A stretch of 63,921 nt of DNA, filler included, from Mitosporidium daphniae (lineage: Eukaryota): NCBI RefSeq assembly GCF_000760515.2. It is 6 parts of 6 records of this genome, joined end to end, with 100 filler letters (N's around TTAATTAATTAA, not from the genome) between each part and the next. Parts side by side here need not be neighbours in the genome. Positions count along the whole stretch, not along the records: positions 1 to 12,681 come from NW_013546697.1; 5 more parts are not named here. One strand, 5' to 3'. Below the pieces are notes generated by a model that searched no databases, was not told the origin of the DNA, and worked only from the letters and a program-made list of their open reading frames with translations. The translations under genes and the position numbers were made by a program. Numbering within the stretch: position 1 is the first letter of the stretch; each line of letters opens with the position of its first letter. Shown in pieces: positions 1-63,921 of this stretch.

Positions 1-182
1 TTTTTCTAGGGTTCATTTTATAGACTGTTTTGCACCGGAAATTTTGCATCCAATAGGAATATTAAATTAAATAGTTGCTCACATAGCCAATGAAACTCCG
101 AAGATTACTCATCAGGTCGTCATGCTTGGTATCAAACTTATTATCCGCCACAAATCGGCTGGTTTAATGAACCCTAGAAAAA
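1..182. repeat. 17-bp perfect inverted repeat pair (possible MITE)
   Basis: TTTTTCTAGGGTTCATT (1-17) is the exact reverse complement of AATGAACCCTAGAAAAA (166-182); non-coding AT-rich interior; left arm cut by the window edge. Confidence 0.55.
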
Positions 183-1002
183 TTTCCAAAAAATAAATTT
201 TCCTAAAAGTAGCGCACTAAATTGGCTATCCAACGACAACAATTATTGCATCGGTTTCCTGTTTGGAAATGGAAAATCTTTTTTCATCTAGCCTTAAATT
301 AAGACAAATTAAATTTCATCCAATCAGATGCTTGTAATTATTTCGAAAGCCAGTTAGTTCGCATGCCCTCTTAATCGAATTTCGATTAAAACTATTGGCA
401 CTTCTTATGCATGACGTTTTTTGATTAAAATCGAGTCTTTAAGATCCTAAATTTACTTTTAACTTTAAGAGGTTTGAAGTTTACTCTGGTAATTGATAGA
501 CATAGTGTTTTATTAATCATCATCCGACGACTTTGGAATGCACATATCGATTTAGACTCATAATAGATGCAGCGCACCCTCTTTTATTACCAATCTCTGC
601 ATATAGAAAATAATATTCAAGATACTTATTATGCAATGAAAAGGCTGACTTTTAATATTTATTTTTCCATTATCACGATCAATTTTTGGCCTCAATAAGG
701 CCATCCGGACCGGTGTCTAATAACTTTTGCGCCAATAAAATTCCAGCAAGCCTATTTTTAGAAGGCTATTTTAATGGGCATTCGGAAGTTCGGGTGTTGA
801 AGCCCCCTTCTTTTCCCATTTTAAGCATAGACCGCGATATTTGCAAAGTGTTTAGGCTTTAATACCTTATTAATAAAAACACAAGTTTTCGGATTGAACT
901 TGTTTGTGCAAAACGTGAAATTTTATGGGTTGGCCAGTATTGTGGGGACTTTAGTGAATTCAACGTAAAATTTAAATTTAAATTAAATTTATTAATCTCC
1001 AA

Positions 1003-2160
1003 ATGGTAGGTTGCCGAGGCCGGTTCTTGTTTCCCATTCTCTGTTTTTGCATCTGTCATACATTTAGTCTTTTGACATTGAATGTTTATTTCAACTTTTT
1101 CTATCCGATTCCAATTTATTTGTAGACTGCTTCTATTGCAAGACCATTGGTCCACTCTTATTCTGAGGTTGACGGAAAGACCGTCATTGCGTCGGTTCCT
1201 CTTCCACAAGTCTTCAAATGCCCGATTCGCCCAGATGTGGTAAACTTTGTTCATACCAATCTGGCCAAAAACAGCAGACAGCCATACGCTGTCTCCCGAA
1301 TTGCTGGCCACCAGACCTCTGCTATTTCTTGGGGAACTGGTCGTGCAGTCTCGCGTATTCCGCGTGTTTCGGGAGGAGGTACTCATCGTGCTGGTCAGGG
1401 TGCGTACGGAAACATGTGTCGAGGCGGAAGAATGTTTGCACCCACCAAAATATGGCGCCGCTGGCACCGTTGTGTAAACATCAATCAACGTCGTTATGCC
1501 GTTGTTTCAGCGATTGCAGCTTCTGCTGTTCCCTCGCTTGTGATGGCTCGCGGGCATCGTATTGAGAGCATTCGCGAAGTTCCGCTTGTTGTGTCAGATA
1601 TTCTCGAGTCTATCTCGACTACCAAGGCCGCAGTTGCTTTTCTTAAGGCTGTAAACGCATTTGCAGACGTTGAGAAAGTTTCTGATTCAAAAAGACTTCG
1701 TGCTGGAAAAGGCAAAATGCGTAACCGTCGCTTCAGAATGCGAAAAGGCCCCCTTGTTGTTTATTCAAAGGACCAGGGCATCACCAAAGCCTTCAGAAGC
1801 ATTCCTGGCGTTGAGCTGCTCCCAGTGACCGCTTTGAATCTCCTAAAGTTGGCACCTGGTGGCCATCTCGGTAGATTTGTTATTTGGACCCAATCTGCCT
1901 TCTCTAAGCTTGACGCAATCTATGGTGTCGGCGGAGAAACATCTGAATCCAAGAAAAACTACTCGCTCCCTGAGCCTGTGATTTCAAATCCAGATATCTC
2001 GCGCATTATCAATTCAGAGGAAATCCAGTCTGTTCTTAGACCAATATATCCAAAGAGAACCTCCAAGGCACCTCTTAAGCATAATCCACTTAAGAACAAA
2101 AAGGCTATGATTGCACTGAACCCCTTTGCCGCCGCATCATCATCATCATCATCCAAGTAA
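1003..2160 (+). CDS. RPL4: 60S ribosomal protein L4 (uL4); exon 1 is ATG only (1003-1005), intron 1006-1125
   Basis: Motifs [61 protein letters not shown]...TTGTAG|ACT joins in frame to give [10 protein letters not shown]. Confidence 0.97.
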
Positions 2161-2898
2161 TTCAGTAAAATTATTGTGACAAGTTCAGTAGACACACTAT
2201 TCTTTAATTTGCAGCAGAGTTGATTTTAAATTAATTTTTTAAACAACAAATCACCATGATCTCAATGGGACTTTCAAGAGAACTCTTCTCCTTTGAACGA
2301 TAGTTCATCTTTTGTATTTGGTCGGTTAGTCTGAAATTTTTATCTCGTGCAAGATAAACAATTTTCTCTTTGCGGTAAAGCTTTATAACACCATGATGCA
2401 CCATAATAGATATAATTTATCAAAATCGCGTTGAGAATGGTCTTCTACTGTGCCAGCTCACTTCATGACACCATAAAGTCTGCTCTTACAAAGTGGCTTA
2501 CGGAAAATACTTTCTTGATCAATGGAATATAATACCTTTACTGGATTACGTGCACAATTTACATATTCTCTGGTTGCGATCAAGATGATAATTTACTTGC
2601 GGAAGAATTTTACAAAATATCTATAATCAAGCAAGGAGATTCCCATTTCCTCGCCAAAGTGGTCTTTTCTTTTAGCGATCCACGGCTGATTTTTCGCCTT
2701 GAAAAAAGCAGCGAAAAGCTATATCGATATGATTTCAAGTATGTATAGCTATTTGCATTGAAGGCAGCCATATTCTTTACAAATGTTCTCAATGTCGCTA
2801 GCAGATTTCTGCAATTTACTTTTGAAGCAGCTGGTAAAGGGTAAGCACAGCCTCCATGGCCAAGTTAAAATTTAAATTAAATAAAAAAATTGTTTTCA

Positions 2899-3642
2899 AT
2901 GGTGAAGCAACGGCGAGCCTCCAAGCGTCTCACAACTGCACATCGTGCTAAAGTTACACGAAAGGTTCACGAACACCATCGCCGATCTTCTTCAAAATCA
3001 AAACCTGGGCGAAGAAAGGATCCTGGCATCCCAAAAGAGCTTCCGTTCCGTGATGCTGTCATAGCAGAAGCCATGGCCGCACGTGCGAGCTCCAAGGTCA
3101 AACGGTCCGCGCTTACAGCTAACAAAGGGTCAGATACCGACTTATGTCCGATGTATACTTCTATGTCGGTGGAGGGCAGCCTTTGTAATGATTCTAATTT
3201 AAAGCCAGCGTCTGAGCCTCCTCATGCAAAGACCAATATTCGCAAGAATGGCTCTAAACGCATTTCAGATCCTGTTGAAGCTGTGCGTAAGGAGATCTGG
3301 GGCCAAATTTCTCCAGATAGCCTTCAGGCTCATTATGGTCTTGTGGGATCTATGGCGCCGGATTCACCCGAAGCATTTCTGCGAGCTCTTGCTCGCTCTA
3401 CAGGGCGAATGCGGAAGGGCGGCATTCCAGATCTCCCAGCCGCCGCAAGAAATGTTCTCGAAGATGCCAGCAGCGGAAAGCTTCGCTTGACCGGGCTTGT
3501 TGGAAAGAGCAACCCAATTTGTGCAAGAAAGGATGGGTCAGACGGTATCAAAGGTGACATTGGCACCGCCGATGGTATCTCCTCTACCGTGACCACTACT
3601 GCAGTACTTTCAACGCTCTCTCCAGAGTTTAAAATCGAATAA
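2899..3642 (+). CDS. Nug1/GNL3 (nucleostemin)-like protein without recognisable G-domain
   Basis: N-terminal SKRLTTAHRAKVTRKVHEHHRR...KDPGIPKELPFR (GN3L/Grn1-type) and C-terminal FLRALARSTGRMRKGGIPDLPAAARNVLED; no GxxxxGKS/DxxG in between. Confidence 0.75.
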   Translation: MVKQRRASKRLTTAHRAKVTRKVHEHHRRSSSKSKPGRRKDPGIPKELPFRDAVIAEAMAARASSKVKRSALTANKGSDTDLCPMYTSMSVEGSLCNDSNLKPASEPPHAKTNIRKNGSKRISDPVEAVRKEIWGQISPDSLQAHYGLVGSMAPDSPEAFLRALARSTGRMRKGGIPDLPAAARNVLEDASSGKLRLTGLVGKSNPICARKDGSDGIKGDIGTADGISSTVTTTAVLSTLSPEFKIE

Positions 3643-3708
3643 CTTATTTCCACAATAAAATTCCTTGTCTCACAATGCTGGGGATCATAGTAAATCTCTC
3701 TTTATTCG

Positions 3709-4482
3709 CTAGCGGTAGTATGGCGGCCGCCGAGAGACGACGCCATGGTCCTGCAACGCGGCGTTGAGGTCCTCAAGAGTGAGTACGAACCGCCTTTCTT
3801 TAGATGCTTTGCGGTCGGCCTTGGATGTAGGCGCAGTGGTTGCGGGTGCAGCAACGCCATTGCTCCTAATCCGCGAGTACTGCATGGCATCCTGTGCCAC
3901 GTCTGTAATAAATTTTTGTGCCATCAATGCAAGCAACCGCTTGAGCTTGACATCTGGAGAATCGAGACCCGCGCGCGCCATGACCATATCCATGAGAGGG
4001 TCAGGGATGATGGGCGTAAAATGCTCAAGCTGACGAAGCAATTCAAGTAATGCCTTGTCCTCTTCAAACTTGGCTTCAAGAGAGGTTTCTGATAATCGGG
4101 TTGCCTCTGCGGGCGGAATAGATGTCGATGTAGGTGTTACTTGAGGAGGCCTCCGTTCCCCGTCAGCGGTCGGGTATTTAGTAGCCCCGAGTGGGAGAAA
4201 ATGCGAGGATGGTAGCTGCTGGCGCAGCGCAGATGCACGATGTTGCTGTTGTTGTATGAGTGCAGAGAGCGGTGAAGCACGAAAAAGCTGCCCAGGTTGC
4301 TGAATGGTGCCGCTTAGAGCTGCGGCCATAGCATGGTGAGAGCCGTCTACATGGGGGATATTATTGATGGGTGCATGGCTAGTGTTTAAGCCGACATTGC
4401 TATTCAAAAGCGAAGCGTCTTTGGGAATATTTGCGCCATAGTCCATGACATCATCATAGTTTTGGTCACACTCTTCGTCCAT
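3709..4482 (-). CDS. TAF10: TFIID/SAGA subunit TAF10
   Basis: Histone-fold FTPIIPDPLMD...DVKLKRLLALMAQKFITDVAQDAMQYSRIR...VLTLEDLNAALQDHGV..RRPPYY; first ATG after the AT-rich tract is at 4482. Confidence 0.92.
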   Translation of the reverse strand: MDEECDQNYDDVMDYGANIPKDASLLNSNVGLNTSHAPINNIPHVDGSHHAMAAALSGTIQQPGQLFRASPLSALIQQQQHRASALRQQLPSSHFLPLGATKYPTADGERRPPQVTPTSTSIPPAEATRLSETSLEAKFEEDKALLELLRQLEHFTPIIPDPLMDMVMARAGLDSPDVKLKRLLALMAQKFITDVAQDAMQYSRIRSNGVAAPATTAPTSKADRKASKERRFVLTLEDLNAALQDHGVVSRRPPYYR

Positions 4483-4533
4483 GATGGCACTGGAGTGGCA
4501 ACTCGAGTTTCTAAAATTTAATTTGTAATTGCA

Positions 4534-6745
4534 ATGGTCATGTTGGAGCAAGAAGCCCCCTCAGCGCTATTTGCCTTGGCTAAGGGCGACCGTGCCTATG
4601 ATACAGAGCTGTGGACACATCTGTTGCCGCTATGCAGGGATTCTTCATCTGCTTGTTTCGAGTTGCAGGATCAAATTTTCGCAGAAGCGCTGCGTCAGTA
4701 CCCTACGTCGCTTTTTGTTTGGACACAGCGGATTGCACTTGCGCTTGCACGCTTGGGAAAGCCAGAAGAGACGCCCTTGTCAGGAGCTTCAGATGTTTTA
4801 TTGGAATCCCTGTCTGTGCAGACCGCCTCTATCTTCCTGGCAGCTGCACAGGCAACGCTGAGCCCACAGGTCTGGGACCATTATCTGACATGGTTGCAAA
4901 GGCCGGGTGCTGAGGAGTTGCCCAGTAGTGTAGAGGCACTTTATGAACAGGCGGTTTCGCAAGTCGGCTTTGACGTTCACGCCGTCAACCTGTGGATGGG
5001 CTACATCCGCTTCGTCAAAGAGAAAAAGGTGCTTCATTTTGCTGACTTGTCGTAGGTGAGGGCGTTTTTGTGATCTTGCGTAGACAGAAAATCAGTTCGA
5101 AGAGCAGCTACAGTTGGACGCATTGCGAAAACTCTACCAACGTGCCGTCGTCATCCCGATGATTGGTGTTGAGGGCATTTGGCGTGAATACGACCTTTTT
5201 GAGAACGGCCTCAACAAGGTTACTGGACGAAAGATCCTTGCGGAGCGTAGTGGCGCCTACATGAATGCCCGGGCGCTTTCTCGGGAGCTGCGCGCCCTTC
5301 ACGAAGATGGCAAGATTACTCGGGGTATCATTGTCGGATATGGACTCCCACATGCCCGCGACCGCGAACAGGTATCAGAACAATAGCTTGCCATAGGTAA
5401 CGCTGTAAAGGGATTTTCTTCATAGCTCGGTGCTTTGTTGGCATGGATTGATTGGGAAATGAAGAACCACCTTTCTTTGGCTGCCGATAGCCTATATGAG
5501 CGCATTTGCTGGGCATTTCGTAGTGCGCTCGCCCATGCATACTCATCCGAACAGCTTTGGTTCCATTATTTTGAATATTTGGTGGGAAGTGGAACCATTG
5601 GAGCCCGCGAGGCTGCCATTTCCGACCTTCACGACCACGCCCTGCCATATTTGTCTCTCAGGTAAGTGGATGCCTTTTATTTTCAGTGTTCCACTTCACG
5701 CGCTGCTTCTTGAAGCATACGAAACGAGTGAAGATGTCAAAGTGGGCACAGCCTTACTTGAATCGCTTCTTTGTCGGTTTTCACTTGCCATTGCAGAAGT
5801 TGAGCGGCGCGAGGCTCCAATTAAAGATGGCATGTCTGCGTCCAAAGGAACTGATACACAGCCCTTCACGGTGGATGAAGGGCCGGGGCTACTAGTGGCT
5901 CCATCGATCTCATTGGCAGGCCTGAAGCGGGATCATTGTATGACACTTAAACACGCCATTCGATTCGCACGGCGAACACAGGTGAGTATCTTCTCTTATT
6001 TCAGGGACTGCCTCTTGCGCGACAATACTTTGCTCGGGCGCGCAAGCTGCCTTATTGCACGCATGAAATCTTTACGCTTGCAGCTAACATGGAGTTTTTC
6101 GTGGGCAAGGATCCTGGCATTGCATTCAAGATTTTCGAATTGGGAATGAAACTTTTTTCGGAAGAACCTACGTTCGTCATCTCGTACATGAAGCTGCTGC
6201 TAATAAAACTCGATGAGTCCAATATCAAGAGCCTTTTCGAGCGCGCCTTGCGCTCTCTCGCCTCTAACAAGAGTGCAATCAAAGAACTTTGGCTTATGCT
6301 GATTAGACACGAACGGGATTACGGGCATCTTGTGCGCGTAAAGGAACTCTGCAATAGGCTCATTGCAGAGGAGGCTCCGGAAAGTAATCGATTCCACTTT
6401 TCTTTAGATGGCGGGTGGACGCTTTTTTTAGATCGAAACGAACTGGCCGATTCGCTGCACGACGCAGTTGGCATGAAGGATACCACGAATACAAAGAATG
6501 CCCCATGGACGCCCGCTCCATATCGGGGTGGATTTGCATCAGATGCAATGCCATTATCGCAGCCAGCGCAGACGGCCGCCATGCAGGCAATCCGGAAACG
6601 GCCCAGGGACGGGGTCGCCGCTATTCCTTCTGGCGAAGACATCCTAAAGTCTGTACTCAACAGTTGTGGACCTGTCTCCGCATACAATGGCCCCGTTGTT
6701 CCTGCAGAAGCTGCTCTCGAGCTTTTCCGCTCCATCAAAGCCTAG
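4534..6745 (+). CDS. RNA14: mRNA 3'-end processing factor Rna14/CstF77 (HAT repeats); exons 4534-5028, 5084-5371, 5426-5661, 5687-5981, 6005-6745
   Basis: YEQAVSQVGFD..AVNLWMGYIRF, LRKLYQRAVVIP..GVEGIWREYDLFEN, WIDWEMKNHL, RRTQGLPLARQYFARARK, AFKIFELGMKLF; exon frames checked by hand. Confidence 0.88.
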
Positions 6746-6821
6746 AGGCCCATCGATCGCTAAACCTGTTGCCGTATAACACTGCAATAAACTAACTGCC
6801 ACTCAACATGCCGACTTTTGG

Positions 6822-7490
6822 TTAGGTTTTATTGTCACCATCATCTGTACAAAGGATCGGCTTGCGTTGTCGGAATCTTTTTGATATCTGCGAAATGAGG
6901 GATGACGTCGATTGAGCAGTGTCGTTTGGCGTTGGCTCGGTTGCTGCGGGCTGCTTCTGCGCACGCTTCCGCTCCATGGCATCGATTGTCCGCGCCTTTT
7001 CCGCCTTTTGCAAATAGAGCTGGTTTGTCTTTTTCGACTGCGAAATTTCGGCATTGAGCCGTTGCTCTCGGACTGCCTTTTTATAGGCCAACTGGTCTGT
7101 AAGGTGCGACCATGTGAACTTTGATAAGTATTTCAAATTCCATAGATCGTCTGCGAATCTCTTGCTCCTCCCGGTTCTGCCAATGGGATTGCAGTTCAAA
7201 ATCTCTGCCGCCCGCTTGGCATCTTTTTTGTAGGTGAACTCAATCCATCCCTCGACGAACCCTGATCCGTGGAATGGCTTTTTGCGGTCATCTACTCGAG
7301 ATTGTCTCTTTTTTGTCGAATGCTCTTGCTTGGGCGTAAGAAAGATTCTGCTGAGCTTTCCATACGGCGTTAATAGTTCTCGTAAAATTCCGGGCGTCAT
7401 TTTGGGCGGGATTCTGCTTATATAGAGAACACCCCTATCTTGCTCCTCGTTTACATGTTCTAGAGCAAGCGGAAGCGAAACAAAGTCCAT
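6822..7490 (-). CDS. ESF2: Pre-rRNA processing protein Esf2/ABT1 (RRM-like)
   Basis: GVLYISRIPPKMTP, FVEGWIEF..KKDAKRAAEILN, DDLWNLKYLSKFTWSHLTDQL. Confidence 0.92.
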   Translation of the reverse strand: MDFVSLPLALEHVNEEQDRGVLYISRIPPKMTPGILRELLTPYGKLSRIFLTPKQEHSTKKRQSRVDDRKKPFHGSGFVEGWIEFTYKKDAKRAAEILNCNPIGRTGRSKRFADDLWNLKYLSKFTWSHLTDQLAYKKAVREQRLNAEISQSKKTNQLYLQKAEKARTIDAMERKRAQKQPAATEPTPNDTAQSTSSLISQISKRFRQRKPILCTDDGDNKT

Positions 7491-7500
7491 AAAGTTGAAA

Positions 7501-7538
7501 ATTTACATTTAAATTTAAATTTAAATTTAAATGTAAAT
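7501..7538. promoter_or_regulatory. 38-bp perfect AT-rich palindrome of AAATTT units just upstream of the ESF2 start
   Basis: ATTTACATTTAAATTTAAATTTAAATTTAAATGTAAAT equals its own reverse complement; it lies 10 bp from the ESF2 ATG. Confidence 0.55.
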
Positions 7539-7920
7539 GTAAATTTAAAACAGAAACAATTTCCCCAATTTTTATCAACCTATTCGGACGTACCACCGTT
7601 CTCACGCGCGTACGCCTCGCTCGTTGTGTAAGTATGCAGGCTTTGTGTGCGTTTGATTTTCGGCGCGCAAGCCCATTTCTTGGAATGATGCCGATGTTGG
7701 CAATGTAACAGTCAGTAGCGTTACCAAGTCAATATGGACCACTTCGATTGGCCGGCCATTTGAAAAACTCTGAAATAATTTGACACCTTTTTTTCAAATT
7801 ACTCCAATCATTCGAACTTTACATGGAACCTATTATAAGTATCTTTCTTGGCGTCAGCTACGTTACAGTTGGGCTTTTTTCTATCCATTAGTCGATATTT
7901 AAACAAGATCAACTTCTCGA

Positions 7921-9156
7921 ATGGCATCGTTTTCTATTGCTTCCTCAAATGCATTGCCTCAGGGAACACCGGCGACACTTTCCGGCCATGACACATCAAC
8001 CGACTACATGTTCATGGCAGACCAGTTTCTTTTTGACGACCAGTTGGCCTCTTCCTTTTTAATGCCGGGCATGTTCGACTCGTTCGATTGTAATTTTGAC
8101 CTATCCGACCCCAATTTCATTTCCAAACTACCGGTGCCAGCAGACAATGACCCCCCGTCGCTTCAGGATTGTATCCGCCCAATCACAGACACATCTTCTC
8201 TTGAAATTAACAAAAACCAGTCGCGCCCCGTTGAATACTTTGAAAACAGCTCAATCGGAGAAATGGGCGATCTCATTCTACCTCCGATGAGCTCTGATTC
8301 CGACCTAAATGGCTATTTTAGGGAGAATTGGAATGGCGCCGATGCTACCTCCTCTATGCAATACCAATATCCTTTGTATAGCCATTCTACTGGCAACCTT
8401 AACAGGGCGTATAACACACCGGCTTCATATGTAAACATGGGTTCAAAACAATATTTTGGACAACCTCAAATATTCAGCGGACACCACCCGGTGATGACGG
8501 GAGCACAGGGAGCTGCAGCCACCATCAAGGTGCCGATTTCCTCGCACAAGCCCAATGTTCAAACAGAGATCAAAAGAACCACACCGCTGATGCTTCCCTT
8601 CCACCACAAAAATGATAACCGGATCATTCCGGTGCGGAATTTTTCCGCACAACACCAAGTAGCAGCGGCCGCCGCGTATTTGGCATCTTCAGCCTCGTTC
8701 CCTCCACCCTCAAACAACGGAGTGTATTCCCCAAACCACTCGTCCGGATCGTTTGCCCAGACATCTCCATTTCAAATAACCGTTTCCATTGGGGACATCC
8801 AAAGCACAAAAAAGGACTTTCTTAAAAGGGCAGATGAAATTGATTATTCAAATGTAACTGTGGTCGAACTGAAAAACTTTCTTAGAGAATTCCATCAAGC
8901 GTCAGGCGGTAAAAAGGCCGATTTAGTTGAGCGGATTAGATATATTTGCAATTATCTTCGAGGTGAAGAAGTCGCCATCAGTGCAGCATCTTCTTCTGTA
9001 CAGAGCCAATCGCCGCAAATGAACGGGGGATTATATTCAACCTCACCGCAGCTGCCATATAACATTGGAATGGCGTCATCGCCGCAATTTTTCTCTAACC
9101 CAATCACAACATTCTCGCAGCAAGCTGCAAACACAGCACACTCTTACTTTAATTAG
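7921..9156 (+). CDS. SAP-domain protein with low-complexity flanks
   Basis: YSNVTVVELKNFLREFHQASGGKKADLVERI matches the SAP pattern; intronless 411-aa ORF. Confidence 0.75.
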   Translation: MASFSIASSNALPQGTPATLSGHDTSTDYMFMADQFLFDDQLASSFLMPGMFDSFDCNFDLSDPNFISKLPVPADNDPPSLQDCIRPITDTSSLEINKNQSRPVEYFENSSIGEMGDLILPPMSSDSDLNGYFRENWNGADATSSMQYQYPLYSHSTGNLNRAYNTPASYVNMGSKQYFGQPQIFSGHHPVMTGAQGAAATIKVPISSHKPNVQTEIKRTTPLMLPFHHKNDNRIIPVRNFSAQHQVAAAAAYLASSASFPPPSNNGVYSPNHSSGSFAQTSPFQITVSIGDIQSTKKDFLKRADEIDYSNVTVVELKNFLREFHQASGGKKADLVERIRYICNYLRGEEVAISAASSSVQSQSPQMNGGLYSTSPQLPYNIGMASSPQFFSNPITTFSQQAANTAHSYFN

Positions 9157-9239
9157 TGCGCGGCTGAACGAATGGGAACGGAGCGGGTGGTGTAAGATTA
9201 CCTATCTTCGGTCGGTCGAGATGATAGTGACAATAAAAT

Positions 9240-10730
9240 TTATAAAATAGCTAAAACCATCATCCCCAGAAGGATAGAAAAACAAATCAAAAAATAAGAG
9301 CAAGCCTCTTTCCAGTAAGACCTTGATGTGGGCGGATTTCCTTTTGAAATGAGCAAATAAATGTATGGACCAAAAAACAGTGCAATGTAATTGTCACCGG
9401 TGGCGCCAACGAGCGATAGCACAGCGCCAAATTCGGTCACAAAAAGAGCAAGTATCAAGCAGATGAGGCAATAAATGGACGTGACGCAATAGTGGAACCT
9501 GTCCGACCGCATTCCTCTTTTTGGATGTTGATCTCCGATGAGTGGACTTAAGACTGGAGAGCTCATATCGAGATCCGACAATGGGGCCAAAAGTCGTGAC
9601 TCAGAGGGAGCGTCGGCATCGTGCATAAAATATGTCCATAAATTATGAATCGAGATTTTTATCGGATAAAATTGAATGGGGAAGGCCGAGATGACGATTA
9701 GCAAAAGACACAGGCGCCCCATGAATAAGGAAACGCGAAGAGGATCAAATTGGTCAAGAATGATTGAAAACTCGGAAATCAAGTGGTTTTCGACGTCCCC
9801 ATATTCGTAGGAATCAAATAATTTGCTATCAACCCCGTCCCCCAAAGTAACATACCCGGCTGCTGCTATCAAAAAATAAATCATCCCAACACTGGCAATG
9901 CTGACGACGGATATTTTGTTCAGCTTGCCGATGGATCTTGGCTGCTTTAGCTCGTTAAAAATATTGAACAAGTTGTGGTGGCAAGTGAAGCCAAAAATAA
10001 ATATCGGAATCGATCTTAGAATGCCTTCAAACGACCATTTCCAAAGCGAAATCGGCAGTCTGTCGACAACGTTGAGCCGGAACAGTTGGAAAATCGATTC
10101 GTCAGAATAAAGCAGAAACAGGGCAAAATAAGCAAGTATCATCAGCAGGATGTAGACGACGCACATGATTGCCAGTATTGACATGAACTTGAGGGCGCGC
10201 AAGGTTTTAAGACAGCACAATGGGAATAGAACGAAAAGCATCGTTGCGACGATGCTAAATTGTCTGGGCTCAAATCCAAAAAACAGCATATCGTCGTAAG
10301 CCTCGTAAAACAAAGAATACACAAACAAATACAGCGAAGGGATCGAATTCCCAACAAGAATCAGGTATGACAGACATACACCCCAGCCTTGGATGATGAT
10401 CGACAAATCAACAGACAAACGGAGCCTTGGGGCATATTTTGTTGCCGCCGAAAAATAACTTGTTTGGCGGCCTGAAAGCGAACAGGCGGTAATGGATAAA
10501 CAATGCAGCGAAAACATCACAATCAGTGTGCAAATTAGCATCCAAACAAAGCCATGGACCAGCCCCAATTTGGAAATGGCGTAGGGCATTGCAATCAGGC
10601 CGCTGCCGATGCAGGTGTTGATGAGAGTTAGTACACTGCCGAAGACCGTTTGTCCGCCCTGCGGTTCATCCAAAATGACATCGCACGATGAAACGCTTAT
10701 CGGGGAATATTCAACCAGGTGTTTATGCAT
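9240..10730 (-). CDS. Amino-acid transporter, AVT/Aa_trans family
   Basis: SVLTLINTCIGSGLIAMPYA, IPIFIFGFTCHHN, AAAGYVTLG, VLSLVGATG; about 11 hydrophobic helices. Confidence 0.9.
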   Translation of the reverse strand: MHKHLVEYSPISVSSCDVILDEPQGGQTVFGSVLTLINTCIGSGLIAMPYAISKLGLVHGFVWMLICTLIVMFSLHCLSITACSLSGRQTSYFSAATKYAPRLRLSVDLSIIIQGWGVCLSYLILVGNSIPSLYLFVYSLFYEAYDDMLFFGFEPRQFSIVATMLFVLFPLCCLKTLRALKFMSILAIMCVVYILLMILAYFALFLLYSDESIFQLFRLNVVDRLPISLWKWSFEGILRSIPIFIFGFTCHHNLFNIFNELKQPRSIGKLNKISVVSIASVGMIYFLIAAAGYVTLGDGVDSKLFDSYEYGDVENHLISEFSIILDQFDPLRVSLFMGRLCLLLIVISAFPIQFYPIKISIHNLWTYFMHDADAPSESRLLAPLSDLDMSSPVLSPLIGDQHPKRGMRSDRFHYCVTSIYCLICLILALFVTEFGAVLSLVGATGDNYIALFFGPYIYLLISKGNPPTSRSYWKEACSYFLICFSILLGMMVLAIL

Positions 10731-10908
10731 CACAACTCTTCAAAATGGTGCGCTTTTATCATTGTGATGACAAACTTTATTTTGTGATGCATTGCCAGAT
10801 CTATGCCCGTTCAAGATGCTGGCGATCGATAGTTCGGATTTAAAATTCAATTGGTTGAAATTTGATATTTAAAGGACCTTTTGTAATTACAAAATATTTC
10901 CGTTTGCC

Positions 10909-11604
10909 ATGTTCTCCCCCTCCAAGTTCATGTCGCAGTTCCTGGTCATTGCGATCACTTGCCAACTCGTCTTGTTTTTTGATGGGATTTTTAGAAATAA
11001 TACAGAGCCTGCCAGCAACATTTCGGCCTTGATAAATATCAAGCCCGTTTTGATTTTCGGGCCTCCAGGAAATCAGATCAACCTGTGGTCGCATACATAC
11101 TACTCCAGCGACTCCCCAAATCGGTCTTTGCTTGGCGAAGATAGCGAATCTTCTCCAGAAAAAGATGCTTTCATGAATTTTAAGGAAAGCTTAAAGGAAA
11201 TCCTCAAACAGAAGAGGCTTTCTCTCGCAAATCCAATGACACCCCCAACTGGCGGGGTTCTTTCATTTTTGCCTGTCCAGCTTTCCGCCCCCGCTCCATA
11301 TGATATATACATCATCCTTTATACTCTTTTCCTTGCCTTTGTCGCTACTATGATCTTTTCGGTGGTCGCCAAAATGTGTTCCATCGGCCAGGCTAACATT
11401 TTGGCGATCTTTTTTACTTTTCTTGCCATGTGCTTCTTTTTAAGTACGCTGGTTATTATTTATTGCCAAATCCTGACTGTATTTTCGTTCAAGTCCTTTG
11501 GATTGGGATTTTATCTGTGGTGTATTTCTGGATCATGTTTGATGTTCGCACTGTTGATCGGGGTGTTCTCGCCCCTGATTCCTAATTTTATCTCCAATAA
11601 ATAA
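10909..11604 (+). CDS. Multi-pass membrane protein, possibly claudin/SUR7-PalI-like
   Basis: One N-terminal TM segment, a luminal loop and three C-terminal TM segments ending FGLGFYLWCISG; AATAAA overlaps the stop. Confidence 0.55.
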   Translation: MFSPSKFMSQFLVIAITCQLVLFFDGIFRNNTEPASNISALINIKPVLIFGPPGNQINLWSHTYYSSDSPNRSLLGEDSESSPEKDAFMNFKESLKEILKQKRLSLANPMTPPTGGVLSFLPVQLSAPAPYDIYIILYTLFLAFVATMIFSVVAKMCSIGQANILAIFFTFLAMCFFLSTLVIIYCQILTVFSFKSFGLGFYLWCISGSCLMFALLIGVFSPLIPNFISNK

Positions 11605-11640
11605 ATTTAATTGAAATCTTTTTTATTTCCACGCAACAAT

Positions 11641-12174
11641 ATGACCTCTTGGCGGAGAGACCGGATTGTTTTCGTCGATCCGGACGACTCTTCCGTTCCT
11701 TTTTGGTGGCCGGCCTTGGTATGAACCTTGGCGTCTTTTTTGTAGGTTGTCCCGTTTGAAGAGCTCGCAATATTTAAGGATGCCATGGGCGCAACGATCC
11801 CATCCTTGCATCCCGGCCAGCAATTGGTGTGCTACTTTGAGGATGGATCCTAGTACGTTTTTGTGTTTTCTAATTATAGCTCCGTCGTTCGTGATCGCGA
11901 CCTCGTGGCATTTTGCCCAACAGAAGATCCATTCCTTACATATTCACGAATGCAGAATGTGGGCAAAGCAAAGCGCGCCTTAAACCCAACCACAACTCCA
12001 GCATCTCTGTTTTTGCAGGATAGAGCCGTCCAGCTGGCATTACAATATTGGGACACCGGGGTGGCCCCCTCGTATTTCAAATGGCTGCCGTTTGCATATT
12101 CGGACGCCAAACTGGAAGGGAAAATTGCAAAGGGAAACTTTAAGGGCAATGACGATTCAAGTTTATCCCATTAA
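11641..12174 (+). CDS. Small PWWP-domain protein; introns 11719-11745 and 11853-11879
   Basis: Spliced product MTSWRRDRIVFVDPDDSSVPFWWPALVVP...LVCYFEDGSYSVV; not captured as one ORF in the track. Confidence 0.7.
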
Positions 12175-12388
12175 AAATTCACATAGTCCTCAGCATGGCT
12201 TCCGTCTGCATGTGGAATTGAAGGCCAATTCCATTAGTGCAAGGATGAAATTTTAGTTGCATCATCATTGGACAATAAAATAAAATTAAATAAAATAAAT
12301 CGGTTTGAATTGAATTAAACCAAGCTAGGGTGTGCCAAGTTGAAGGGTATTCTGATGTGAAATTTATATTCGAGGCATCACAATGTAA

Positions 12389-12681
12389 ATGGGGTTCATC
12401 GGTGAATTGCCTGGTCTGATCTATGACCCGGAAAAGAAAAAATACTTTAAAAAGGCGCCGGTGGAGACTCGAAAGCACATCCAACCCCATGCTTTTGTAC
12501 CCACCATCTCCCCATCTTCTTTGCTGCAGCCTTTGATTTATAGCCAAATATATGATAAGAATTATTGTCCTCGCCAACCGGAATCAATAATCGTGGGATC
12601 GTTGCCCAATCCAGTGGAAATTCAGTATCCCTATATAAAGCTATTTGTAAGCCCTTTTATTTATTGGTCTAGGATGTCGGC
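12389..12681 (+). CDS. DCAF4/WDR21-like protein, 5' fragment (cut by gap)
   Basis: N-terminal ELPGLIYDPEKKKYFK resembles the conserved DCAF4 N-terminal motif. Confidence 0.55.
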
Positions 12682-12781
12682 NNNNNNNNNNNNNNNNNNN
12701 NNNNNNNNNNNNNNNNNNNNNNNNNTTAATTAATTAANNNNNNNNNNNNNNNNNNNNNNNNNNNNNNNNNNNNNNNNNNNN
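12682..12781. other. Artificial contig spacer (N-TTAATTAATTAA-N, 100 nt)
   Basis: Identical spacers at 24822-24921, 36894-36993, 48690-48789 and 60463-60562; contig lengths decrease in order. Confidence 0.97.
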
Positions 12782-13922
12782 TTGAGATGCTACAGAAACC
12801 CCCGAACCACCAAAGATTGCGCCACTAGTGTCTGATTTAAAGAAAAGCTCCCCGATTGATGACGAAAAAATCGAGCCCGCTTTTGATACAAAAGTCGCAC
12901 CAGCAATGGACTTTCAATTAAAAATTGATCATCAAGCGGCAACTTTGAGTTCTTTTTCATTTCCAGCACTCAATTTAAAACCGCTATTTTCTATTTCTGT
13001 AGCATCTCAAGAGATCGCGAAGCAAATTGTACATTCAACACCATCAATCGAAAGTAGGACCATTATTGAGGAGCTGCCGACAAGCTCTCTTCTAGAAGAC
13101 AAGCCCAACACTCATCCTAATACTTTGCATATCGAGGAGGTCAAAAAAATCATCGAGCTTCCAGATGAGGGTGCTGACAAAAAGTTGCAGGGGGACACTG
13201 ACAAATTTGACGATTCCACTAAAGTTGAAGCAATTCAAACGCCCGCTGAAAATACATCCCTTTCAAACGACAAAGTACCTATCGTGGGAATAGCAGAGGA
13301 TGCTGCTTTGAAATTCGGCTCAATTACCTTAGAATCAATCAATGACCCTTTAAAGAACAAACCAAATCCCTTTGATCAAATGCATGCTTCTATTTTCCCG
13401 AAATCTAGCCCTATCTCTTCGGTATTCACTTCCGCTTTAAGTTCAACCAGTTTACCTGCTGAAAGCCAAAAGATTGAGATGCAAACCAGCCTTAATGCCT
13501 CAGCACCTATATCCAGTTCCACCTTTGGTGCTTCTTCGTTTGGAGCACAATCTTCCTTCGGAAATACCACAGCACTTGGAACTTCACCATTTAATAACTC
13601 CTCCTCCTCTTCTTCTTTCCCTTGCTTTGGAGCCACCACATTTGGAACTTCATCCTTTGGAACTTCGGCAACTGCATCGAACCCATTAAATTACGGCGGT
13701 TCTACATCTTCTGCCTCATTTTCAAGAACACCAGTCAGTAGTGAAGGAAGCCAATTCGCGGCCTTAGCTTCATCACAAAATTCGACAATATTTTCAACCG
13801 ATAATTCAGAAATTACCTTAGCACCATTTATTCCATCGCATACTATCAATGTTGCTAAAGAGGTACAGAAAAATCCGTCAAATAAGCCATCGTCTGGTTT
13901 ATTTACCAAGTTCAGGGACTAA
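12782..13922 (+). CDS. FG-repeat nucleoporin C-terminal fragment (Nup214/Nup159-like)
   Basis: S/T-rich region with TFG/SFG repeats near the C-terminus, ending LFTKFRD; 5' part lost in the gap. Confidence 0.6.
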
Positions 13923-14720
13923 TAAATAACTTCCACTCTCTATTTAAAATGAATCTCAAGTAACTGCACATTAAAACCTGGATCTTATTCTTGGCTGCTA
14001 TTGTTTAAAGGAACGCTTAAACGTTAGGATTATTATGCTTTATATTTTAATAAACGAAATTATGGAAAGGTACATTTAATCTGAGCGGCTTTGGGGTGAG
14101 AGTTCCCGGTATTAGGTTTTAATTGACTTTTAATCTTACAGCGCGAGAAAGCCCAAGTTTAGCCTATCACTATGTGTTATTTCATCATAAAAACGGAATT
14201 ATGGCGAATGAGATACTTGACGGTGCGAAGAGCCATCAACTGAGCGTGGGATTGGCCAGCCAGCTCAGTATTAGACGTAAATCAATAGATGTCAGCAGTT
14301 CAATGGTTCAATCAAAAACCGAAATACTTCCAAGGGTGCTAATTAATGGATTCATGCTCTGAAACTAAAAACAGCAACCACAGGATGTGGTGTTACAAGT
14401 TTAAATATGTAGATTAATTTAGCTCGATTAGATGAATTACTGCTGAAAGTGCATCAGCAGTGTGCAAAATCTAAAGAAATTCTCGAAAATATTATATAGT
14501 GTTCGATAGGCGCTGTTGAAGGTTATGAAGCTTATCGTTAATCGGTGGTGAGTTTAACCACACAATTTTAGGTCATTTAATTGCCATATTAAAATTTAAA
14601 CCTTGTAAAATGTAGCAAAATCTCGGCACGTTTAAATGCACAATTTGTCTTTACTCGATTGGTGCAAATCAGGGGCCAATAATCCTCATTGTAATAATAT
14701 TAATTAAAAATTTGCAATTT

Positions 14721-17700
14721 ATGCTATCCATCTACACTTTTCTTTGCTTAAATGAGTATCATCAATAATTTTATCAAATTTGGGCTCTTTTTAGCTTCTC
14801 ATGTTTTTGTAGACTAAAAATTACAAGTAAAAAATATTTTTGAGCTCATAGCAGGCGATTTGAAGAACAAAATCGAGCCGATACAAACAAGGCCTTGAAT
14901 ACGATCTTTTTGCTTTCTAAGAAAACTTTACTCAACGAAATATACGCCATTAACTCAGACTTCTACGATAATATTATGGATACAATCATATAGGCCTCTA
15001 ACTTTGATCCATGTTCTATTTATGGGAAGATAAGGGCGTTGAAAATCTTGCCATCCAATACTGACTTAAAGGTCTTTGGAGATGAGACAAACTTTGTCTT
15101 TTCTAGTGTGAACCTACAGAACATTCAATTTTGGGTGAAATTTTCAAGGTCGTCTCTCTTGATCCCAAACATAATTATTTATGGAAGGTCCTCATTTAGA
15201 ATGGTGGAAATCGGTTAGAATATCACCCAGGATACCAAATTGGCCCAAAGGAAAAATATTCACCCGTGGTCATATATGAGGGTTCTCGATTTCTTATCAC
15301 TCAAAACTGGGTTGAAGCCGCATTGAATTTTGGAAATCATAAAAAGGTTATCACGAACTTCTATCCCAGACTTTTGGGCGATTTTCATCAATCAAAAGTA
15401 AAATATGACGTTTTTATTGATGCCTAAACAACAGAAACAGACAGGTGCTTTTTCATCGTACCATCGATATTTTACCTTTAAGCTTGTGAAGAGCGGATAT
15501 AAAAAGATCTTTGCAGCTGCATTTTCAAGTGTCATGCAGCATTTTGTATCTCAAGAATCCTCTTATTTTGTTCCAGAATCAAATCTGTCCAAGTATTTCA
15601 TTTATTGTACATGGAAATCAAGCTAGTCAATTAAAATGCACGAAGAAGCCAACAACTTTATCTATAAAGCATTTTTATCTGATAAGAATGTATTGAACGA
15701 GAAGAGAAAGGTTTACTTTTTAATATGGAATGTCGATCTTGCCGATATGATGTTCAAATATCTGGTTGAAACGAAATAGTATGCCTTTTTGGGCATCTAC
15801 AAGTAGTTTACGACAAATTCCAAATTGTCAAGGAGAAAATTATTTTCGACGCCGTTCCTAAAACATAGTAGATAATACAGGCATAAAAACATTTTTTTCA
15901 ACATGATTGGAAGCATGTCTGGCTCGAATTTCACGAAAAGCTACCCGCTAATGAGACGTTTTATTGAGAGCTTCCCCATTTCGAGTATGAAAATGGAGCT
16001 TATGATTCTGGAAATTTCAATGAATTTTCAAATTCGATTTTTCATTTTTTAAGTAACGAAATCGGATATCAGCAATGCTTTATGGGCAAAGAAATTTATC
16101 TGATTTCATATCTGGATTCGCTGAAATTTTGGGTCATACTGATGCTAAAAAACTGTGCGTCATCTTGTGTCGATAAAATGTGCTTTCTTTGCCTCTTTTT
16201 CACCAAAATACTGGATTTATTGGACTATGAAAGTCATATGTTTATCTACCAGAAGAATATCATTTTGGTTGCAATTTTCTACACCTACAAAGAAAGATAC
16301 ACCCGACATTTAAGGACCTCTTTAAACAACAATGAGTTTGATTTTGATTTTATTTACGATTCGCTATTAGACAAGCCATCACCCGCTTTTTGATCTTTGA
16401 ATCAAATTGATATTCTAAAAAGGACGCTACCATGCAATTTCAATATTTTTTCCCTTCTTTTGAACAATATCGGGGGTTTCTCTAAATTGTTTTCTTTATT
16501 GTTTAAAAACAAAACATACTGTGTGCTTCCAGATGAAGTGGAAAAGTCTTTAAAATTTTGTCTGATTAATAATCACTGAAGCGATCCTAATTATGAGGCA
16601 TCTCATTATATAATAATGGCATATATTTTAACAGCAATTGCGAACCCTATTGGCGCCAAGAATTCCAATAATACTGTGCTTCCGAAAACCTACTTACTTG
16701 ATCGAAATTATTACAATTTCTTGCACATTCTTTGTAAAGTATCCTGCTTTCGTACACACGGTTTGCTTGTTTCAGAGCCAACACGTATTTTGAGTATTAA
16801 ACTTTCCATTAATACTAGGCGAAATTTCCACCTAAAAGCAGATGGTTACACAAAAACTCTATAAATTTCATCACCGTCGGCGAAGGAAAAAGACCTTTGC
16901 ACTTGATCAGTCTGGATCACACTTTTTTCATTGTTTCTTATTTTCTGAATTATTTACAAGAAGATTCTGCTTTTGCCTTATCTGATGGTGGAATGAAAAC
17001 AATTTATGGCTTGTTGCTCAACCGATTGGCACCTATTGAAAGGCTTGTAAAGATCCTGCCTCGATTTATCCAATATTTTTTGTTCCGGATCAATAGAATT
17101 TTTAAAATATAGAATACTCTAGATGGTAAGGTCAATGAGGCTCTACCTCTGGCTATGCGATATTTTTTTCTTTGGAAGCATAAAACCTACCAAGAAATTT
17201 CCATACATAGCAATCACACTGAAAGGCTTAGGCTTTTAGCCAATTATCAAATCATTCTAAATCGTTTGATGTCGATTGAAAAAATCGAGCTCTACATTGG
17301 CGATTTTGAAAACGGTTTCTTAAGCGCATTTGAGCCAATTTTTGCCTTTATCAGGCTTAATACTTTGGTACTTGAGGGAAAGTTTTTAATCTGTCCAATA
17401 GCCATCACTTCTATTTTCGGTGATATCTACTTTTGAACTCATAAAGTGGTTCTTTTTCAAGGACGAAACTCGCTATGTTCTTGGCATGTATTACGATCAT
17501 TGGAAGCTTCCCTCCTCTAACTCTAAATGCGCACGCCAAACAGAAAAAGGAATCCAAAATTTGGCCAATGGAAATATTCTGGTTGATGGAGAACGGATAC
17601 AACTTTCGGGGTTTCCATTCAGCAACCAGCGTTTATGGAATATTATGAATTTCTCAGAAACGATAATTATAAGCTAGAAGCTACGCTACCTCGGCGTCAA

Positions 17701-18082
17701 GATGATAAATCAATATTCCGGATGCTCAAATATAACAGCATGCATTTCTTTGCAAATGCAAGCGATGCTTTTTTAGTAAAGGATGATGAGAGTTGCATTT
17801 ACATTCATTTCTCTCGGCCTCGCGGCTGCAGCCACCTACCGCTTACGGAAAATGTAGCAAAATCATGTAGGCGCTGAACAAAAGGAAAAATGAGATAAAT
17901 CAACAACACTTGCGTTGCAAGTTGGTACTCGTGACGTGATAACGACTGCTCAACCAAATGTCACTAAAGGTGGAAGCTTGCGTAAACCCGATGGCAACTC
18001 AGCTTCTGCTTGCCACGCTGGTCTTGTTGAGACCGCTGTGGCAGTCATATTCTTGCTTTTTCTAGCAGTAGAGCGAGGATGA
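14721..18082 (+). pseudogene. Large AT-rich fragmented coding region (probable pseudogene or frameshift-ridden assembly)
   Basis: About ten short ORFs tile the + strand with frame switches and almost none on the - strand; ends in hydrophobic AVAVIFLLFLAV followed by an AATAAA cluster. Confidence 0.5.
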
Positions 18083-18732
18083 TGCCAATTTTTTAATAAA
18101 ATAAATAAATCAACACCCTAAGCCTCGGATCTTTTTGAATACTGGAATAGATTTTCCAATCCGGGTTCTTAAATTTTCGGTTCCACAGCAATTTTCAAGA
18201 TCGAGTTTTTGGGGCATGTAGCCGTTTTCAGGTAGTTATTTCAGAATGCTTGCCGTATTCATTCAATATAAAGCGCATCACATGCGCAGCACAGCCGCAC
18301 TACTAAGTAACAAAGTTTAGAATTTCACGATGCTCCCGAAACTTGGCTCTACATGGCTGCAAATTGTACACGACACAAGGTAAATTTAAATTTTAACCCT
18401 AATGTAAATCAACCAATCAAAACGAATGTTGCAATCCGTTGCTTCAATCTGTTGTTAGCTTCAAGTCCAAAACACGGGGAAGGTCAACTCGTATGAAATC
18501 AATATGGGTCTAGTAATCCGCAGAGCAGATTTCATATAAAATTTAGGATCGTTTGACACCATATCAAACGCAGTTCTAGTGATATCTGCAAATCAGATGC
18601 GCGTTCAAATTGCAGGCATGAGGAAGGAGCCCGCGCATGCCAAATGGGATCCAAAGAGCTCCCCCGCCCCATAATGGCATTATAAGATTATTATTTACTT
18701 TATTATATTAACAGTTAATATCGACAGATGAA

Positions 18733-19890
18733 TTAATTGTCAAGATACGAAGCATCATCATCAGAATCTGAGGGATCACGGCGACGTCTGCGACTGTGTT
18801 TTGAGCCAGATGGGTGCTTTTTCTCATTTTTGGAGACAGTGGAATTAGTTGAGGAGACTTTGGATTCAGTCTTTTCAGTTTTACTCTTGGAACCAGAAAA
18901 TGAATTGACACTTGCTTGTAGAGCCTTGAGGGAGGCCAGTTGAACAAACATAGACATAACGACAGGCTGGATTTGCGAAACGGAGGGGATGAGCTTCATG
19001 AGCTTTTCCTTGGACTTGAAGATAGAAGGATCGATTTTGGAAATGTCGGGAAGCAATTTAGATATCCCATTTTCAAAGACTCGAGAGGCTTGTTCCAAGG
19101 CTGTATCACTATATCCTATCAAAGGAAGGATTCCATAAGCTATTCCCTGCCCCAAGTATTTTGCAATCGAAAGATCGGTATGCTCCATCCAAGCTGACAA
19201 ATGGTCAAAAATGGCAACAAGGTCATCAATAAGTGGCCCTCCAATTGAGGGGGCCAAATTTACAACTAATAAAAAGAGAGACTCGAAGATCGAATAAAAA
19301 TTTCTTCTTATTGCTTCAAACCCAGATAGCTCTCCTGACGTGATGGAATCAGTGGTTCTAAGGATGAGTTCAATTCTTTCCTTCGGAAGCAGCTCTTCAA
19401 GCACAGGGGCAATATTGGAAACGATGGGGTCAATTGCTTGCGTTGCAATGAATTTCAACATTTGAGAAGCTACTGTGGGATCAACGAACCCAGAAAGAAA
19501 GGCGTCTAATGGAGAACCTGTCTTGAACTTTTCTGGTGTCTTCAAAGGTGAAGGCTTTGCATTGGGTTTATCTTCAACATTTGCTGGCTTTTGTTGATTT
19601 TGCGTAATTGGCGTGTCTTTCTTTTCCGCTGGTTTCGAGCTCCCTGTAAATTTGGGCACATTTTCCGAAGTGGGATTTGTCTTTTTAAAAATAGAAAAGA
19701 CCCCTGGAATGGATGAATCTCGGCTGAATATATTCGAGTATTTTACAGTAAGAAAAAGCAGCAAAAAGATCATCAATAAAATCGTAACCAAGTTCTTTAA
19801 AAGTCTGGTTTTTCTTGGACCCGTGGCCTTCTCATCCAAAGGCCTGTAAGAATACGTGGGGAGGGCAATATTTTGATCGATTCGAGCCAT
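18733..19890 (-). CDS. Hypothetical type II membrane protein
   Basis: 385-aa intronless ORF; single N-terminal TM (LVTILLMIFLLLFLTV), P/K-rich stalk, helical body, basic/acidic tail. Confidence 0.75.
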   Translation of the reverse strand: MARIDQNIALPTYSYRPLDEKATGPRKTRLLKNLVTILLMIFLLLFLTVKYSNIFSRDSSIPGVFSIFKKTNPTSENVPKFTGSSKPAEKKDTPITQNQQKPANVEDKPNAKPSPLKTPEKFKTGSPLDAFLSGFVDPTVASQMLKFIATQAIDPIVSNIAPVLEELLPKERIELILRTTDSITSGELSGFEAIRRNFYSIFESLFLLVVNLAPSIGGPLIDDLVAIFDHLSAWMEHTDLSIAKYLGQGIAYGILPLIGYSDTALEQASRVFENGISKLLPDISKIDPSIFKSKEKLMKLIPSVSQIQPVVMSMFVQLASLKALQASVNSFSGSKSKTEKTESKVSSTNSTVSKNEKKHPSGSKHSRRRRRDPSDSDDDASYLDN

Positions 19891-20333
19891 ATTGTGTATA
19901 ATAAGTAGGATGGGATGGTTTTCGATGCTAACAAGAGTTAAAAGGGTGCAAAAGAATGGCCACTAGATTCTGCTCAACAGGTCAAAATGTGGACGAACCA
20001 AATGCAACGCAAAATTTTTATCCAATTGGCAATTTAATGCAAATGACCAATTATCTTAAAAACAGTGGCCCTTTAAATTTTAAGCATTGTAAAGTTAAAT
20101 TTTAAATTTATGGTAATTCTGCCGTCCTTTGACGCTTAGAATGTCACATGTAAATATTGTAGAACCCTTTTAGCGGAGCACAACAAGTTAACGCACACGG
20201 TAGCAAGGTCATTTTAATTTTAGAACGCTTCGGACTGTTGCTCGCATTTTTTCATCGAAGATAGGCCTTCATGGCTTGACTCATATGAGGATGTTGAGGG
20301 AAAAGTAATTTATTGCAGTGATATATAGTTTCG

Positions 20334-20546
20334 CTAGCTAATATGTCCAGGGTGTAGACATAAGGTTGGCCAGTTCAATTGGGGCGGTAAACACACTTTT
20401 TGATGATAGGGATTTCCTGCTGCTGTGGAAAGTGGATCGTCCCCGGCTTTGCATTGCTGAAAAGCCGAGTTGACCAAATGAAAAATGTCTCTATGACGTT
20501 CCACTAGGTGGTTGCAGTAAAGGCATGTAATGTATGTGCCACCCAT
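20334..20546 (-). CDS. Small hypothetical protein with CxxC motif (possibly spliced)
   Basis: ATG preceded by an AT-rich AATAAA/TTTTAATTT tract; MGGTYITCLYCNH. Confidence 0.3.
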   Translation of the reverse strand: MGGTYITCLYCNHLVERHRDIFHLVNSAFQQCKAGDDPLSTAAGNPYHQKVCLPPQLNWPTLCLHPGHIS

Positions 20547-20606
20547 TTTGAGGTTTATTCAAAATTAAAAAGTAACAAAAATGCGTCGAAAAGACGGCAT
20601 GCACAG

Positions 20607-21954
20607 CTATGTTGTCTTGCCGAGTTGCCTTTTCATGGCAAGTCTTCGCTCCGCTTGATAAAGAAAAGCATCCAGCAGCGACGCGATGGTATAAATGCCA
20701 CCAATGATGGCAAATAATTGTGCCATAAAAGACAGCCATGAATAGGCATTTTGTTCAGAGTATAGAATTATTAGTGGAGAAATGTCTATGTCAAAGAATA
20801 CACCTACAGAAATAGCATAAAATAGAAAAAAATACCGGGAAGACCTCCAGGTGGCTTGTTCGTCGAATGGGCAGTAGCTGAATATTGATGTGTGGTGATA
20901 GATGCTCCAGAAAGGGATTTTATTTCGGTGGAAACGACTTTGGCAGTGTACAAGAAGGCCATGTCGTCTATACTAGTAAGAAAATATATCAATACATGAA
21001 GATGCTATCTTGAGCGTTCCCTCCAACGGATTGGAAATAAGATTTTTTTTTATCTCATCATCTGAGCTGACAGTATCACCCATGTCCATGGAATAGCCCT
21101 CAACAGAGTCGAAATACAGTTTATCGATGCGATGCGATAAATTAAACCTGTAATCGTCAAATGGTCGGAGGTCATGTAAATGGGCGCTTTCTATTTGGAA
21201 AGAAACACCGGGGGCAATGTGAATATTTCCTGGGATTCTGTTGACCCTAGCATAGCCATGAAGGCGGCAACCTTCTCCCTTTCTGGTGGCCAGAAGCTTC
21301 GATATGCTCTTACTGGGCAGGCACTGTGCACATCAGCTAATTTCACAAAATACCTGCTCAAATGTGGTAAGCGGCGGAAGTGGAATTCCAAGCCTCTTAT
21401 ACGCGCCAATGACCTCGTCGCAGGTGTTGCAGCAATTGATTCCAAATGGAGACTCGGGAGATAGCTCCGTGCCTGCGTAACAACTACCACAGCCATTTTC
21501 TGGAAAACTAGTCTCTTTAAACGAGTCAATATTGATGGAATTTTCCCCCAAAAGCTGGTCTGCAAGAGGAATTCCGTTCGAACCGATACGGACTTTTTCA
21601 ACCGATTTTAAGATGTTCATTTGATGCTCCCCAGCAACATCAATCACGTCGAGTCCAATAGCTATAATTTAAGCGGCGAAATAACTTACTCATACATGGA
21701 AGAGCTGGAAACGTAATGTCAAAATGGAGGATCATCTGTTCCTTGTGCTTCGTATCGACCATAATCTCGGATTCCCAAGTAACCTTTCTGAAATTGATAA
21801 AGCAAGCAACCAATAAAAGGAAGCATAGGATCATTGAGACAATTGAAACTGAAGATAAAATGAGTTTAATAAACAAACCTATCCCGCCAAGGGCAGTTCT
21901 TTGCTTGAAATCATCATTCGGCTTGGCAAATAAGTCAAAATCAATCAGCCCCAT
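20607..21954 (-). CDS. ERV46: ER-Golgi vesicle protein Erv46/ERGIC3 (5 introns)
   Basis: FDLFAKPNDDFKQRTALGG, CGSCYAG, CCNTCDEVIGAY, GEGCRLHG..RVNRIPGNIHIAPG, GLPGVFFDIDISP, C-terminal GKTT. Confidence 0.88.
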
Positions 21955-22269
21955 TACAGCAAAGAAAATTTGGTGTGCACGTTGGACGTTTAATTTTAAT
22001 TTTAATTTTAATTTTACTTTACATGTTCAATTGACAAAAATTTCATCCAATTGGAAGCCATGAAAATCAAATGCATAATAAAAAGCTAATGTTGAATTTA
22101 ATGCTGCGTTACCACGAGCACAAGAATAAATTCTCGCAGCCCGGGACTTTGTCTCTACTAGATACCTATAGCCTTCAACTGACATCAAAAGATATGGGGA
22201 TGCTATTATTGCGCTTCTATTAAAAAGACCGGGCGGTATTTTTATTGCGCTCGATTTATTGACTAATAA

Positions 22270-22969
<700 letters not shown>

Positions 22970-23018
22970 CAGCCTATTAACTTTAAATAAAAAAATAATT
23001 TTTCTAAATTTTCAATTT

Positions 23019-24032
23019 ATGCCGCAACTTTCTCCTGCCATTCTGTCTGGCACTGCATTGGCAGAGTACGCTTCAATAAATTCAAAATTTTAGGAATGTT
23101 TTGGCGACATTAAAATTAAGAATTGAACATCTTCGTAATCTGCACGCAGTTACTTCCAAATTGGCGATCGTCAATGTTGGCACGAATCCAGCTTCGGCCA
23201 AATACATTCGCGCAAAGAAAAAGGCAGCTGAGAAAGTAGCTTGGTGTTTGACCATTAGATAGGTCTATCGTGTGAAATCCATTGGCTACATGCAACAGAA
23301 TCGCCCTTGAAAACCATCATCAGCTTGAATGAGAGGCCGGATGTTCATGGAATTTTACTCCAACTCCCGCTGTCCGACTCGATTGCAACACCAAGTTCGT
23401 TCTTTTGCAATGTTATCTCACCAAAAAAAGACGTCGATGGGTTTGATTCTATTTTTGATCTTTAAAGACTAACAGTACAAAATATTGGCTTGCTTTATGG
23501 TTCGAACTATGGGGAGCCGTTTTTTTACCCATGCACGGCCAAAGGTTGCATGCTTTTGTTGCAAAGCCATTTGGGCTCCAAAGATTTTGGAGGCCTGCAC
23601 GCCGTTGTTATTGGACGGAGCAATATAGCGGGGAGGCCGATCGCTCAATTGCTATTGAATTCAAACGCCACCGTTACCATTTGCCATTCAAAGACGAAAG
23701 ATCTTAAAAAACATGTATTGCCGCTCCCAAAAAGCTATATGTAGGTGATGCAGGCTGACATTCTTGTTTCGGCCACTGGAAAGGGGCATTTTATCCCAGG
23801 ATCTTGGCTGAAATCCGGCTCTGTCATTGTTGATGTAGGTATTAATGTTTGCCAAAAGACAGGTTCGTTGATCGGGGATGTTTGCTATCAAGAGGCCATA
23901 GGGCGAGACATTGCAGCTATTACGCCTGTGCCAGGTGGAATAGGCCCATTAACGGTTGCAATGTTGATGGAGAATACCGTGAACGCCACTGAGGAGTCAA
24001 TAAAAAAGAATCTCCACCATGTGGGATTTTGA
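23019..24032 (+). CDS. Methylenetetrahydrofolate dehydrogenase/cyclohydrolase (FolD-type, no synthetase domain; 4 introns)
   Basis: [69 protein letters not shown]. Confidence 0.92.
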
Positions 24033-24080
24033 ATATTTAGAATCTGAGCATTTCACGCGATTTAATTAATTAATTTGGTT

Positions 24081-24676
24081 ATGAGCTTCCCTTCCATTTG
24101 TGTCCGAAATAACCTNAGCGAATATATCCGGAAATTAGATGAATTCCGTGCAAAATATGCGCTGTCTAAAGATGAATGCAATAGAAAAAGGTAACAAGCA
24201 GCCTTTTCATGCAAAGAGAACACGACAATCGGATTTCGCTGCTATCCATAGCCGAAATAGAGGCCAATTTCAGGGCGCTAAAAACATCCAATGCCTTGGA
24301 TGGACACGCCAATTTGCTTAACAGAAATTGGCAACCTGCGCAGAGTCCAAACTTTGCCTCTAACAAAGAAGATGCCGTTGTTTATAGCCTTGACGACGAT
24401 ATGGATTGGATATTCAACGAAGACGCAGAGATAACTAAAAGCATCCAAAGTGTGTCCAATCCGTTGGGTTCCTTCTCATTAGCTCCACCCCCCAAAAATG
24501 CACCTTCTCCTTTGCCTTCTAATCAATGCTCCCCTGCTCCATGTTCTGATTCTGCTTTTTTGGATGAATTTTCCGAAACGGAAAGGAACCTTCAGCACCC
24601 ACATAAAGGTCCTATTAATTGCTTCATACCCAATAGGCCTTTTCAAAAATTCTCCCATCCTGCCATCAAGAAATAA
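24081..24676 (+). CDS. Hypothetical protein; intron 24191-24216
   Basis: ATG at 24081 after an AT tract; a 26-nt GT-AG intron joins it in frame to ORF 24209..24676. Confidence 0.6.
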
Positions 24677-24697
24677 TTTAAGAGGCATTTCACAGAA

Positions 24698-24821
24698 CGA
24701 TGGGTTAGCCTTCGATGGTTTAGCCTTCGATGGGTTAGCCTTCGATGGTTTAGCCTTCGATGGGTTAGCCTTCGATGGTTTAGCCTTCGATGGGTTAGCC
24801 TTCGATGGTTTAGCCTTCGAT
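24698..24821. repeat. Tandem repeat, 15-bp unit CGATGG(G/T)TTAGCCTT alternating to give a 30-bp higher-order unit, 8+ copies, running into the contig end
   Basis: Read directly from the sequence. Confidence 0.97.
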
Positions 24822-24921
24822 NNNNNNNNNNNNNNNNNNNNNNNNNNNNNNNNNNNNNNNNNNNNTTAATTAATTAANNNNNNNNNNNNNNNNNNNNNNN
24901 NNNNNNNNNNNNNNNNNNNNN

Positions 24922-25568
24922 CTATTTTCACATATCTCAGCTCACTACTTGATGGGGATGGGCAAAACATAATTGCACAAAAGCTTCCCAAAGTTGGCGG
25001 ATCAGATGCGACGACGTGGGAAATTTCTCTTCCAATTCAGTCAAAATCATGCTCTTCAAAAAAAGAACAGCTTATGCAACTAATTGACCAGCTATTGAGC
25101 TCTGATATGGAAAATAGCCTACTCGTATCTCATAATGCTCGAAAACTCCTTGAGGCAATATCAACACAACTAAAAGAATGTCAAGATCTTCCCTCAGAAT
25201 CTTCATTACCATCATCACCTATCACAAATATCGGAAAATCAGAATATGAACGACTAAGAATATCGACATATAAGAGCAAAAGTTCAAAGGGAAATTCTCC
25301 GCAGGAATTTTCGGCAGGCACTAATCTCAATCAGATACCTTCACCGTGCTCCTCGGTCTCGCCAGCCTCTTCTCCAAAAGCAAAAAAATATGTTGCACTT
25401 TACGACTCCACTGCAGAGTCTCATGATGAACTCTCCTTTTGTAAGGGAGACCAATTCGAGGCCTTGCCAAGCAACTCTTCTGAAGATCAGGAAGAGTGGC
25501 TATATGTGCTTCACCTTTACACAGGCCTTCGCGGATACGTTCCTGCAACCTATGTCAGCCAGATCTGA
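24922..25568 (+). CDS. C-terminal SH3-domain protein (5' partial)
   Basis: YVALYDSTAESHDELSFCKGD...EEWL...GLRGYVPATYV. Confidence 0.85.
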
Positions 25569-25880
25569 CCAAATAGTTAGTTATTTTTGGATCAATAAAC
25601 GCGCAAATTGTTCACCCATTCATTAAAACAAAACGAAACACGTGTAAATCGATTGGATCTTCGTTTCAGAACAAAATATAGCGACAGCACCCGTAATGCT
25701 TCTCGAATCTGTCATGGATTGTCGAAACAGATGATATTTCTATTCAAGTAAACATCAGCGCTTGTAATGTCAAAGTGTTCAAGTAAATTAAATTTAAGAA
25801 ATTCTTTTGTTGCTAACGCCTGAGACGGCGTTTCAGCTACACTGCAAATGCTCACCCTGGATTTTCCTTTTCCGTAAGGC

Positions 25881-27245
25881 ATGGTCTATTTTGTCGGAGA
25901 GCTTCTTGGGAAGGGCTCCTACGGGAATGTTCATGCCGGTCGGAACGAGCTCACTGGTTTTGAGGTTGCCCTCAAATTCATTGATAAATCAGCCGTACTA
26001 AAGAAACCATCACACTATGAACGTCTTAGGAGGGAGGTACGAATTCTCAGACTAATCAAGGAGAAATCTCCCTTTCTTTTGTCTTTGCATGCCGTTCATG
26101 AGACACCAACACATTTGATCATTGTGACAGAGCTTCTTAAGGGGGGCGAATTGATTTCTCCAATCAAAGAGGGCTCTTTCAAGGAGGAGACCTTTGCTCG
26201 TGAAATATTTGGCCAGCTTGTTTCGGCCGTCCATCTCTTGCATGAGCATGGAATTATTCATCGGGACATCAAGCCTCAGAATGTTCTCCTTTCGGCAGAT
26301 AAAAAGAGACTAAAATTGGTTGACTTTGGATTTGCCACCATTTGGAGCCAGGATGAACGCCAGCGGTCTTTTTGCGGTTCGCCCTACTATGCATCTCCAG
26401 AAATGGTAAACGGAATTCCTTATAAGGGTCCAGAAGTTGATATTTGGTCGCTTGGTGTGATCCTGTATTCAATGATCTCTGGGGGCCGCCTACCCTTTGT
26501 AGACAATACACTCAAGGGTCTATATGCCAGAATTGCAACGGGCCGAGCTGACCCTCTACCTGGAATCTCACTAGCCCTGGGCGACTTGATTTCTTGTATG
26601 CTTTCGCCCGATCCATCTACCCGAGCCACAATCACCCAAGTTATGATGCACCCATGGCTTTCTTTGCAGGATCAGCAAGTTAGTGATCCGCTTCGGATCA
26701 TCCCTCAATTCCCACTTTCTCTAAAAATTCTTACACATGTGGCGCTTCTTCTTCAGCCCGCTCAAGCAGAAGCGCACCTTGGAAGGCCTAGCCCCGCAAA
26801 ACTAGCATGGCTTGCTCGACATATTCAGGAAAAGCCGTTTGGACATGCCGCCAAGCTCTACCTTTTGCTTGGACATCGAGAAACTGATGGCACCAAGATG
26901 CCTGACATTGCTGTTTGCTCAACACCCTCTTCATCTTCATCAGCTTCTCTTTCTTGCCATCAACAGGAAAAGAAGGGAATTATGCGGTTTTTGGCCGAGC
27001 GATTCGGAATCATGTCTTCACATTTCCAGTATCGACGGAAGTATCACAATTCCCATGGCTCAAAACCCTATTCTCAGGTGCTACCCTTAGGTAGTGACGG
27101 GACAAATTGCAAAGGTGCTCTTGGGGGACATTTCGTAATGTTACCGGAGGAGCTCGAGCCCCTACCAATGCCCCAACCCCCGGCTATCAATAGTATTTTG
27201 CCAATCCCAATGCCCACCTCCTCCCTTGTCAGTCGTATTGTTTGA
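25881..27245 (+). CDS. Ser/Thr protein kinase, SNF1/Kin1/MARK (CAMKL) group
   Basis: GKGSYG, VALK, HRDIKPQN, DFG, FCGSPYYASPEM, YKGPEVDIWSLGVILY. Confidence 0.9.
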   Translation: MVYFVGELLGKGSYGNVHAGRNELTGFEVALKFIDKSAVLKKPSHYERLRREVRILRLIKEKSPFLLSLHAVHETPTHLIIVTELLKGGELISPIKEGSFKEETFAREIFGQLVSAVHLLHEHGIIHRDIKPQNVLLSADKKRLKLVDFGFATIWSQDERQRSFCGSPYYASPEMVNGIPYKGPEVDIWSLGVILYSMISGGRLPFVDNTLKGLYARIATGRADPLPGISLALGDLISCMLSPDPSTRATITQVMMHPWLSLQDQQVSDPLRIIPQFPLSLKILTHVALLLQPAQAEAHLGRPSPAKLAWLARHIQEKPFGHAAKLYLLLGHRETDGTKMPDIAVCSTPSSSSSASLSCHQQEKKGIMRFLAERFGIMSSHFQYRRKYHNSHGSKPYSQVLPLGSDGTNCKGALGGHFVMLPEELEPLPMPQPPAINSILPIPMPTSSLVSRIV

Positions 27246-27547
27246 AATAATCTTCAGTCAAGTAAATGTACATCATGTGAATTTCTGTATGCAAAAGTTG
27301 TAGACTAATATAATAATAAATTATGAAGCACCCACATCGCATCAAATCAATGAGCAGCTTATAATTAAGTGTGAAACTTTAATGTTGCCGTGGTGAATAA
27401 AAATACGCTTCAGCACACTATTACACGCCAACAATTTAAATGGTCTTTTTACTAAGGGTGCCAAGTTTACGGATGATGGTCTATTTTAAATGCTGGAAAT
27501 TTCAGGTTTAATAATTTACATGCCACGTACTGTATACAATCCCCATT

Positions 27548-28274
27548 CTACAAAAATGCAAGAAGAAGCAGGAATATTATCAAAAATAGAACTGTGGCCA
27601 TCACAGCACGGTCATTGCGCGACGAGCGACGATAGGCGAGAACCGCCCGTTTGGAGACTCGCTCCATACTTTCATCCAAAGCGGTAAAATGCGTTTCTAT
27701 TCGGTTAATCCAGCTAATGAGAAAAAGTTGTGCAGGAAACATACCTTTTTTGTGTCTCAATCTCTGAATTGATCTGGTGCGCCTGCTCTCTAACGTTTCC
27801 AACGACAGAGATCAAATGGTCTAAATGTCTTTGCTGGTCAGTGCAAGGAACCTCAAAATGAAAAGTTGTTGTGACTGCTGTCGAAGATGATGGCGATGCT
27901 TGGGGATCTTGATTTAGAAGCTCTGGATTCCCCACCTCTGCTCCCCGCTTCAATGCTGCCAGCCTTGCAGACATTGACTGATAAAACGCCATTCTTTTTG
28001 GGAGCTCGACACTGGCATTTATATGTGGGAAAAGTGTTGAGTTTTCAAGTACACTGTCAATTGTTTGCTTAAGCGTAACAAGATCCTGTTGAATGCTGTG
28101 GATATCTTTTACCGATTTAACCTTGGCCATTTGATGTTCAATCCTATCTCGGAGCAGAAAATAAGGATCTCTGGATTGGGGAGGATATGAGGGAAACTCC
28201 ACGGTGCAATCCTGCCCTATCAAAATGGGGCTGTCTCGCGGAGAGTGCCGTATCTGAGGAGTCGAATTTGCCAT
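27548..28274 (-). CDS. Qc-SNARE, syntaxin-6/Tlg1-like (1 intron)
   Basis: DPYF N-terminal motif, QQRHLDHLISVVGNVREQAHQINSEIETQ SNARE heptads, C-terminal TM anchor after splicing. Confidence 0.75.
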
Positions 28275-28403
28275 CTAAATTTTAAAAAGTAAAATTCGGC
28301 TTGGCTACTTCCATTAAATTGCAAAAAAACGGTGATCTTCACGATTCCTTTAAAATTTACGTTATTTTTATGGTGGTAAATATGAATCCATATCAGGTTT
28401 ATT

Positions 28404-28784
28404 CTATTGTATAAAATTTATAATCGCAAGGAAAAATATCACAACAAAACAAAGAAAAGAGCCCAAGATTGGATATACGCCTTTTTTGGGCTCTTCCTGG
28501 GTATAGGATCTAAGGCACATAACGAGTACAAACATTCCAATTGGCGGGAGAAAGCCACCCAAAAAACTTTTATACGCATCTCGAGTGAGGAGGCCATACG
28601 TGAATATTATAATTCCATTTATCAAGAAAAAAACCAATACCGAGTCTAAAGCCTTGTGAAAAGCAGATGTTTTGGCAGCGTATCTTTTGGAGATCTCTCT
28701 TGTCAGATTACAATTCGATTCTTCGTTTAAGGCAGCAGAATTATTTAAGATCGAAGAAGTGGAGAAATTGCCCTTCTTGGCCAT
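28404..28784 (-). CDS. OST2: Oligosaccharyltransferase subunit Ost2/DAD1
   Basis: KALDSVLVFF..GIIIFTYGLL..DAYKSFLGGF..IGMFVLVMCLR, three TM helices, ends INFIQ. Confidence 0.8.
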   Translation of the reverse strand: MAKKGNFSTSSILNNSAALNEESNCNLTREISKRYAAKTSAFHKALDSVLVFFLINGIIIFTYGLLTRDAYKSFLGGFLPPIGMFVLVMCLRSYTQEEPKKGVYPILGSFLCFVVIFFLAIINFIQ

Positions 28785-28853
28785 TTAATCAAAGGATCAA
28801 TTGAACTTTTTAAAATTTACATTCAAAACTTGCATTCAAAATTTCAACTCACT

Positions 28854-30429
28854 TTACATTGACAGCAGCTCTTCAGCCATTGTTGGGTGTAGAGCAATCG
28901 CAGTGTCCATGATCTGCTTCGTCAGGTGTCCCGTAGCCATCGCTACTGCAAATCCCTGAATTATTTCCTCGGAACATGGACCAAACATGTGGATTCCGAC
29001 AACTCTTTGTTCTTTTCCAACGCAAACCAATTTGTAAGTTGCGGTACGTTTGCGAATTTGATCTCCCGGAACACTAATGGCTGATATCATCATTGGAGTA
29101 AAAGTCTTCACGTATGAATAGACATTTTCACTGCCGTAGCTTTTTTTTGCTTCACTTTCAGAATGCCCAACACTTGCAACTGGAGGCACGCTGAATATTG
29201 CTGTTGGGATTGGAACGCTCTTGTTAAAACAGGGTCCATTTCCAAAAATTTGATCTATAAGCGACCTTCCCTGAGCGATTGCAACGGGCGTCAAATGCTG
29301 GCCATAAATAATATCCCCAATTGCATAGAGCCCTGGAATAGCGGTTTCAAATGTTGTCTCGTTCACTATTACTAAACGAGACTTTGGATCTATTATTTCT
29401 TCAGGAAGCCCGTTGATTTCGGTGTTAGGAGATCTTAAATAAGAAAAGGCTAGTTTACCTGCCTATAGCCCAAATCATTAAATCTGCGTAGATTTCCATT
29501 TTTTCCACGGGGGAGGTTAGAGAAGAAACCACTATTCGAGATGTGCTGGCAGATCCATTATCACAGGCCAAACTCTCTATTTGAGTAACTGCATGCATGT
29601 AAAAAATTTTGACACCCTCTCTCTCAACAAGCTCCTTATGAAGTGCGCTGACAATGTCGTGGTCAAAGGGGATAAGCAGCCTATCATCCCGAACGACCAC
29701 AATAACATTTTCACTTCCAAGAGATTTCAAAATCGATGCAAGCTCGATGGCGATATATCCTCCGCCTGCGATTACAACGGTCTTTGGAATGGAAGGAAGT
29801 TTCCAGAAATCATCAGATGTTATTCCGGTCAATGAAAGAGGATATTCTGGAAGTTTTGGACGCCCCCCGGTCGCCAGAAGTATTCTTTCTCCATTCACTG
29901 CGATTTTAGCCCCATCGCTGGCTCTATATGCAATAACTGTTTTCGAGTAGCGAGATACATCAACTTCTGTCACGTCAAATCCAAGAAAAACATCTACATC
30001 AGAAAGGCTTGAAAAAAACCCGGCATAAGAGCGACGGATTCTGTTGATGTATGAGTTTCTGGCCTTTCGATTTACCTCCATTTCAAACCAAAATGATTCT
30101 TTTATTCCGTGATTTTGGTAGCTTTTTGCACTAGTGAGAGAGTCAAAAATGCCATATCCAGCGTATAGACGTCTGGTCTGGGCTAATGATGCTGCAGTCC
30201 ATGCTACTTTTTTTGGAATACACCCAACATTTACACACGTGCCGCCAATAAAGCTTTGCTCTATTACGGCAACTTTAGCACCATAATGACTGGCTCTCTT
30301 GACGGCAGCAAGCCCCCCTGAACCCAATCCAATGATAACCAAATCGTAAATTAATGGCGCATTGCATTCGGAGCGGTCCAAGATAAAGATCAGTAGGATG
30401 AAAATGCCGAAAATACTTGCCATCATCAT
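28854..30429 (-). CDS. GLR1: Glutathione reductase-type pyridine nucleotide-disulfide oxidoreductase; intron 29434-29458
   Basis: IGLGSGG, GGTCVNVGCIPKK, GGGYIAIE, LTPVAIAQGR, EIIQGFAVA, HPTMAEEL. Confidence 0.9.
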
Positions 30430-30890
30430 CCGCTATGTTTTAGTCACAGCAATAAATTCTAAGGCTTTAATAGCGGTAACCATGGAAAATCCGGGAAAAA
30501 ATTTAACATTATCGATTGGAAAGCCTAGCTGGGCTCTTACGCAAAAGTTTAAAAAGTAGCCGTAAAGGAAATACCATACTGGATGCATATGTCCACCACC
30601 GCGATTACACATTCCCTCTTGAAGCTTTGCGTTTTTCGTTGCCCACTTTACAAGTATTTGTCATTCTTTAGCAGATCAGCTCTTTGTCGTTAATGATGGT
30701 TCTGGTAATTAATATTGAGAATTGAAAATTCACCAAAAATGTCTGCCAATAATCCTAACCTCGCAATCTGTCAAGGGGGTGAATTGAAGTCCTGCCGCAG
30801 GTAAATCCATCAAAATATATGGAACCATTGGCACGCCAAAAGTACATGCGAAAAGTACATAGTATTAAGTTTAATATAAGCACAGGTCTA

Positions 30891-32351
30891 TCATTTCCCA
30901 GTTTGTCTGCCTCGTTTTGCAGTCTGGAGGAAAGTATCCAGTCCGAAGGGATCGTCTTCTCCTGCGTCATTATCAGCAACATGTCTCTTTTCTGGCTTTG
31001 AGAATTCGGTCGATGTAACGCCACCCCTTTCAAATTGAACCGGCCCTGTGCGTTGGGAGGGGAGAGGGGCAGTCTCCCTACTAACCCCCCCACTTTCCGA
31101 GCCAAGCCCTGCTCGTGGCCTTTTAGACATGGTGGTTTCTTCTGTAGTTAATTCACCATTAATGTCAGATTGGCGAACATTTGGGCGATAAACAAGCGAG
31201 GAGGCCGATCCTGAAAACAGCGGCTTTTCGTAGACAGCGTATGTGTCATCATTGGCTGAAAAGTTAGAGGAGATTCCTTCGGTTTGGTTGTAAAGACGGG
31301 TATCAAATAATGAAGAGCCAGGACCTCCCGATGCTGAAATGGGGACGTTGAGAGCAATTTTTTCAGAAATATCACGCTCTCGACCGACGCTCCCACGCTT
31401 ATTATATTCAGCAGCCCGATGGCGAGCGACGTCTCTTCGAAGAGCGTCACGCTCATAAATTTCGTCTGAATGATGATTTGATCCTTGATGTGCAAAGGCC
31501 GCAGCCCTGGTTTCCTTTGCGATTTCCCTGAGACGGGCCTCCTTCTCGAGACGCTCATTTGCTGCCAGCGAACGTTCAAGAGCATTTCGGCGCGCCACCT
31601 CTTCACGAGCATGAGCTTCTGCCACATACAATGACTCGGCAAATGCGGCAAACTTATCGTTTATCACAGACTCCTGCAACGACCTACCATCACAAGCTAA
31701 GCGTTTGTCGAGGGGAATTGTATAGCCTTTTGGATTTTTCCAATTGGAGATAGATGGCGGAACAATCCACGCTTTATACTCATCTGAAGTTGCCTTTCTT
31801 ATCGGAGAATGCAAGACAGGAACGGGGGGTGATGGAGGCCCCCTAGGGATCTTCCGATGTTTAAACTTTGCTGGATCAAGAGGGTCCGCCTGGGCCTCCA
31901 CCATTTTAATGACCCTGTTTTTTGGTGCATCTGGATTCACCAATAAATTCAAAGCAGAAGGCTTATATTCGATCATGGTAAGTTTCGAGGTGGATGCTTG
32001 AGTAGCGGAAAGACCCTCTTGTTTCGGCAACGTGCTTTTTATCCGCTGGCTGACAATTGCCTCAAGTGCCTTTCGGGTCAATTCTGTGGTTGTGTTTATT
32101 TCTTCCTGCGACGGACGAGGAAACTGCTCGTCATCGTTGATACGACGAGGGCGAGAATCGGAGTCTCTGGCATAAATGATTCTGGAAGCAGAATGGCCAA
32201 CTCTGACAGTAGTGTCATATTGGAGCATTCCTTTGGAATCAAGAATCTTGGGGAGAACGGATCCCGACAGCGAAATTGTCCCCGAAATGCCACGTAGTGG
32301 CGAGCGTTTGATGGAAGTAGCGGAAACAAGAGGAACAAGTCCTTTGTCCAT
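30891..32351 (-). CDS. PRP45: Spliceosomal SNW/SKIP protein Prp45
   Basis: DPLDPAKFKHRKIPRGPPSPPVPVLHSP, PPSISNWKNPKGYTIPLDKRLA, RDISEKIAL. Confidence 0.95.
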   Translation of the reverse strand: MDKGLVPLVSATSIKRSPLRGISGTISLSGSVLPKILDSKGMLQYDTTVRVGHSASRIIYARDSDSRPRRINDDEQFPRPSQEEINTTTELTRKALEAIVSQRIKSTLPKQEGLSATQASTSKLTMIEYKPSALNLLVNPDAPKNRVIKMVEAQADPLDPAKFKHRKIPRGPPSPPVPVLHSPIRKATSDEYKAWIVPPSISNWKNPKGYTIPLDKRLACDGRSLQESVINDKFAAFAESLYVAEAHAREEVARRNALERSLAANERLEKEARLREIAKETRAAAFAHQGSNHHSDEIYERDALRRDVARHRAAEYNKRGSVGRERDISEKIALNVPISASGGPGSSLFDTRLYNQTEGISSNFSANDDTYAVYEKPLFSGSASSLVYRPNVRQSDINGELTTEETTMSKRPRAGLGSESGGVSRETAPLPSQRTGPVQFERGGVTSTEFSKPEKRHVADNDAGEDDPFGLDTFLQTAKRGRQTGK

Positions 32352-32424
32352 TAAATAAAAATTTTAAATGTAACATTTAAATGTTTGCTAGTAAAGTGGA
32401 TATTGGCCCTCAGTTTCTTTTGAT

Positions 32425-33366
32425 TTAATATTGGTTTTCTCTCAGGTTTTCGTTCTTATTCGCAATTCTTGTCGAAAAGTGGTGATTTACATCGCGGTGG
32501 TTCGCTTCATCTGCGCGTATAGCGAGAACTACGTCTCTTAAAGTTGCGTCGCTTTGCAGGTTCCAGTAATCAATGGCAATAGAGGGAGCGGGTGTATTTT
32601 CAATCCTTCCCTCATCAATTTCCTTGAGGAACGCAGTATATGAGATTACAGCTTCCTCTTCAAGGTATCCAACCATTCTGTGGGCCGTCTTTGGAGTTAT
32701 CAAATAAAAAACGGCAAAAAAGTTGAGAAAAATTCCTTGCACTGCAGTAACCAGGATCCTTTCGGCCAAATTTGGTTTTGTTATTTTCATCCAAGTCATC
32801 AAATGCATCCTCTCATTTTCAGCCTCGAGTAGAAGCTGATGAATCCATCCGCCATCATGTTGCTAGCAATAGGACGATATTAACGATACCATTCGTCGCA
32901 GGGATCGCATATGCCTCACCATTGCTGCAACCATCCCAGGAACTGCCGCAACTGTCTCAAGCACAATGGCACGATGTACATACCTTTTTTGGAAAAAAAG
33001 ATCTGCAAATACTCTCAAAAATTTTACCAGGCCATAAGCAATCTTGTCGGAGAAAGTATCTAAAGTTATCGAAGAAAATGCCAAAATACCGGCTTGACGG
33101 TGGTACCCAATTGAAACATCAATGGATTCAAGTGTTTTTGTGCTAAGCGGTGGATTGGATGTTGAGAATTCAAGGCGAACAGGTAGCGGCTTAAAAAAGT
33201 GCATATTAGGGGCAATTTCAATATCCTTTTTATCGTTTGTTGAAATTGACTTGCCAAACAAAAAATCAGACACTGGTGCCAATAGGGTTGACGGCCTTTT
33301 GATTCCTTTGAAAACCGAAATGACGCTTCCCTTACGAAATTTGTTCATGTCAAATATTTTGTTCAT
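32425..33366 (-). CDS. AOX: Alternative oxidase (2 introns)
   Basis: [49 protein letters not shown] di-iron motifs. Confidence 0.96.
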
Positions 33367-33783
33367 GCTCGGAAAAAGACGGATTAAAAATTACTATTTG
33401 TACATCGACACATTTTACACATTAAATTGATCAACGCGTGCATCAACAATTATTAATGTTTATTTTGAAGTAGAACAGTTGCAATTGATTAAAATCCAAA
33501 TCGTGTAATCTGTACTCTGCATGCAAAAAGATATTTATATTAAAATCGACCGGTTTAATATCCATGCTCGGCTGCTTGAAGATTTATCAGAATGTCTCTG
33601 ATGCTAAACCATTTTCTATTGGTAGCGATATTAACAAAAATTGGAATCTCAAAACAGAGGGCTTAATATATTTTCTGGATCGCCTTATGAATATTTCTTC
33701 ACATAAAAGACCGGTCCACTGGGTAAGTTGAGAGCTCTATTTTAAAAAAGCACCATGCCACAATGAAATATGTTCGATTTCCC

Positions 33784-33840
33784 AATGATTGGTCAATTTG
33801 AAAACTCGCTATTGGTCGTTTTAAATTAATGATTGGTCAA
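33784..33840. promoter_or_regulatory. Duplicated 13-mer AATGATTGGTCAA plus a third ATTGGTC (inverted CCAAT boxes)
   Basis: Copies at 33784-33796 and 33828-33840, ATTGGTC at 33811-33817. Confidence 0.45.
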
Positions 33841-36800
33841 CTAATTTTGATTTCAAATTCCATGAACGTACGGCTCGTGTTGGGAAACGTTATGAATGAG
33901 AAATATATAAAGATCGCCTTGCTCTGCCTCATTCTTACCTTTTTTTCACTATTGGTTTACCTTCCTGTGTTAAAAAGAAATGAATCCAAGCCAAAAACAT
34001 CGGAGGTCTCCGATTCGATGGCCTCAATCGTAAGATGGGCCGAAGATAAATCTGTAAATGCTCAAAAAGAATTTTTTTCTCATTTTCGGAGCTTCAAGGC
34101 CAGTGTATTACTATTTCTCTCAAAGAATAAGCACTACTCCAACACACGGGTCCTTTGGATTGCATCAGACTCCATTTTTCTTTTGCTAATAAACCTATTG
34201 ATAAGGAAGAACCGTATCTTATATCCTCAACTCAGCAGTATCGGTCGTCGATTTTCGCTCCTCATGGCAATTCGTCTTCTTTTTCGAGGGTTTATCACAC
34301 TGTTTTCTGAGGATAGGCAAATCTTCCCCTATTTTGAGCTGTTGATGTCTCTTTCTATTGCATCAGTCTATGTGCATGTGCGTGGCATTTTCGTGACTCT
34401 ATTTTCAGTTGTTTCAATTAACATGCTGTTTCTATATGCTAGGCGGGAGCTCTTCATTGATACTAAACAACATGATCCTTTTTGGAAACCTGAACAGAAT
34501 CTTGAAACTGACATCCTCGACCTTGTCCCAAGGCTAGAGTTAGGAAATCATCAGCCTCCATTGCGAATGCTAAAATCCCCAGAAAGAGCATACGGGGCTA
34601 GTTTATCTCTTGGAATGGGCTTAGGATCCTTGCTATATAATCGTTATAATAGAGCCATTGAAAGGCGAGAGCTGAATTGGGTTAGATTTGCAAATATTTC
34701 AGTAAATCACTTTGAAGCAATTCCAGGGGTCTTTTCCGATTTTAGACAACTGCAGTGGCTTGAGGCTACAGATAATCCAATTTTTCTTTTGGAAATTTCT
34801 AGCCTTCCCCCCTCCTTGATTGGGCTCTCTCTAAGTAACTGTAAACTTATCATTGCTCATTGGGACAAAAATACCATTTGTACTCTTCGTTATTTAAATC
34901 TTTCTACAAACGCTCTGTCCATGCTTCCAAGTGAGCCTCTTGAAGCACCATTCCTCGAAGTCATTGATCTTTCTGGAAATTTAGACCTTAATGTTGTTGT
35001 TGAAGATTTTATTTTGCAAATGCCCAACTTGGAGCTTATTATCCTTCCAAATGGTGACAGATATTATCCTAAAGGTAACAGGGAGATCCCAATTTCCCAA
35101 CTAACAACTGCAGATGCTATTTGTAGGCATTTAAACCAATTTTATCATATCGCTCAAGATCCTCTTGCGGATCATCTTCTTGTCAATCAAGATTTCCAAG
35201 ATCTTTTTCAGGCTAAGGCTAAGTTTATCCAATTACTTTTTATCGCCCTTATCTTTCAGCCTTTACTTTTTGGCATATTCTTTGACCCTGTAAGTATTGC
35301 TAGGCCAATGTCTCAAACAATTCCCATAAAATTTCCCATGCTCTCTCAGTTGCAACTTTTGAGGCGATTGCCTCGCTGGAAGCATGGGTTCGTTCTCCCA
35401 TTTATCTTGGGAACTACTGCTTGGTTTTCTGCATGGTATTCTGTGCGCTTTAAAGCTTACTATTCGCTTTCTATCAATTCATACCAGGAAGAATTGTTAT
35501 CTATTTCGCTTTCCATTCTAATTGCCGGAATACTTTTAGGTTGGTCTTTTCTTTATCGCAATACAAAGCTTTACGCAATGCAAGCCTTCACACCTGCGAT
35601 CTCAAAAAACGACTATTTTGCAACTTCGGTTGCTCTAGAAAACAGTCTTTCGGTAGTCCTCGATATCGTTGATCTTCAGTATACCAAACTGTCCGAAGAA
35701 GCTTTTATAGAATATTGCTCCATAAGGATTTGGATTCCCTTTGGAAAATCAAACGCCAATAATTTATGTGCAACTCCTGCAACTCATTCTCTCAAATTGG
35801 GAAAGTCTGGTCTCTCCACGTCACAGATGGTTGAAGAGGCTCTTCTCCGATTTGGGCCAAATAAGAAAAAAATAGAAATAGCGTTTTGGCCCTTTTTCTG
35901 GAACTTAATTCTAATTCCATCCAACTTTTTCTTCCTTTTCGTATCTGGGTTTGAAGCTGTTATTGACTGTTCATCTATTGATGGCCTTAAAAATGTATTG
36001 TCATTTATACGGCCTACCATTATCTTTGGATTTCCAATCTTTACCCGTGCTTTTATGGAGATATGGGTTCACTCCTCAAAATATGACGTCATTGCAATGG
36101 TTTTGGACCTTTATAGATTTATCCCACTTGACTCTACAAAAATCTTGGTTAAAAGACAAGGGAATCATGAGAAATATATTTCCCATTCGGAATTACTTCC
36201 TGGTGATCTTGTTTTTATTACGATGGCAGGGATTATACCTGCTGATATGTTAATACTCGAAGGACAAGCTGTTATCTCGGAGGCTATGCTTACAGGCGAA
36301 TCGGTTCCCGTCCAAAAGATTGCAGCACCCACAGAAATACTAAATGCCATTCTTGGTGGAAGAAAATCCAATATTGATGAGATTTCAAAATACGTTCTTT
36401 ATGATGGAACCTTTATGCAAGCAATTTCTTCTGAAAGTTCTTGTGTTAGGCGTATTAAGGCAATTGTCCTAGCAACTGGATTTTCAACCAGAAAAGGTTC
36501 AATAATACAGACCATCAGAATTGGAACTCGGCGTGCATTTTCTACGTCTTCAAATGCACAGTTGAGCATTATTGCCTCTACCATTGCTATAGTGTCGATT
36601 GCCAGTATATATTTGAAAGAATTCCTGTTTAAAATTGGAGACTATATTCTAGATATGCTCATTGACCTTTATAAAGTCAATATTGGGAATCGATTTGATA
36701 AATACTTATCCGTCGTTGAATTGGAAGACTATGGAGAAAGTGCGACTCTATTCAAGCATAGTAGTAGTGAGCATTCTATTTGGACCTTATTTTCCTCCTC

Positions 36801-36893
36801 TTTACTTGCTGTTGGGAGAGGGAAAATATACTTGGCTAGCTATTTTGAGTTTACACATCATATTGCCATGAAGCTGTTTTCGATGACTGATGA
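33829..36893 (+). CDS. Large membrane protein with leucine-rich repeats fused to a P5-type ATPase N-terminal/actuator region (3' cut by gap)
   Basis: LRR-type LQWLEATDNPI, LIGLSLSNCKL, LRYLNLSTNAL, LEVIDLSGN; then LLPGDLV, IPADMLILEGQAVISEAMLTGESVPVQK, VLATGFSTRKGSII. Confidence 0.75.
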
Positions 36894-36993
36894 NNNNNNN
36901 NNNNNNNNNNNNNNNNNNNNNNNNNNNNNNNNNNNNNTTAATTAATTAANNNNNNNNNNNNNNNNNNNNNNNNNNNNNNNNNNNNNNNNNNNN

Positions 36994-37203
36994 GAACCTT
37001 TTTGTCTATTTGGAACTTGAAAAAGGCCACTTGCTCAAAAAACGACGTATGGAACGGATGTATATGTCTATTTATCATAGGTCCCCATTGAGGCTAGGGT
37101 CAATGTGCTGCCAATGTAAATTTTGTACATCCGAAATTCCATGTAAAATGCCTGCGTTCAATTAAATCATCCGTTTTCAAGTTCCTAATAGACTAAAAGG
37201 TTC
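36994..37203. mobile_element. MITE-like element with 30-bp imperfect terminal inverted repeats
   Basis: 36994-37023 vs the reverse complement of 37174-37203: 28/30 identical; about 150-bp non-coding interior; the contig starts inside the left arm. Confidence 0.65.
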
Positions 37204-38216
37204 ATTCCACAAAGTGTTCTTGTGATTCTTTTGCTACATAAATTTCCATATATGATCATCGATGACACTCTTTGTTTCCGATTCTTTACTCTATATGCGT
37301 CATCAGCTGATTCCATGTTCGTCCGATGGCATCCATATGGACACAACTTGCCAAACTTTCAAGGTTCTCTAGAAATTTTGTCTTTTCAAGTTTGTAACAA
37401 GCAAAAATTGTAGTAGTTTTGGTTCTAACCTCCCCCTGCCCTCCCCCCATCGGGGGCCGGTATCAAATTTCAGACAATATTGTGGCCGATGCTTTTGATA
37501 TTCTGGAAAATCTTTTTATCCAAGATTCTTAAAAATGCGCCAGATCTTTGGAAAAGCAGGCAAATCATGTTGCGTATGGCAAAATGTTTTATAAGTTGTT
37601 TATAACCGTAACCTAGCCCTGAATAGCATCCATAGACTGGATTTGATGTTAGGATAAAGGCAATCCAAGGCCTATAGTAACCCAGATTTTGGGCAACATC
37701 ATCCCTATTGGCTTCGAAATCATTCTCAAACTATTGCTTTAGCCATATCAGAAAATAGGATCACAATATTTGCTATGTTTTCAACATATCCAAGAGCATC
37801 TTTACTATCCACATGTGTATAAAAAGCTACCCAGAGATTAGGGATTTTGTAGGATTGACAAACTGGCTATGAAGAGGACATCTTTCTTGCAGTTAAAAGT
37901 GCTTTAAAACTTGTTGTGACATGCATTTATCAAGCCACCAACCCTTGGGGTCTTTATTTACAATGCCACGTAAATTTTACGGGCTATGGCAACTTAAATC
38001 AGCGCCAAGCATAGGGAAAAGAGGCGTACGTTTTCAAGTTGATCGAAAAGTGTTGATAATTTTACACTTGTCACATATGTCGCCAAAAGCCATGAACATT
38101 TCCACGATAACCTGTTTGACAGCGCTATTAATTTTCATTGAAAGGCGTCGTTTCAATTTCGCACATTAGTTCAATTAAAAATACGCCCCTAAATTTTCCT
38201 AATTTTTGGTCCCACA

Positions 38217-38732
38217 ATGTCGGTGGCCGGGTTTTTTCGGCCCATGCGCCGAGGGCTTGTATGGTGGCTTTATGAGCAGAATGGCACGAGTTCCAGGCTA
38301 AACAAATCCGTCCGCATAGGCATTGCGTCTGGCTTTTCCATCGGGGGAATAATGCTTTATTTGTTTCTGACGAGAGATGACACCGGAGATGTGTCTTTTG
38401 CGTCACAAACATTATTTAATCTGCAGGCAAGCGAAAAGGCACAAAAATTACTAGGATCTCCAGCTAAAATGAAGATACGGGCAGGCTCGTATGTTGGACA
38501 CTCAAGCATGTTCTTTGGCGACGGAAGTACTCGCATCAAAATCATCGTCGATGGGGAGCAAAAATCGGCTCTTGTTGAAGCCATGGCGAACAGAAAGGGG
38601 TTCTATTGGGCGACACAGCTTCTCAAGGCCATCCCGATTGTTCCCGATTCTTGCGTGAACGCCAATGCACCCCTATATTGCCTTGACGAGCATGAAGAAA
38701 TCATCATTGTAAACGAAATTGGCATGCAATAA
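38217..38732 (+). CDS. Mitochondrial Coa1/Tim21-family protein
   Basis: Arg-rich N-terminus, single TM, then LQASEKAQKLLGSP...IVDGEQKSALVEAMANRKGFYW pattern. Confidence 0.6.
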   Translation: MSVAGFFRPMRRGLVWWLYEQNGTSSRLNKSVRIGIASGFSIGGIMLYLFLTRDDTGDVSFASQTLFNLQASEKAQKLLGSPAKMKIRAGSYVGHSSMFFGDGSTRIKIIVDGEQKSALVEAMANRKGFYWATQLLKAIPIVPDSCVNANAPLYCLDEHEEIIIVNEIGMQ

Positions 38733-38801
38733 ATTTAAATTTACTCCCGTTTTTGAAAAATTTTCTCCTTTTCGCTTACCATCAAGGGTCTGTTTTCTCG
38801 A

Positions 38802-40058
38802 ATGTCTCAAAAAAACATCAAAGACACGCCAACCATTCTACTGGGACGCCCATCAAATACCCTCAAGATGGGGATTGTGGGTCTTCCAAACGTGGGAAAG
38901 AGCACTTTTTTCAATGTGCTAACTCGCAGCTCCGTTCCTGCTGAAAACCGCCCATTCTGCACGATTAATCCATCAGAAAATAAGTCTTTATTTTCTTTCT
39001 ATTACGTAGAGTTGCCGTTCCAGATGCTCGTTTTGATTGGTTATGTGAGAAATACGAGCCTGTATCTAAAATTCCGGCCTATTTGGTTGTCATTGATATT
39101 GCTGGACTGGTCAAAGGTGCCTCCAAAGGCGAAGGCCTAGGAAATGCATTTCTGAGCCATGTATATCCTGGTAGAATTTACTGAGTAGATTAAAGCCGTT
39201 GATGGCATATTTCATATGGTTCGAACCTTCGCTGATGATTCGATTGAACATGTTGAGGGAGACGTGAATCCAATCCGCGACATGGAAATCATTCATGACG
39301 AGCTTCGCTTGAAAGATGTCGAGTTTCTGACAAAACAGTTGGAAATTGCAAAAAAAAATCTGCGTGGGCATGAGCAGGATAAAATCAAAAAGCTGGAATG
39401 TGATACTATTGCAAAAGCTTTGGAAACCGTTACCTCTCAAAAGGACATAAGAGAAATCGCCTGGAATAACAAGGAGGTTGGATGCTGCTTCTTATCGGAT
39501 TAGATTGAAATCATCAACACACTGCAGCTATTGACTGCCAAGTCAATGGTGTATTTGGCGAATATGACGCCTGATGAATTTATAAAAAAGAAGAACAAAT
39601 GGCTTCCCAAAATGAAGGAGTGGATCGATGCCAAAGGCATAGGAGACACCCTTATTCCATTTAGCGCCGCTTTGGAGGGTTCTCCAGAAGAACTACCGAA
39701 AGGAGTCCATTCTACCCTTCCAAAGATCATTAAACTGGGATACCAAGCACTCCAGTTGCAATATTATTTCACGTCTGGTAAAGATGAAGTGAAAGCCTGG
39801 ACCATTCGCGTATCAGAAATTATGTTTACTAATTTGTAGAAAGGAATTAAGGCCCCACAGGCAGCAGGGGTCATTCATACCGATTTTGAGCGAGGATTTA
39901 TTGCTGCAGAAGTTATGGCATTTGACGACCTTCGCGAGTGTGGAACAGAGGCTGCGGTAAAGGCCGCCGGTAAATACATGGTCAAAGGCAAGGATTATGT
40001 CGTTAATGACGGTGATGTGATATTTTTCAAATTCAACGTTACTGGAAAAAAGAAATAA
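38802..40058 (+). CDS. OLA1: Obg-like ATPase Ola1/YchF (4 introns)
   Basis: [73 protein letters not shown]. Confidence 0.96.
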
Positions 40059-40158
40059 ACATTCAAGGCCATCGCCAATCGGCTAGGCGTAATTTAAGCC
40101 CTATATAAAGAGCGTTAACAGGAAACATCCTATGATTTGGAGCATAAAATATAAATGT

Positions 40159-40759
40159 TTATTTCTTGCAGACGGGCTTATTTCCTCCAGTAAGAATGGC
40201 GCGTTTCTGTATGAAATTAGCAAAAAAGCAAACCTGATGTTTGAGAACCATAACCTTAAAGCGTTCAAAATCTGTCAAGGTGGAGCGTCTCATCTTTAAA
40301 GCAGCCTTCTTTGCTACAGAAGTCGATTGGAAGGTCTCCATTATCTTGGACTTTTCAAGTGCCTTCTTCACGCTCGATGTGCGGGCAGCTCGAGGGATCT
40401 TGGCAACTATTCCTGTAAGTGTGATGTGGCGAAGAGAAACAACTTGACGGTGGACACCGGAGAGTGGTCCATCGATCAAGACGCGATTTTGGTCGACAAT
40501 CTCAACAATTACAGCTGGGGAATTGGCTTTTGGTCCATCCTTGAGAACAACGACACGGCCAACTTGGACAAAGCGAGTAAACACCTAAATGATGAACGAT
40601 GTTCAAAACATTCATGCTTGAAGGATATGCAAGCCATTTGGAAAAATTCAACCGTTCATGGAATTTTTGAACAGAAGAAAACATATGATGAAACACAAAC
40701 AATGCTGCAGAATGGATGAAATATGAACAAAATTAGCGTATAGCAGAGCAACGTACCAT
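40159..40759 (-). CDS. RPL14: 60S ribosomal protein L14 (eL14); exon 1 is ATG only, introns 40585-40756 and 40207-40233
   Basis: FTRFVQVGRVV, VIVEIVDQNRVLIDGP, LTDFERFKVM; ATG|GTACGT...TTTAG|GTG. Confidence 0.96.
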
Positions 40760-40834
40760 TTAGAATATTAAAATAGAATTTCAGTCTTGCAATTCTAACC
40801 CTAAGTTTAATTTTTTATCGACAAAATTAATTTA

Positions 40835-41950
40835 CTACCCTACTATTTGCCACAATTTTACAAGAGCATCATCAGATGCAGAAAGCAGTGTACCTGGAGT
40901 AACCCACGCAACCGAATTTACATCCCGAGTATGCGCGGATGATATTATCCCCATCGGGTGTAATTCGAATTTTGGGTTTTCCATTGAAACTGAGAAAAGC
41001 ACAATTGAATTTTCCCCCGTGCCAACGGCAATCACCAGTCGCCGGCCCTGAAAATCGAATTTTGAGCAAAGTGAATAGCATGGGCGAGACGATATGCTAA
41101 CCTGTTGCAAGCAATTCCAGGATGAAGATAAAAGCGATGACGAAGAAGGCCCCCACATTCTTGCGGTCCCATCCTCGGATGCAGAGAGCAGAAGATTGGA
41201 TGTCAACCATGCAACTTGCCATACAATCCCAGTATGGCCGGTGAGAAGGGCCTTTGAGACCCAGTCGCCATCTCCACGCCCGATGACATCAGAGTCGCAA
41301 TCAACCCAAACCCGAATGCTCTCATCTGCAGAGGCAGAAGCCATGATTCCCTATCAATCAAGAGGGGCACATGCTTACTGGATATTCTGGGTGAAAAGCA
41401 ATGCATTTCACATCTTGAGTGTGTTCTTGCAGAATGGCAAGCACCTCTTGCGATGATGATGAGAATGAATCAACTTCAATTGCCCAGAGCCAGATACTTT
41501 TATCCCTGCCACAAGTTGCTAAAAGATATGTGGCTGAAGAAATTAAGGAAACCGGAGCCCAATCAACGCATTTAACCTCGTTTTCATGCCCCTCCAGAGT
41601 GCAAATTAGGAAATAGGAGGAAACAGATGGGGTAGACGAGGCAGAGGCGCTAGATGGGGCAGATGAGGTATTCCAAATTTTTGTAGTCCCGTCAAACCCA
41701 CAAGCTGCAAAAAGACGGCCATCGTGCGAATAAGAAATCGATCTAACAGATTTTTTGGAAACTTCTTCCAGCGAAAAAGATTCGCTAGCGTCTATGTTGG
41801 TAATTTGAATGGTGCCATCTGCAGAACAAGATGCAAATGATTTGCAGGAGGGATGTGTTTTCACTTGCCATACCCTTTTGGAATGTACTAGAAAATAAAT
41901 GCAAAGAGCACAATACTTGGAAAGATAGCGCGACATTCAGTGTCCACCAT
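40835..41950 (-). CDS. CIA1: Cytosolic Fe-S assembly WD40 protein Cia1/CIAO1 (2 introns)
   Basis: LEGHENEVKCVDW, LATCGRDKSIWLW, LQEHTQDVKCIAFHP, AHTRDVNSVAW. Confidence 0.92.
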
Positions 41951-42122
41951 TTGAATGCACCTAAAATTTACGGTCCAGGTCCCATATTTTAAATCTGAAT
42001 TACCAGTCCTCAAACCCTAACCCTGGTGCTAACCCGATAATTTGCCTTGTTTAAAAAATTGTAAAAAAATTTAATATTTTTACATCCCCGAGCCGACCAC
42101 CCTCTAAAAATCCCATATCTTC

Positions 42123-43006
42123 ATGGCTAAAAGGAAAAGGCCAGCCCAGAGCAAGGGCGTAGCCCAAGGCCATTCAAAGACCGCAGATTTACCGATCAAG
42201 CAAGAACCCCCCAAAAGTACAGCTATGGATTCTTGCGTGGAACTCTATCAGTATTTTGACAAGACGGAGGGGGAAGGATGGAAGGCCAGCATATTGAGCG
42301 AAACGGTCAAAGATAGTGCATGCGACTATTCCAACATGATCCAACGGTTTATTTCCAATCAAATGACAGTAAGCTTATTCTCTCATGCGTCTAGTTTCAA
42401 GCCATAAATACAGGCCTTACGATGGGGAAAAATGGGCTACTTTCCTCGTCAGACTTTGTAAGATTGCTGGTTTTTCTGCTTGATGGCGGAAATACCAAAA
42501 TGACCGAAATGCTTAAATGTCTTTCGATCGCAGATCCTGTGTTCTCGGACATTAGATTTCCGAAAGAGGCATCTGGCATCGCCATACGAGTGATACTTGA
42601 AACCCTGCTCCCGCAACTTCCTCCCCATGAATCAATAAGAAATACGCTAATGCACCCTCCAATCCCGGTCTCTAATTCGTTTATTTTCTCCCTCCTGAAC
42701 GAGCTTCTTGAGTTGGGCGTGAATGTATATGCTGTCGAGTTTATTTCCCTGATCATCGATGTCTTCTTTGTTAGACTTTGCGTTCTTGACGAATTCGCGC
42801 CTCTAATTCTGCGACTGAAAACGTTCGTTAGTGATGAGCTCCAATTGTTGGGCCATACAGCGGTCATAAAAAATTTATTGTTCGCTGTTGACTGCCCTAC
42901 TGCTTCAGCGCATGCCTACATTAGGGAGAAAAAGCCCAATAAGCCGAGCTATTCATATGAAGCATTTGAGTGGCGTCTGATGAGTAGGATGCTGACTTCT
43001 AAATAA
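42123..43006 (+). CDS. Hypothetical protein (1 intron near 42369-42394)
   Basis: Two ORFs joined in frame by GTAAGC...CTAG; basic NLS-like start; AATAAA at the stop. Confidence 0.7.
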
Positions 43007-43016
43007 AAAGTTCAAT

Positions 43017-44651
43017 TTAGCTCCTTTTATAAATTAGTGGAAATATTTCCTCGACGCAAAACGAAATCGACGATTTGACAACGGCGCTTGATTCAGGGGT
43101 CTCGCCCATCTTTTCTAATATGGATCCCCTCAATTGCGCAAACAAGAGCTCAAGCCCCTCAACAACGGAAGGAGGTGTTGTTGGCTGTGCAGACTGGACC
43201 GAAGATTTTTGCTTTTTATGAAGAACGGGCATCAGAAACAAATCTTTGATCTCCGAAGGCGATTTCTCCTTGAAAATACGTACAAACATAATAGATAGGA
43301 AAAGCGCAAGCTTCTCGTTGCTTAGCAGCTCGTGCCATTCAATTCCCTAAAGTAAGCGCAAACAATCCCACTTACCTTGAGGGCACAAAATGATAGGGAA
43401 GATTTCCCCAGAAGATCGGCATAAAACGATGCTGCATTTAAAATTTCCCTGATGGAAACTTTTCCCGAAAGGGACCTAGAAAAGTCCCAAAGTGCATACA
43501 TAAAAGTAATTGTAGCATCAATGCCATCTACTCGCTGAATAAGCGTAGAAGAAAGGAGCGCATAGAATGGATTGTACGATTTTTCCTTCTTTACACAAAG
43601 CAAAATAATGGATGGAATTTCTCTCCTCTCCTTGGATGACTTGAAAATATCCAGCTTTTCGATTGCATCGAGAATGTCAGAAGAGCTTGATATTGCATCC
43701 AAAATTTGCCTTCTCAATAGCGTATTTATCCGTAAAGCAGATGCAAGAGATTTTTCCTTTGGCTCTGCTTTAGCATTTTTTCCATTTTCTTCTGTTGGTA
43801 TTGACTGTCCATTGCCATGCGCAGGGGATTTAAGGTTAGCCGGCCATGTATTATAAAGAAACTCACGAGGCACGATTGCGAGAGGATCTTGCAGCTTGAA
43901 TATTCCCTTTTGCTTCAATGCTTCTAGAAGAATCTTTTTCCAAGAGTCCAGCACCGTTGGGCTTCCTTTAATTATTTTCTTTTTGTTATTCTTCAAGTCA
44001 TCAAGTGCTTCAAGCATAAATTTGAACCGAGATCTAGGCAATCAAAACTGTATATACGTACCCCTGGATGGACAGTGTCCCCACAGCCGAAATTATGGAC
44101 TTGAGCGCCTCAGGAGCTTCTTGACGAAGCGCAGCACCGGCAACTAACAGTTACGATAACCAATCACAACCCTTTATAAGGACAAGCACAACTTCTACTT
44201 TAATTCCGTCCTCCATGTTGATGAACGGGTCTGGACATAAAAGCGACTCGCAAACTTCGACAATAAGAGATTCTGGCACCAATCGAAGGACATATAAAAA
44301 AGCTAGCATTTTTGAAAAAGTCACGCAAGTTGCCTTGACATTGGAGAAGCGTTTGAGTCGATCCACCAAAGCTGCTAGGAAATAGATGCCAAATTCCGCA
44401 TCTATCGTTTCTATCGATGAAAGCGCTACCACAAGAGTCGAATATTGAAGGATAAACCTATCCAATACATTTGGTGTTTCGATCAAGGCCTTTATAATCT
44501 GTTCCGATATGTTGCTAGTAAGATTTTGCCCATGATGCTGCAAATACAACTCCTCAAATGAGGCGATTGTGGAGCAAAAGTTCATATCAGAAAGCCGATT
44601 TAAAAGCCCCTTGATTTGCCGCTGTTGTGCCGTTGCGTGCTTTTGGTCCAT
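43017..44651 (-). CDS. SGD1: Nucleolar MIF4G/MA3 protein Sgd1/NOM1 (3 introns)
   Basis: QIKGLLNRLSDMN, SRFKFMLEALDDLKNNK, RINTLLRRQILDAISSSSD, EKSYNPFYALL. Confidence 0.85.
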
Positions 44652-44771
44652 TAAGAATTTTAATTTTTGATTTATTGCCAATCAAATATTTTGGCAAATT
44701 TTGATTGGGGATTCCCTGCCAACGTAAAATGGTTTTAAGCTCAAAAATGGCGGCCTCCCATCGTTATTTCG

Positions 44772-46221
44772 ATGCATCCGCCCATTAAAACCCAGCCTTT
44801 ATATTCGGCATTGCTGTCAAAACCCGTTCGCCCGGCCCGACATATACCCAATAGGTTTATGGAATGGAATGTAAAGGATTCCTCATCTCGCCTTGAGCTT
44901 AAAAATACAGACACAATTACCTTTTCAAGCGATTCTCGGCCAGAGTCTGCGTGCATGCGGACGGTAATGCCGGTAGATCCATCACATTCGATCTTCTATT
45001 GGGAGCTTTCTATTGTTGTCTCCTCATCCTCGGCGTCCCCCGTTGCGATCGGGTTTTCTGCTGCCGATGGGCCTTTAAATAGATTTCCTGGCTGGGAAAC
45101 AGGCTCCTATGGATATCACGGCGATGATGGCCATGTATTTGGGTCTGCTGGGCTTGGAACCCCATATGGCCCCACCTTTGGAGCTCCTGGCGATACCGTT
45201 GGAGCCCTGGTTGTCTTTTCAGGCACAAAAAAGGAGGAAAGCATTGTGCCATCAGCAACTTTGAGGTTTACTAAAAATGGAATTTTGCTTCCAATTGCTT
45301 TTACTATCAACTGGGATTGGTAAGTGTGATTTTACTTAGCGTCAGTGCATACTACCCAACCGTCGGCATGAGAGTGCCTGGAGACAGCATTACCACTAAT
45401 TTTGGAACCAGTCCATTTGCGTTTGACATTTCCGGATTTGTCCAAGTATCAGTGCCGCCATCAGTAACTTTGTTTAGGATAGGAAAGAGTTGTTAATGGA
45501 CCACATAAGAGCGGGCGAGCTTCCCTTTCTTTGCAAACACATTCCGGAATTCTTTTCCGAGTTTCTTGTCCATGCTAGGCATGCATTATCGCTGTCGTCG
45601 TTTGCCAAATCGTACAAAAGCAGAGACCAAAAGAATACGGATTTGATTTCATTCTCCATGCCCATTGCACATCAAATGCAGCAAAGACAGTCGCTGTCGG
45701 TGCTGATAAATTCGGGGAAAATCACCGAATCTCTCAACATTTTGAATGGCATTTCGGGCTTTCTTTCGTCGTGCCCAGATATCTTGTTTGACATCAAGTG
45801 TCAGCATTTCATCGAGCTGGCTCGGGAATACTTTGAACATCCCCGGCCACAATGTTTGTTGCCATTCGTCGAGCTGTCGCCGCTTTTATGTGCCGCCCAA
45901 TCAATTGCCGATGTATACTGCTTTTACAAACTGAGCTCCGAAAAAAAGGCCATTTTACGATCGCTGTTCTCGCTGTTTCTGTACATAGAAAGACTATCTC
46001 GGTCCGAGTTGCCATATGAGCTTGAAAAGTTACTAAAAGAGGAAAATAGAAGCGCGCTTTCGGAATCGATTTTGAAAAGGCTGGTGTTATATTCTGGAGA
46101 GAAGCTATTTTCAAATCTCGAAATGGCCGTGCGACACACGGCCATATTGTTAGAGGAGCTATATTCTCACACCGATTTTTTCCCCTCAGCTTTGCTGATC
46201 AAGCTTGATGACTTTATTTAA
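44772..46221 (+). CDS. SPRY plus CTLH/CRA protein, RanBP9/10 (Gid1/Vid30-type) (2 introns)
   Basis: FYWEL, FPGWETGSYGYHGDDG, YGPTFG..GDTVG, FTKNG, YPTVGM, NFGTSPFAFDI; C-terminal ILFDIKCQHFIEL. Confidence 0.85.
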
Positions 46222-46382
46222 CTGTCCAATAAACATCTAAATTTAACGGTGCAGTGCAGCAGATCGACAAAAGCTTTCAACGGAGGCCTCCTTTGGGAGC
46301 AAGGGCACAAGCGACGCTAGATTTGATGTTTTTATTAATTTTACAGGCAATATCGGCTTTGCCAAGTGAACGCACAATGTCT

Positions 46383-47673
46383 TCATTGAGCAGGCGTAGT
46401 GCTGGATGTCTGTCCTTGCAGCTTGACCATATAATCGCGCACAAAGATGCTTGCTTTGAGCAATCTTCTGGATGAGAACTTTTTGAATACGGTTTCATGG
46501 GCGAGGGGCCTTTGGAAAAATGAAATATAGCTTTTAGCACAAGGCATTAGTTGTGGCTCTGAATATCCCGAGAAAAATGACATTCTTTGGTTCTAGCAAA
46601 CGAATAAAAAGTCAAAGAATACCCAGTCCGTCTTTGGAAAGATCATTTTTCTTGCCAAATACATTGCTGACGCCGCCAATATAGAAGGGGGGTATGAGAG
46701 AAACGAATGCTCAAGCAAGGACGATTCTAAAAAATACTTTGCCAAAGTTCTCGTTTGAATATCATAATTGTCCCCCTAAAAGATTAGCAAGCCGATTTGG
46801 AAACTTTGGAGATCCTTCGAAGAAACATGTATGGATTGGGATAGGAAAGGTTGAATTGGAGCGAGTTGAGCATGTACACTTCGGCCTTCAGTATTTCCTG
46901 ATCGTCAAAAGTATTATCGGAAAGATAAACAAAATTTGAAATCGAGGGTGAAAGAATCTCTTCATATTTTGAGGCTATCAGGGTTGCCGTAATCCCCACC
47001 AGCTGCAACTTTGTCACCGACACCGTTCTTATGGACAAGAATCGATCTGTCAGGTAGACGGCCAGGAAAAGCGTCTCGGGAAGCAATTTGAGCTTCATGT
47101 TGATTTCAACGAGCCAGTCAACCAGGACCGATCGCATTGCCCATGTTACTTCTGTTTGGAATGAAATGTAATTGGGATCCGGCATGTTTTTAATCTACAA
47201 AATAAGCCGATTGATGGGATCGAACCTCAATTGATTTTAGATAGCGATATATTTCGGAGACATACTCCGGCGCCATGGTAGGGTCGCCAGCGTCGTCGGC
47301 GTCATACTCATCGATTTGAGCATTTTGAGGACTTTCACAAACCGAAAAAGGAACGGTTATCGATGGTCTTTCGTAAAAGTTATTCTAAACGAGTAAGAAA
47401 ACGGCATTAAATGTGATGAAGGCGGAATAAATCTACAAATTAAAATGCACTTACAATTTTAGATCTCCTAGACTGATTGTTGGAAAGATCTGAAAGAACC
47501 GAACGTTCTGTAGAGGTGGCGTTCTTTTCTAAAAACGAAGAAGATGCACCGTTCGGATTGCTGGTTGGAGCTACCGGTGCAAGGGAGCTCTTGGAGGAAT
47601 CCGTATTGGAGGGATAATCATTTTCGATATTTGCAATTGACTTTGTGGATTGTGTTCTCGTAAGAGGGGGCAT
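46383..47673 (-). CDS. B-type (G2/M) cyclin, multi-intron
   Basis: D-box RSVLSDLSN; DPTMAPEYVSEIY; MRSVLVDWL, ETLFLAVYLTDRFLS, KLQLVGIT..LIASKYEE, FLRRISK. Confidence 0.92.
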
Positions 47674-47946
47674 TATTTAAATTTTTACTAAAAACCCGAA
47701 ATATGCAGAATTGAAAATCGTACAACACAGAAATCAACTACAATAAAAATTTGATGGTCTACTGAGCAAGCCCAAATTGCTACGAGACACGCAAACAATT
47801 AAAAATTAACTTTAAAATCATATCTATGGTCACCGAACAAGCTTGCGCGCACCATATTAACGCTACCTAACCAACATTGCCACCACAGCACAAATTGGAT
47901 TTCGCTGAATTTATTGGGCGTTAAATAAACAACAAGACTTTGATAT

Positions 47947-48328
47947 TTATTCCTCAATACTTTCAGTTTGCAGACCTAAAGAAAAAGCAAGTTGATATTG
48001 TACCTTTGAAGGAGGCAACAGGAACATATGTTACTTGAGTGTACAGCTTCTCAGTAGCCTTTTCATCATCATTGCGACGGCGGGCAAGGCGAACGCGGAC
48101 ACGATGGGGCACATTACGAATGCCTTTCTCCCAAAGAGCTTTGTTTAGCTTGGGATCAAGGCGCACGTCTTTCGTGCCCATGTGCTTCACAGCAAAGGCC
48201 TTCACTGCTTTTATGGCGGTTGGCGCGCGCTTCTTGAAGCTTTGTCCATGGACGTGTTTGTGCAGATGTATGGTATATTCACGAGTTACCGTTTCGGAAA
48301 GTGCGGAAACTGGGGTCTTGTTGGCCAT
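47947..48328 (-). CDS. RPL31: 60S ribosomal protein L31 (eL31); intron 47976-48003; probable 5'UTR intron from 48460
   Basis: [40 protein letters not shown]; spliced end [12 protein letters not shown]. Confidence 0.96.
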
Positions 48329-48789
48329 CCCTATTCTGTAAGAATCTGAAAAACAAGAAGACTAAAGCAAAGCATGATTTTTCTTGCGCCTGCAGGGGCA
48401 ACAAAGAATGGATGTAATATGGCATAAGGACAGAGGGATAGGCGAGAAATCAAATCCTACCTGAATAAGAATTAAATTTAAAATTTAAGACTTTAATTTT
48501 TAATGTCCCAAAATGAGTTCCTTTCTTTCTTTCATGATGATGTTGAAAGAGGCTAGTGTTTCCAATACCCTTGAGGCAAAGTCTTTTTCTAGCTCAAGAG
48601 GATTGAGAATCCCCACCGCTTTGTTTCCGTTTTTCAGAGACAGGCCGTTATCTACAATTACCGCCCTCGTCATTACCTAAAATAATCTCNNNNNNNNNNN
48701 NNNNNNNNNNNNNNNNNNNNNNNNNNNNNNNNNTTAATTAATTAANNNNNNNNNNNNNNNNNNNNNNNNNNNNNNNNNNNNNNNNNNNN

Positions 48790-49407
48790 GTCGACGCTTT
48801 TGCACGACATCTCTTCATTGACTGGAAAACTCCGGTACATTTTTTTGAATGGTCAGGAGATCAACAAACAGGTTGGCAAGTGTACAATGCCTTATGCGAT
48901 TGTAGATTATTTCGTTGAAAGCCAGAATTGAGGAGATCAATTCGGTGGAAAGTTATATTGAAAAAGCGTCGACATCTTTTGTCGAAAAGTTCTCCACCTT
49001 TGAGGCAATTGTGAACAAGAACAGCGAATCCTACAACAAGTACAAGAAAGAAGTAGACCAGGTATGTTCGATCTTTTATTGTGTAGATGAATATTCAGGT
49101 AAGTCTAATGCAATCAGAACGCCAAAGCCTCAATGAGACTTGCGAAAAGCTTTGCAATGAATATGAACAATGCCTGCAAGAGCGCAAGTTAAAAAGGCTG
49201 GAATTCGATGAAAAATCCAAAACAATGCTTTCTTTGGTTGATTATCAGGCTACCAGAAATGGCTCAATAGAGAAGGCGACATTAAAAAAGAAGCAAATGG
49301 AAAATTTGTGCTACACACTGCAAGCCCAAAGAAACAATGCCACCAACCTGCTCAGAAAATATAAACACTGCATGGAGGTTGAGGATATCCAAAAATTGGG
49401 GCTTTAA
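48790..49407 (+). CDS. Taxilin-family coiled-coil protein (5' partial, 2 introns)
   Basis: EKFSTFEAIVNKNSESYNKYKKEVDQM and QMENLCYTLQAQRN resemble the taxilin consensus. Confidence 0.65.
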
Positions 49408-49494
49408 TAAATATTTACTGATTCGCCATTTTCTCACTTTAATTTAATTACACGTTGACTTTTTTTAAAAAAATTACAAGGTCTTGTGATCTGC

Positions 49495-50753
49495 ATGAAT
49501 AAGCCAACTTCATCGCCAGATGTGGATATGCACAGAAACAACCAACCTTTTATCCCTTTGCAATCCAAAATAGGTATTTCTTATGCTAAAATTAATATCA
49601 GACCGATTTATGGAGACCAAATATTCGTTGTTTTATGATATTCTCTCCCATGATGCCTCTTCAGATAACTCTGCCAATTCTATTTATGACAAGGTTCTTT
49701 TGCTAAAAAACACGTTGTCCCAAGCTGTTGATGAGCTTGAGCGCTTAGTCGAGGCAAAAGAAAATGGTAGCATATTTATTTTTTGACTTTAGCCAAAAAT
49801 CATGTAAAGGCATTAATTTCTTCCATTTCCGATTTGAAGCATGAATGTGCATTAAATTCAATTAAAACGCATCATTTGAAGGTATTCCCGAATCTTAATT
49901 GCTACTTGTAGAGCATCATTGAGCGAAAACGGATTTATCTCGATTCCATATCCAAATACATTGACAACAACCTTTTGCTCAAGTACACTTTCAAGGACGG
50001 AGAGGATAATACAAAGATGACCTTGGAGCTGTTTGATTTTGGAATGGAATCTATACGTCTTTTTGGCGACAAAAATAGGGTTTTCATGCGCTATTACCAA
50101 CTTTTTAACGGAATACTGGATTCCTTCCCTCTAATAATAGAGCTTTTCAACAATTATATCGACTCCGGAACACAATCTGTACCCATAGCATTTTGGGGTC
50201 TAATTTTTAGCTTAAATCTCTGGAGGTCATTTTGTCTGAACTTGAAATGAGGAATGTTTATTCCTTAAAGCAGTTCAACCAATTTCCAGATTTGATGTAC
50301 AAATTTGAAGAGAACCTTTCGGAAAATTCTTCCGAAAGCAAGCTGTACATTGAGCAGGTGCGATTGATGCGAGAAGGCGTGTTGGAGCTTAGGACCAACA
50401 TTGGGGAGTTGAAGAGGCAAAAAACCTATCTTCAAAAGGGGGTCAAGGAAATCAAGGAGGGCCTTACTCTTTTGAACCGTCATTTGGATGGAATCAGAGA
50501 GTTTAACGAAAATACGGACATACTCAAGTCAAAAGACGCAAAGCTAATCGAGGTGGTCTTATCAAAATCAGCCACTTTAGAAAAGCTGTTCATAAACCTG
50601 CACTCCCAAAGGAAGGAGGCTCTCTGCATGATTGAAAAATATAAGGATCGCATTGAGGAGTCCGATCTGGAAGCATTTCTGGATGTAGATGCCCACATTG
50701 CGCATACATTTAATGTCAGTGAGGTATTAGATGACCTTACAATTGGCGATTAA
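49495..50753 (+). CDS. Hypothetical coiled-coil protein (4 introns)
   Basis: Track ORFs join in frame through 26-32 nt GT-AG introns; AATAAA at the stop. Confidence 0.7.
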
Positions 50754-50761
50754 TAAATTAT

Positions 50762-53519
50762 TTATTCCATCGATCTCCACTTGTAGTATCCAGGGGATAC
50801 TCTAATTAAATACCCGGAGAGATTCAGCTGGTCCATCAAATCTCCACTTGCATTTGACCCGTCCATTGACGAAATGATTTGCTTTACATCTGATTCCGAG
50901 ATCAGTCCATCTGCATTTGCAGCTGCTTGGTTGCCAATTTTTTCCATGATGCTAAAATGAGGGAAGCACACGAGATACCTTTTAACAATTGCCTGCTTGC
51001 CTTGCTTTTTGGGCGCTTTACCCTTTTTTGTGTTTACAGGACGTGTTCTCAAATCGACAATCGAGGATACACTAGTTTGTTAAGGAATCCGCCTACTAAA
51101 TATCGATGACATCATCAATGTATTGGGGCCGTATTTCAGAGGATCTTTCAATCAGGGCTCTAGCCTCAATTGCTCTAATTAAGCTCAAGGTGAAGGAAGA
51201 GTGCGATTTTCCTATGCATTGAAGATCCTCCACGGAAAAGGTATCTATTCTCTCCATTAACATGGACTTTGTATGCTGAGTCCAACTATGCGAACACATA
51301 AAACTATGCTTACTTTGGTGCGAAATCCAGGGGAAAGCTAAACAGGTATTTTCTGATCAATGAAATCGGCACCAAGGGAAGATTTTGAGATTGGTAATAT
51401 TTGAGCCGCTCGACCAGATTCATTCCCGATCCAGAGATATCTAAAGACCTCTTTTTCTTGCTGCTTAATAGCGCAGCGTCATTTCCATGAAAACTGTAGT
51501 GTTCCTTTTTCAGACCATATTTAACGGAGGATACACACGATGATGAAGATGACACCAGATGGTCTGAGATGATGGACTCGACTTGGGCATTTGGCTGGTC
51601 ATTGACCAGAACAATAAGGTCAAATTCGTCAAGAAGCCCATGAGGCAATTTTGTATTTGAAACAAGGTCGACATCATAGCTATGTGATAACGTTGTAATA
51701 AAGCATACTTAAATTGCCCAAATTGGGGGACAATAGCAGCAACGCACGTGCCTCCAATGGGGCTCGAGACTATAGTTGCATCTGTAGAATAGCTCCAATA
51801 TTCGTATCGCCCCCTTTCAGATTGATTGCCCGATAGTTCAAAATACAGCTCCAAAAACGAAGAAAGCCTGGAAAACTTTTCGCAATCGTCAAAGCAATAT
51901 AGCCCAGCACCATCAAGATTCGTAATAAGGGATTCCAATGCATCGTTTTGACCTTTCAACGAATTACAAGACAAAGAGATCACTGAAGAAAATGGGTATA
52001 AAATGGTGGAGGTTTGTAAGATCAGCGAACTTTTTCCCGTACCATGAGATCCTATTAATAGTGTTCTGAGATGCTTCCTACAAAGGGATCCAGCAGATTT
52101 TATCAGAGAAGAAACCATGTTCAGAACCAAAGCACATTTAGGAATTTCATTCGAGCTGATCGTGGGAAAGCAGGATAAGATCAACATGTCAAATATGGAA
52201 ATTTGAGAGGTAAATGGAGAAAGCTCGTTTATTGAAAAGGAGGTTTCTTGACATATTGGCTTTATTTGCGAAAGAGATTGACCCAACATCCAGCACTTTG
52301 ATAAAGCTGTCTTTTGGTGTACAAGAAAGTCCATTGGAATCAAGGAGTTAAACACAAGCCCACACATTTGGACCACCATCCCAGGCGCCAGAATTGCAGC
52401 ATTTCCCACATGCGATGGGATGATGCAAAATACAGAGGCCACAGGATCTTCCGATATCGAGGCGAGCCTTAATGATAATAAACCGACCAAGTAGTTACCT
52501 TGCATAGTAATAGGAGAAAAGCCTGTTTTCAGGGCTTTTCCAGTCAATATACATCGAGTCCAGCGCTGTTTTGCAGGACGGCGTCTCGCACTTGGAAATG
52601 CTCTTCCAAGCGGACTTTATCGATTCAATTTGTGAAAAGAAGAGTGGATCAACATTTTTCCAACACGAACTTGTCAACTTGTCAACTTTTGATTCCGTTA
52701 ATAATTGGTAGATCTGGAATAACGATACGTGATAGATATCCTTGAAGAAAGATTTTCGCTGCTGGACTTTGCATTTTGGACACGAAAACATGCCCTCCAA
52801 AAGCACATGGTTTTCTCGGGAGCACAAATAGCTAATTTTGCCCAAAACGGATACCAGCCTTTGATTTACACTTTGGGTGTCATTATTTGGCAAGCAGGAA
52901 AGAGACGAGATTGGAAGAGTTGAAAGTGTAAAGTCGTCATTGGAAGAGATTCCCAGAATCTCTTGAAAAAATGAGCTTGATTCTGAAAAACATATCGAGA
53001 TCGGCTGGAGCTCTGCAGTTTCCACGCATCTAAGAAGCTCTGAAATAGAGGGATCAGCCAGCTTGAGCCAGTCGAGATACGAAACATGTTGGCTACAAAC
53101 AACGATGGAAACCACGATCGACAAGGCCTGTAGGATATACAAATAATTTCCGCAAAACGAATCGATGCTCAAGTCTGCCAACCTCCTCCATTTCATGCCA
53201 TCAACGTAAAGGATGCCATTGTTCCGTTTCAGTTGATTCTACCGAAATCAGATTAACACCATACCTTATCAATGTCATTAATCAAATCGGCAGCCACCTT
53301 GTGGATCCACATATCAAGCAGCGCAAGAAAATCCGGGTCGGACTGAACGGTCTCCGTCAGGAAATTTACGCTGGAATACAGTGCGATCCATGGCAAGTTT
53401 TTCTCATCCGCCAGGTTTGAGCCTTTTTTTAGTGCATTTGGGACATGGTCATATAGCTTGGTAACGGGGTCTTGGGACGCAAACACATATGATGGAACAT
53501 TGCCCTTCTTGAACGACAT
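50762..53519 (-). CDS. Divergent MCM8-like protein, multi-intron
   Basis: Zn-finger CPKC/CETPSC, Walker A GSHGTGKS, SLIRKYL, SLIRAIEARA, C-terminal MDQLNLSGYLIRVSPGYYK like the MCM8 winged helix; start codon uncertain. Confidence 0.7.
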
Positions 53520-53720
53520 CCTGGTGACCCAAGTAATACAAATAAACTGACGCACTAAAGTGGATGTTTGAGTTTGGATTTGGAATTTCCAACCCAATTT
53601 TATTCGTAAACTTTTGTGCAAGGCAACATCTTTTCCAGGATCCATCATGACGCACGGGCTTTTACGTGGGATTGATCAAACCATCACTTATTCGGTCTTT
53701 TTGGCGATGATAGCCTGGAA

Positions 53721-54679
53721 CTAGGTGGCGTTATTGGTGATAGCTGACCCTGCTCTATTGTTTTGCTCGTGGGACATTGCCTCCAGTATTACCGAATCAA
53801 AATCTAGAAAATCGGGTGTCTCCAATACCACATACCTTCATAGTCTTCCCCTGGAAGTAAAATCGACTCCTATTTGGACATGAGAATGCTAAATCTTACA
53901 TCGGCCAAACTTTGTTCATTCTTTATGGGAATATACTCGTGCTGAATCGACATCATATTGACTTGATCCGAGGGAAATCTCATAGTCTGGATTGGCTTGC
54001 AAGGCACTGGAGCTTTGGTGGGATAGTTTGAATGGCTCCTTGAATTTTGAAGAGAACGAAGGAAAGACTTGTCATACATGCAATTCCCAAGCCGATTTCC
54101 AAAACACCGGAGGGCCCTTTTAGTGGCATCGGTTACTGCTTCTTTTCTAGCCTTGCGGTCAGTTTACAAGGTTACCTTTTCAAAGGCAGCCCCCTTGGAT
54201 TTTTGGNTTTCCGAGATTCCATATCCGATATCCTAGCGTCAAATAGACATGCCATACATCATGGAAGGTACCATCCGATAAATATATCCTAACGGTGCAG
54301 GAGATCCCAATGCAAACTCTCCCTGTGTGTTAATTCGAAAATAAAAGCACCTTGCGAGTCTTCGTCGACAAAATCGGTTGATATTTGCATTATTTCGGAG
54401 GACCATCCATTGAACCCAAATATTTCGTTTGCAATCGAAATTACTCTCCAGCCCTCAATGTAAGCCAGCTTAACTTTTAAATTACGCCGTGCCGTAATTA
54501 CCTCCTCCTATGCCTGGGCGCTGTGATATTTCTGACAATGTGAGCCCTTGGTCCAGCTTTTCTTGAAGCTCCTGCCTTTCGTGTTCCGTATATGCAGAGG
54601 AAATTGCCAGCGGCTTTAAGTAGGCGTTCCTCTTTCGAGTACAAGACGAGGGCGAGGGCGGAATTCTCCCCTCTCCCAT
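53721..54679 (-). CDS. RAD52: DNA repair/recombination protein Rad52 (6 introns)
   Basis: Spliced: [80 protein letters not shown]. Confidence 0.92.
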
Positions 54680-54715
54680 AAAATTAAACTTCAGAATATT
54701 TAGCCGATTTTTCTA

Positions 54716-55921
54716 ATGGCGGATTTTAATGAAATTTTGGCTTCCCATGACGGCCAGGACGAATTTTTGCACGTGCTATTTAGCAGCAATTTTGCGTCCG
54801 GCTTTTCGTCTGCCCTTGAAATTCACAAGTGCATGTACACTTTAGAATCAGAAGCTCTATTGGATTTGCTTGTAAAGCTGCTACATAAGCGCAAAGTGCT
54901 AGCGAAAACCAAACGCCCATATTTGCGGATAATATTTTGCCTTCTCCACAGGCTTGCTTCAACGGTGTCATTTGCTTTCAAGTTTGACGCAAATTTACTG
55001 CAAGCATCGTTGCTTGCACTTTTGGAAATACAAACAGAGGATTGCCTCTTTTTTGAGATCCTAACTCAATGTATCACGCTGATTGAGAAGCTTTGTAAGC
55101 ATGGGTGCCTTTTATTTGGCGATATCGACTGTTTTTTGATCGAATTTTGCTACAAAGTTTTGCAAAGATCGCCGCCAATCCAGAGGATCTTCCAAGTCAG
55201 ATCGCTGCTGAAGGTACTTTTGTGTGAAAATTCGGTATTAAAGCGCGACTTTTTATTTGGCGCAGACGTGTTGGCTAGAATCAAGCAAAGCTTCGAAGCT
55301 TCAAGCGAAAACTTGCTGCTTTCAATGTCGAAGCCATTTCTTTTTATAGCCGATGACGACGACGAGGACGACGATGGACCTGTTGCAAATGTTGTTCTTG
55401 ACCTGCACTTGCTTATTTTGAACATGAAAACATCTCAAGCCTTTTGTGAACAAATAATCCGCGAATGCTATGCCGCAAAAAACATATCGCCCATTCCAAA
55501 TGTGCTGCTCGAAGCATTGTCACATGTCGACGACAGCCTTTTAATGAGCTATTTGGAGCTGTTTATTGGCCAAATAAACACCATCCAGGGAGACCTGTTG
55601 TCGGACCTGATTGTTTATCTTTCATTTTTTGAATTCATAAATTTCGATGTCACCCTGGTTGTCGATTGGATCTCTTCTGGCCAGGTTGGACTGATATCGC
55701 TGATGCTTACATTTACAAAGAGATTTTTGCTTGGATTACATAGTGATGTGCCTAGCGGGCATATCGATCATCTAAAGAGTGTCCTCGATTTGCATTCAAG
55801 AATCTCAACCTGTGTATATACGATTACGAGTGCAAATCCCGAAGCAATCGCATTCAATATACGGCCTTTGCTTCATAAATTTGACGCTTTAAAACTTTGG
55901 TTTAAAAATAAAAGCTGCTAA
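54716..55921 (+). CDS. Protein Lines (LINS1)-like helical protein
   Basis: VDDSLLMSYL, FFEFINFDVTLVVDWISS..GLISLMLTFTK and AFNIRPLL resemble the Lines N/C motifs. Confidence 0.5.
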   Translation: MADFNEILASHDGQDEFLHVLFSSNFASGFSSALEIHKCMYTLESEALLDLLVKLLHKRKVLAKTKRPYLRIIFCLLHRLASTVSFAFKFDANLLQASLLALLEIQTEDCLFFEILTQCITLIEKLCKHGCLLFGDIDCFLIEFCYKVLQRSPPIQRIFQVRSLLKVLLCENSVLKRDFLFGADVLARIKQSFEASSENLLLSMSKPFLFIADDDDEDDDGPVANVVLDLHLLILNMKTSQAFCEQIIRECYAAKNISPIPNVLLEALSHVDDSLLMSYLELFIGQINTIQGDLLSDLIVYLSFFEFINFDVTLVVDWISSGQVGLISLMLTFTKRFLLGLHSDVPSGHIDHLKSVLDLHSRISTCVYTITSANPEAIAFNIRPLLHKFDALKLWFKNKSC

Positions 55922-56113
55922 ATTTTGCTTCACGCACAGGGGTATTTTAATATTTTATAGTTCCCTTTCTGATAGGAGACCATTGGATTTTTACGTGGAC
56001 TTTCAACTGATAGAGGGATATATTGGTGTCAATGCTCGCCCAAAATCGCCACCTGCACCGTTCGGTAGCGATTTCCGAGTATCGACTACAATGAGCATTA
56101 AAATCAAGCGTAT

Positions 56114-58522
56114 TTATTTTGGTCGGTGACCATCCATTAATGGATCATTGGTGTGTAACAGTTTGAATTCGTATCCCCCGGCCCCGTCGAATTTCAGGAT
56201 ATAGTCATGAAATTGATACAACGAAGGTCTATGGGACACCGTAAATAGAGTGATACCGATGGATTTAGCATGTTCGTACATTAGGCCCTCAACATCTACA
56301 CTGACGGCAGAAGTGCATTCATCCAGAATTGCAAACTGCGGTTTGTGATAAAACAATCTGGCCATGGCGATTCTCTGTTTCTCGCCGCCCGACAACACAT
56401 CTGCCCAGTCGTGCACTGCCAGCCATCCTTGGGGGTTTGACGGGTTCGACTCGTAGCTCGAAGAGGTGGAGGATTGTTGTTCCCTATCAACCAGATACTC
56501 CAAATGCACAATTTGCAGCAGCTGGTAAAGTTTTGAATCCGTGTAGCCCTTATCTAAAGACTCTTTAACGGTGTCTGGATAAATCACCTGATCCCTAAGC
56601 GTACCAAGGGTAAGATAGGGTTTTTGCGGAACGTAAAACATTCCCGAATTTGGAGGCTTGATTAGCGAGCCCCCATAAAGAGGCCACAGGTTTCCAAGGA
56701 TCCTGAAAAGAGAGCTTTTACCGCAACCATTTGGGCCTGTGACTATACAATTCATGCCTTTCTCAATTCGAAAGGATAAGTTTGGCACCTTGAGTTAAGC
56801 CACAGCTCTTACCAGAATATCACCGTTTGGCGTGACTATGGGGGCATCTTTAAACTCGATCACATCATCCTGCTCGTGGATGACACCGCGCTGAGTTAAA
56901 TCGAAAGCTTGGCGCTTTTCGGTGTGCTGGTTTTGGAGATCTTTGTTGACATCGATGGTTGATTTGCGATAGTTTCCTACAAAGATATGGAGTCCACAAA
57001 TACCACTTGAAACATCATCAAGAGTGTCGAATAGATCGGAAATTCGAGACTTGGAAGGGTTAGCAGGGTTGGGATGATACCGTATATCCGGCAAATTTGG
57101 TCAAATCTCTTCCGGCAAGCAAAAGACGCCCAATTGCTTGACTTAAGTTAACCATATAACTAGAATTTCTACTATATTCCTCCATTATGATGGTGGGGTC
57201 TGTATGATCGTCAGAGGATGCGCTCAACAGCGAGAAAACGGGTCTGCTGAGGAGCACATATGCCAGCATAGTTGCGAAATACTTTACAAACACAGAATCA
57301 ATGATGCCATTCAGAAATCTCAGGTTAAATTGCTTCCTTATGTGGTTGAGAATCTACCATTAAGCCAAATGCGGAACCACCTTCTTATAGACAGAATCCA
57401 CATATTCCTTTTCCTTTTCTTGGCCAGAATAGAATGCTATCTCTTCAGAATGCGTAATGACCCTTGAATGTGCATATCTGAATTGACCCTGTAGCTTCTG
57501 CTCTTGCGCGATATCTAAAAATCACCATTCAAGCAAATTACATTTCCCGAAAGGCGGCGAAATGGCCCGCAAAAACAGCCCCGATAGGCTGAAATAGCAG
57601 ATCATGAAAAAAGGAGCTACAAGGTTATACAAAGGAAACGCCCTAACCATCTCGTCCCCTAATGGATAAAACAGATACTGATAACGTACAATGCTTGACC
57701 TAGCTTATATGCAAACAGGGAAATATCTACAAGCGGCTTTGCAATATCTGAATACAGATGTGAAAGGTTCTCCGAAAATCGATCGATATCCTAAATGAGG
57801 AGCGCCATAAATTGTGAAGCGCGTACTTGCGTTAAAAGCTGGTCGGGATTTTGGATCCGCCCATCCAAATTGGAGAGTTTGTAGTACACCATATCTTCAA
57901 AATATTTTTCATGGGCATAGTTGGTGAGCCTTGTTCTAAAAGACAAGGCGAGCGAATTGATGTTCCGCTTCAAGCTGTTGTTTACGATCGACTATGTGCA
58001 TCAGAGAATCGGCAAATCCAAACCATCGGCCACATCATTACTCCAAACAGCAAAATGGCCTTTCTAATAAATAGCGGCTTATCCCGACTGACAACGGAAC
58101 GGACAACGGTTCCATTGAACGATGAAAACCAGATGTCTAACCATGTCCTGGCAACCAAAATGATTGTCAGCGAAATTAACAGCATCACCTCTCGGCTGTT
58201 CCATCCTATGCAAAATGGGGTGTAACCACGTACCTGGCACCAAAATTGGGGCCAATTTAGTGAGCTGCGAATAGAATCTGGAATTTACGCCAACCGTGTA
58301 CTGAAGCTGCTTTGAGGGATCCCCATATTCGTTCTCGGGCCCCAGATTTTTGGAGGCAAAGCAGCATTTAACCCCGCCAAGGGTGCTCCCCGCTCTTCTA
58401 GAGGCCCACCACAAAAGAACAAACGAAAGTGCCCCGGCCGATGAAAATGATAATAGAATGCGTCTATGGCGAGGATCGCGAAGATTGGTTAAAAGAATTG
58501 AGAGAAAATTATGCTCCTGCAT
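56114..58522 (-). CDS. Peroxisomal ABC half-transporter, ABCD (PMP70/Pxa) family, about 10 introns
   Basis: [74 protein letters not shown]. Confidence 0.94.
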
Positions 58523-58637
58523 GATCAAAAAAATAAACACCGGTTGATAAACCTAATTTTAACAAATTGCAAGAGTCAAATTGAGATAAAATTTAAAGCC
58601 GCTAGTGCGATTACATTTTTATTAAAACAGCGCGCAA

Positions 58638-60462
58638 TTACAGCACTCTTTGTTTTTGTTGTTGTTGTTGTTGTCTCGTCATATGGTCTTGCTTGAAAAA
58701 ATTGAGCAAGTCGTCGACACTTGCAAATTTCTTATCTCTGAACAGCAGGCCAGATGAAGATATGCAGAAAGCTTCGTGATATGTTGTTTCGAACGGAAGA
58801 AAAGAAAGCAGAAAACTACAGGGCTGTTCAGGAACCATGCTTAGCCCGTAAATGATTCTCTTTGGCTGCTGAGCCTTCAGCTTTCTCAACTGGAGCTCGA
58901 TATCCTTCTTACCTGTGATCGAAGACAGATACTTGGCATGGCCTGTGACCTCGCGAAAGCAATTAATTAAAGGATCCATATATCTTGCAACAATTTCATC
59001 GAGATCATCAAACTTTTCACTCCCAATAAATAAAGAATGCCCAAGCGTCCAGGGCGTATCTTTGTTTTCCTCCCTGACCTCAATATGATGATATACATCC
59101 AATGACAAACGCCAGGAAATCACAACAAAATCAAATCCTTTGCTTGATGGGCGAATAATAATATCACCATCCTCTCCATCAGCCAATAGGCTTTCGGCTT
59201 TAATGCGATTTACATTTTTAAATAAAGGGTGTGAAATCGATCTTGATCCAGGCTTAGAGCTGAGCACTGCTCTATAAGCAGCGCTTCCGATGATCGATGG
59301 AATTGTCAAAGAGGCCGCCGTAGAGTTTCCAGAAGCTATCAATAAAAAGGATATACTTACATAAGGTATTTTTCGACGACATCAAAGAGGCTTCCTTCTT
59401 TTTATCGTAATACGGGTCCAAAGCCTTGTGTCCGGTATTGCATGTGAGGTCAGAAGGTTTCATCGACAAGTCCAAGGCACATCGTTCCTTGTTGATGTTT
59501 AGAATTTTACAAAGCACGATTTGACGGCAAGAAACAACATCTTCGATTCGTTCGATGTAGTGGTCAGCCAAATTCCTGGCAGATATGGATCCAATAAGTG
59601 AGCCGTCAATTAGCCGGACATTGACAAATTTTTCGCTGATTCGAGTAACTTCTGCAGAGAGCACAAGACCCGGGAAAATGGTTCGATCGGTCTCCCCAGT
59701 CAACATTTCAAAGATCCTCTCAATGGAGCACGCCGAAAATGAGCGCCGATCGCAAAATGGAGCCTGCAGTTCTGCAGAAATGTCCTTCAGCGTGTGCGCT
59801 TTTTTGATCTTTTTGTTTTTCTCCAACTCTTTGGCATATTCATCCAGAAGCAAGTCATTAAGCTTTGAAGGCTCGTTCATGAGCTCTTCCACATGAGCAG
59901 AGGGATTTTGATCATCGTCCAAAGGCTCTTCAATTTCCAAAGCATCTGCAGCGATCTTTCTGGCAAGGTCGTAACTTTCCGGGTGGATGCGAGTAGAATC
60001 CAAAATATCAGCGTCATACTGCCGCCGCTTTGGAAGATATTTGGAATCTATTTTGATGAATGATGCACAATTGAGGAAGATCCTTTTTCCAAGGATACTC
60101 ATCCGAAGAATGTCTGAACGGCGTTCCAAGTAGCCAGAGCTCATGCGTTTTGTAATGGTGCGAAGAAGTAGCTGCGCCTTCCGCGGACCCAACCCACAAA
60201 CAAAGGAAAGAAGCGGGACATAAAACGGATTCCGAAGGGCTTTGTTGATATCAACACCAACCAGATTGATTACATTAATTAGCGCACGATCGAGGAACCT
60301 TGTCCTCAATTCAGCGGGGGGAATCAGTGACTTGAAGGGATTGAGAGGCAATTCTAAAATCGAGTTTTCAAAGTTGGCAAGTTTTGCGAATTCACACAAT
60401 GGTTCCAAGAGCCTACGGGCGAGCGAAATAGTAAAGCAAAAGCCCTGCGGTTGGTGTTGATA
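58638..60462 (-). CDS. SPT6: Transcription elongation factor Spt6, 3' part (HhH, S1, tandem SH2; 5' cut by gap)
   Basis: VNLVGVDIN-type motif, GLGPRKA, LDSTRIHPESYDLARKIAADAL, IIRPSSKGFD, FDDLDEIVARY. Confidence 0.95.
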
Positions 60463-60562
60463 NNNNNNNNNNNNNNNNNNNNNNNNNNNNNNNNNNNNNN
60501 NNNNNNTTAATTAATTAANNNNNNNNNNNNNNNNNNNNNNNNNNNNNNNNNNNNNNNNNNNN

Positions 60563-61955
60563 AGCCTAAACTATTCTGGGAGACATTCTTTCTTAAAGGA
60601 AGTGCTTGTGAAAGGGGTTGAGAAAACCTTTGCCTCTTCTCTTAAAAAATACAAAGCATGGAAAGATCGTCTTCCATCCATGGCTTGGGAGTATAATCCT
60701 GTAACAAAGCAGCCTAGGATTGTCGATCTCGAAGCTATCGATAAAGATGAACAAGGAAATGAAGATGAGATTTGCCCAGATAAGATTTTGGAGCAAATTT
60801 GCGATTTTGAGCTCCCAGACATCCAAATTCATTGTTTTTCTTTTGAAAATGTATCCAGATTTTGTTCTGGGCTATTATTGGAGTTTATAAAGCCAACTCA
60901 TATCATCTTGTGTGATATTGATCTAGCATTTTTGAGGACAATTGAGTTGTATCAATGGAGCAGGCTTTCGTCTGCACTTTCCATGTCTCTTGATACGGAA
61001 AAGGGTCTTGAGCCGCCTCCTCTTTTTGTATCGGTATTCCAACAAGAAGGCTCGGCGCAGGAGCATCGTTATTTGATAAACTTGAGGGCAGAGGCAGATG
61101 CGTTCACATCCCTGCTAAAAATAGAGGTCAAGTTTCCCCTTACGACAACCACAGATATTGAGGGGGCCCTTGCAAAGGTATATGTTGATACCCGCGAATT
61201 TCGAAGCATCTTGCCTTCTTTGCTACACTCCAGCGGTCGCTTTGACATTTGCCCAATGATGCTTTCCATTGGGGATTATGTTATCCAACGAAAGCTGGGT
61301 CATTCGTCTCTTATACAACTTTTCGTTGAGCGCAAATCTCTTTCAGACCTGGTTGGTTCGCTCACTAACGGTCGATTGTAAGCGCTTTGAGGTTTATTTT
61401 CTTAGGTATGACCAAACGAGAGCCATGGTGCGCGTCACTTCAAGACCATTTTTGCTGCTTGAATTAGGAGCCTCTGTCCCGGACGATTCCTCGGATACCC
61501 TTCAAACCAATCTGAGACTCTTTAAGGGGAAAAGTTCGCAGGAAATCAGCGTCAATGATGTTCCCTCAAAACTTGTCATTCTTTTGCTCCATTTCCCTAC
61601 CCTGAGATTATTGTGGTCGTTAGAGCCCATTTATTCTATTGAGCATTTTAATAGATTAGCTTCAATAGATCTATTTGGGACACCATTTAGCCAGCATCAA
61701 ATGGTAGGGCATTTTCTCCACGATGAGATGGCCGAATCTGAATATGAAAGAGATCTCACTGGAGAGCTTATCTCCGATTCGCTTCAAGTATTTCAATATT
61801 ACTCTCTTTCTTAGGATGCACTCTATGTTTTGCAGGATTCTGGATTGATAGATACATTCTCCTTGACAGCCAAACATCCCACCTTAAGGAGCTTGATTCT
61901 ACAATGCGAGGATTCATTTTTTAAGCAGCCGCTACTAGTAGAGTTGAATCGTTAG
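60563..61955 (+). CDS. RAD1: XPF/Rad1/Rad16 endonuclease, 3' part (2 introns)
   Basis: VDTREFRSILPSLL, IGDYVI, VERKSLSDLVGSLTNGRLY, SKLVILLLHFPTLRLLWS. Confidence 0.92.
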
Positions 61956-62006
61956 GGATAAGTTAATTTTTTATTGGAAAACTCTAATACACCCACCCAT
62001 GAAGCG

Positions 62007-62866
62007 CTACATTCTCCATCTGTGCCCGCAATGGATGCAGGTGACATAAGTAGTCATCGGCTCGTCGGCACTTCTTGTCTGCAATTGAAAATATTTGCAT
62101 TTCCTTTGTTTGCAACGGCTACATTGGAACATGTCGGTTTCGGACTCGTTATCTTTGGCTGCCCTTGCCTTCAGAAGATTTTCCTTGTTAATTCTGTCGT
62201 CTTCTTTTCTCCTCTCTTCGGATGCCATTTCAGATGGCGACATTTTGATAAAATCGCTCGGGGATATGTCACCGCTTAGAATCTGGCCTCGAAGCCCAGG
62301 GTTGGCTTTATCCTTTAGATTCAAATATTTTGACCGAAACGCCTTTTTGTATGCATCATTTGAGGGGTTTCCGTGCTGCTCGAATAGGCACTTTTCGATC
62401 TTTATAGAGGCTTCCACAGCATTATCGATTTCAAAAGGCTCGTGCAATTCGGGGTCCGCCACTAGTAATCGATAAATCAAAACGAGGTACCTTTTTTCTC
62501 CTCAATTGCCAATAGAAGCGCCTGATAGAACATTTCGATGCATTTGTTCCTCGATTGATCGGAAGTTGCTGCCAGTTTCGAATCGCTTGAAGAATCCTCG
62601 CGTTGAGTGTTTTTGAGTGTCGTCTCGGCTTTTCGGTGCGAATCGGGCGGCGGTTGGGATGGAGTGGCCGACGACGCAGAAGTCCTAAAAATAAGCAATG
62701 ACGCCGACACAAACGGTTGGGCTGATATATCTTAAGATGGAAATTATTTTTTTATTCATTACACCAAAAATTGAGCTTCAAAACGGTACCTTTTTATCTT
62801 TTTGACGGCCCGACCGGAATCGACGGCAGGAGAACTCCTGCACGTGGGGGAAGGATGTGTGATCAT
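62007..62866 (-). CDS. DST1: Transcription elongation factor TFIIS (domains II-III); 5' structure uncertain
   Basis: RNKCIEMFYQAL, YKKAFRSKYLNLKDKANPGLR, CSRC, QTRSADEPMTTYVTCIHCGHRW. Confidence 0.9.
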
Positions 62867-62970
62867 GAAATTAAACTTTAAAATCGGTTTTGGTTTGCAA
62901 AATTTAAATTAGGCTTCCAAAGCTAATCTTGCGGACGCTCGTATAAGGCACATGTGCATACCGATAGGGA

Positions 62971-63288
62971 ATGGAGCATAAAAAGGCAATTCAAGGGTTT
63001 TATGTTGGCGAGAGGGTGTTATACCACCCGGTGGGCAGTGTTTCTTCGGCCTCTGTTGGCCGCATAACCCAGATCCTGACAGACCCGGAGCTGGTGGGCC
63101 AGGAGCGCCCTGTGACTATTCACGCCGATCCCTGCCATCCGAGAATCGTAATACAAAACGAGCATACCGGAAAGAAAACCGCCTACCGACCCGAGTCGAT
63201 CATTAGAAAGGTGAATGAAACCGAGAGCTTTCCCAAAGGCTTTGGCATTGCCGGCATTTCGGAGTTGGAAACCGAAGAGGTAGGATAG
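62971..63288 (+). CDS. Small Hva1-type Tudor-fold protein, copy 1
   Basis: GERVLYHPVG...GRITQILTDP...HPRIVIQNEHTGKKTAY. Confidence 0.7.
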   Translation: MEHKKAIQGFYVGERVLYHPVGSVSSASVGRITQILTDPELVGQERPVTIHADPCHPRIVIQNEHTGKKTAYRPESIIRKVNETESFPKGFGIAGISELETEEVG

Positions 63289-63326
63289 AGTGTTTAAGTG
63301 ATCCACACTAGGGTCGGCATATTCCA

Positions 63327-63587
63327 ATGGAGTATCCGCAACCGCGAAAAGTACATGGGTCCCCGTCGCCTGGACAGCGCGTTACCTATCACCCTGTTGG
63401 GGCGTCTCCGGTAACGTCGACCGGTCTTGTTGTTGATGTGATCACGGAGCCGAGAATTGTGATGGCCGGAGATAGAGGGGAAATAACCGTGCATGCAACC
63501 GAAAAACACCCAAGAATTGTGATCAGAAACGATCACACTGGGAAAGAGATCCCATACCCTCTAGAGTCTTTGGTCTCCGTCGAATAA
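63327..63587 (+). CDS. Small Hva1-type Tudor-fold protein, copy 2 (tandem paralogue)
   Basis: GQRVTYHPVG...GLVVDVITEP...HPRIVIRNDHTGKEIPY; AATAAA overlaps the stop. Confidence 0.7.
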   Translation: MEYPQPRKVHGSPSPGQRVTYHPVGASPVTSTGLVVDVITEPRIVMAGDRGEITVHATEKHPRIVIRNDHTGKEIPYPLESLVSVE

Positions 63588-63921
63588 ATTGTGTTGGCGA
63601 GTAATTTTTTTATTTCCCATCGCATTTGGCCGTGAATGCTGATGGAGCCCGTTCCGTCGTCCCTGGATGTGCAGTATACCAGGCAAATCACCAAAAAGGC
63701 GAAAATGTGGCAAGATGGCAAAATGGCCATCAAAGAGGGCCAAGCACGGGGGGCATTCCAAACCTCCATAGTTAACGTGGAAACAAACACCATCGTGGAA
63801 AGGTTGATCTGATGTGCATTATCGATAGCGGTCAAATAAGTGGCACTGATTTGGTTGCTCTAAGGATGGGCGGGTATAACGAAATTAGCGCGTATTCCGG
63901 GAAGCTTTTGTTGCGGCTTGG

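What the first reader, a model, noticed from the sequence alone, without database searches (positions are those of the whole stretch)
5029..5083. Back-to-back micro-introns with a zero-length exon in RNA14 (site 1): candidate recursive or twin intron
Seen: AAG|GTGCTTCATTTTGCTGACTTGTCGTAG|GTGAGGGCGTTTTTGTGATCTTGCGTAG|ACA. These are two complete GT...YAG units of 27 and 28 nt, the usual intron size here, abutting at TAG|GT. Removing both (55 nt) gives the in-frame Rna14-like FVKEKK-TENQFEEQLQLDALRKLYQRA; removing either one alone leaves a stop codon. The units resemble each other (TTTTG(C)TGA(T)CTTG(T)CGTAG), suggesting tandem duplication of an intron. Known: AG|GT ratchet points drive recursive splicing in very long animal introns, and CstF77/su(f) is autoregulated through its own RNA processing. 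Inference: two-step excision in a micro-intron genome, possibly acting as a regulatory checkpoint in which half-spliced RNA carries a premature stop.
Basis: partly seen in the sequence, partly recalled or inferred. Interest (0 to 1): 0.85.

Follow-up and report, generated by a model that had tools for sequence, protein, structure and literature searches.

The report
Abutting micro-introns in Mitosporidium RNA14
In a water-flea parasite whose introns are mostly 23-32 bases long, the gene for the mRNA 3'-end factor Rna14 has two double-length gaps, each made of two intron-shaped units placed end to end, which are likely cut out in two steps and may help tune the gene's own expression, though no RNA was available to show either.

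Summary
5029-5055 (27 nt) and 5056-5083 (28 nt) are GT..TAG units abutting at TAG|GT. Removing both gives the spacing found in 58 of 67 homologues; removing one leaves a stop. The RNA14 protein matches Mitosporidium daphniae. A second pair sits in the same gene (5372-5425, 25+29 nt). These two are the only predicted introns of 41-62 nt in the window; such a split arises by chance in 0.7-4.4% of trials per site. Three additions. (1) Both sites appear to be old intron positions. (2) A relative with 64% exon identity keeps 5 of the first 6 read-through codons of unit 1, so its weak donor and branch motif appear constrained. (3) Ribosomal-protein introns of 120 and 172 nt have no such split, so length alone does not force two steps. 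Two-step excision is the likeliest reading (0.55) but unshown: no RNA run was found. Duplication has modest support at site 1, none at site 2. A regulatory checkpoint is plausible but untested. Earlier scan notes report the same architecture in Rozella. Zero-length exons are known in animals and S. pombe, in far longer introns.

The parts
4534..5028 (+). RNA14/CstF-77 exon 1 (165 codons, ends AAG)
   Evidence: Pfam Suf 13-143; matches the start of annotated M. daphniae Rna14
5029..5055 (+). Site 1 unit 1, 27 nt, weak donor GTGCTT, acceptor CGTAG, in-frame TAG at its end
   Evidence: donor at 3rd percentile of 65 introns; read-through conserved in relative P0401
5041..5046 (+). Branch-point-like GCTGAC in unit 1 (A at -11); branch function inferred
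   Evidence: 7 of 65 short introns have CTRAY near the 3' end; A-D codons conserved in P0401
5056..5083 (+). Site 1 unit 2, 28 nt, donor GTGAGG, GTGAT with A at -11, acceptor CGTAG
   Evidence: acceptor score 5.3 against -2.4 for the AG at 5095
5084..5371 (+). RNA14 exon 2 (TENQFEEQ...DREQ)
   Evidence: PDB hits to CstF-77 and Rna14, E 5e-13 to 9e-7; Pfam Suf 145-218
5372..5396 (+). Site 2 unit 1, 25 nt (average donor, weak acceptor)
5397..5425 (+). Site 2 unit 2, 29 nt
   Evidence: the 54-nt removal agrees with both public protein models
5426..5661 (+). RNA14 exon 3
   Evidence: Pfam Suf 242-296
5662..5686 (+). Ordinary 25-nt intron
5687..5981 (+). RNA14 exon 4
5982..6004 (+). Ordinary 23-nt intron
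6005..6745 (+). RNA14 exon 5 to the stop; an AATAAA lies at 6786-6791
   Evidence: Pfam Suf 383-509

Best explanation
The 55 bases are two abutting intron-shaped units at an apparently old intron position of RNA14, and they are likely removed by two successive ordinary spliceosome reactions across a zero-length exon. Shown: the two units, their normal size, and the need to lose both. Inferred: the spliceosome pairs sites about 28 nt apart, as for most introns here. Either order works. Cutting unit 1 first regenerates AAG|GTGAGG. Cutting unit 2 first leaves unit 1 as a normal intron. Unit 2 has the better donor and acceptor, so unit 2 first is the more likely order, and unit 1 would be the slow step. 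Both intermediates carry a stop. More speculative (about 0.3): the conserved weak donor of unit 1 makes this step a deliberate throttle on Rna14 levels, as the weak donor of vertebrate CSTF3 intron 3 does.
For: Both predicted introns of 41-62 nt in the window (2 of 2) split at YAG|GT into units of 25-29 nt; per-site chance 0.7-4.4%. 65 frame-required short introns measure 19-39 nt, 60 of them 23-32. Unit 1 has a CTRAY motif at -11, found in only 7 of 65; a one-step 55-nt intron would not need it in its first half. Relative P0401 (64% identity over exon 1) reads through as VLYFADYCR* against VLHFADLS*. That is 5 of the first 6 residues, compatible with 17 of 18 bases; only 1 of 2080 unrelated intron pairs reaches 5 of 6. 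Its C-R-stop end gives YAG|GT at +26 if the Arg codon is AGG (12 of 72 codon choices). No significant hairpin that could shorten the intron (z +0.8).
Against: Apparent 120-nt (RPL4) and 172-nt (RPL14) introns have no subdividing AG|GT, and a 152-bp S23 intron is published for M. daphniae (PMC6349667, passage). So long introns appear removable whole. All four units score low as introns (3rd-23rd percentile), and the site-2 internal acceptor is no better than about half of exonic YAGs. The relative's tail also fits a single 30-nt intron ending TAG, or a single 26-nt intron followed by a Val codon. Both public protein models use a 67-nt intron. The intron set is my own ab initio model, with a length prior in the later rounds; without the prior, 30 of 47 were 20-36 nt.
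Confidence: 0.55

Rival explanations
1. One ordinary 55-nt intron removed in a single step; the central TAG|GT is a relic of a tandem duplication of a micro-intron and is rarely used.
For: Site-1 units are alike (14 of 2016 pairs; shuffle p 0.002), and both pairs share their last five bases (6.5% of unrelated pairs do). Longer introns without a split exist. Internal sites score low.
Against: The first 18 bases of unit 1 are closer to the relative's than to unit 2, so unit 1 is constrained and not decaying. Site-2 interiors are unrelated (p 0.53). The internal AG sits 10 nt after a good branch motif and would be expected to compete (inference).
Confidence: 0.25
2. Regulated choice of acceptor: full-length mRNA comes from the direct 5028/5084 cut, and use of the internal acceptor or retention of unit 1 is a dead end (stop, decay or early 3'-end formation) that limits Rna14.
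For: Weak, apparently conserved donor; both doubles of the window lie in RNA14; vertebrate CSTF3 and Drosophila su(f) autoregulate through an intronic poly(A) site (PMC3708835, passages).
Against: No AATAAA or ATTAAA in either double intron, though one follows the stop. After the first cut a good donor is regenerated, so the product should be spliced on (inference). Earlier scan notes list such doubles in many unrelated Rozella genes (unchecked).
Confidence: 0.14
3. The real intron is the annotated 67-nt one (5029-5095), or the central YAG|GT is chance.
For: Public proteins P0405 and P0406 lack TENQ; P0405 equals the 67-nt model exactly.
Against: That model gives a span of 25, seen in 0 of 67 homologues. 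Acceptor score is -2.4 against 5.3. Seven unspliced fragments of distant homologues show Q (CAG) right before the T166 equivalent. Joint chance for both sites is about 0.1% or less.
Confidence: 0.06

Closest known systems
Recursive splicing at zero-length exons (ratchet points) in Drosophila and vertebrates; 'abutting U2 introns' (PMC6616335, passage; PMC5126111, listing)
   Same: A 3' splice site directly followed by a 5' splice site inside an intervening sequence; the first cut regenerates a donor; no bases added to the mRNA.
   Different: Described mostly for long introns; here 55 nt made of two minimal units, each a self-sufficient intron, so either order works. Intermediates are not shown here.
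S. pombe zero-length exon in the 336-nt intron of SPNCRNA.445 (10.1101/226894, passages)
   Same: Fungal relative, short intron, internal 3'SS next to a 5'SS, conserved across species.
   Different: Six times longer, in a non-coding snoRNA host; backed by spliceosome profiling. Ours is in a protein-coding gene and has no RNA support.
Fungal stwintrons (PMC7138796, abstract and passages; PMC6616335)
   Same: One intervening sequence made of two U2 units, removable by consecutive reactions, in one case also in a single step.
   Different: [quoted passage not shown]
Vertebrate CSTF3 intron 3 and Drosophila su(f) autoregulation (PMC3708835, passages)
   Same: Same gene family; an unusually long intron for the genome with a conserved weak donor.
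   Different: Those use an intronic poly(A) site in a large intron; no such hexamer here, and I could not test whether the positions are homologous.

Membership tests
Recursive splicing / zero-length exon | 3' splice site immediately followed by a 5' splice site inside the intron | tested here: met
   TAG|GT at 5055/5056 and 5396/5397
Recursive splicing / zero-length exon | No bases from the site in the product | tested here: met
   Span 29 as in 58 of 67 homologues; Pfam 143 to 144/145. Inferred from protein, not RNA
Recursive splicing / zero-length exon | Internal sites look functional and exceed chance | tested here: inconclusive
   Above chance but low scoring; site 1 better than site 2
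Recursive splicing / zero-length exon | Conservation of the internal site across species | tested here: inconclusive
   Unit-1 donor and branch region conserved in P0401; the central AG|GT is compatible but not determined from peptide
Recursive splicing / zero-length exon | Half-spliced intermediates or sub-intron lariats | not testable with these tools
   No RNA run was listed
Stwintron | Internal intron nested in the external one, whose donor, branch or acceptor is restored by the first cut | tested here: not met
   Each unit has its own uninterrupted GT and TAG, side by side
CstF-77/su(f) intronic poly(A) autoregulation | Poly(A) signal in the intron | tested here: not met
   No A[AT]TAAA in either double intron; only this hexamer was tested
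CstF-77/su(f) intronic poly(A) autoregulation | Conserved weak 5' splice site on an unusually long intron | tested here: met
   Donor at 3rd percentile; V-L read-through codons shared with one relative
CstF-77/su(f) intronic poly(A) autoregulation | Short isoform responds to the factor's level | not testable with these tools
   Needs RNA and perturbation
Rna14/CstF-77 gene | Suf HAT repeats and homology to solved Rna14/CstF-77 | tested here: met

The most novel reading that the evidence does not exclude
In the Rozella-microsporidia clade the spliceosome measures introns in units of about 28 nt and removes double-length ones stepwise through zero-length exons. Mitosporidium uses this at two old intron positions of RNA14 as a conserved splicing throttle: the weak-donor first unit replaces the long poly(A)-bearing regulatory intron of animal CstF-77 genes.
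Probability: 0.22. Interest if true: 0.82.

Novelty: new variant of a known kind. Interest (0 to 1): 0.6.

Why it matters
If RNA confirms it, this is recursive splicing far below any size I found described (336 nt in S. pombe). It would show that a spliceosome can reassemble on a junction it has just made, or next to a competing site, within 28 bases. It gives a compact test of how intron length is measured and of how new introns can arise at an existing exon-intron border. It also makes testable whether Rna14/CstF-77 feedback survived genome compaction in another form. Practically, the public M. daphniae Rna14 models likely lack four residues.

Tried and rejected
No whole genome was held, so no genome-wide count. 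No RNA holder listed; the five runs gave contigs with no joints, which says nothing on splicing. Searches for relatives' DNA failed. The 4 metagenome loci L001-L004 were spurious word matches on inspection (L001, L002, L004 read, L003 judged by its near-identical hit). L005 (viral, E 1e-3) was not used. Prokaryote genomes gave none; the viral pattern scan gave none. Solutions with a non-zero micro-exon at site 1 need units of 14-20 or 32-47 nt and give off-mode spans; rejected. A hairpin shortening the intron: not significant at either site. Rfam: no match in the window. A third regex hit (+33150) is antisense to the AOX gene; rejected. A first-pass 50-nt candidate at -20835 resolved to a 32-nt intron. 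Of 11 predicted introns over 40 nt: 2 are RNA14's, 1 is RPL4, 6 I set aside as gene-fusion or missed-exon artefacts from ORF ends and Pfam hits (38709, 42970, 50724, 58641, 58048, 54175), and 2 are unresolved (cyclin 70 nt, TFIIS 105 nt). Literature searches showed no report of abutting micro-introns in Mitosporidium, Rozella or other micro-intron genomes. I read listings and selected passages only; the original 2014 genome paper was not in the listings, and it or supplements I did not open could mention them.

Full report
Observation. The stretch is as described. Exon 1 ends AAG at 5028, unit 1 is 5029-5055 (27 nt), unit 2 is 5056-5083 (28 nt), and exon 2 starts ACA. Reading on through unit 1 gives VLHFADLS*; removing only unit 1 gives VRAFL*. 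Contigs of the five listed runs cover the gene with no other letters or gaps. They come from two studies and one may be the window's source, so this argues against an assembly slip and nothing more.

The gene and organism. Exon 2 hits solved CstF-77 and Rna14, and four exons hit Pfam Suf in order. The window's exon ORFs fall in one 90% cluster with two proteins named Rna14/Suf of Mitosporidium daphniae; one of them equals my five-exon model except for four residues. An RPL4 tree of 42 rows, chosen from 120 listed hits, puts the window in a clade with Rozella and Paramicrosporidium (95/84).

How much must be removed. With 55 nt out, the W154..Y183 span is 29. Of 79 full-length homologues aligned, 67 had both anchors; 58 have span 29 and none has 25. 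Both public proteins lack TENQ and have span 25, i.e. a 67-nt intron to 5095. That AG scores -2.4 against 5.3 for 5083. The 2025 annotation used AUGUSTUS/funannotate (PMC12449221, passages). I cannot tell whether RNA backs the 67-nt model, and I judge it a likely prediction error.

Context. My ab initio model gave 85 introns in 26 retained gene models; 76 are needed for the frame and 65 of these are 19-39 nt. Later rounds used a length prior, but without it 30 of 47 were already 20-36 nt. Only two fall between 41 and 62 nt, both in RNA14, and both split at TAG|GT: site 1 (27+28) and site 2, 5372-5425 (25+29). A window-wide pattern scan found these two and one antisense hit. Chance per site is 0.7-4.4% by model, about 0.1% or less jointly. 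Against an obligatory two-step rule: RPL4 and RPL14 appear to have first introns of 120 and 172 nt with no subdividing AG|GT, and a 152-bp S23 intron is published for this species (PMC6349667, passage).

Quality of the units. All four are within the range of ordinary introns but low: 3rd, 20th, 6th and 23rd percentile. Unit 1 of site 1 has a donor at the 3rd percentile but a CTRAY motif with A at -11, present in 7 of 65 introns. The site-2 internal acceptor is poor. Site-1 units resemble each other (14 of 2016 pairs as high; shuffle p 0.002; top 2.8% globally); site-2 interiors do not (p 0.53). Both pairs share their last five bases, as 6.5% of unrelated pairs do. Duplication is therefore plausible at site 1 and unsupported at site 2. 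No significant fold.

Age of the positions. Gene callers that ignore introns leave fragments that break at exon borders. Of 122 homologues anchored at site 1, 20 lack the upstream W; 8 of these have Q (CAG) just before the T166 equivalent, 7 of them short fragments, against 8 of 102 intact ones. At site 2, 16 of 33 listed rows, read by eye, lose homology right after V or A at the same place. V can be native there (P0043, P0088), so this is weaker. These records are mostly unnamed. Both sites thus look like old intron positions, not new insertions into coding sequence; this is indirect.

A relative. P0401 (64% identity over exon 1) ends VKEKK-VLYFADYCR*, against VLHFADLS* here. Five of the first six read-through residues match, compatible with 17 of 18 bases; 1 of 2080 unrelated intron pairs reaches this. 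So unit 1's weak donor and branch region appear to be under selection. C-R-stop yields YAG|GT at +26 whenever Arg is AGG (12 of 72 codon choices), which would fit a conserved double. A single 30-nt intron, or a 26-nt one followed by Val, fits too. P0001, with the same longest-contig length, ends DREQV*, consistent with an intron at site 2. I could not get the DNA.

Mechanism. Most likely each unit is spliced as an ordinary micro-intron, in either order, with unit 2 probably first because its signals are better (0.55). One-step removal with a relic internal site is the main rival (0.25). A dead-end regulatory use is third (0.14). The mature mRNA is identical in all three, so only intermediates or lariats decide, and no RNA could be examined. 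A throttle on Rna14 is suggested by the conserved weak donor and by both doubles being in this gene, echoing CSTF3 intron 3 (PMC3708835, passages). But no AATAAA lies in either site, and the stops in half-spliced forms are unremarkable.

Comparison and novelty. Abutting U2 introns removed recursively are a named class (PMC6616335, passage). S. pombe has one in a 336-nt intron (10.1101/226894, passages). Stwintrons are nested, which this is not (PMC7138796). It works like a zero-length-exon site; membership is unproven for lack of intermediates. Ten literature searches showed no report at micro-intron scale or in this clade (listings and passages only; two Mitosporidium genome papers gave no hit for 'intron'). 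Earlier notes of this scan describe the same architecture in many Rozella genes; I did not check them. What this window adds is a second genus, concentration in RNA14, apparently old positions, and cross-species constraint on the first unit. Verdict: real, a new variant of a known kind, interest 0.6.

Noticed in passing
window 5372-5425 (+): Second abutting pair (25+29 nt) in the same RNA14 gene; either half alone leaves a stop.
   Followed up: yes
window 5084-5095 (+): Public M. daphniae Rna14 proteins (P0405, P0406) skip these 12 nt (TENQ); likely a mis-predicted acceptor. P0406 also removes an in-frame 24-nt stretch near 6384-6407 that P0405 keeps.
   Followed up: partly
window 1006-1125 (+) and 40756-40585 (-): RPL4 and RPL14 appear to have long first introns (120 and 172 nt) right after the ATG, with no AG|GT subdivision and no Rfam match; candidates for regulatory or RNA-bearing introns like the published long S23 intron.
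   Followed up: partly
window 47454-47385 (-): Cyclin gene: a 70-nt gap that starts with a strong 22-nt intron-like unit; either one 70-nt intron or 22 nt + 30-nt exon + 18 nt.
   Followed up: no
window 62789-62685 (-): TFIIS: predicted 105-nt intron and a short N-terminus; gene model unresolved.
   Followed up: no
window 57658-57648 (-) and 54288-54272 (-): Predicted micro-exons of 11 nt (ABC transporter) and 17 nt (Rad52) between micro-introns.
   Followed up: no
window about 60460-60560 and 12682 onward: Runs of N (442 in all); one pair flanks a TTAATTAATTAA palindrome.
   Followed up: no
window 7492-7559, also near 970-990: AT-only (AAATTT)n-like tracts just upstream of genes, promoter-like; public contigs break at the first.
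   Followed up: no
window 62971-63587 (+): Gene with two Hva1 TUDOR domain matches separated by a 32-nt intron.
   Followed up: no

Follow-up and report, generated by a model that had tools for sequence, protein, structure and literature searches.

Three ribosomal protein (RP) genes of Mitosporidium daphniae, an early relative of microsporidia, share a short word in what are likely to be long first introns. The word appears in sense orientation, is CAT-rich with a (C)ATCCRT-like core, and would lie 28–55 bases into the predicted first introns of RPL4, RPL14 and RPL31. Our best explanation, held tentatively and at slightly less than an even chance, is that the word is a putative downstream promoter site that a common activator would read as DNA, in a manner like that of the Localized Tandem Sequence Motif (LTSM) of vertebrate RP genes. 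The support comes from three genes and one outside locus, which is a small sample.

The window analysed here is a stretch of 63,921 nucleotides, joined from six parts of the genome assembly. A Pfam scan of 404 ORFs (144 + 131 + 129, covering exons of 36 aa or more) gave RPL4, RPL14 and RPL31 as the only RP genes in the window. Their gene models, predicted introns and neighbouring AT-only runs are as follows.

1003–2160, plus strand: RPL4 (uL4) gene, ATG at 1003
1006–1125, plus strand: predicted RPL4 first intron, 120 nt, directly after the ATG, the same position as a 420-nt intron in a distant fungal RPL4 locus (L015)
966–996, plus strand: 31-nt AT-only run of AAATTT repeats 5′ of the RPL4 ATG
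40159–40759, minus strand: RPL14 (eL14) gene from ATG (40759) to stop, with a second predicted intron of 27 nt
40585–40756, minus strand: predicted RPL14 first intron, 172 nt, directly after the ATG; the NCBI model differs
40764–40775, minus strand: AT-only run just 5′ of the RPL14 ATG, a likely start-of-transcript signal
47947–48328, minus strand: coding region of RPL31 (eL31), which encodes 117 aa and is interrupted by a predicted intron of 28 nt
48331–48460, minus strand: putative RPL31 5′UTR intron, up to 130 nt, proposed from sequence signals, with its acceptor at 48346, 48336 or 48331
48470–48488, minus strand: 19-nt AT-only run, 9 nt 5′ of the RPL31 donor, a likely start-of-transcript signal

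The gene models point to long first introns as likely in all three genes. The RPL4 intron at 1006–1125 agrees with the protein start in the NCBI model, MTASIAR. Removal of 40756–40585 from RPL14 gives the protein start MVFTRF, which resembles the MAFTKF of homologs, whereas the NCBI model (MDAP_001350) starts MNVLNI and requires a 13-nt intron with the same acceptor, which is probably an annotation artefact. The RPL31 start lies at 48328, and thus its 5′ intron would fall in the UTR. The RPL14 and RPL31 products show 99% and 100% identity, respectively, to proteins that bear the name Mitosporidium daphniae. Contigs from eight sequencing runs, none of which is listed as RNA, contained no splice joints over 37000–48680 and 1–12600. 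One contig (X19, from one study and RNA only by guess) spans 40363–40583 and ends 2 bases before the RPL14 exon edge, and we do not count it as evidence. Three strain differences fall in the RPL14 intron and one in that of RPL31, all of them outside the motif, although each comes from single low-depth contigs.

Elsewhere in the window predicted introns are mostly tiny. Across 20 Pfam-supported genes we obtained 49 introns with a median length of 29 nt, 41 of which are 40 nt or shorter and the longest 70 nt; these are predictions of a noisy parser, run without a length prior. This version replaced a self-trained gene parser that had overcalled introns (196). It placed shorter introns in RPL4 and RPL14, and none in RPL31.

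Microsporidian RP genes are described as having AAATTT-like signals upstream and very short 5′UTRs (PMC2803860). In the window an AAATT-like signal was found 5–40 nt 5′ of the ATG at 17 starts, picked as trustworthy after viewing, out of 39 parsed regions. At RPL31 the signal lies 148 nt from the ATG, yet only 16 nt from the GTAGGA donor. Separately, two TAGGG words occur on the minus strand at 40842 and 40803, 83 and 44 nt 5′ of the RPL14 ATG, and we take these to resemble Tbf1/Homol-E sites; none occurs within 300 nt 5′ of RPL4.

The shared word and the tracts around it are located as follows.

40709–40725, minus strand: 17-nt motif CATATTTCATCCATTCT in the RPL14 first intron, with three CAT units and a CATCCAT core, +31 to +47 from the donor
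48405–48421, minus strand: 17-nt motif CATATTACATCCATTCT in the RPL31 5′ intron, +39 to +55 from the donor
1034–1045, plus strand: CCATTCTCTGTT, whose CCATTCT core lies at +28 past the donor of the RPL4 first intron; by itself not significant
40685–40725, minus strand: CAT-rich tract of the RPL14 intron, with 6 CAT and 5 YCAY in +20 to +75
1035–1078, plus strand: CAT-rich tract of the RPL4 intron, with 5 CAT in +20 to +75, a count reached by 0.25% of window tiles

A preliminary description of this DNA had reported these words, and both their letters and their coordinates proved correct: CATATTTCATCCATTCT of RPL14 and CATATTACATCCATTCT of RPL31 are identical at 16 of 17 positions, and CCATTCTCTGTT of RPL4 agrees with RPL31 at 11 of 12. 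The placement that it gave for CCATTCT was likewise borne out, at 41 (RPL14), 49 (RPL31) and 28 nt (RPL4) past the donor GT, in sense in all three. With up to 3 mismatches allowed, the 17-mer has only two places in the window, the RPL14 and RPL31 copies, while CCATTCT has 22.

We compared these matches with shuffled and real sequence. The local score of 14 between the RPL14 and RPL31 introns was reached by 1 of 1500 shuffles, whereas the pairs that include RPL4 were not significant (483/1500 and 301/1500). Against unrelated real tiles of the window, a score of 14 was found for 2 of 1234 tiles with the RPL14 intron, 0 of 1237 with RPL31 and 3 of 1236 with RPL4. A word of at least 7 letters common to all three introns occurred in 864 of 5000 shuffled trios, or in 151 of 10000 when the offsets had to agree within 21 nt, and a motif 7-mer fell within +20 to +60 in 1594 of 10000 RPL4 shuffles. 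The RPL14–RPL31 match thus has a level of ~0.1% per pair, or ~0.4% for three pre-chosen pairs, before correction for the many windows scanned; it is real, though not overwhelming within a large scan. Outside the motif the introns show no alignment, and a four-way alignment was uninformative. Two further matches were seen. Positions 1078–1092 (plus) of the RPL4 intron match about 40066–40052 (minus), ~90 nt 3′ of the RPL14 stop, exactly over 15 nt, probably by chance. A second 9-mer, TGAATGTTT, is common to RPL14 (40614–40606, minus) and RPL4 (1079–1087, plus) and is not significant alone; its opposite strand reads the core CATTC, and the acceptor lies 25 or 42 nt past the GT that it contains.

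CAT enrichment extends beyond the matched words. In the +20 to +75 interval, which was picked after the data were seen, CAT occurs 14 times in the three introns, where 3.07 would be expected, and ranks first among the 64 trimers (Poisson 4e-6), with 6 in RPL14, 3 in RPL31 and 5 in RPL4. There is a sense bias, with 14 CAT to 2 ATG. Outside the shared words 7 CAT remain against 2.2 expected (P 0.007). At the same distance from 19 non-RP predicted starts, in tiles that are mostly coding, CAT numbered 0–3, ATCCRT was found at 0 of 19 and CCATTC at 1 of 19, and the interiors of short introns were balanced, with 13 CAT and 13 ATG in 777 nt. YCAY was also in excess in +20 to +75 (9 against ~2.8 expected, P ~0.0006), with 5 in RPL14 and 2 each in RPL31 and RPL4. 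Judged on these sequences and the outside locus, the conserved core looks more like (C)ATCCRT, or CAT units, than like CCATTCT.

The outside locus came from a metagenome scan with RPL4, which gave 80 loci at 56–68% identity and no close relative. We read the upstream DNA of 30, most of which were plant genes or transcript-like contigs, and L015 was the sole non-plant genomic RPL4 locus among them with an intron after the ATG. Its RPL4 is 66% identical to that of the window and 80% identical to Calcarisporiella RPL4, and it grouped among non-chytrid fungi, although the placement is not firm. ATCC or GGATG words are also scattered through four other loci (L001, L006, L026 and L044), whose context is unclear and which the counts leave out. 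A prokaryote scan gave an archaeal L4 and a 776-nt fragment, and three viral-contig scans gave no RP genes. Separately, proteins of a sister species (P0002, P0124 and P0193) were seen at 80–95% identity.

The L015 first intron is 420 nt long and directly follows the ATG.

L015:9578–9997: RPL4 first intron of the outside locus

It carries ATCCRT in sense at +13, 30, 38, 42, 51 and 55, with five ATCCAT in +30 to +55, whereas the RPL4 intron of the window, its orthologue, has no ATCCRT. The intron start is the densest ATCCAT tile in the 14 kb locus. A prediction set beforehand, that ATCCATT or CCATTC would lie in +20 to +60, held in L015 (shuffle P 0.002 and 0.010). The word also occurs on the opposite strand, at +83, 95, 162 and 393, and the opposed words bring no folding gain (z +0.32). 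Upstream of the ATG there is a TATA-like word at -62 and a pyrimidine tract at -33; if the tract is taken as the transcription start, the words lie at ~+49 to +91. The branch-site word of this intron is a normal fungal one, and the locus shows no sign of tiny introns.

The preliminary description had proposed a common cis-element for RP genes. This is partly supported, by the RPL14–RPL31 match, the CAT enrichment in three introns, the near absence of the word at the 19 non-RP starts, and the same word in the same place in L015; the RPL4 7-mer, in contrast, is weak alone. In the arrangement that we favour, a downstream promoter site, transcription would begin in or beside the AT run, and the core would then fall ~40–65 bases downstream; in the window introns the core lies 37–55 nt past the end of the AT run. 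A shared activator would bind the word as DNA, not as nascent RNA, at a fixed distance from where transcription begins, and the introns would be long so that the site stays outside the coding sequence. We prefer a DNA site because the L015 word occurs on both strands without folding gain, which is as a DNA site would allow, because it varies as ATCCRT, and because its likely position is LTSM-like.

NonO and SFPQ, the proteins that bind the LTSM, are known from animals. The LTSM is described as a sense-oriented ATC-7-ATC that 35 human RP genes carry in intron 1, at +52 to +82 from the start, and that also occurs in mouse and zebrafish; NonO/SFPQ additionally bind RNA and 5′ splice sites, and reporter activity depends on distance, dropping when the LTSM is shifted from the start (PMC3262029). 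In our hand count of the 35 sites in the human table of that paper, 31 end in CATC, 23 begin with ATCC and 19 begin with ATCCR (PMC3262029). The window word is similar in its place in a (predicted) RP first intron, its sense orientation and its presumed short distance past the start, and its core, like that of L015, resembles the human flanks, which mostly read ATCC and CATC. However, the tandem itself differs: ATC-N6/7/8-ATC is absent from the RPL14, RPL31 and RPL4 introns, the L015 intron has one N6 and one N8 ATC pair but no N7, and each window copy contains at most one ATCC, while the CAT units within the 17-mer stand 11 nt apart. Since the strict LTSM tandem is absent, we do not file the window word as an LTSM, although it may work like one.

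A fairly unlikely alternative is that the word acts as RNA, as a YCAY-type cluster behind the 5′ splice site, bound by a KH-domain-like protein, which would aid splicing of a 120–170 nt intron in a cell of 25–30 nt introns and couple RP output to splicing. Inside the window this would explain the sense bias and the long-intron setting, unusual where ordinary predicted introns have a median of 29 nt, as well as a DNA site does; the 14 to 2 strand bias and the predicted single-strandedness would suit an RNA element equally. The motif core is predicted to be 0.66–0.73 unpaired, against ~0.5 in the surrounding sequence, and YCAY is in excess by the counts above. Microsporidian long introns are reported to be spliced far better than short ones (PMC6349667). 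The YCAY clusters bound by KH proteins (Nova, and the fission-yeast Rnc1, which binds UCAU/YCAY repeats according to PMC6946801) are similarly clustered, in sense and predicted unpaired, but the known fungal case is a 3′UTR stability element. The L015 array argues against RNA, since its word lies on both strands and varies as ATCCRT, which misfits such clusters, and ATCCGT breaks YCAY. Moreover, L015 has its normal branch-site word and no tiny introns, so that a tiny-intron problem would not account for its array. YCAY numbers just 2 in each of RPL31 and RPL4, and the Mer1 enhancer word is absent. We found no stable or shared fold in the RPL14, RPL31 and RPL4 introns (z 0.15, 1.06 and 0.02). 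Small hairpins in the 3′ half of the RPL14 intron (40600–40685, minus) are kept in the centroid fold, the whole region being no better than shuffles. By eye the RPL31 motif could pair with the stretch that spans its acceptor and ATG, but this was disfavoured in the ensemble and was rejected.

It is also unlikely that chance and composition suffice, by which pyrimidine- or CAT-rich introns would yield a lucky 16/17 match and a random RPL4 7-mer beside an unrelated L015 microsatellite. The insignificant RPL4 pairs and the frequency of the 7-mer in RPL4 shuffles fit this account, there are further matches of score 14–15 in the window, and events at the 0.4% level are expected when many windows are scanned. 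The L015 array is possibly a decayed (ATCC)n microsatellite; translated ATCC repeats were not found among the fetched proteins scanned. On the other hand, the match connects two of the three introns, which are related in function, and does so at similar offsets, the CAT excess remains outside the shared words and has no counterpart in short-intron interiors, and the L015 array agrees with the prediction.

An unproductive splice path is a decidedly doubtful reading. A near acceptor past the motif, together with a tiny terminal intron, would let the motif set the balance of productive and decay-bound RP mRNA. Each intron does have a YAG past the motif (AG at +50, +69 and +60), use of the near acceptor in RPL14 or RPL4 would lead to an early stop, and the parser took internal GT donors 25 (RPL14) and 42 nt (RPL4) before the acceptors, both preceded by TGAAT. 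However, any AT-rich intron of 120–170 nt is expected to allow a parse of this kind, given how common GT and AG are. The motif-to-AG distance also differs greatly among the genes, and one common factor fits a shared word better than gene-specific feedback.

RP introns frequently host snoRNAs, but a hosted small RNA (a snoRNA or a member of the conserved long-intron family of microsporidia) of which the motif is part is highly improbable, since the three introns showed neither an Rfam match (E up to 1) nor any C or D box word, and have no conserved fold and no alignment outside the motif; no snRNA was found within the window. The microsporidian Poly-A/S23 long-intron family resembles our case in having long introns among tiny ones and one host RP gene, and the 152-nt S23 intron of M. 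daphniae is said to hold the internal region of the family, but the internal stem-loop, C/D-like words and extended branch point of that family were not found in the window introns (PMC6349667).

The TEA/ATTS site is CATTCY. The likeness to this site noted in the preliminary description fits the three window copies, all of which contain CATTCT, but TEA/ATTS sites are single, the window has 100 copies of CATTCY, and the L015 intron has no match on either strand. A looser likeness to the yeast Rap1 RPG box was only partial: against the Rap1 consensus RPL31 scores 11/13, whereas RPL14 and RPL4 score 9/13, and ten sites of 11/13 occur in the window. RPL31 carries a Rap1 half-site (by the same consensus), one of two in the window. 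Fungal RP promoter sites, namely those of Rap1 (HOMOL1/RPG box), Tbf1 (Homol-E) and Rrn7 (Homol-D), are similarly short DNA words common to the RP regulon (PMC6173580, PMC8688861). However, Rap1 sites are described as lying 200–500 bp upstream of the start, with their use in RP genes a gain of Saccharomycotina, whereas the window words all lie downstream (PMC6173580, PMC8688861). The fungal survey screened intergenic regions, and the word 'intron' is absent from its text (PMC6173580, PMC8688861); thus an intronic site would escape its view. By its own account, the LTSM paper followed these motifs so far in vertebrates (PMC3262029), and the open PubMed Central papers and bioRxiv gave no such motif in Mitosporidium and no LTSM-like site in fungi.

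We also considered a wider proposal, which we think somewhat unlikely, that RP genes inherited from an opisthokont ancestor a control site, (C)ATCC(R), placed ~50–80 bases past the transcription start in the first intron. The LTSM, the arrays of early-diverging fungi and the minimal copy of M. daphniae would then be one element, which would explain long RP first introns in compacted genomes. RP-gene regulation is a standard example of promoter rewiring. If the word is general, it offers a testable reason for the long-noted retention of such introns in reduced genomes, and a way to look for the binding factor outside animals. Should it act at the RNA level instead, it would reveal how a spliceosome tuned to 29-nt introns copes with those of 120–170 nt.

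Finally, we note other features of the window. Five N-linker gaps of identical build lie ~12 kb apart (12682–12781, 24822–24921, 36894–36993, 48690–48789 and 60463–60562); these are joins, and thus the gene neighbourhood across each is uncertain. A tandem array with a 15/30-nt unit (8 copies of 15) at 24698–24821 abuts one of them. Positions 14–120 have many divergent contigs, with depth above 100 in two runs, and are likely a multi-copy repeat. The region 14000–18700 has low GC and short ORFs with no Pfam match, and may be an unannotated or intron-rich gene. A weak Rfam H/ACA match (SNORA9, E 0.15, far below threshold) at 35265–35389 (minus) lies antisense in a long ORF and is likely chance. 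A small gene at 62968–63587 (plus) has two Hva1_TUDOR Pfam domains, and 32425–33390 (minus) encodes an alternative oxidase according to Pfam.
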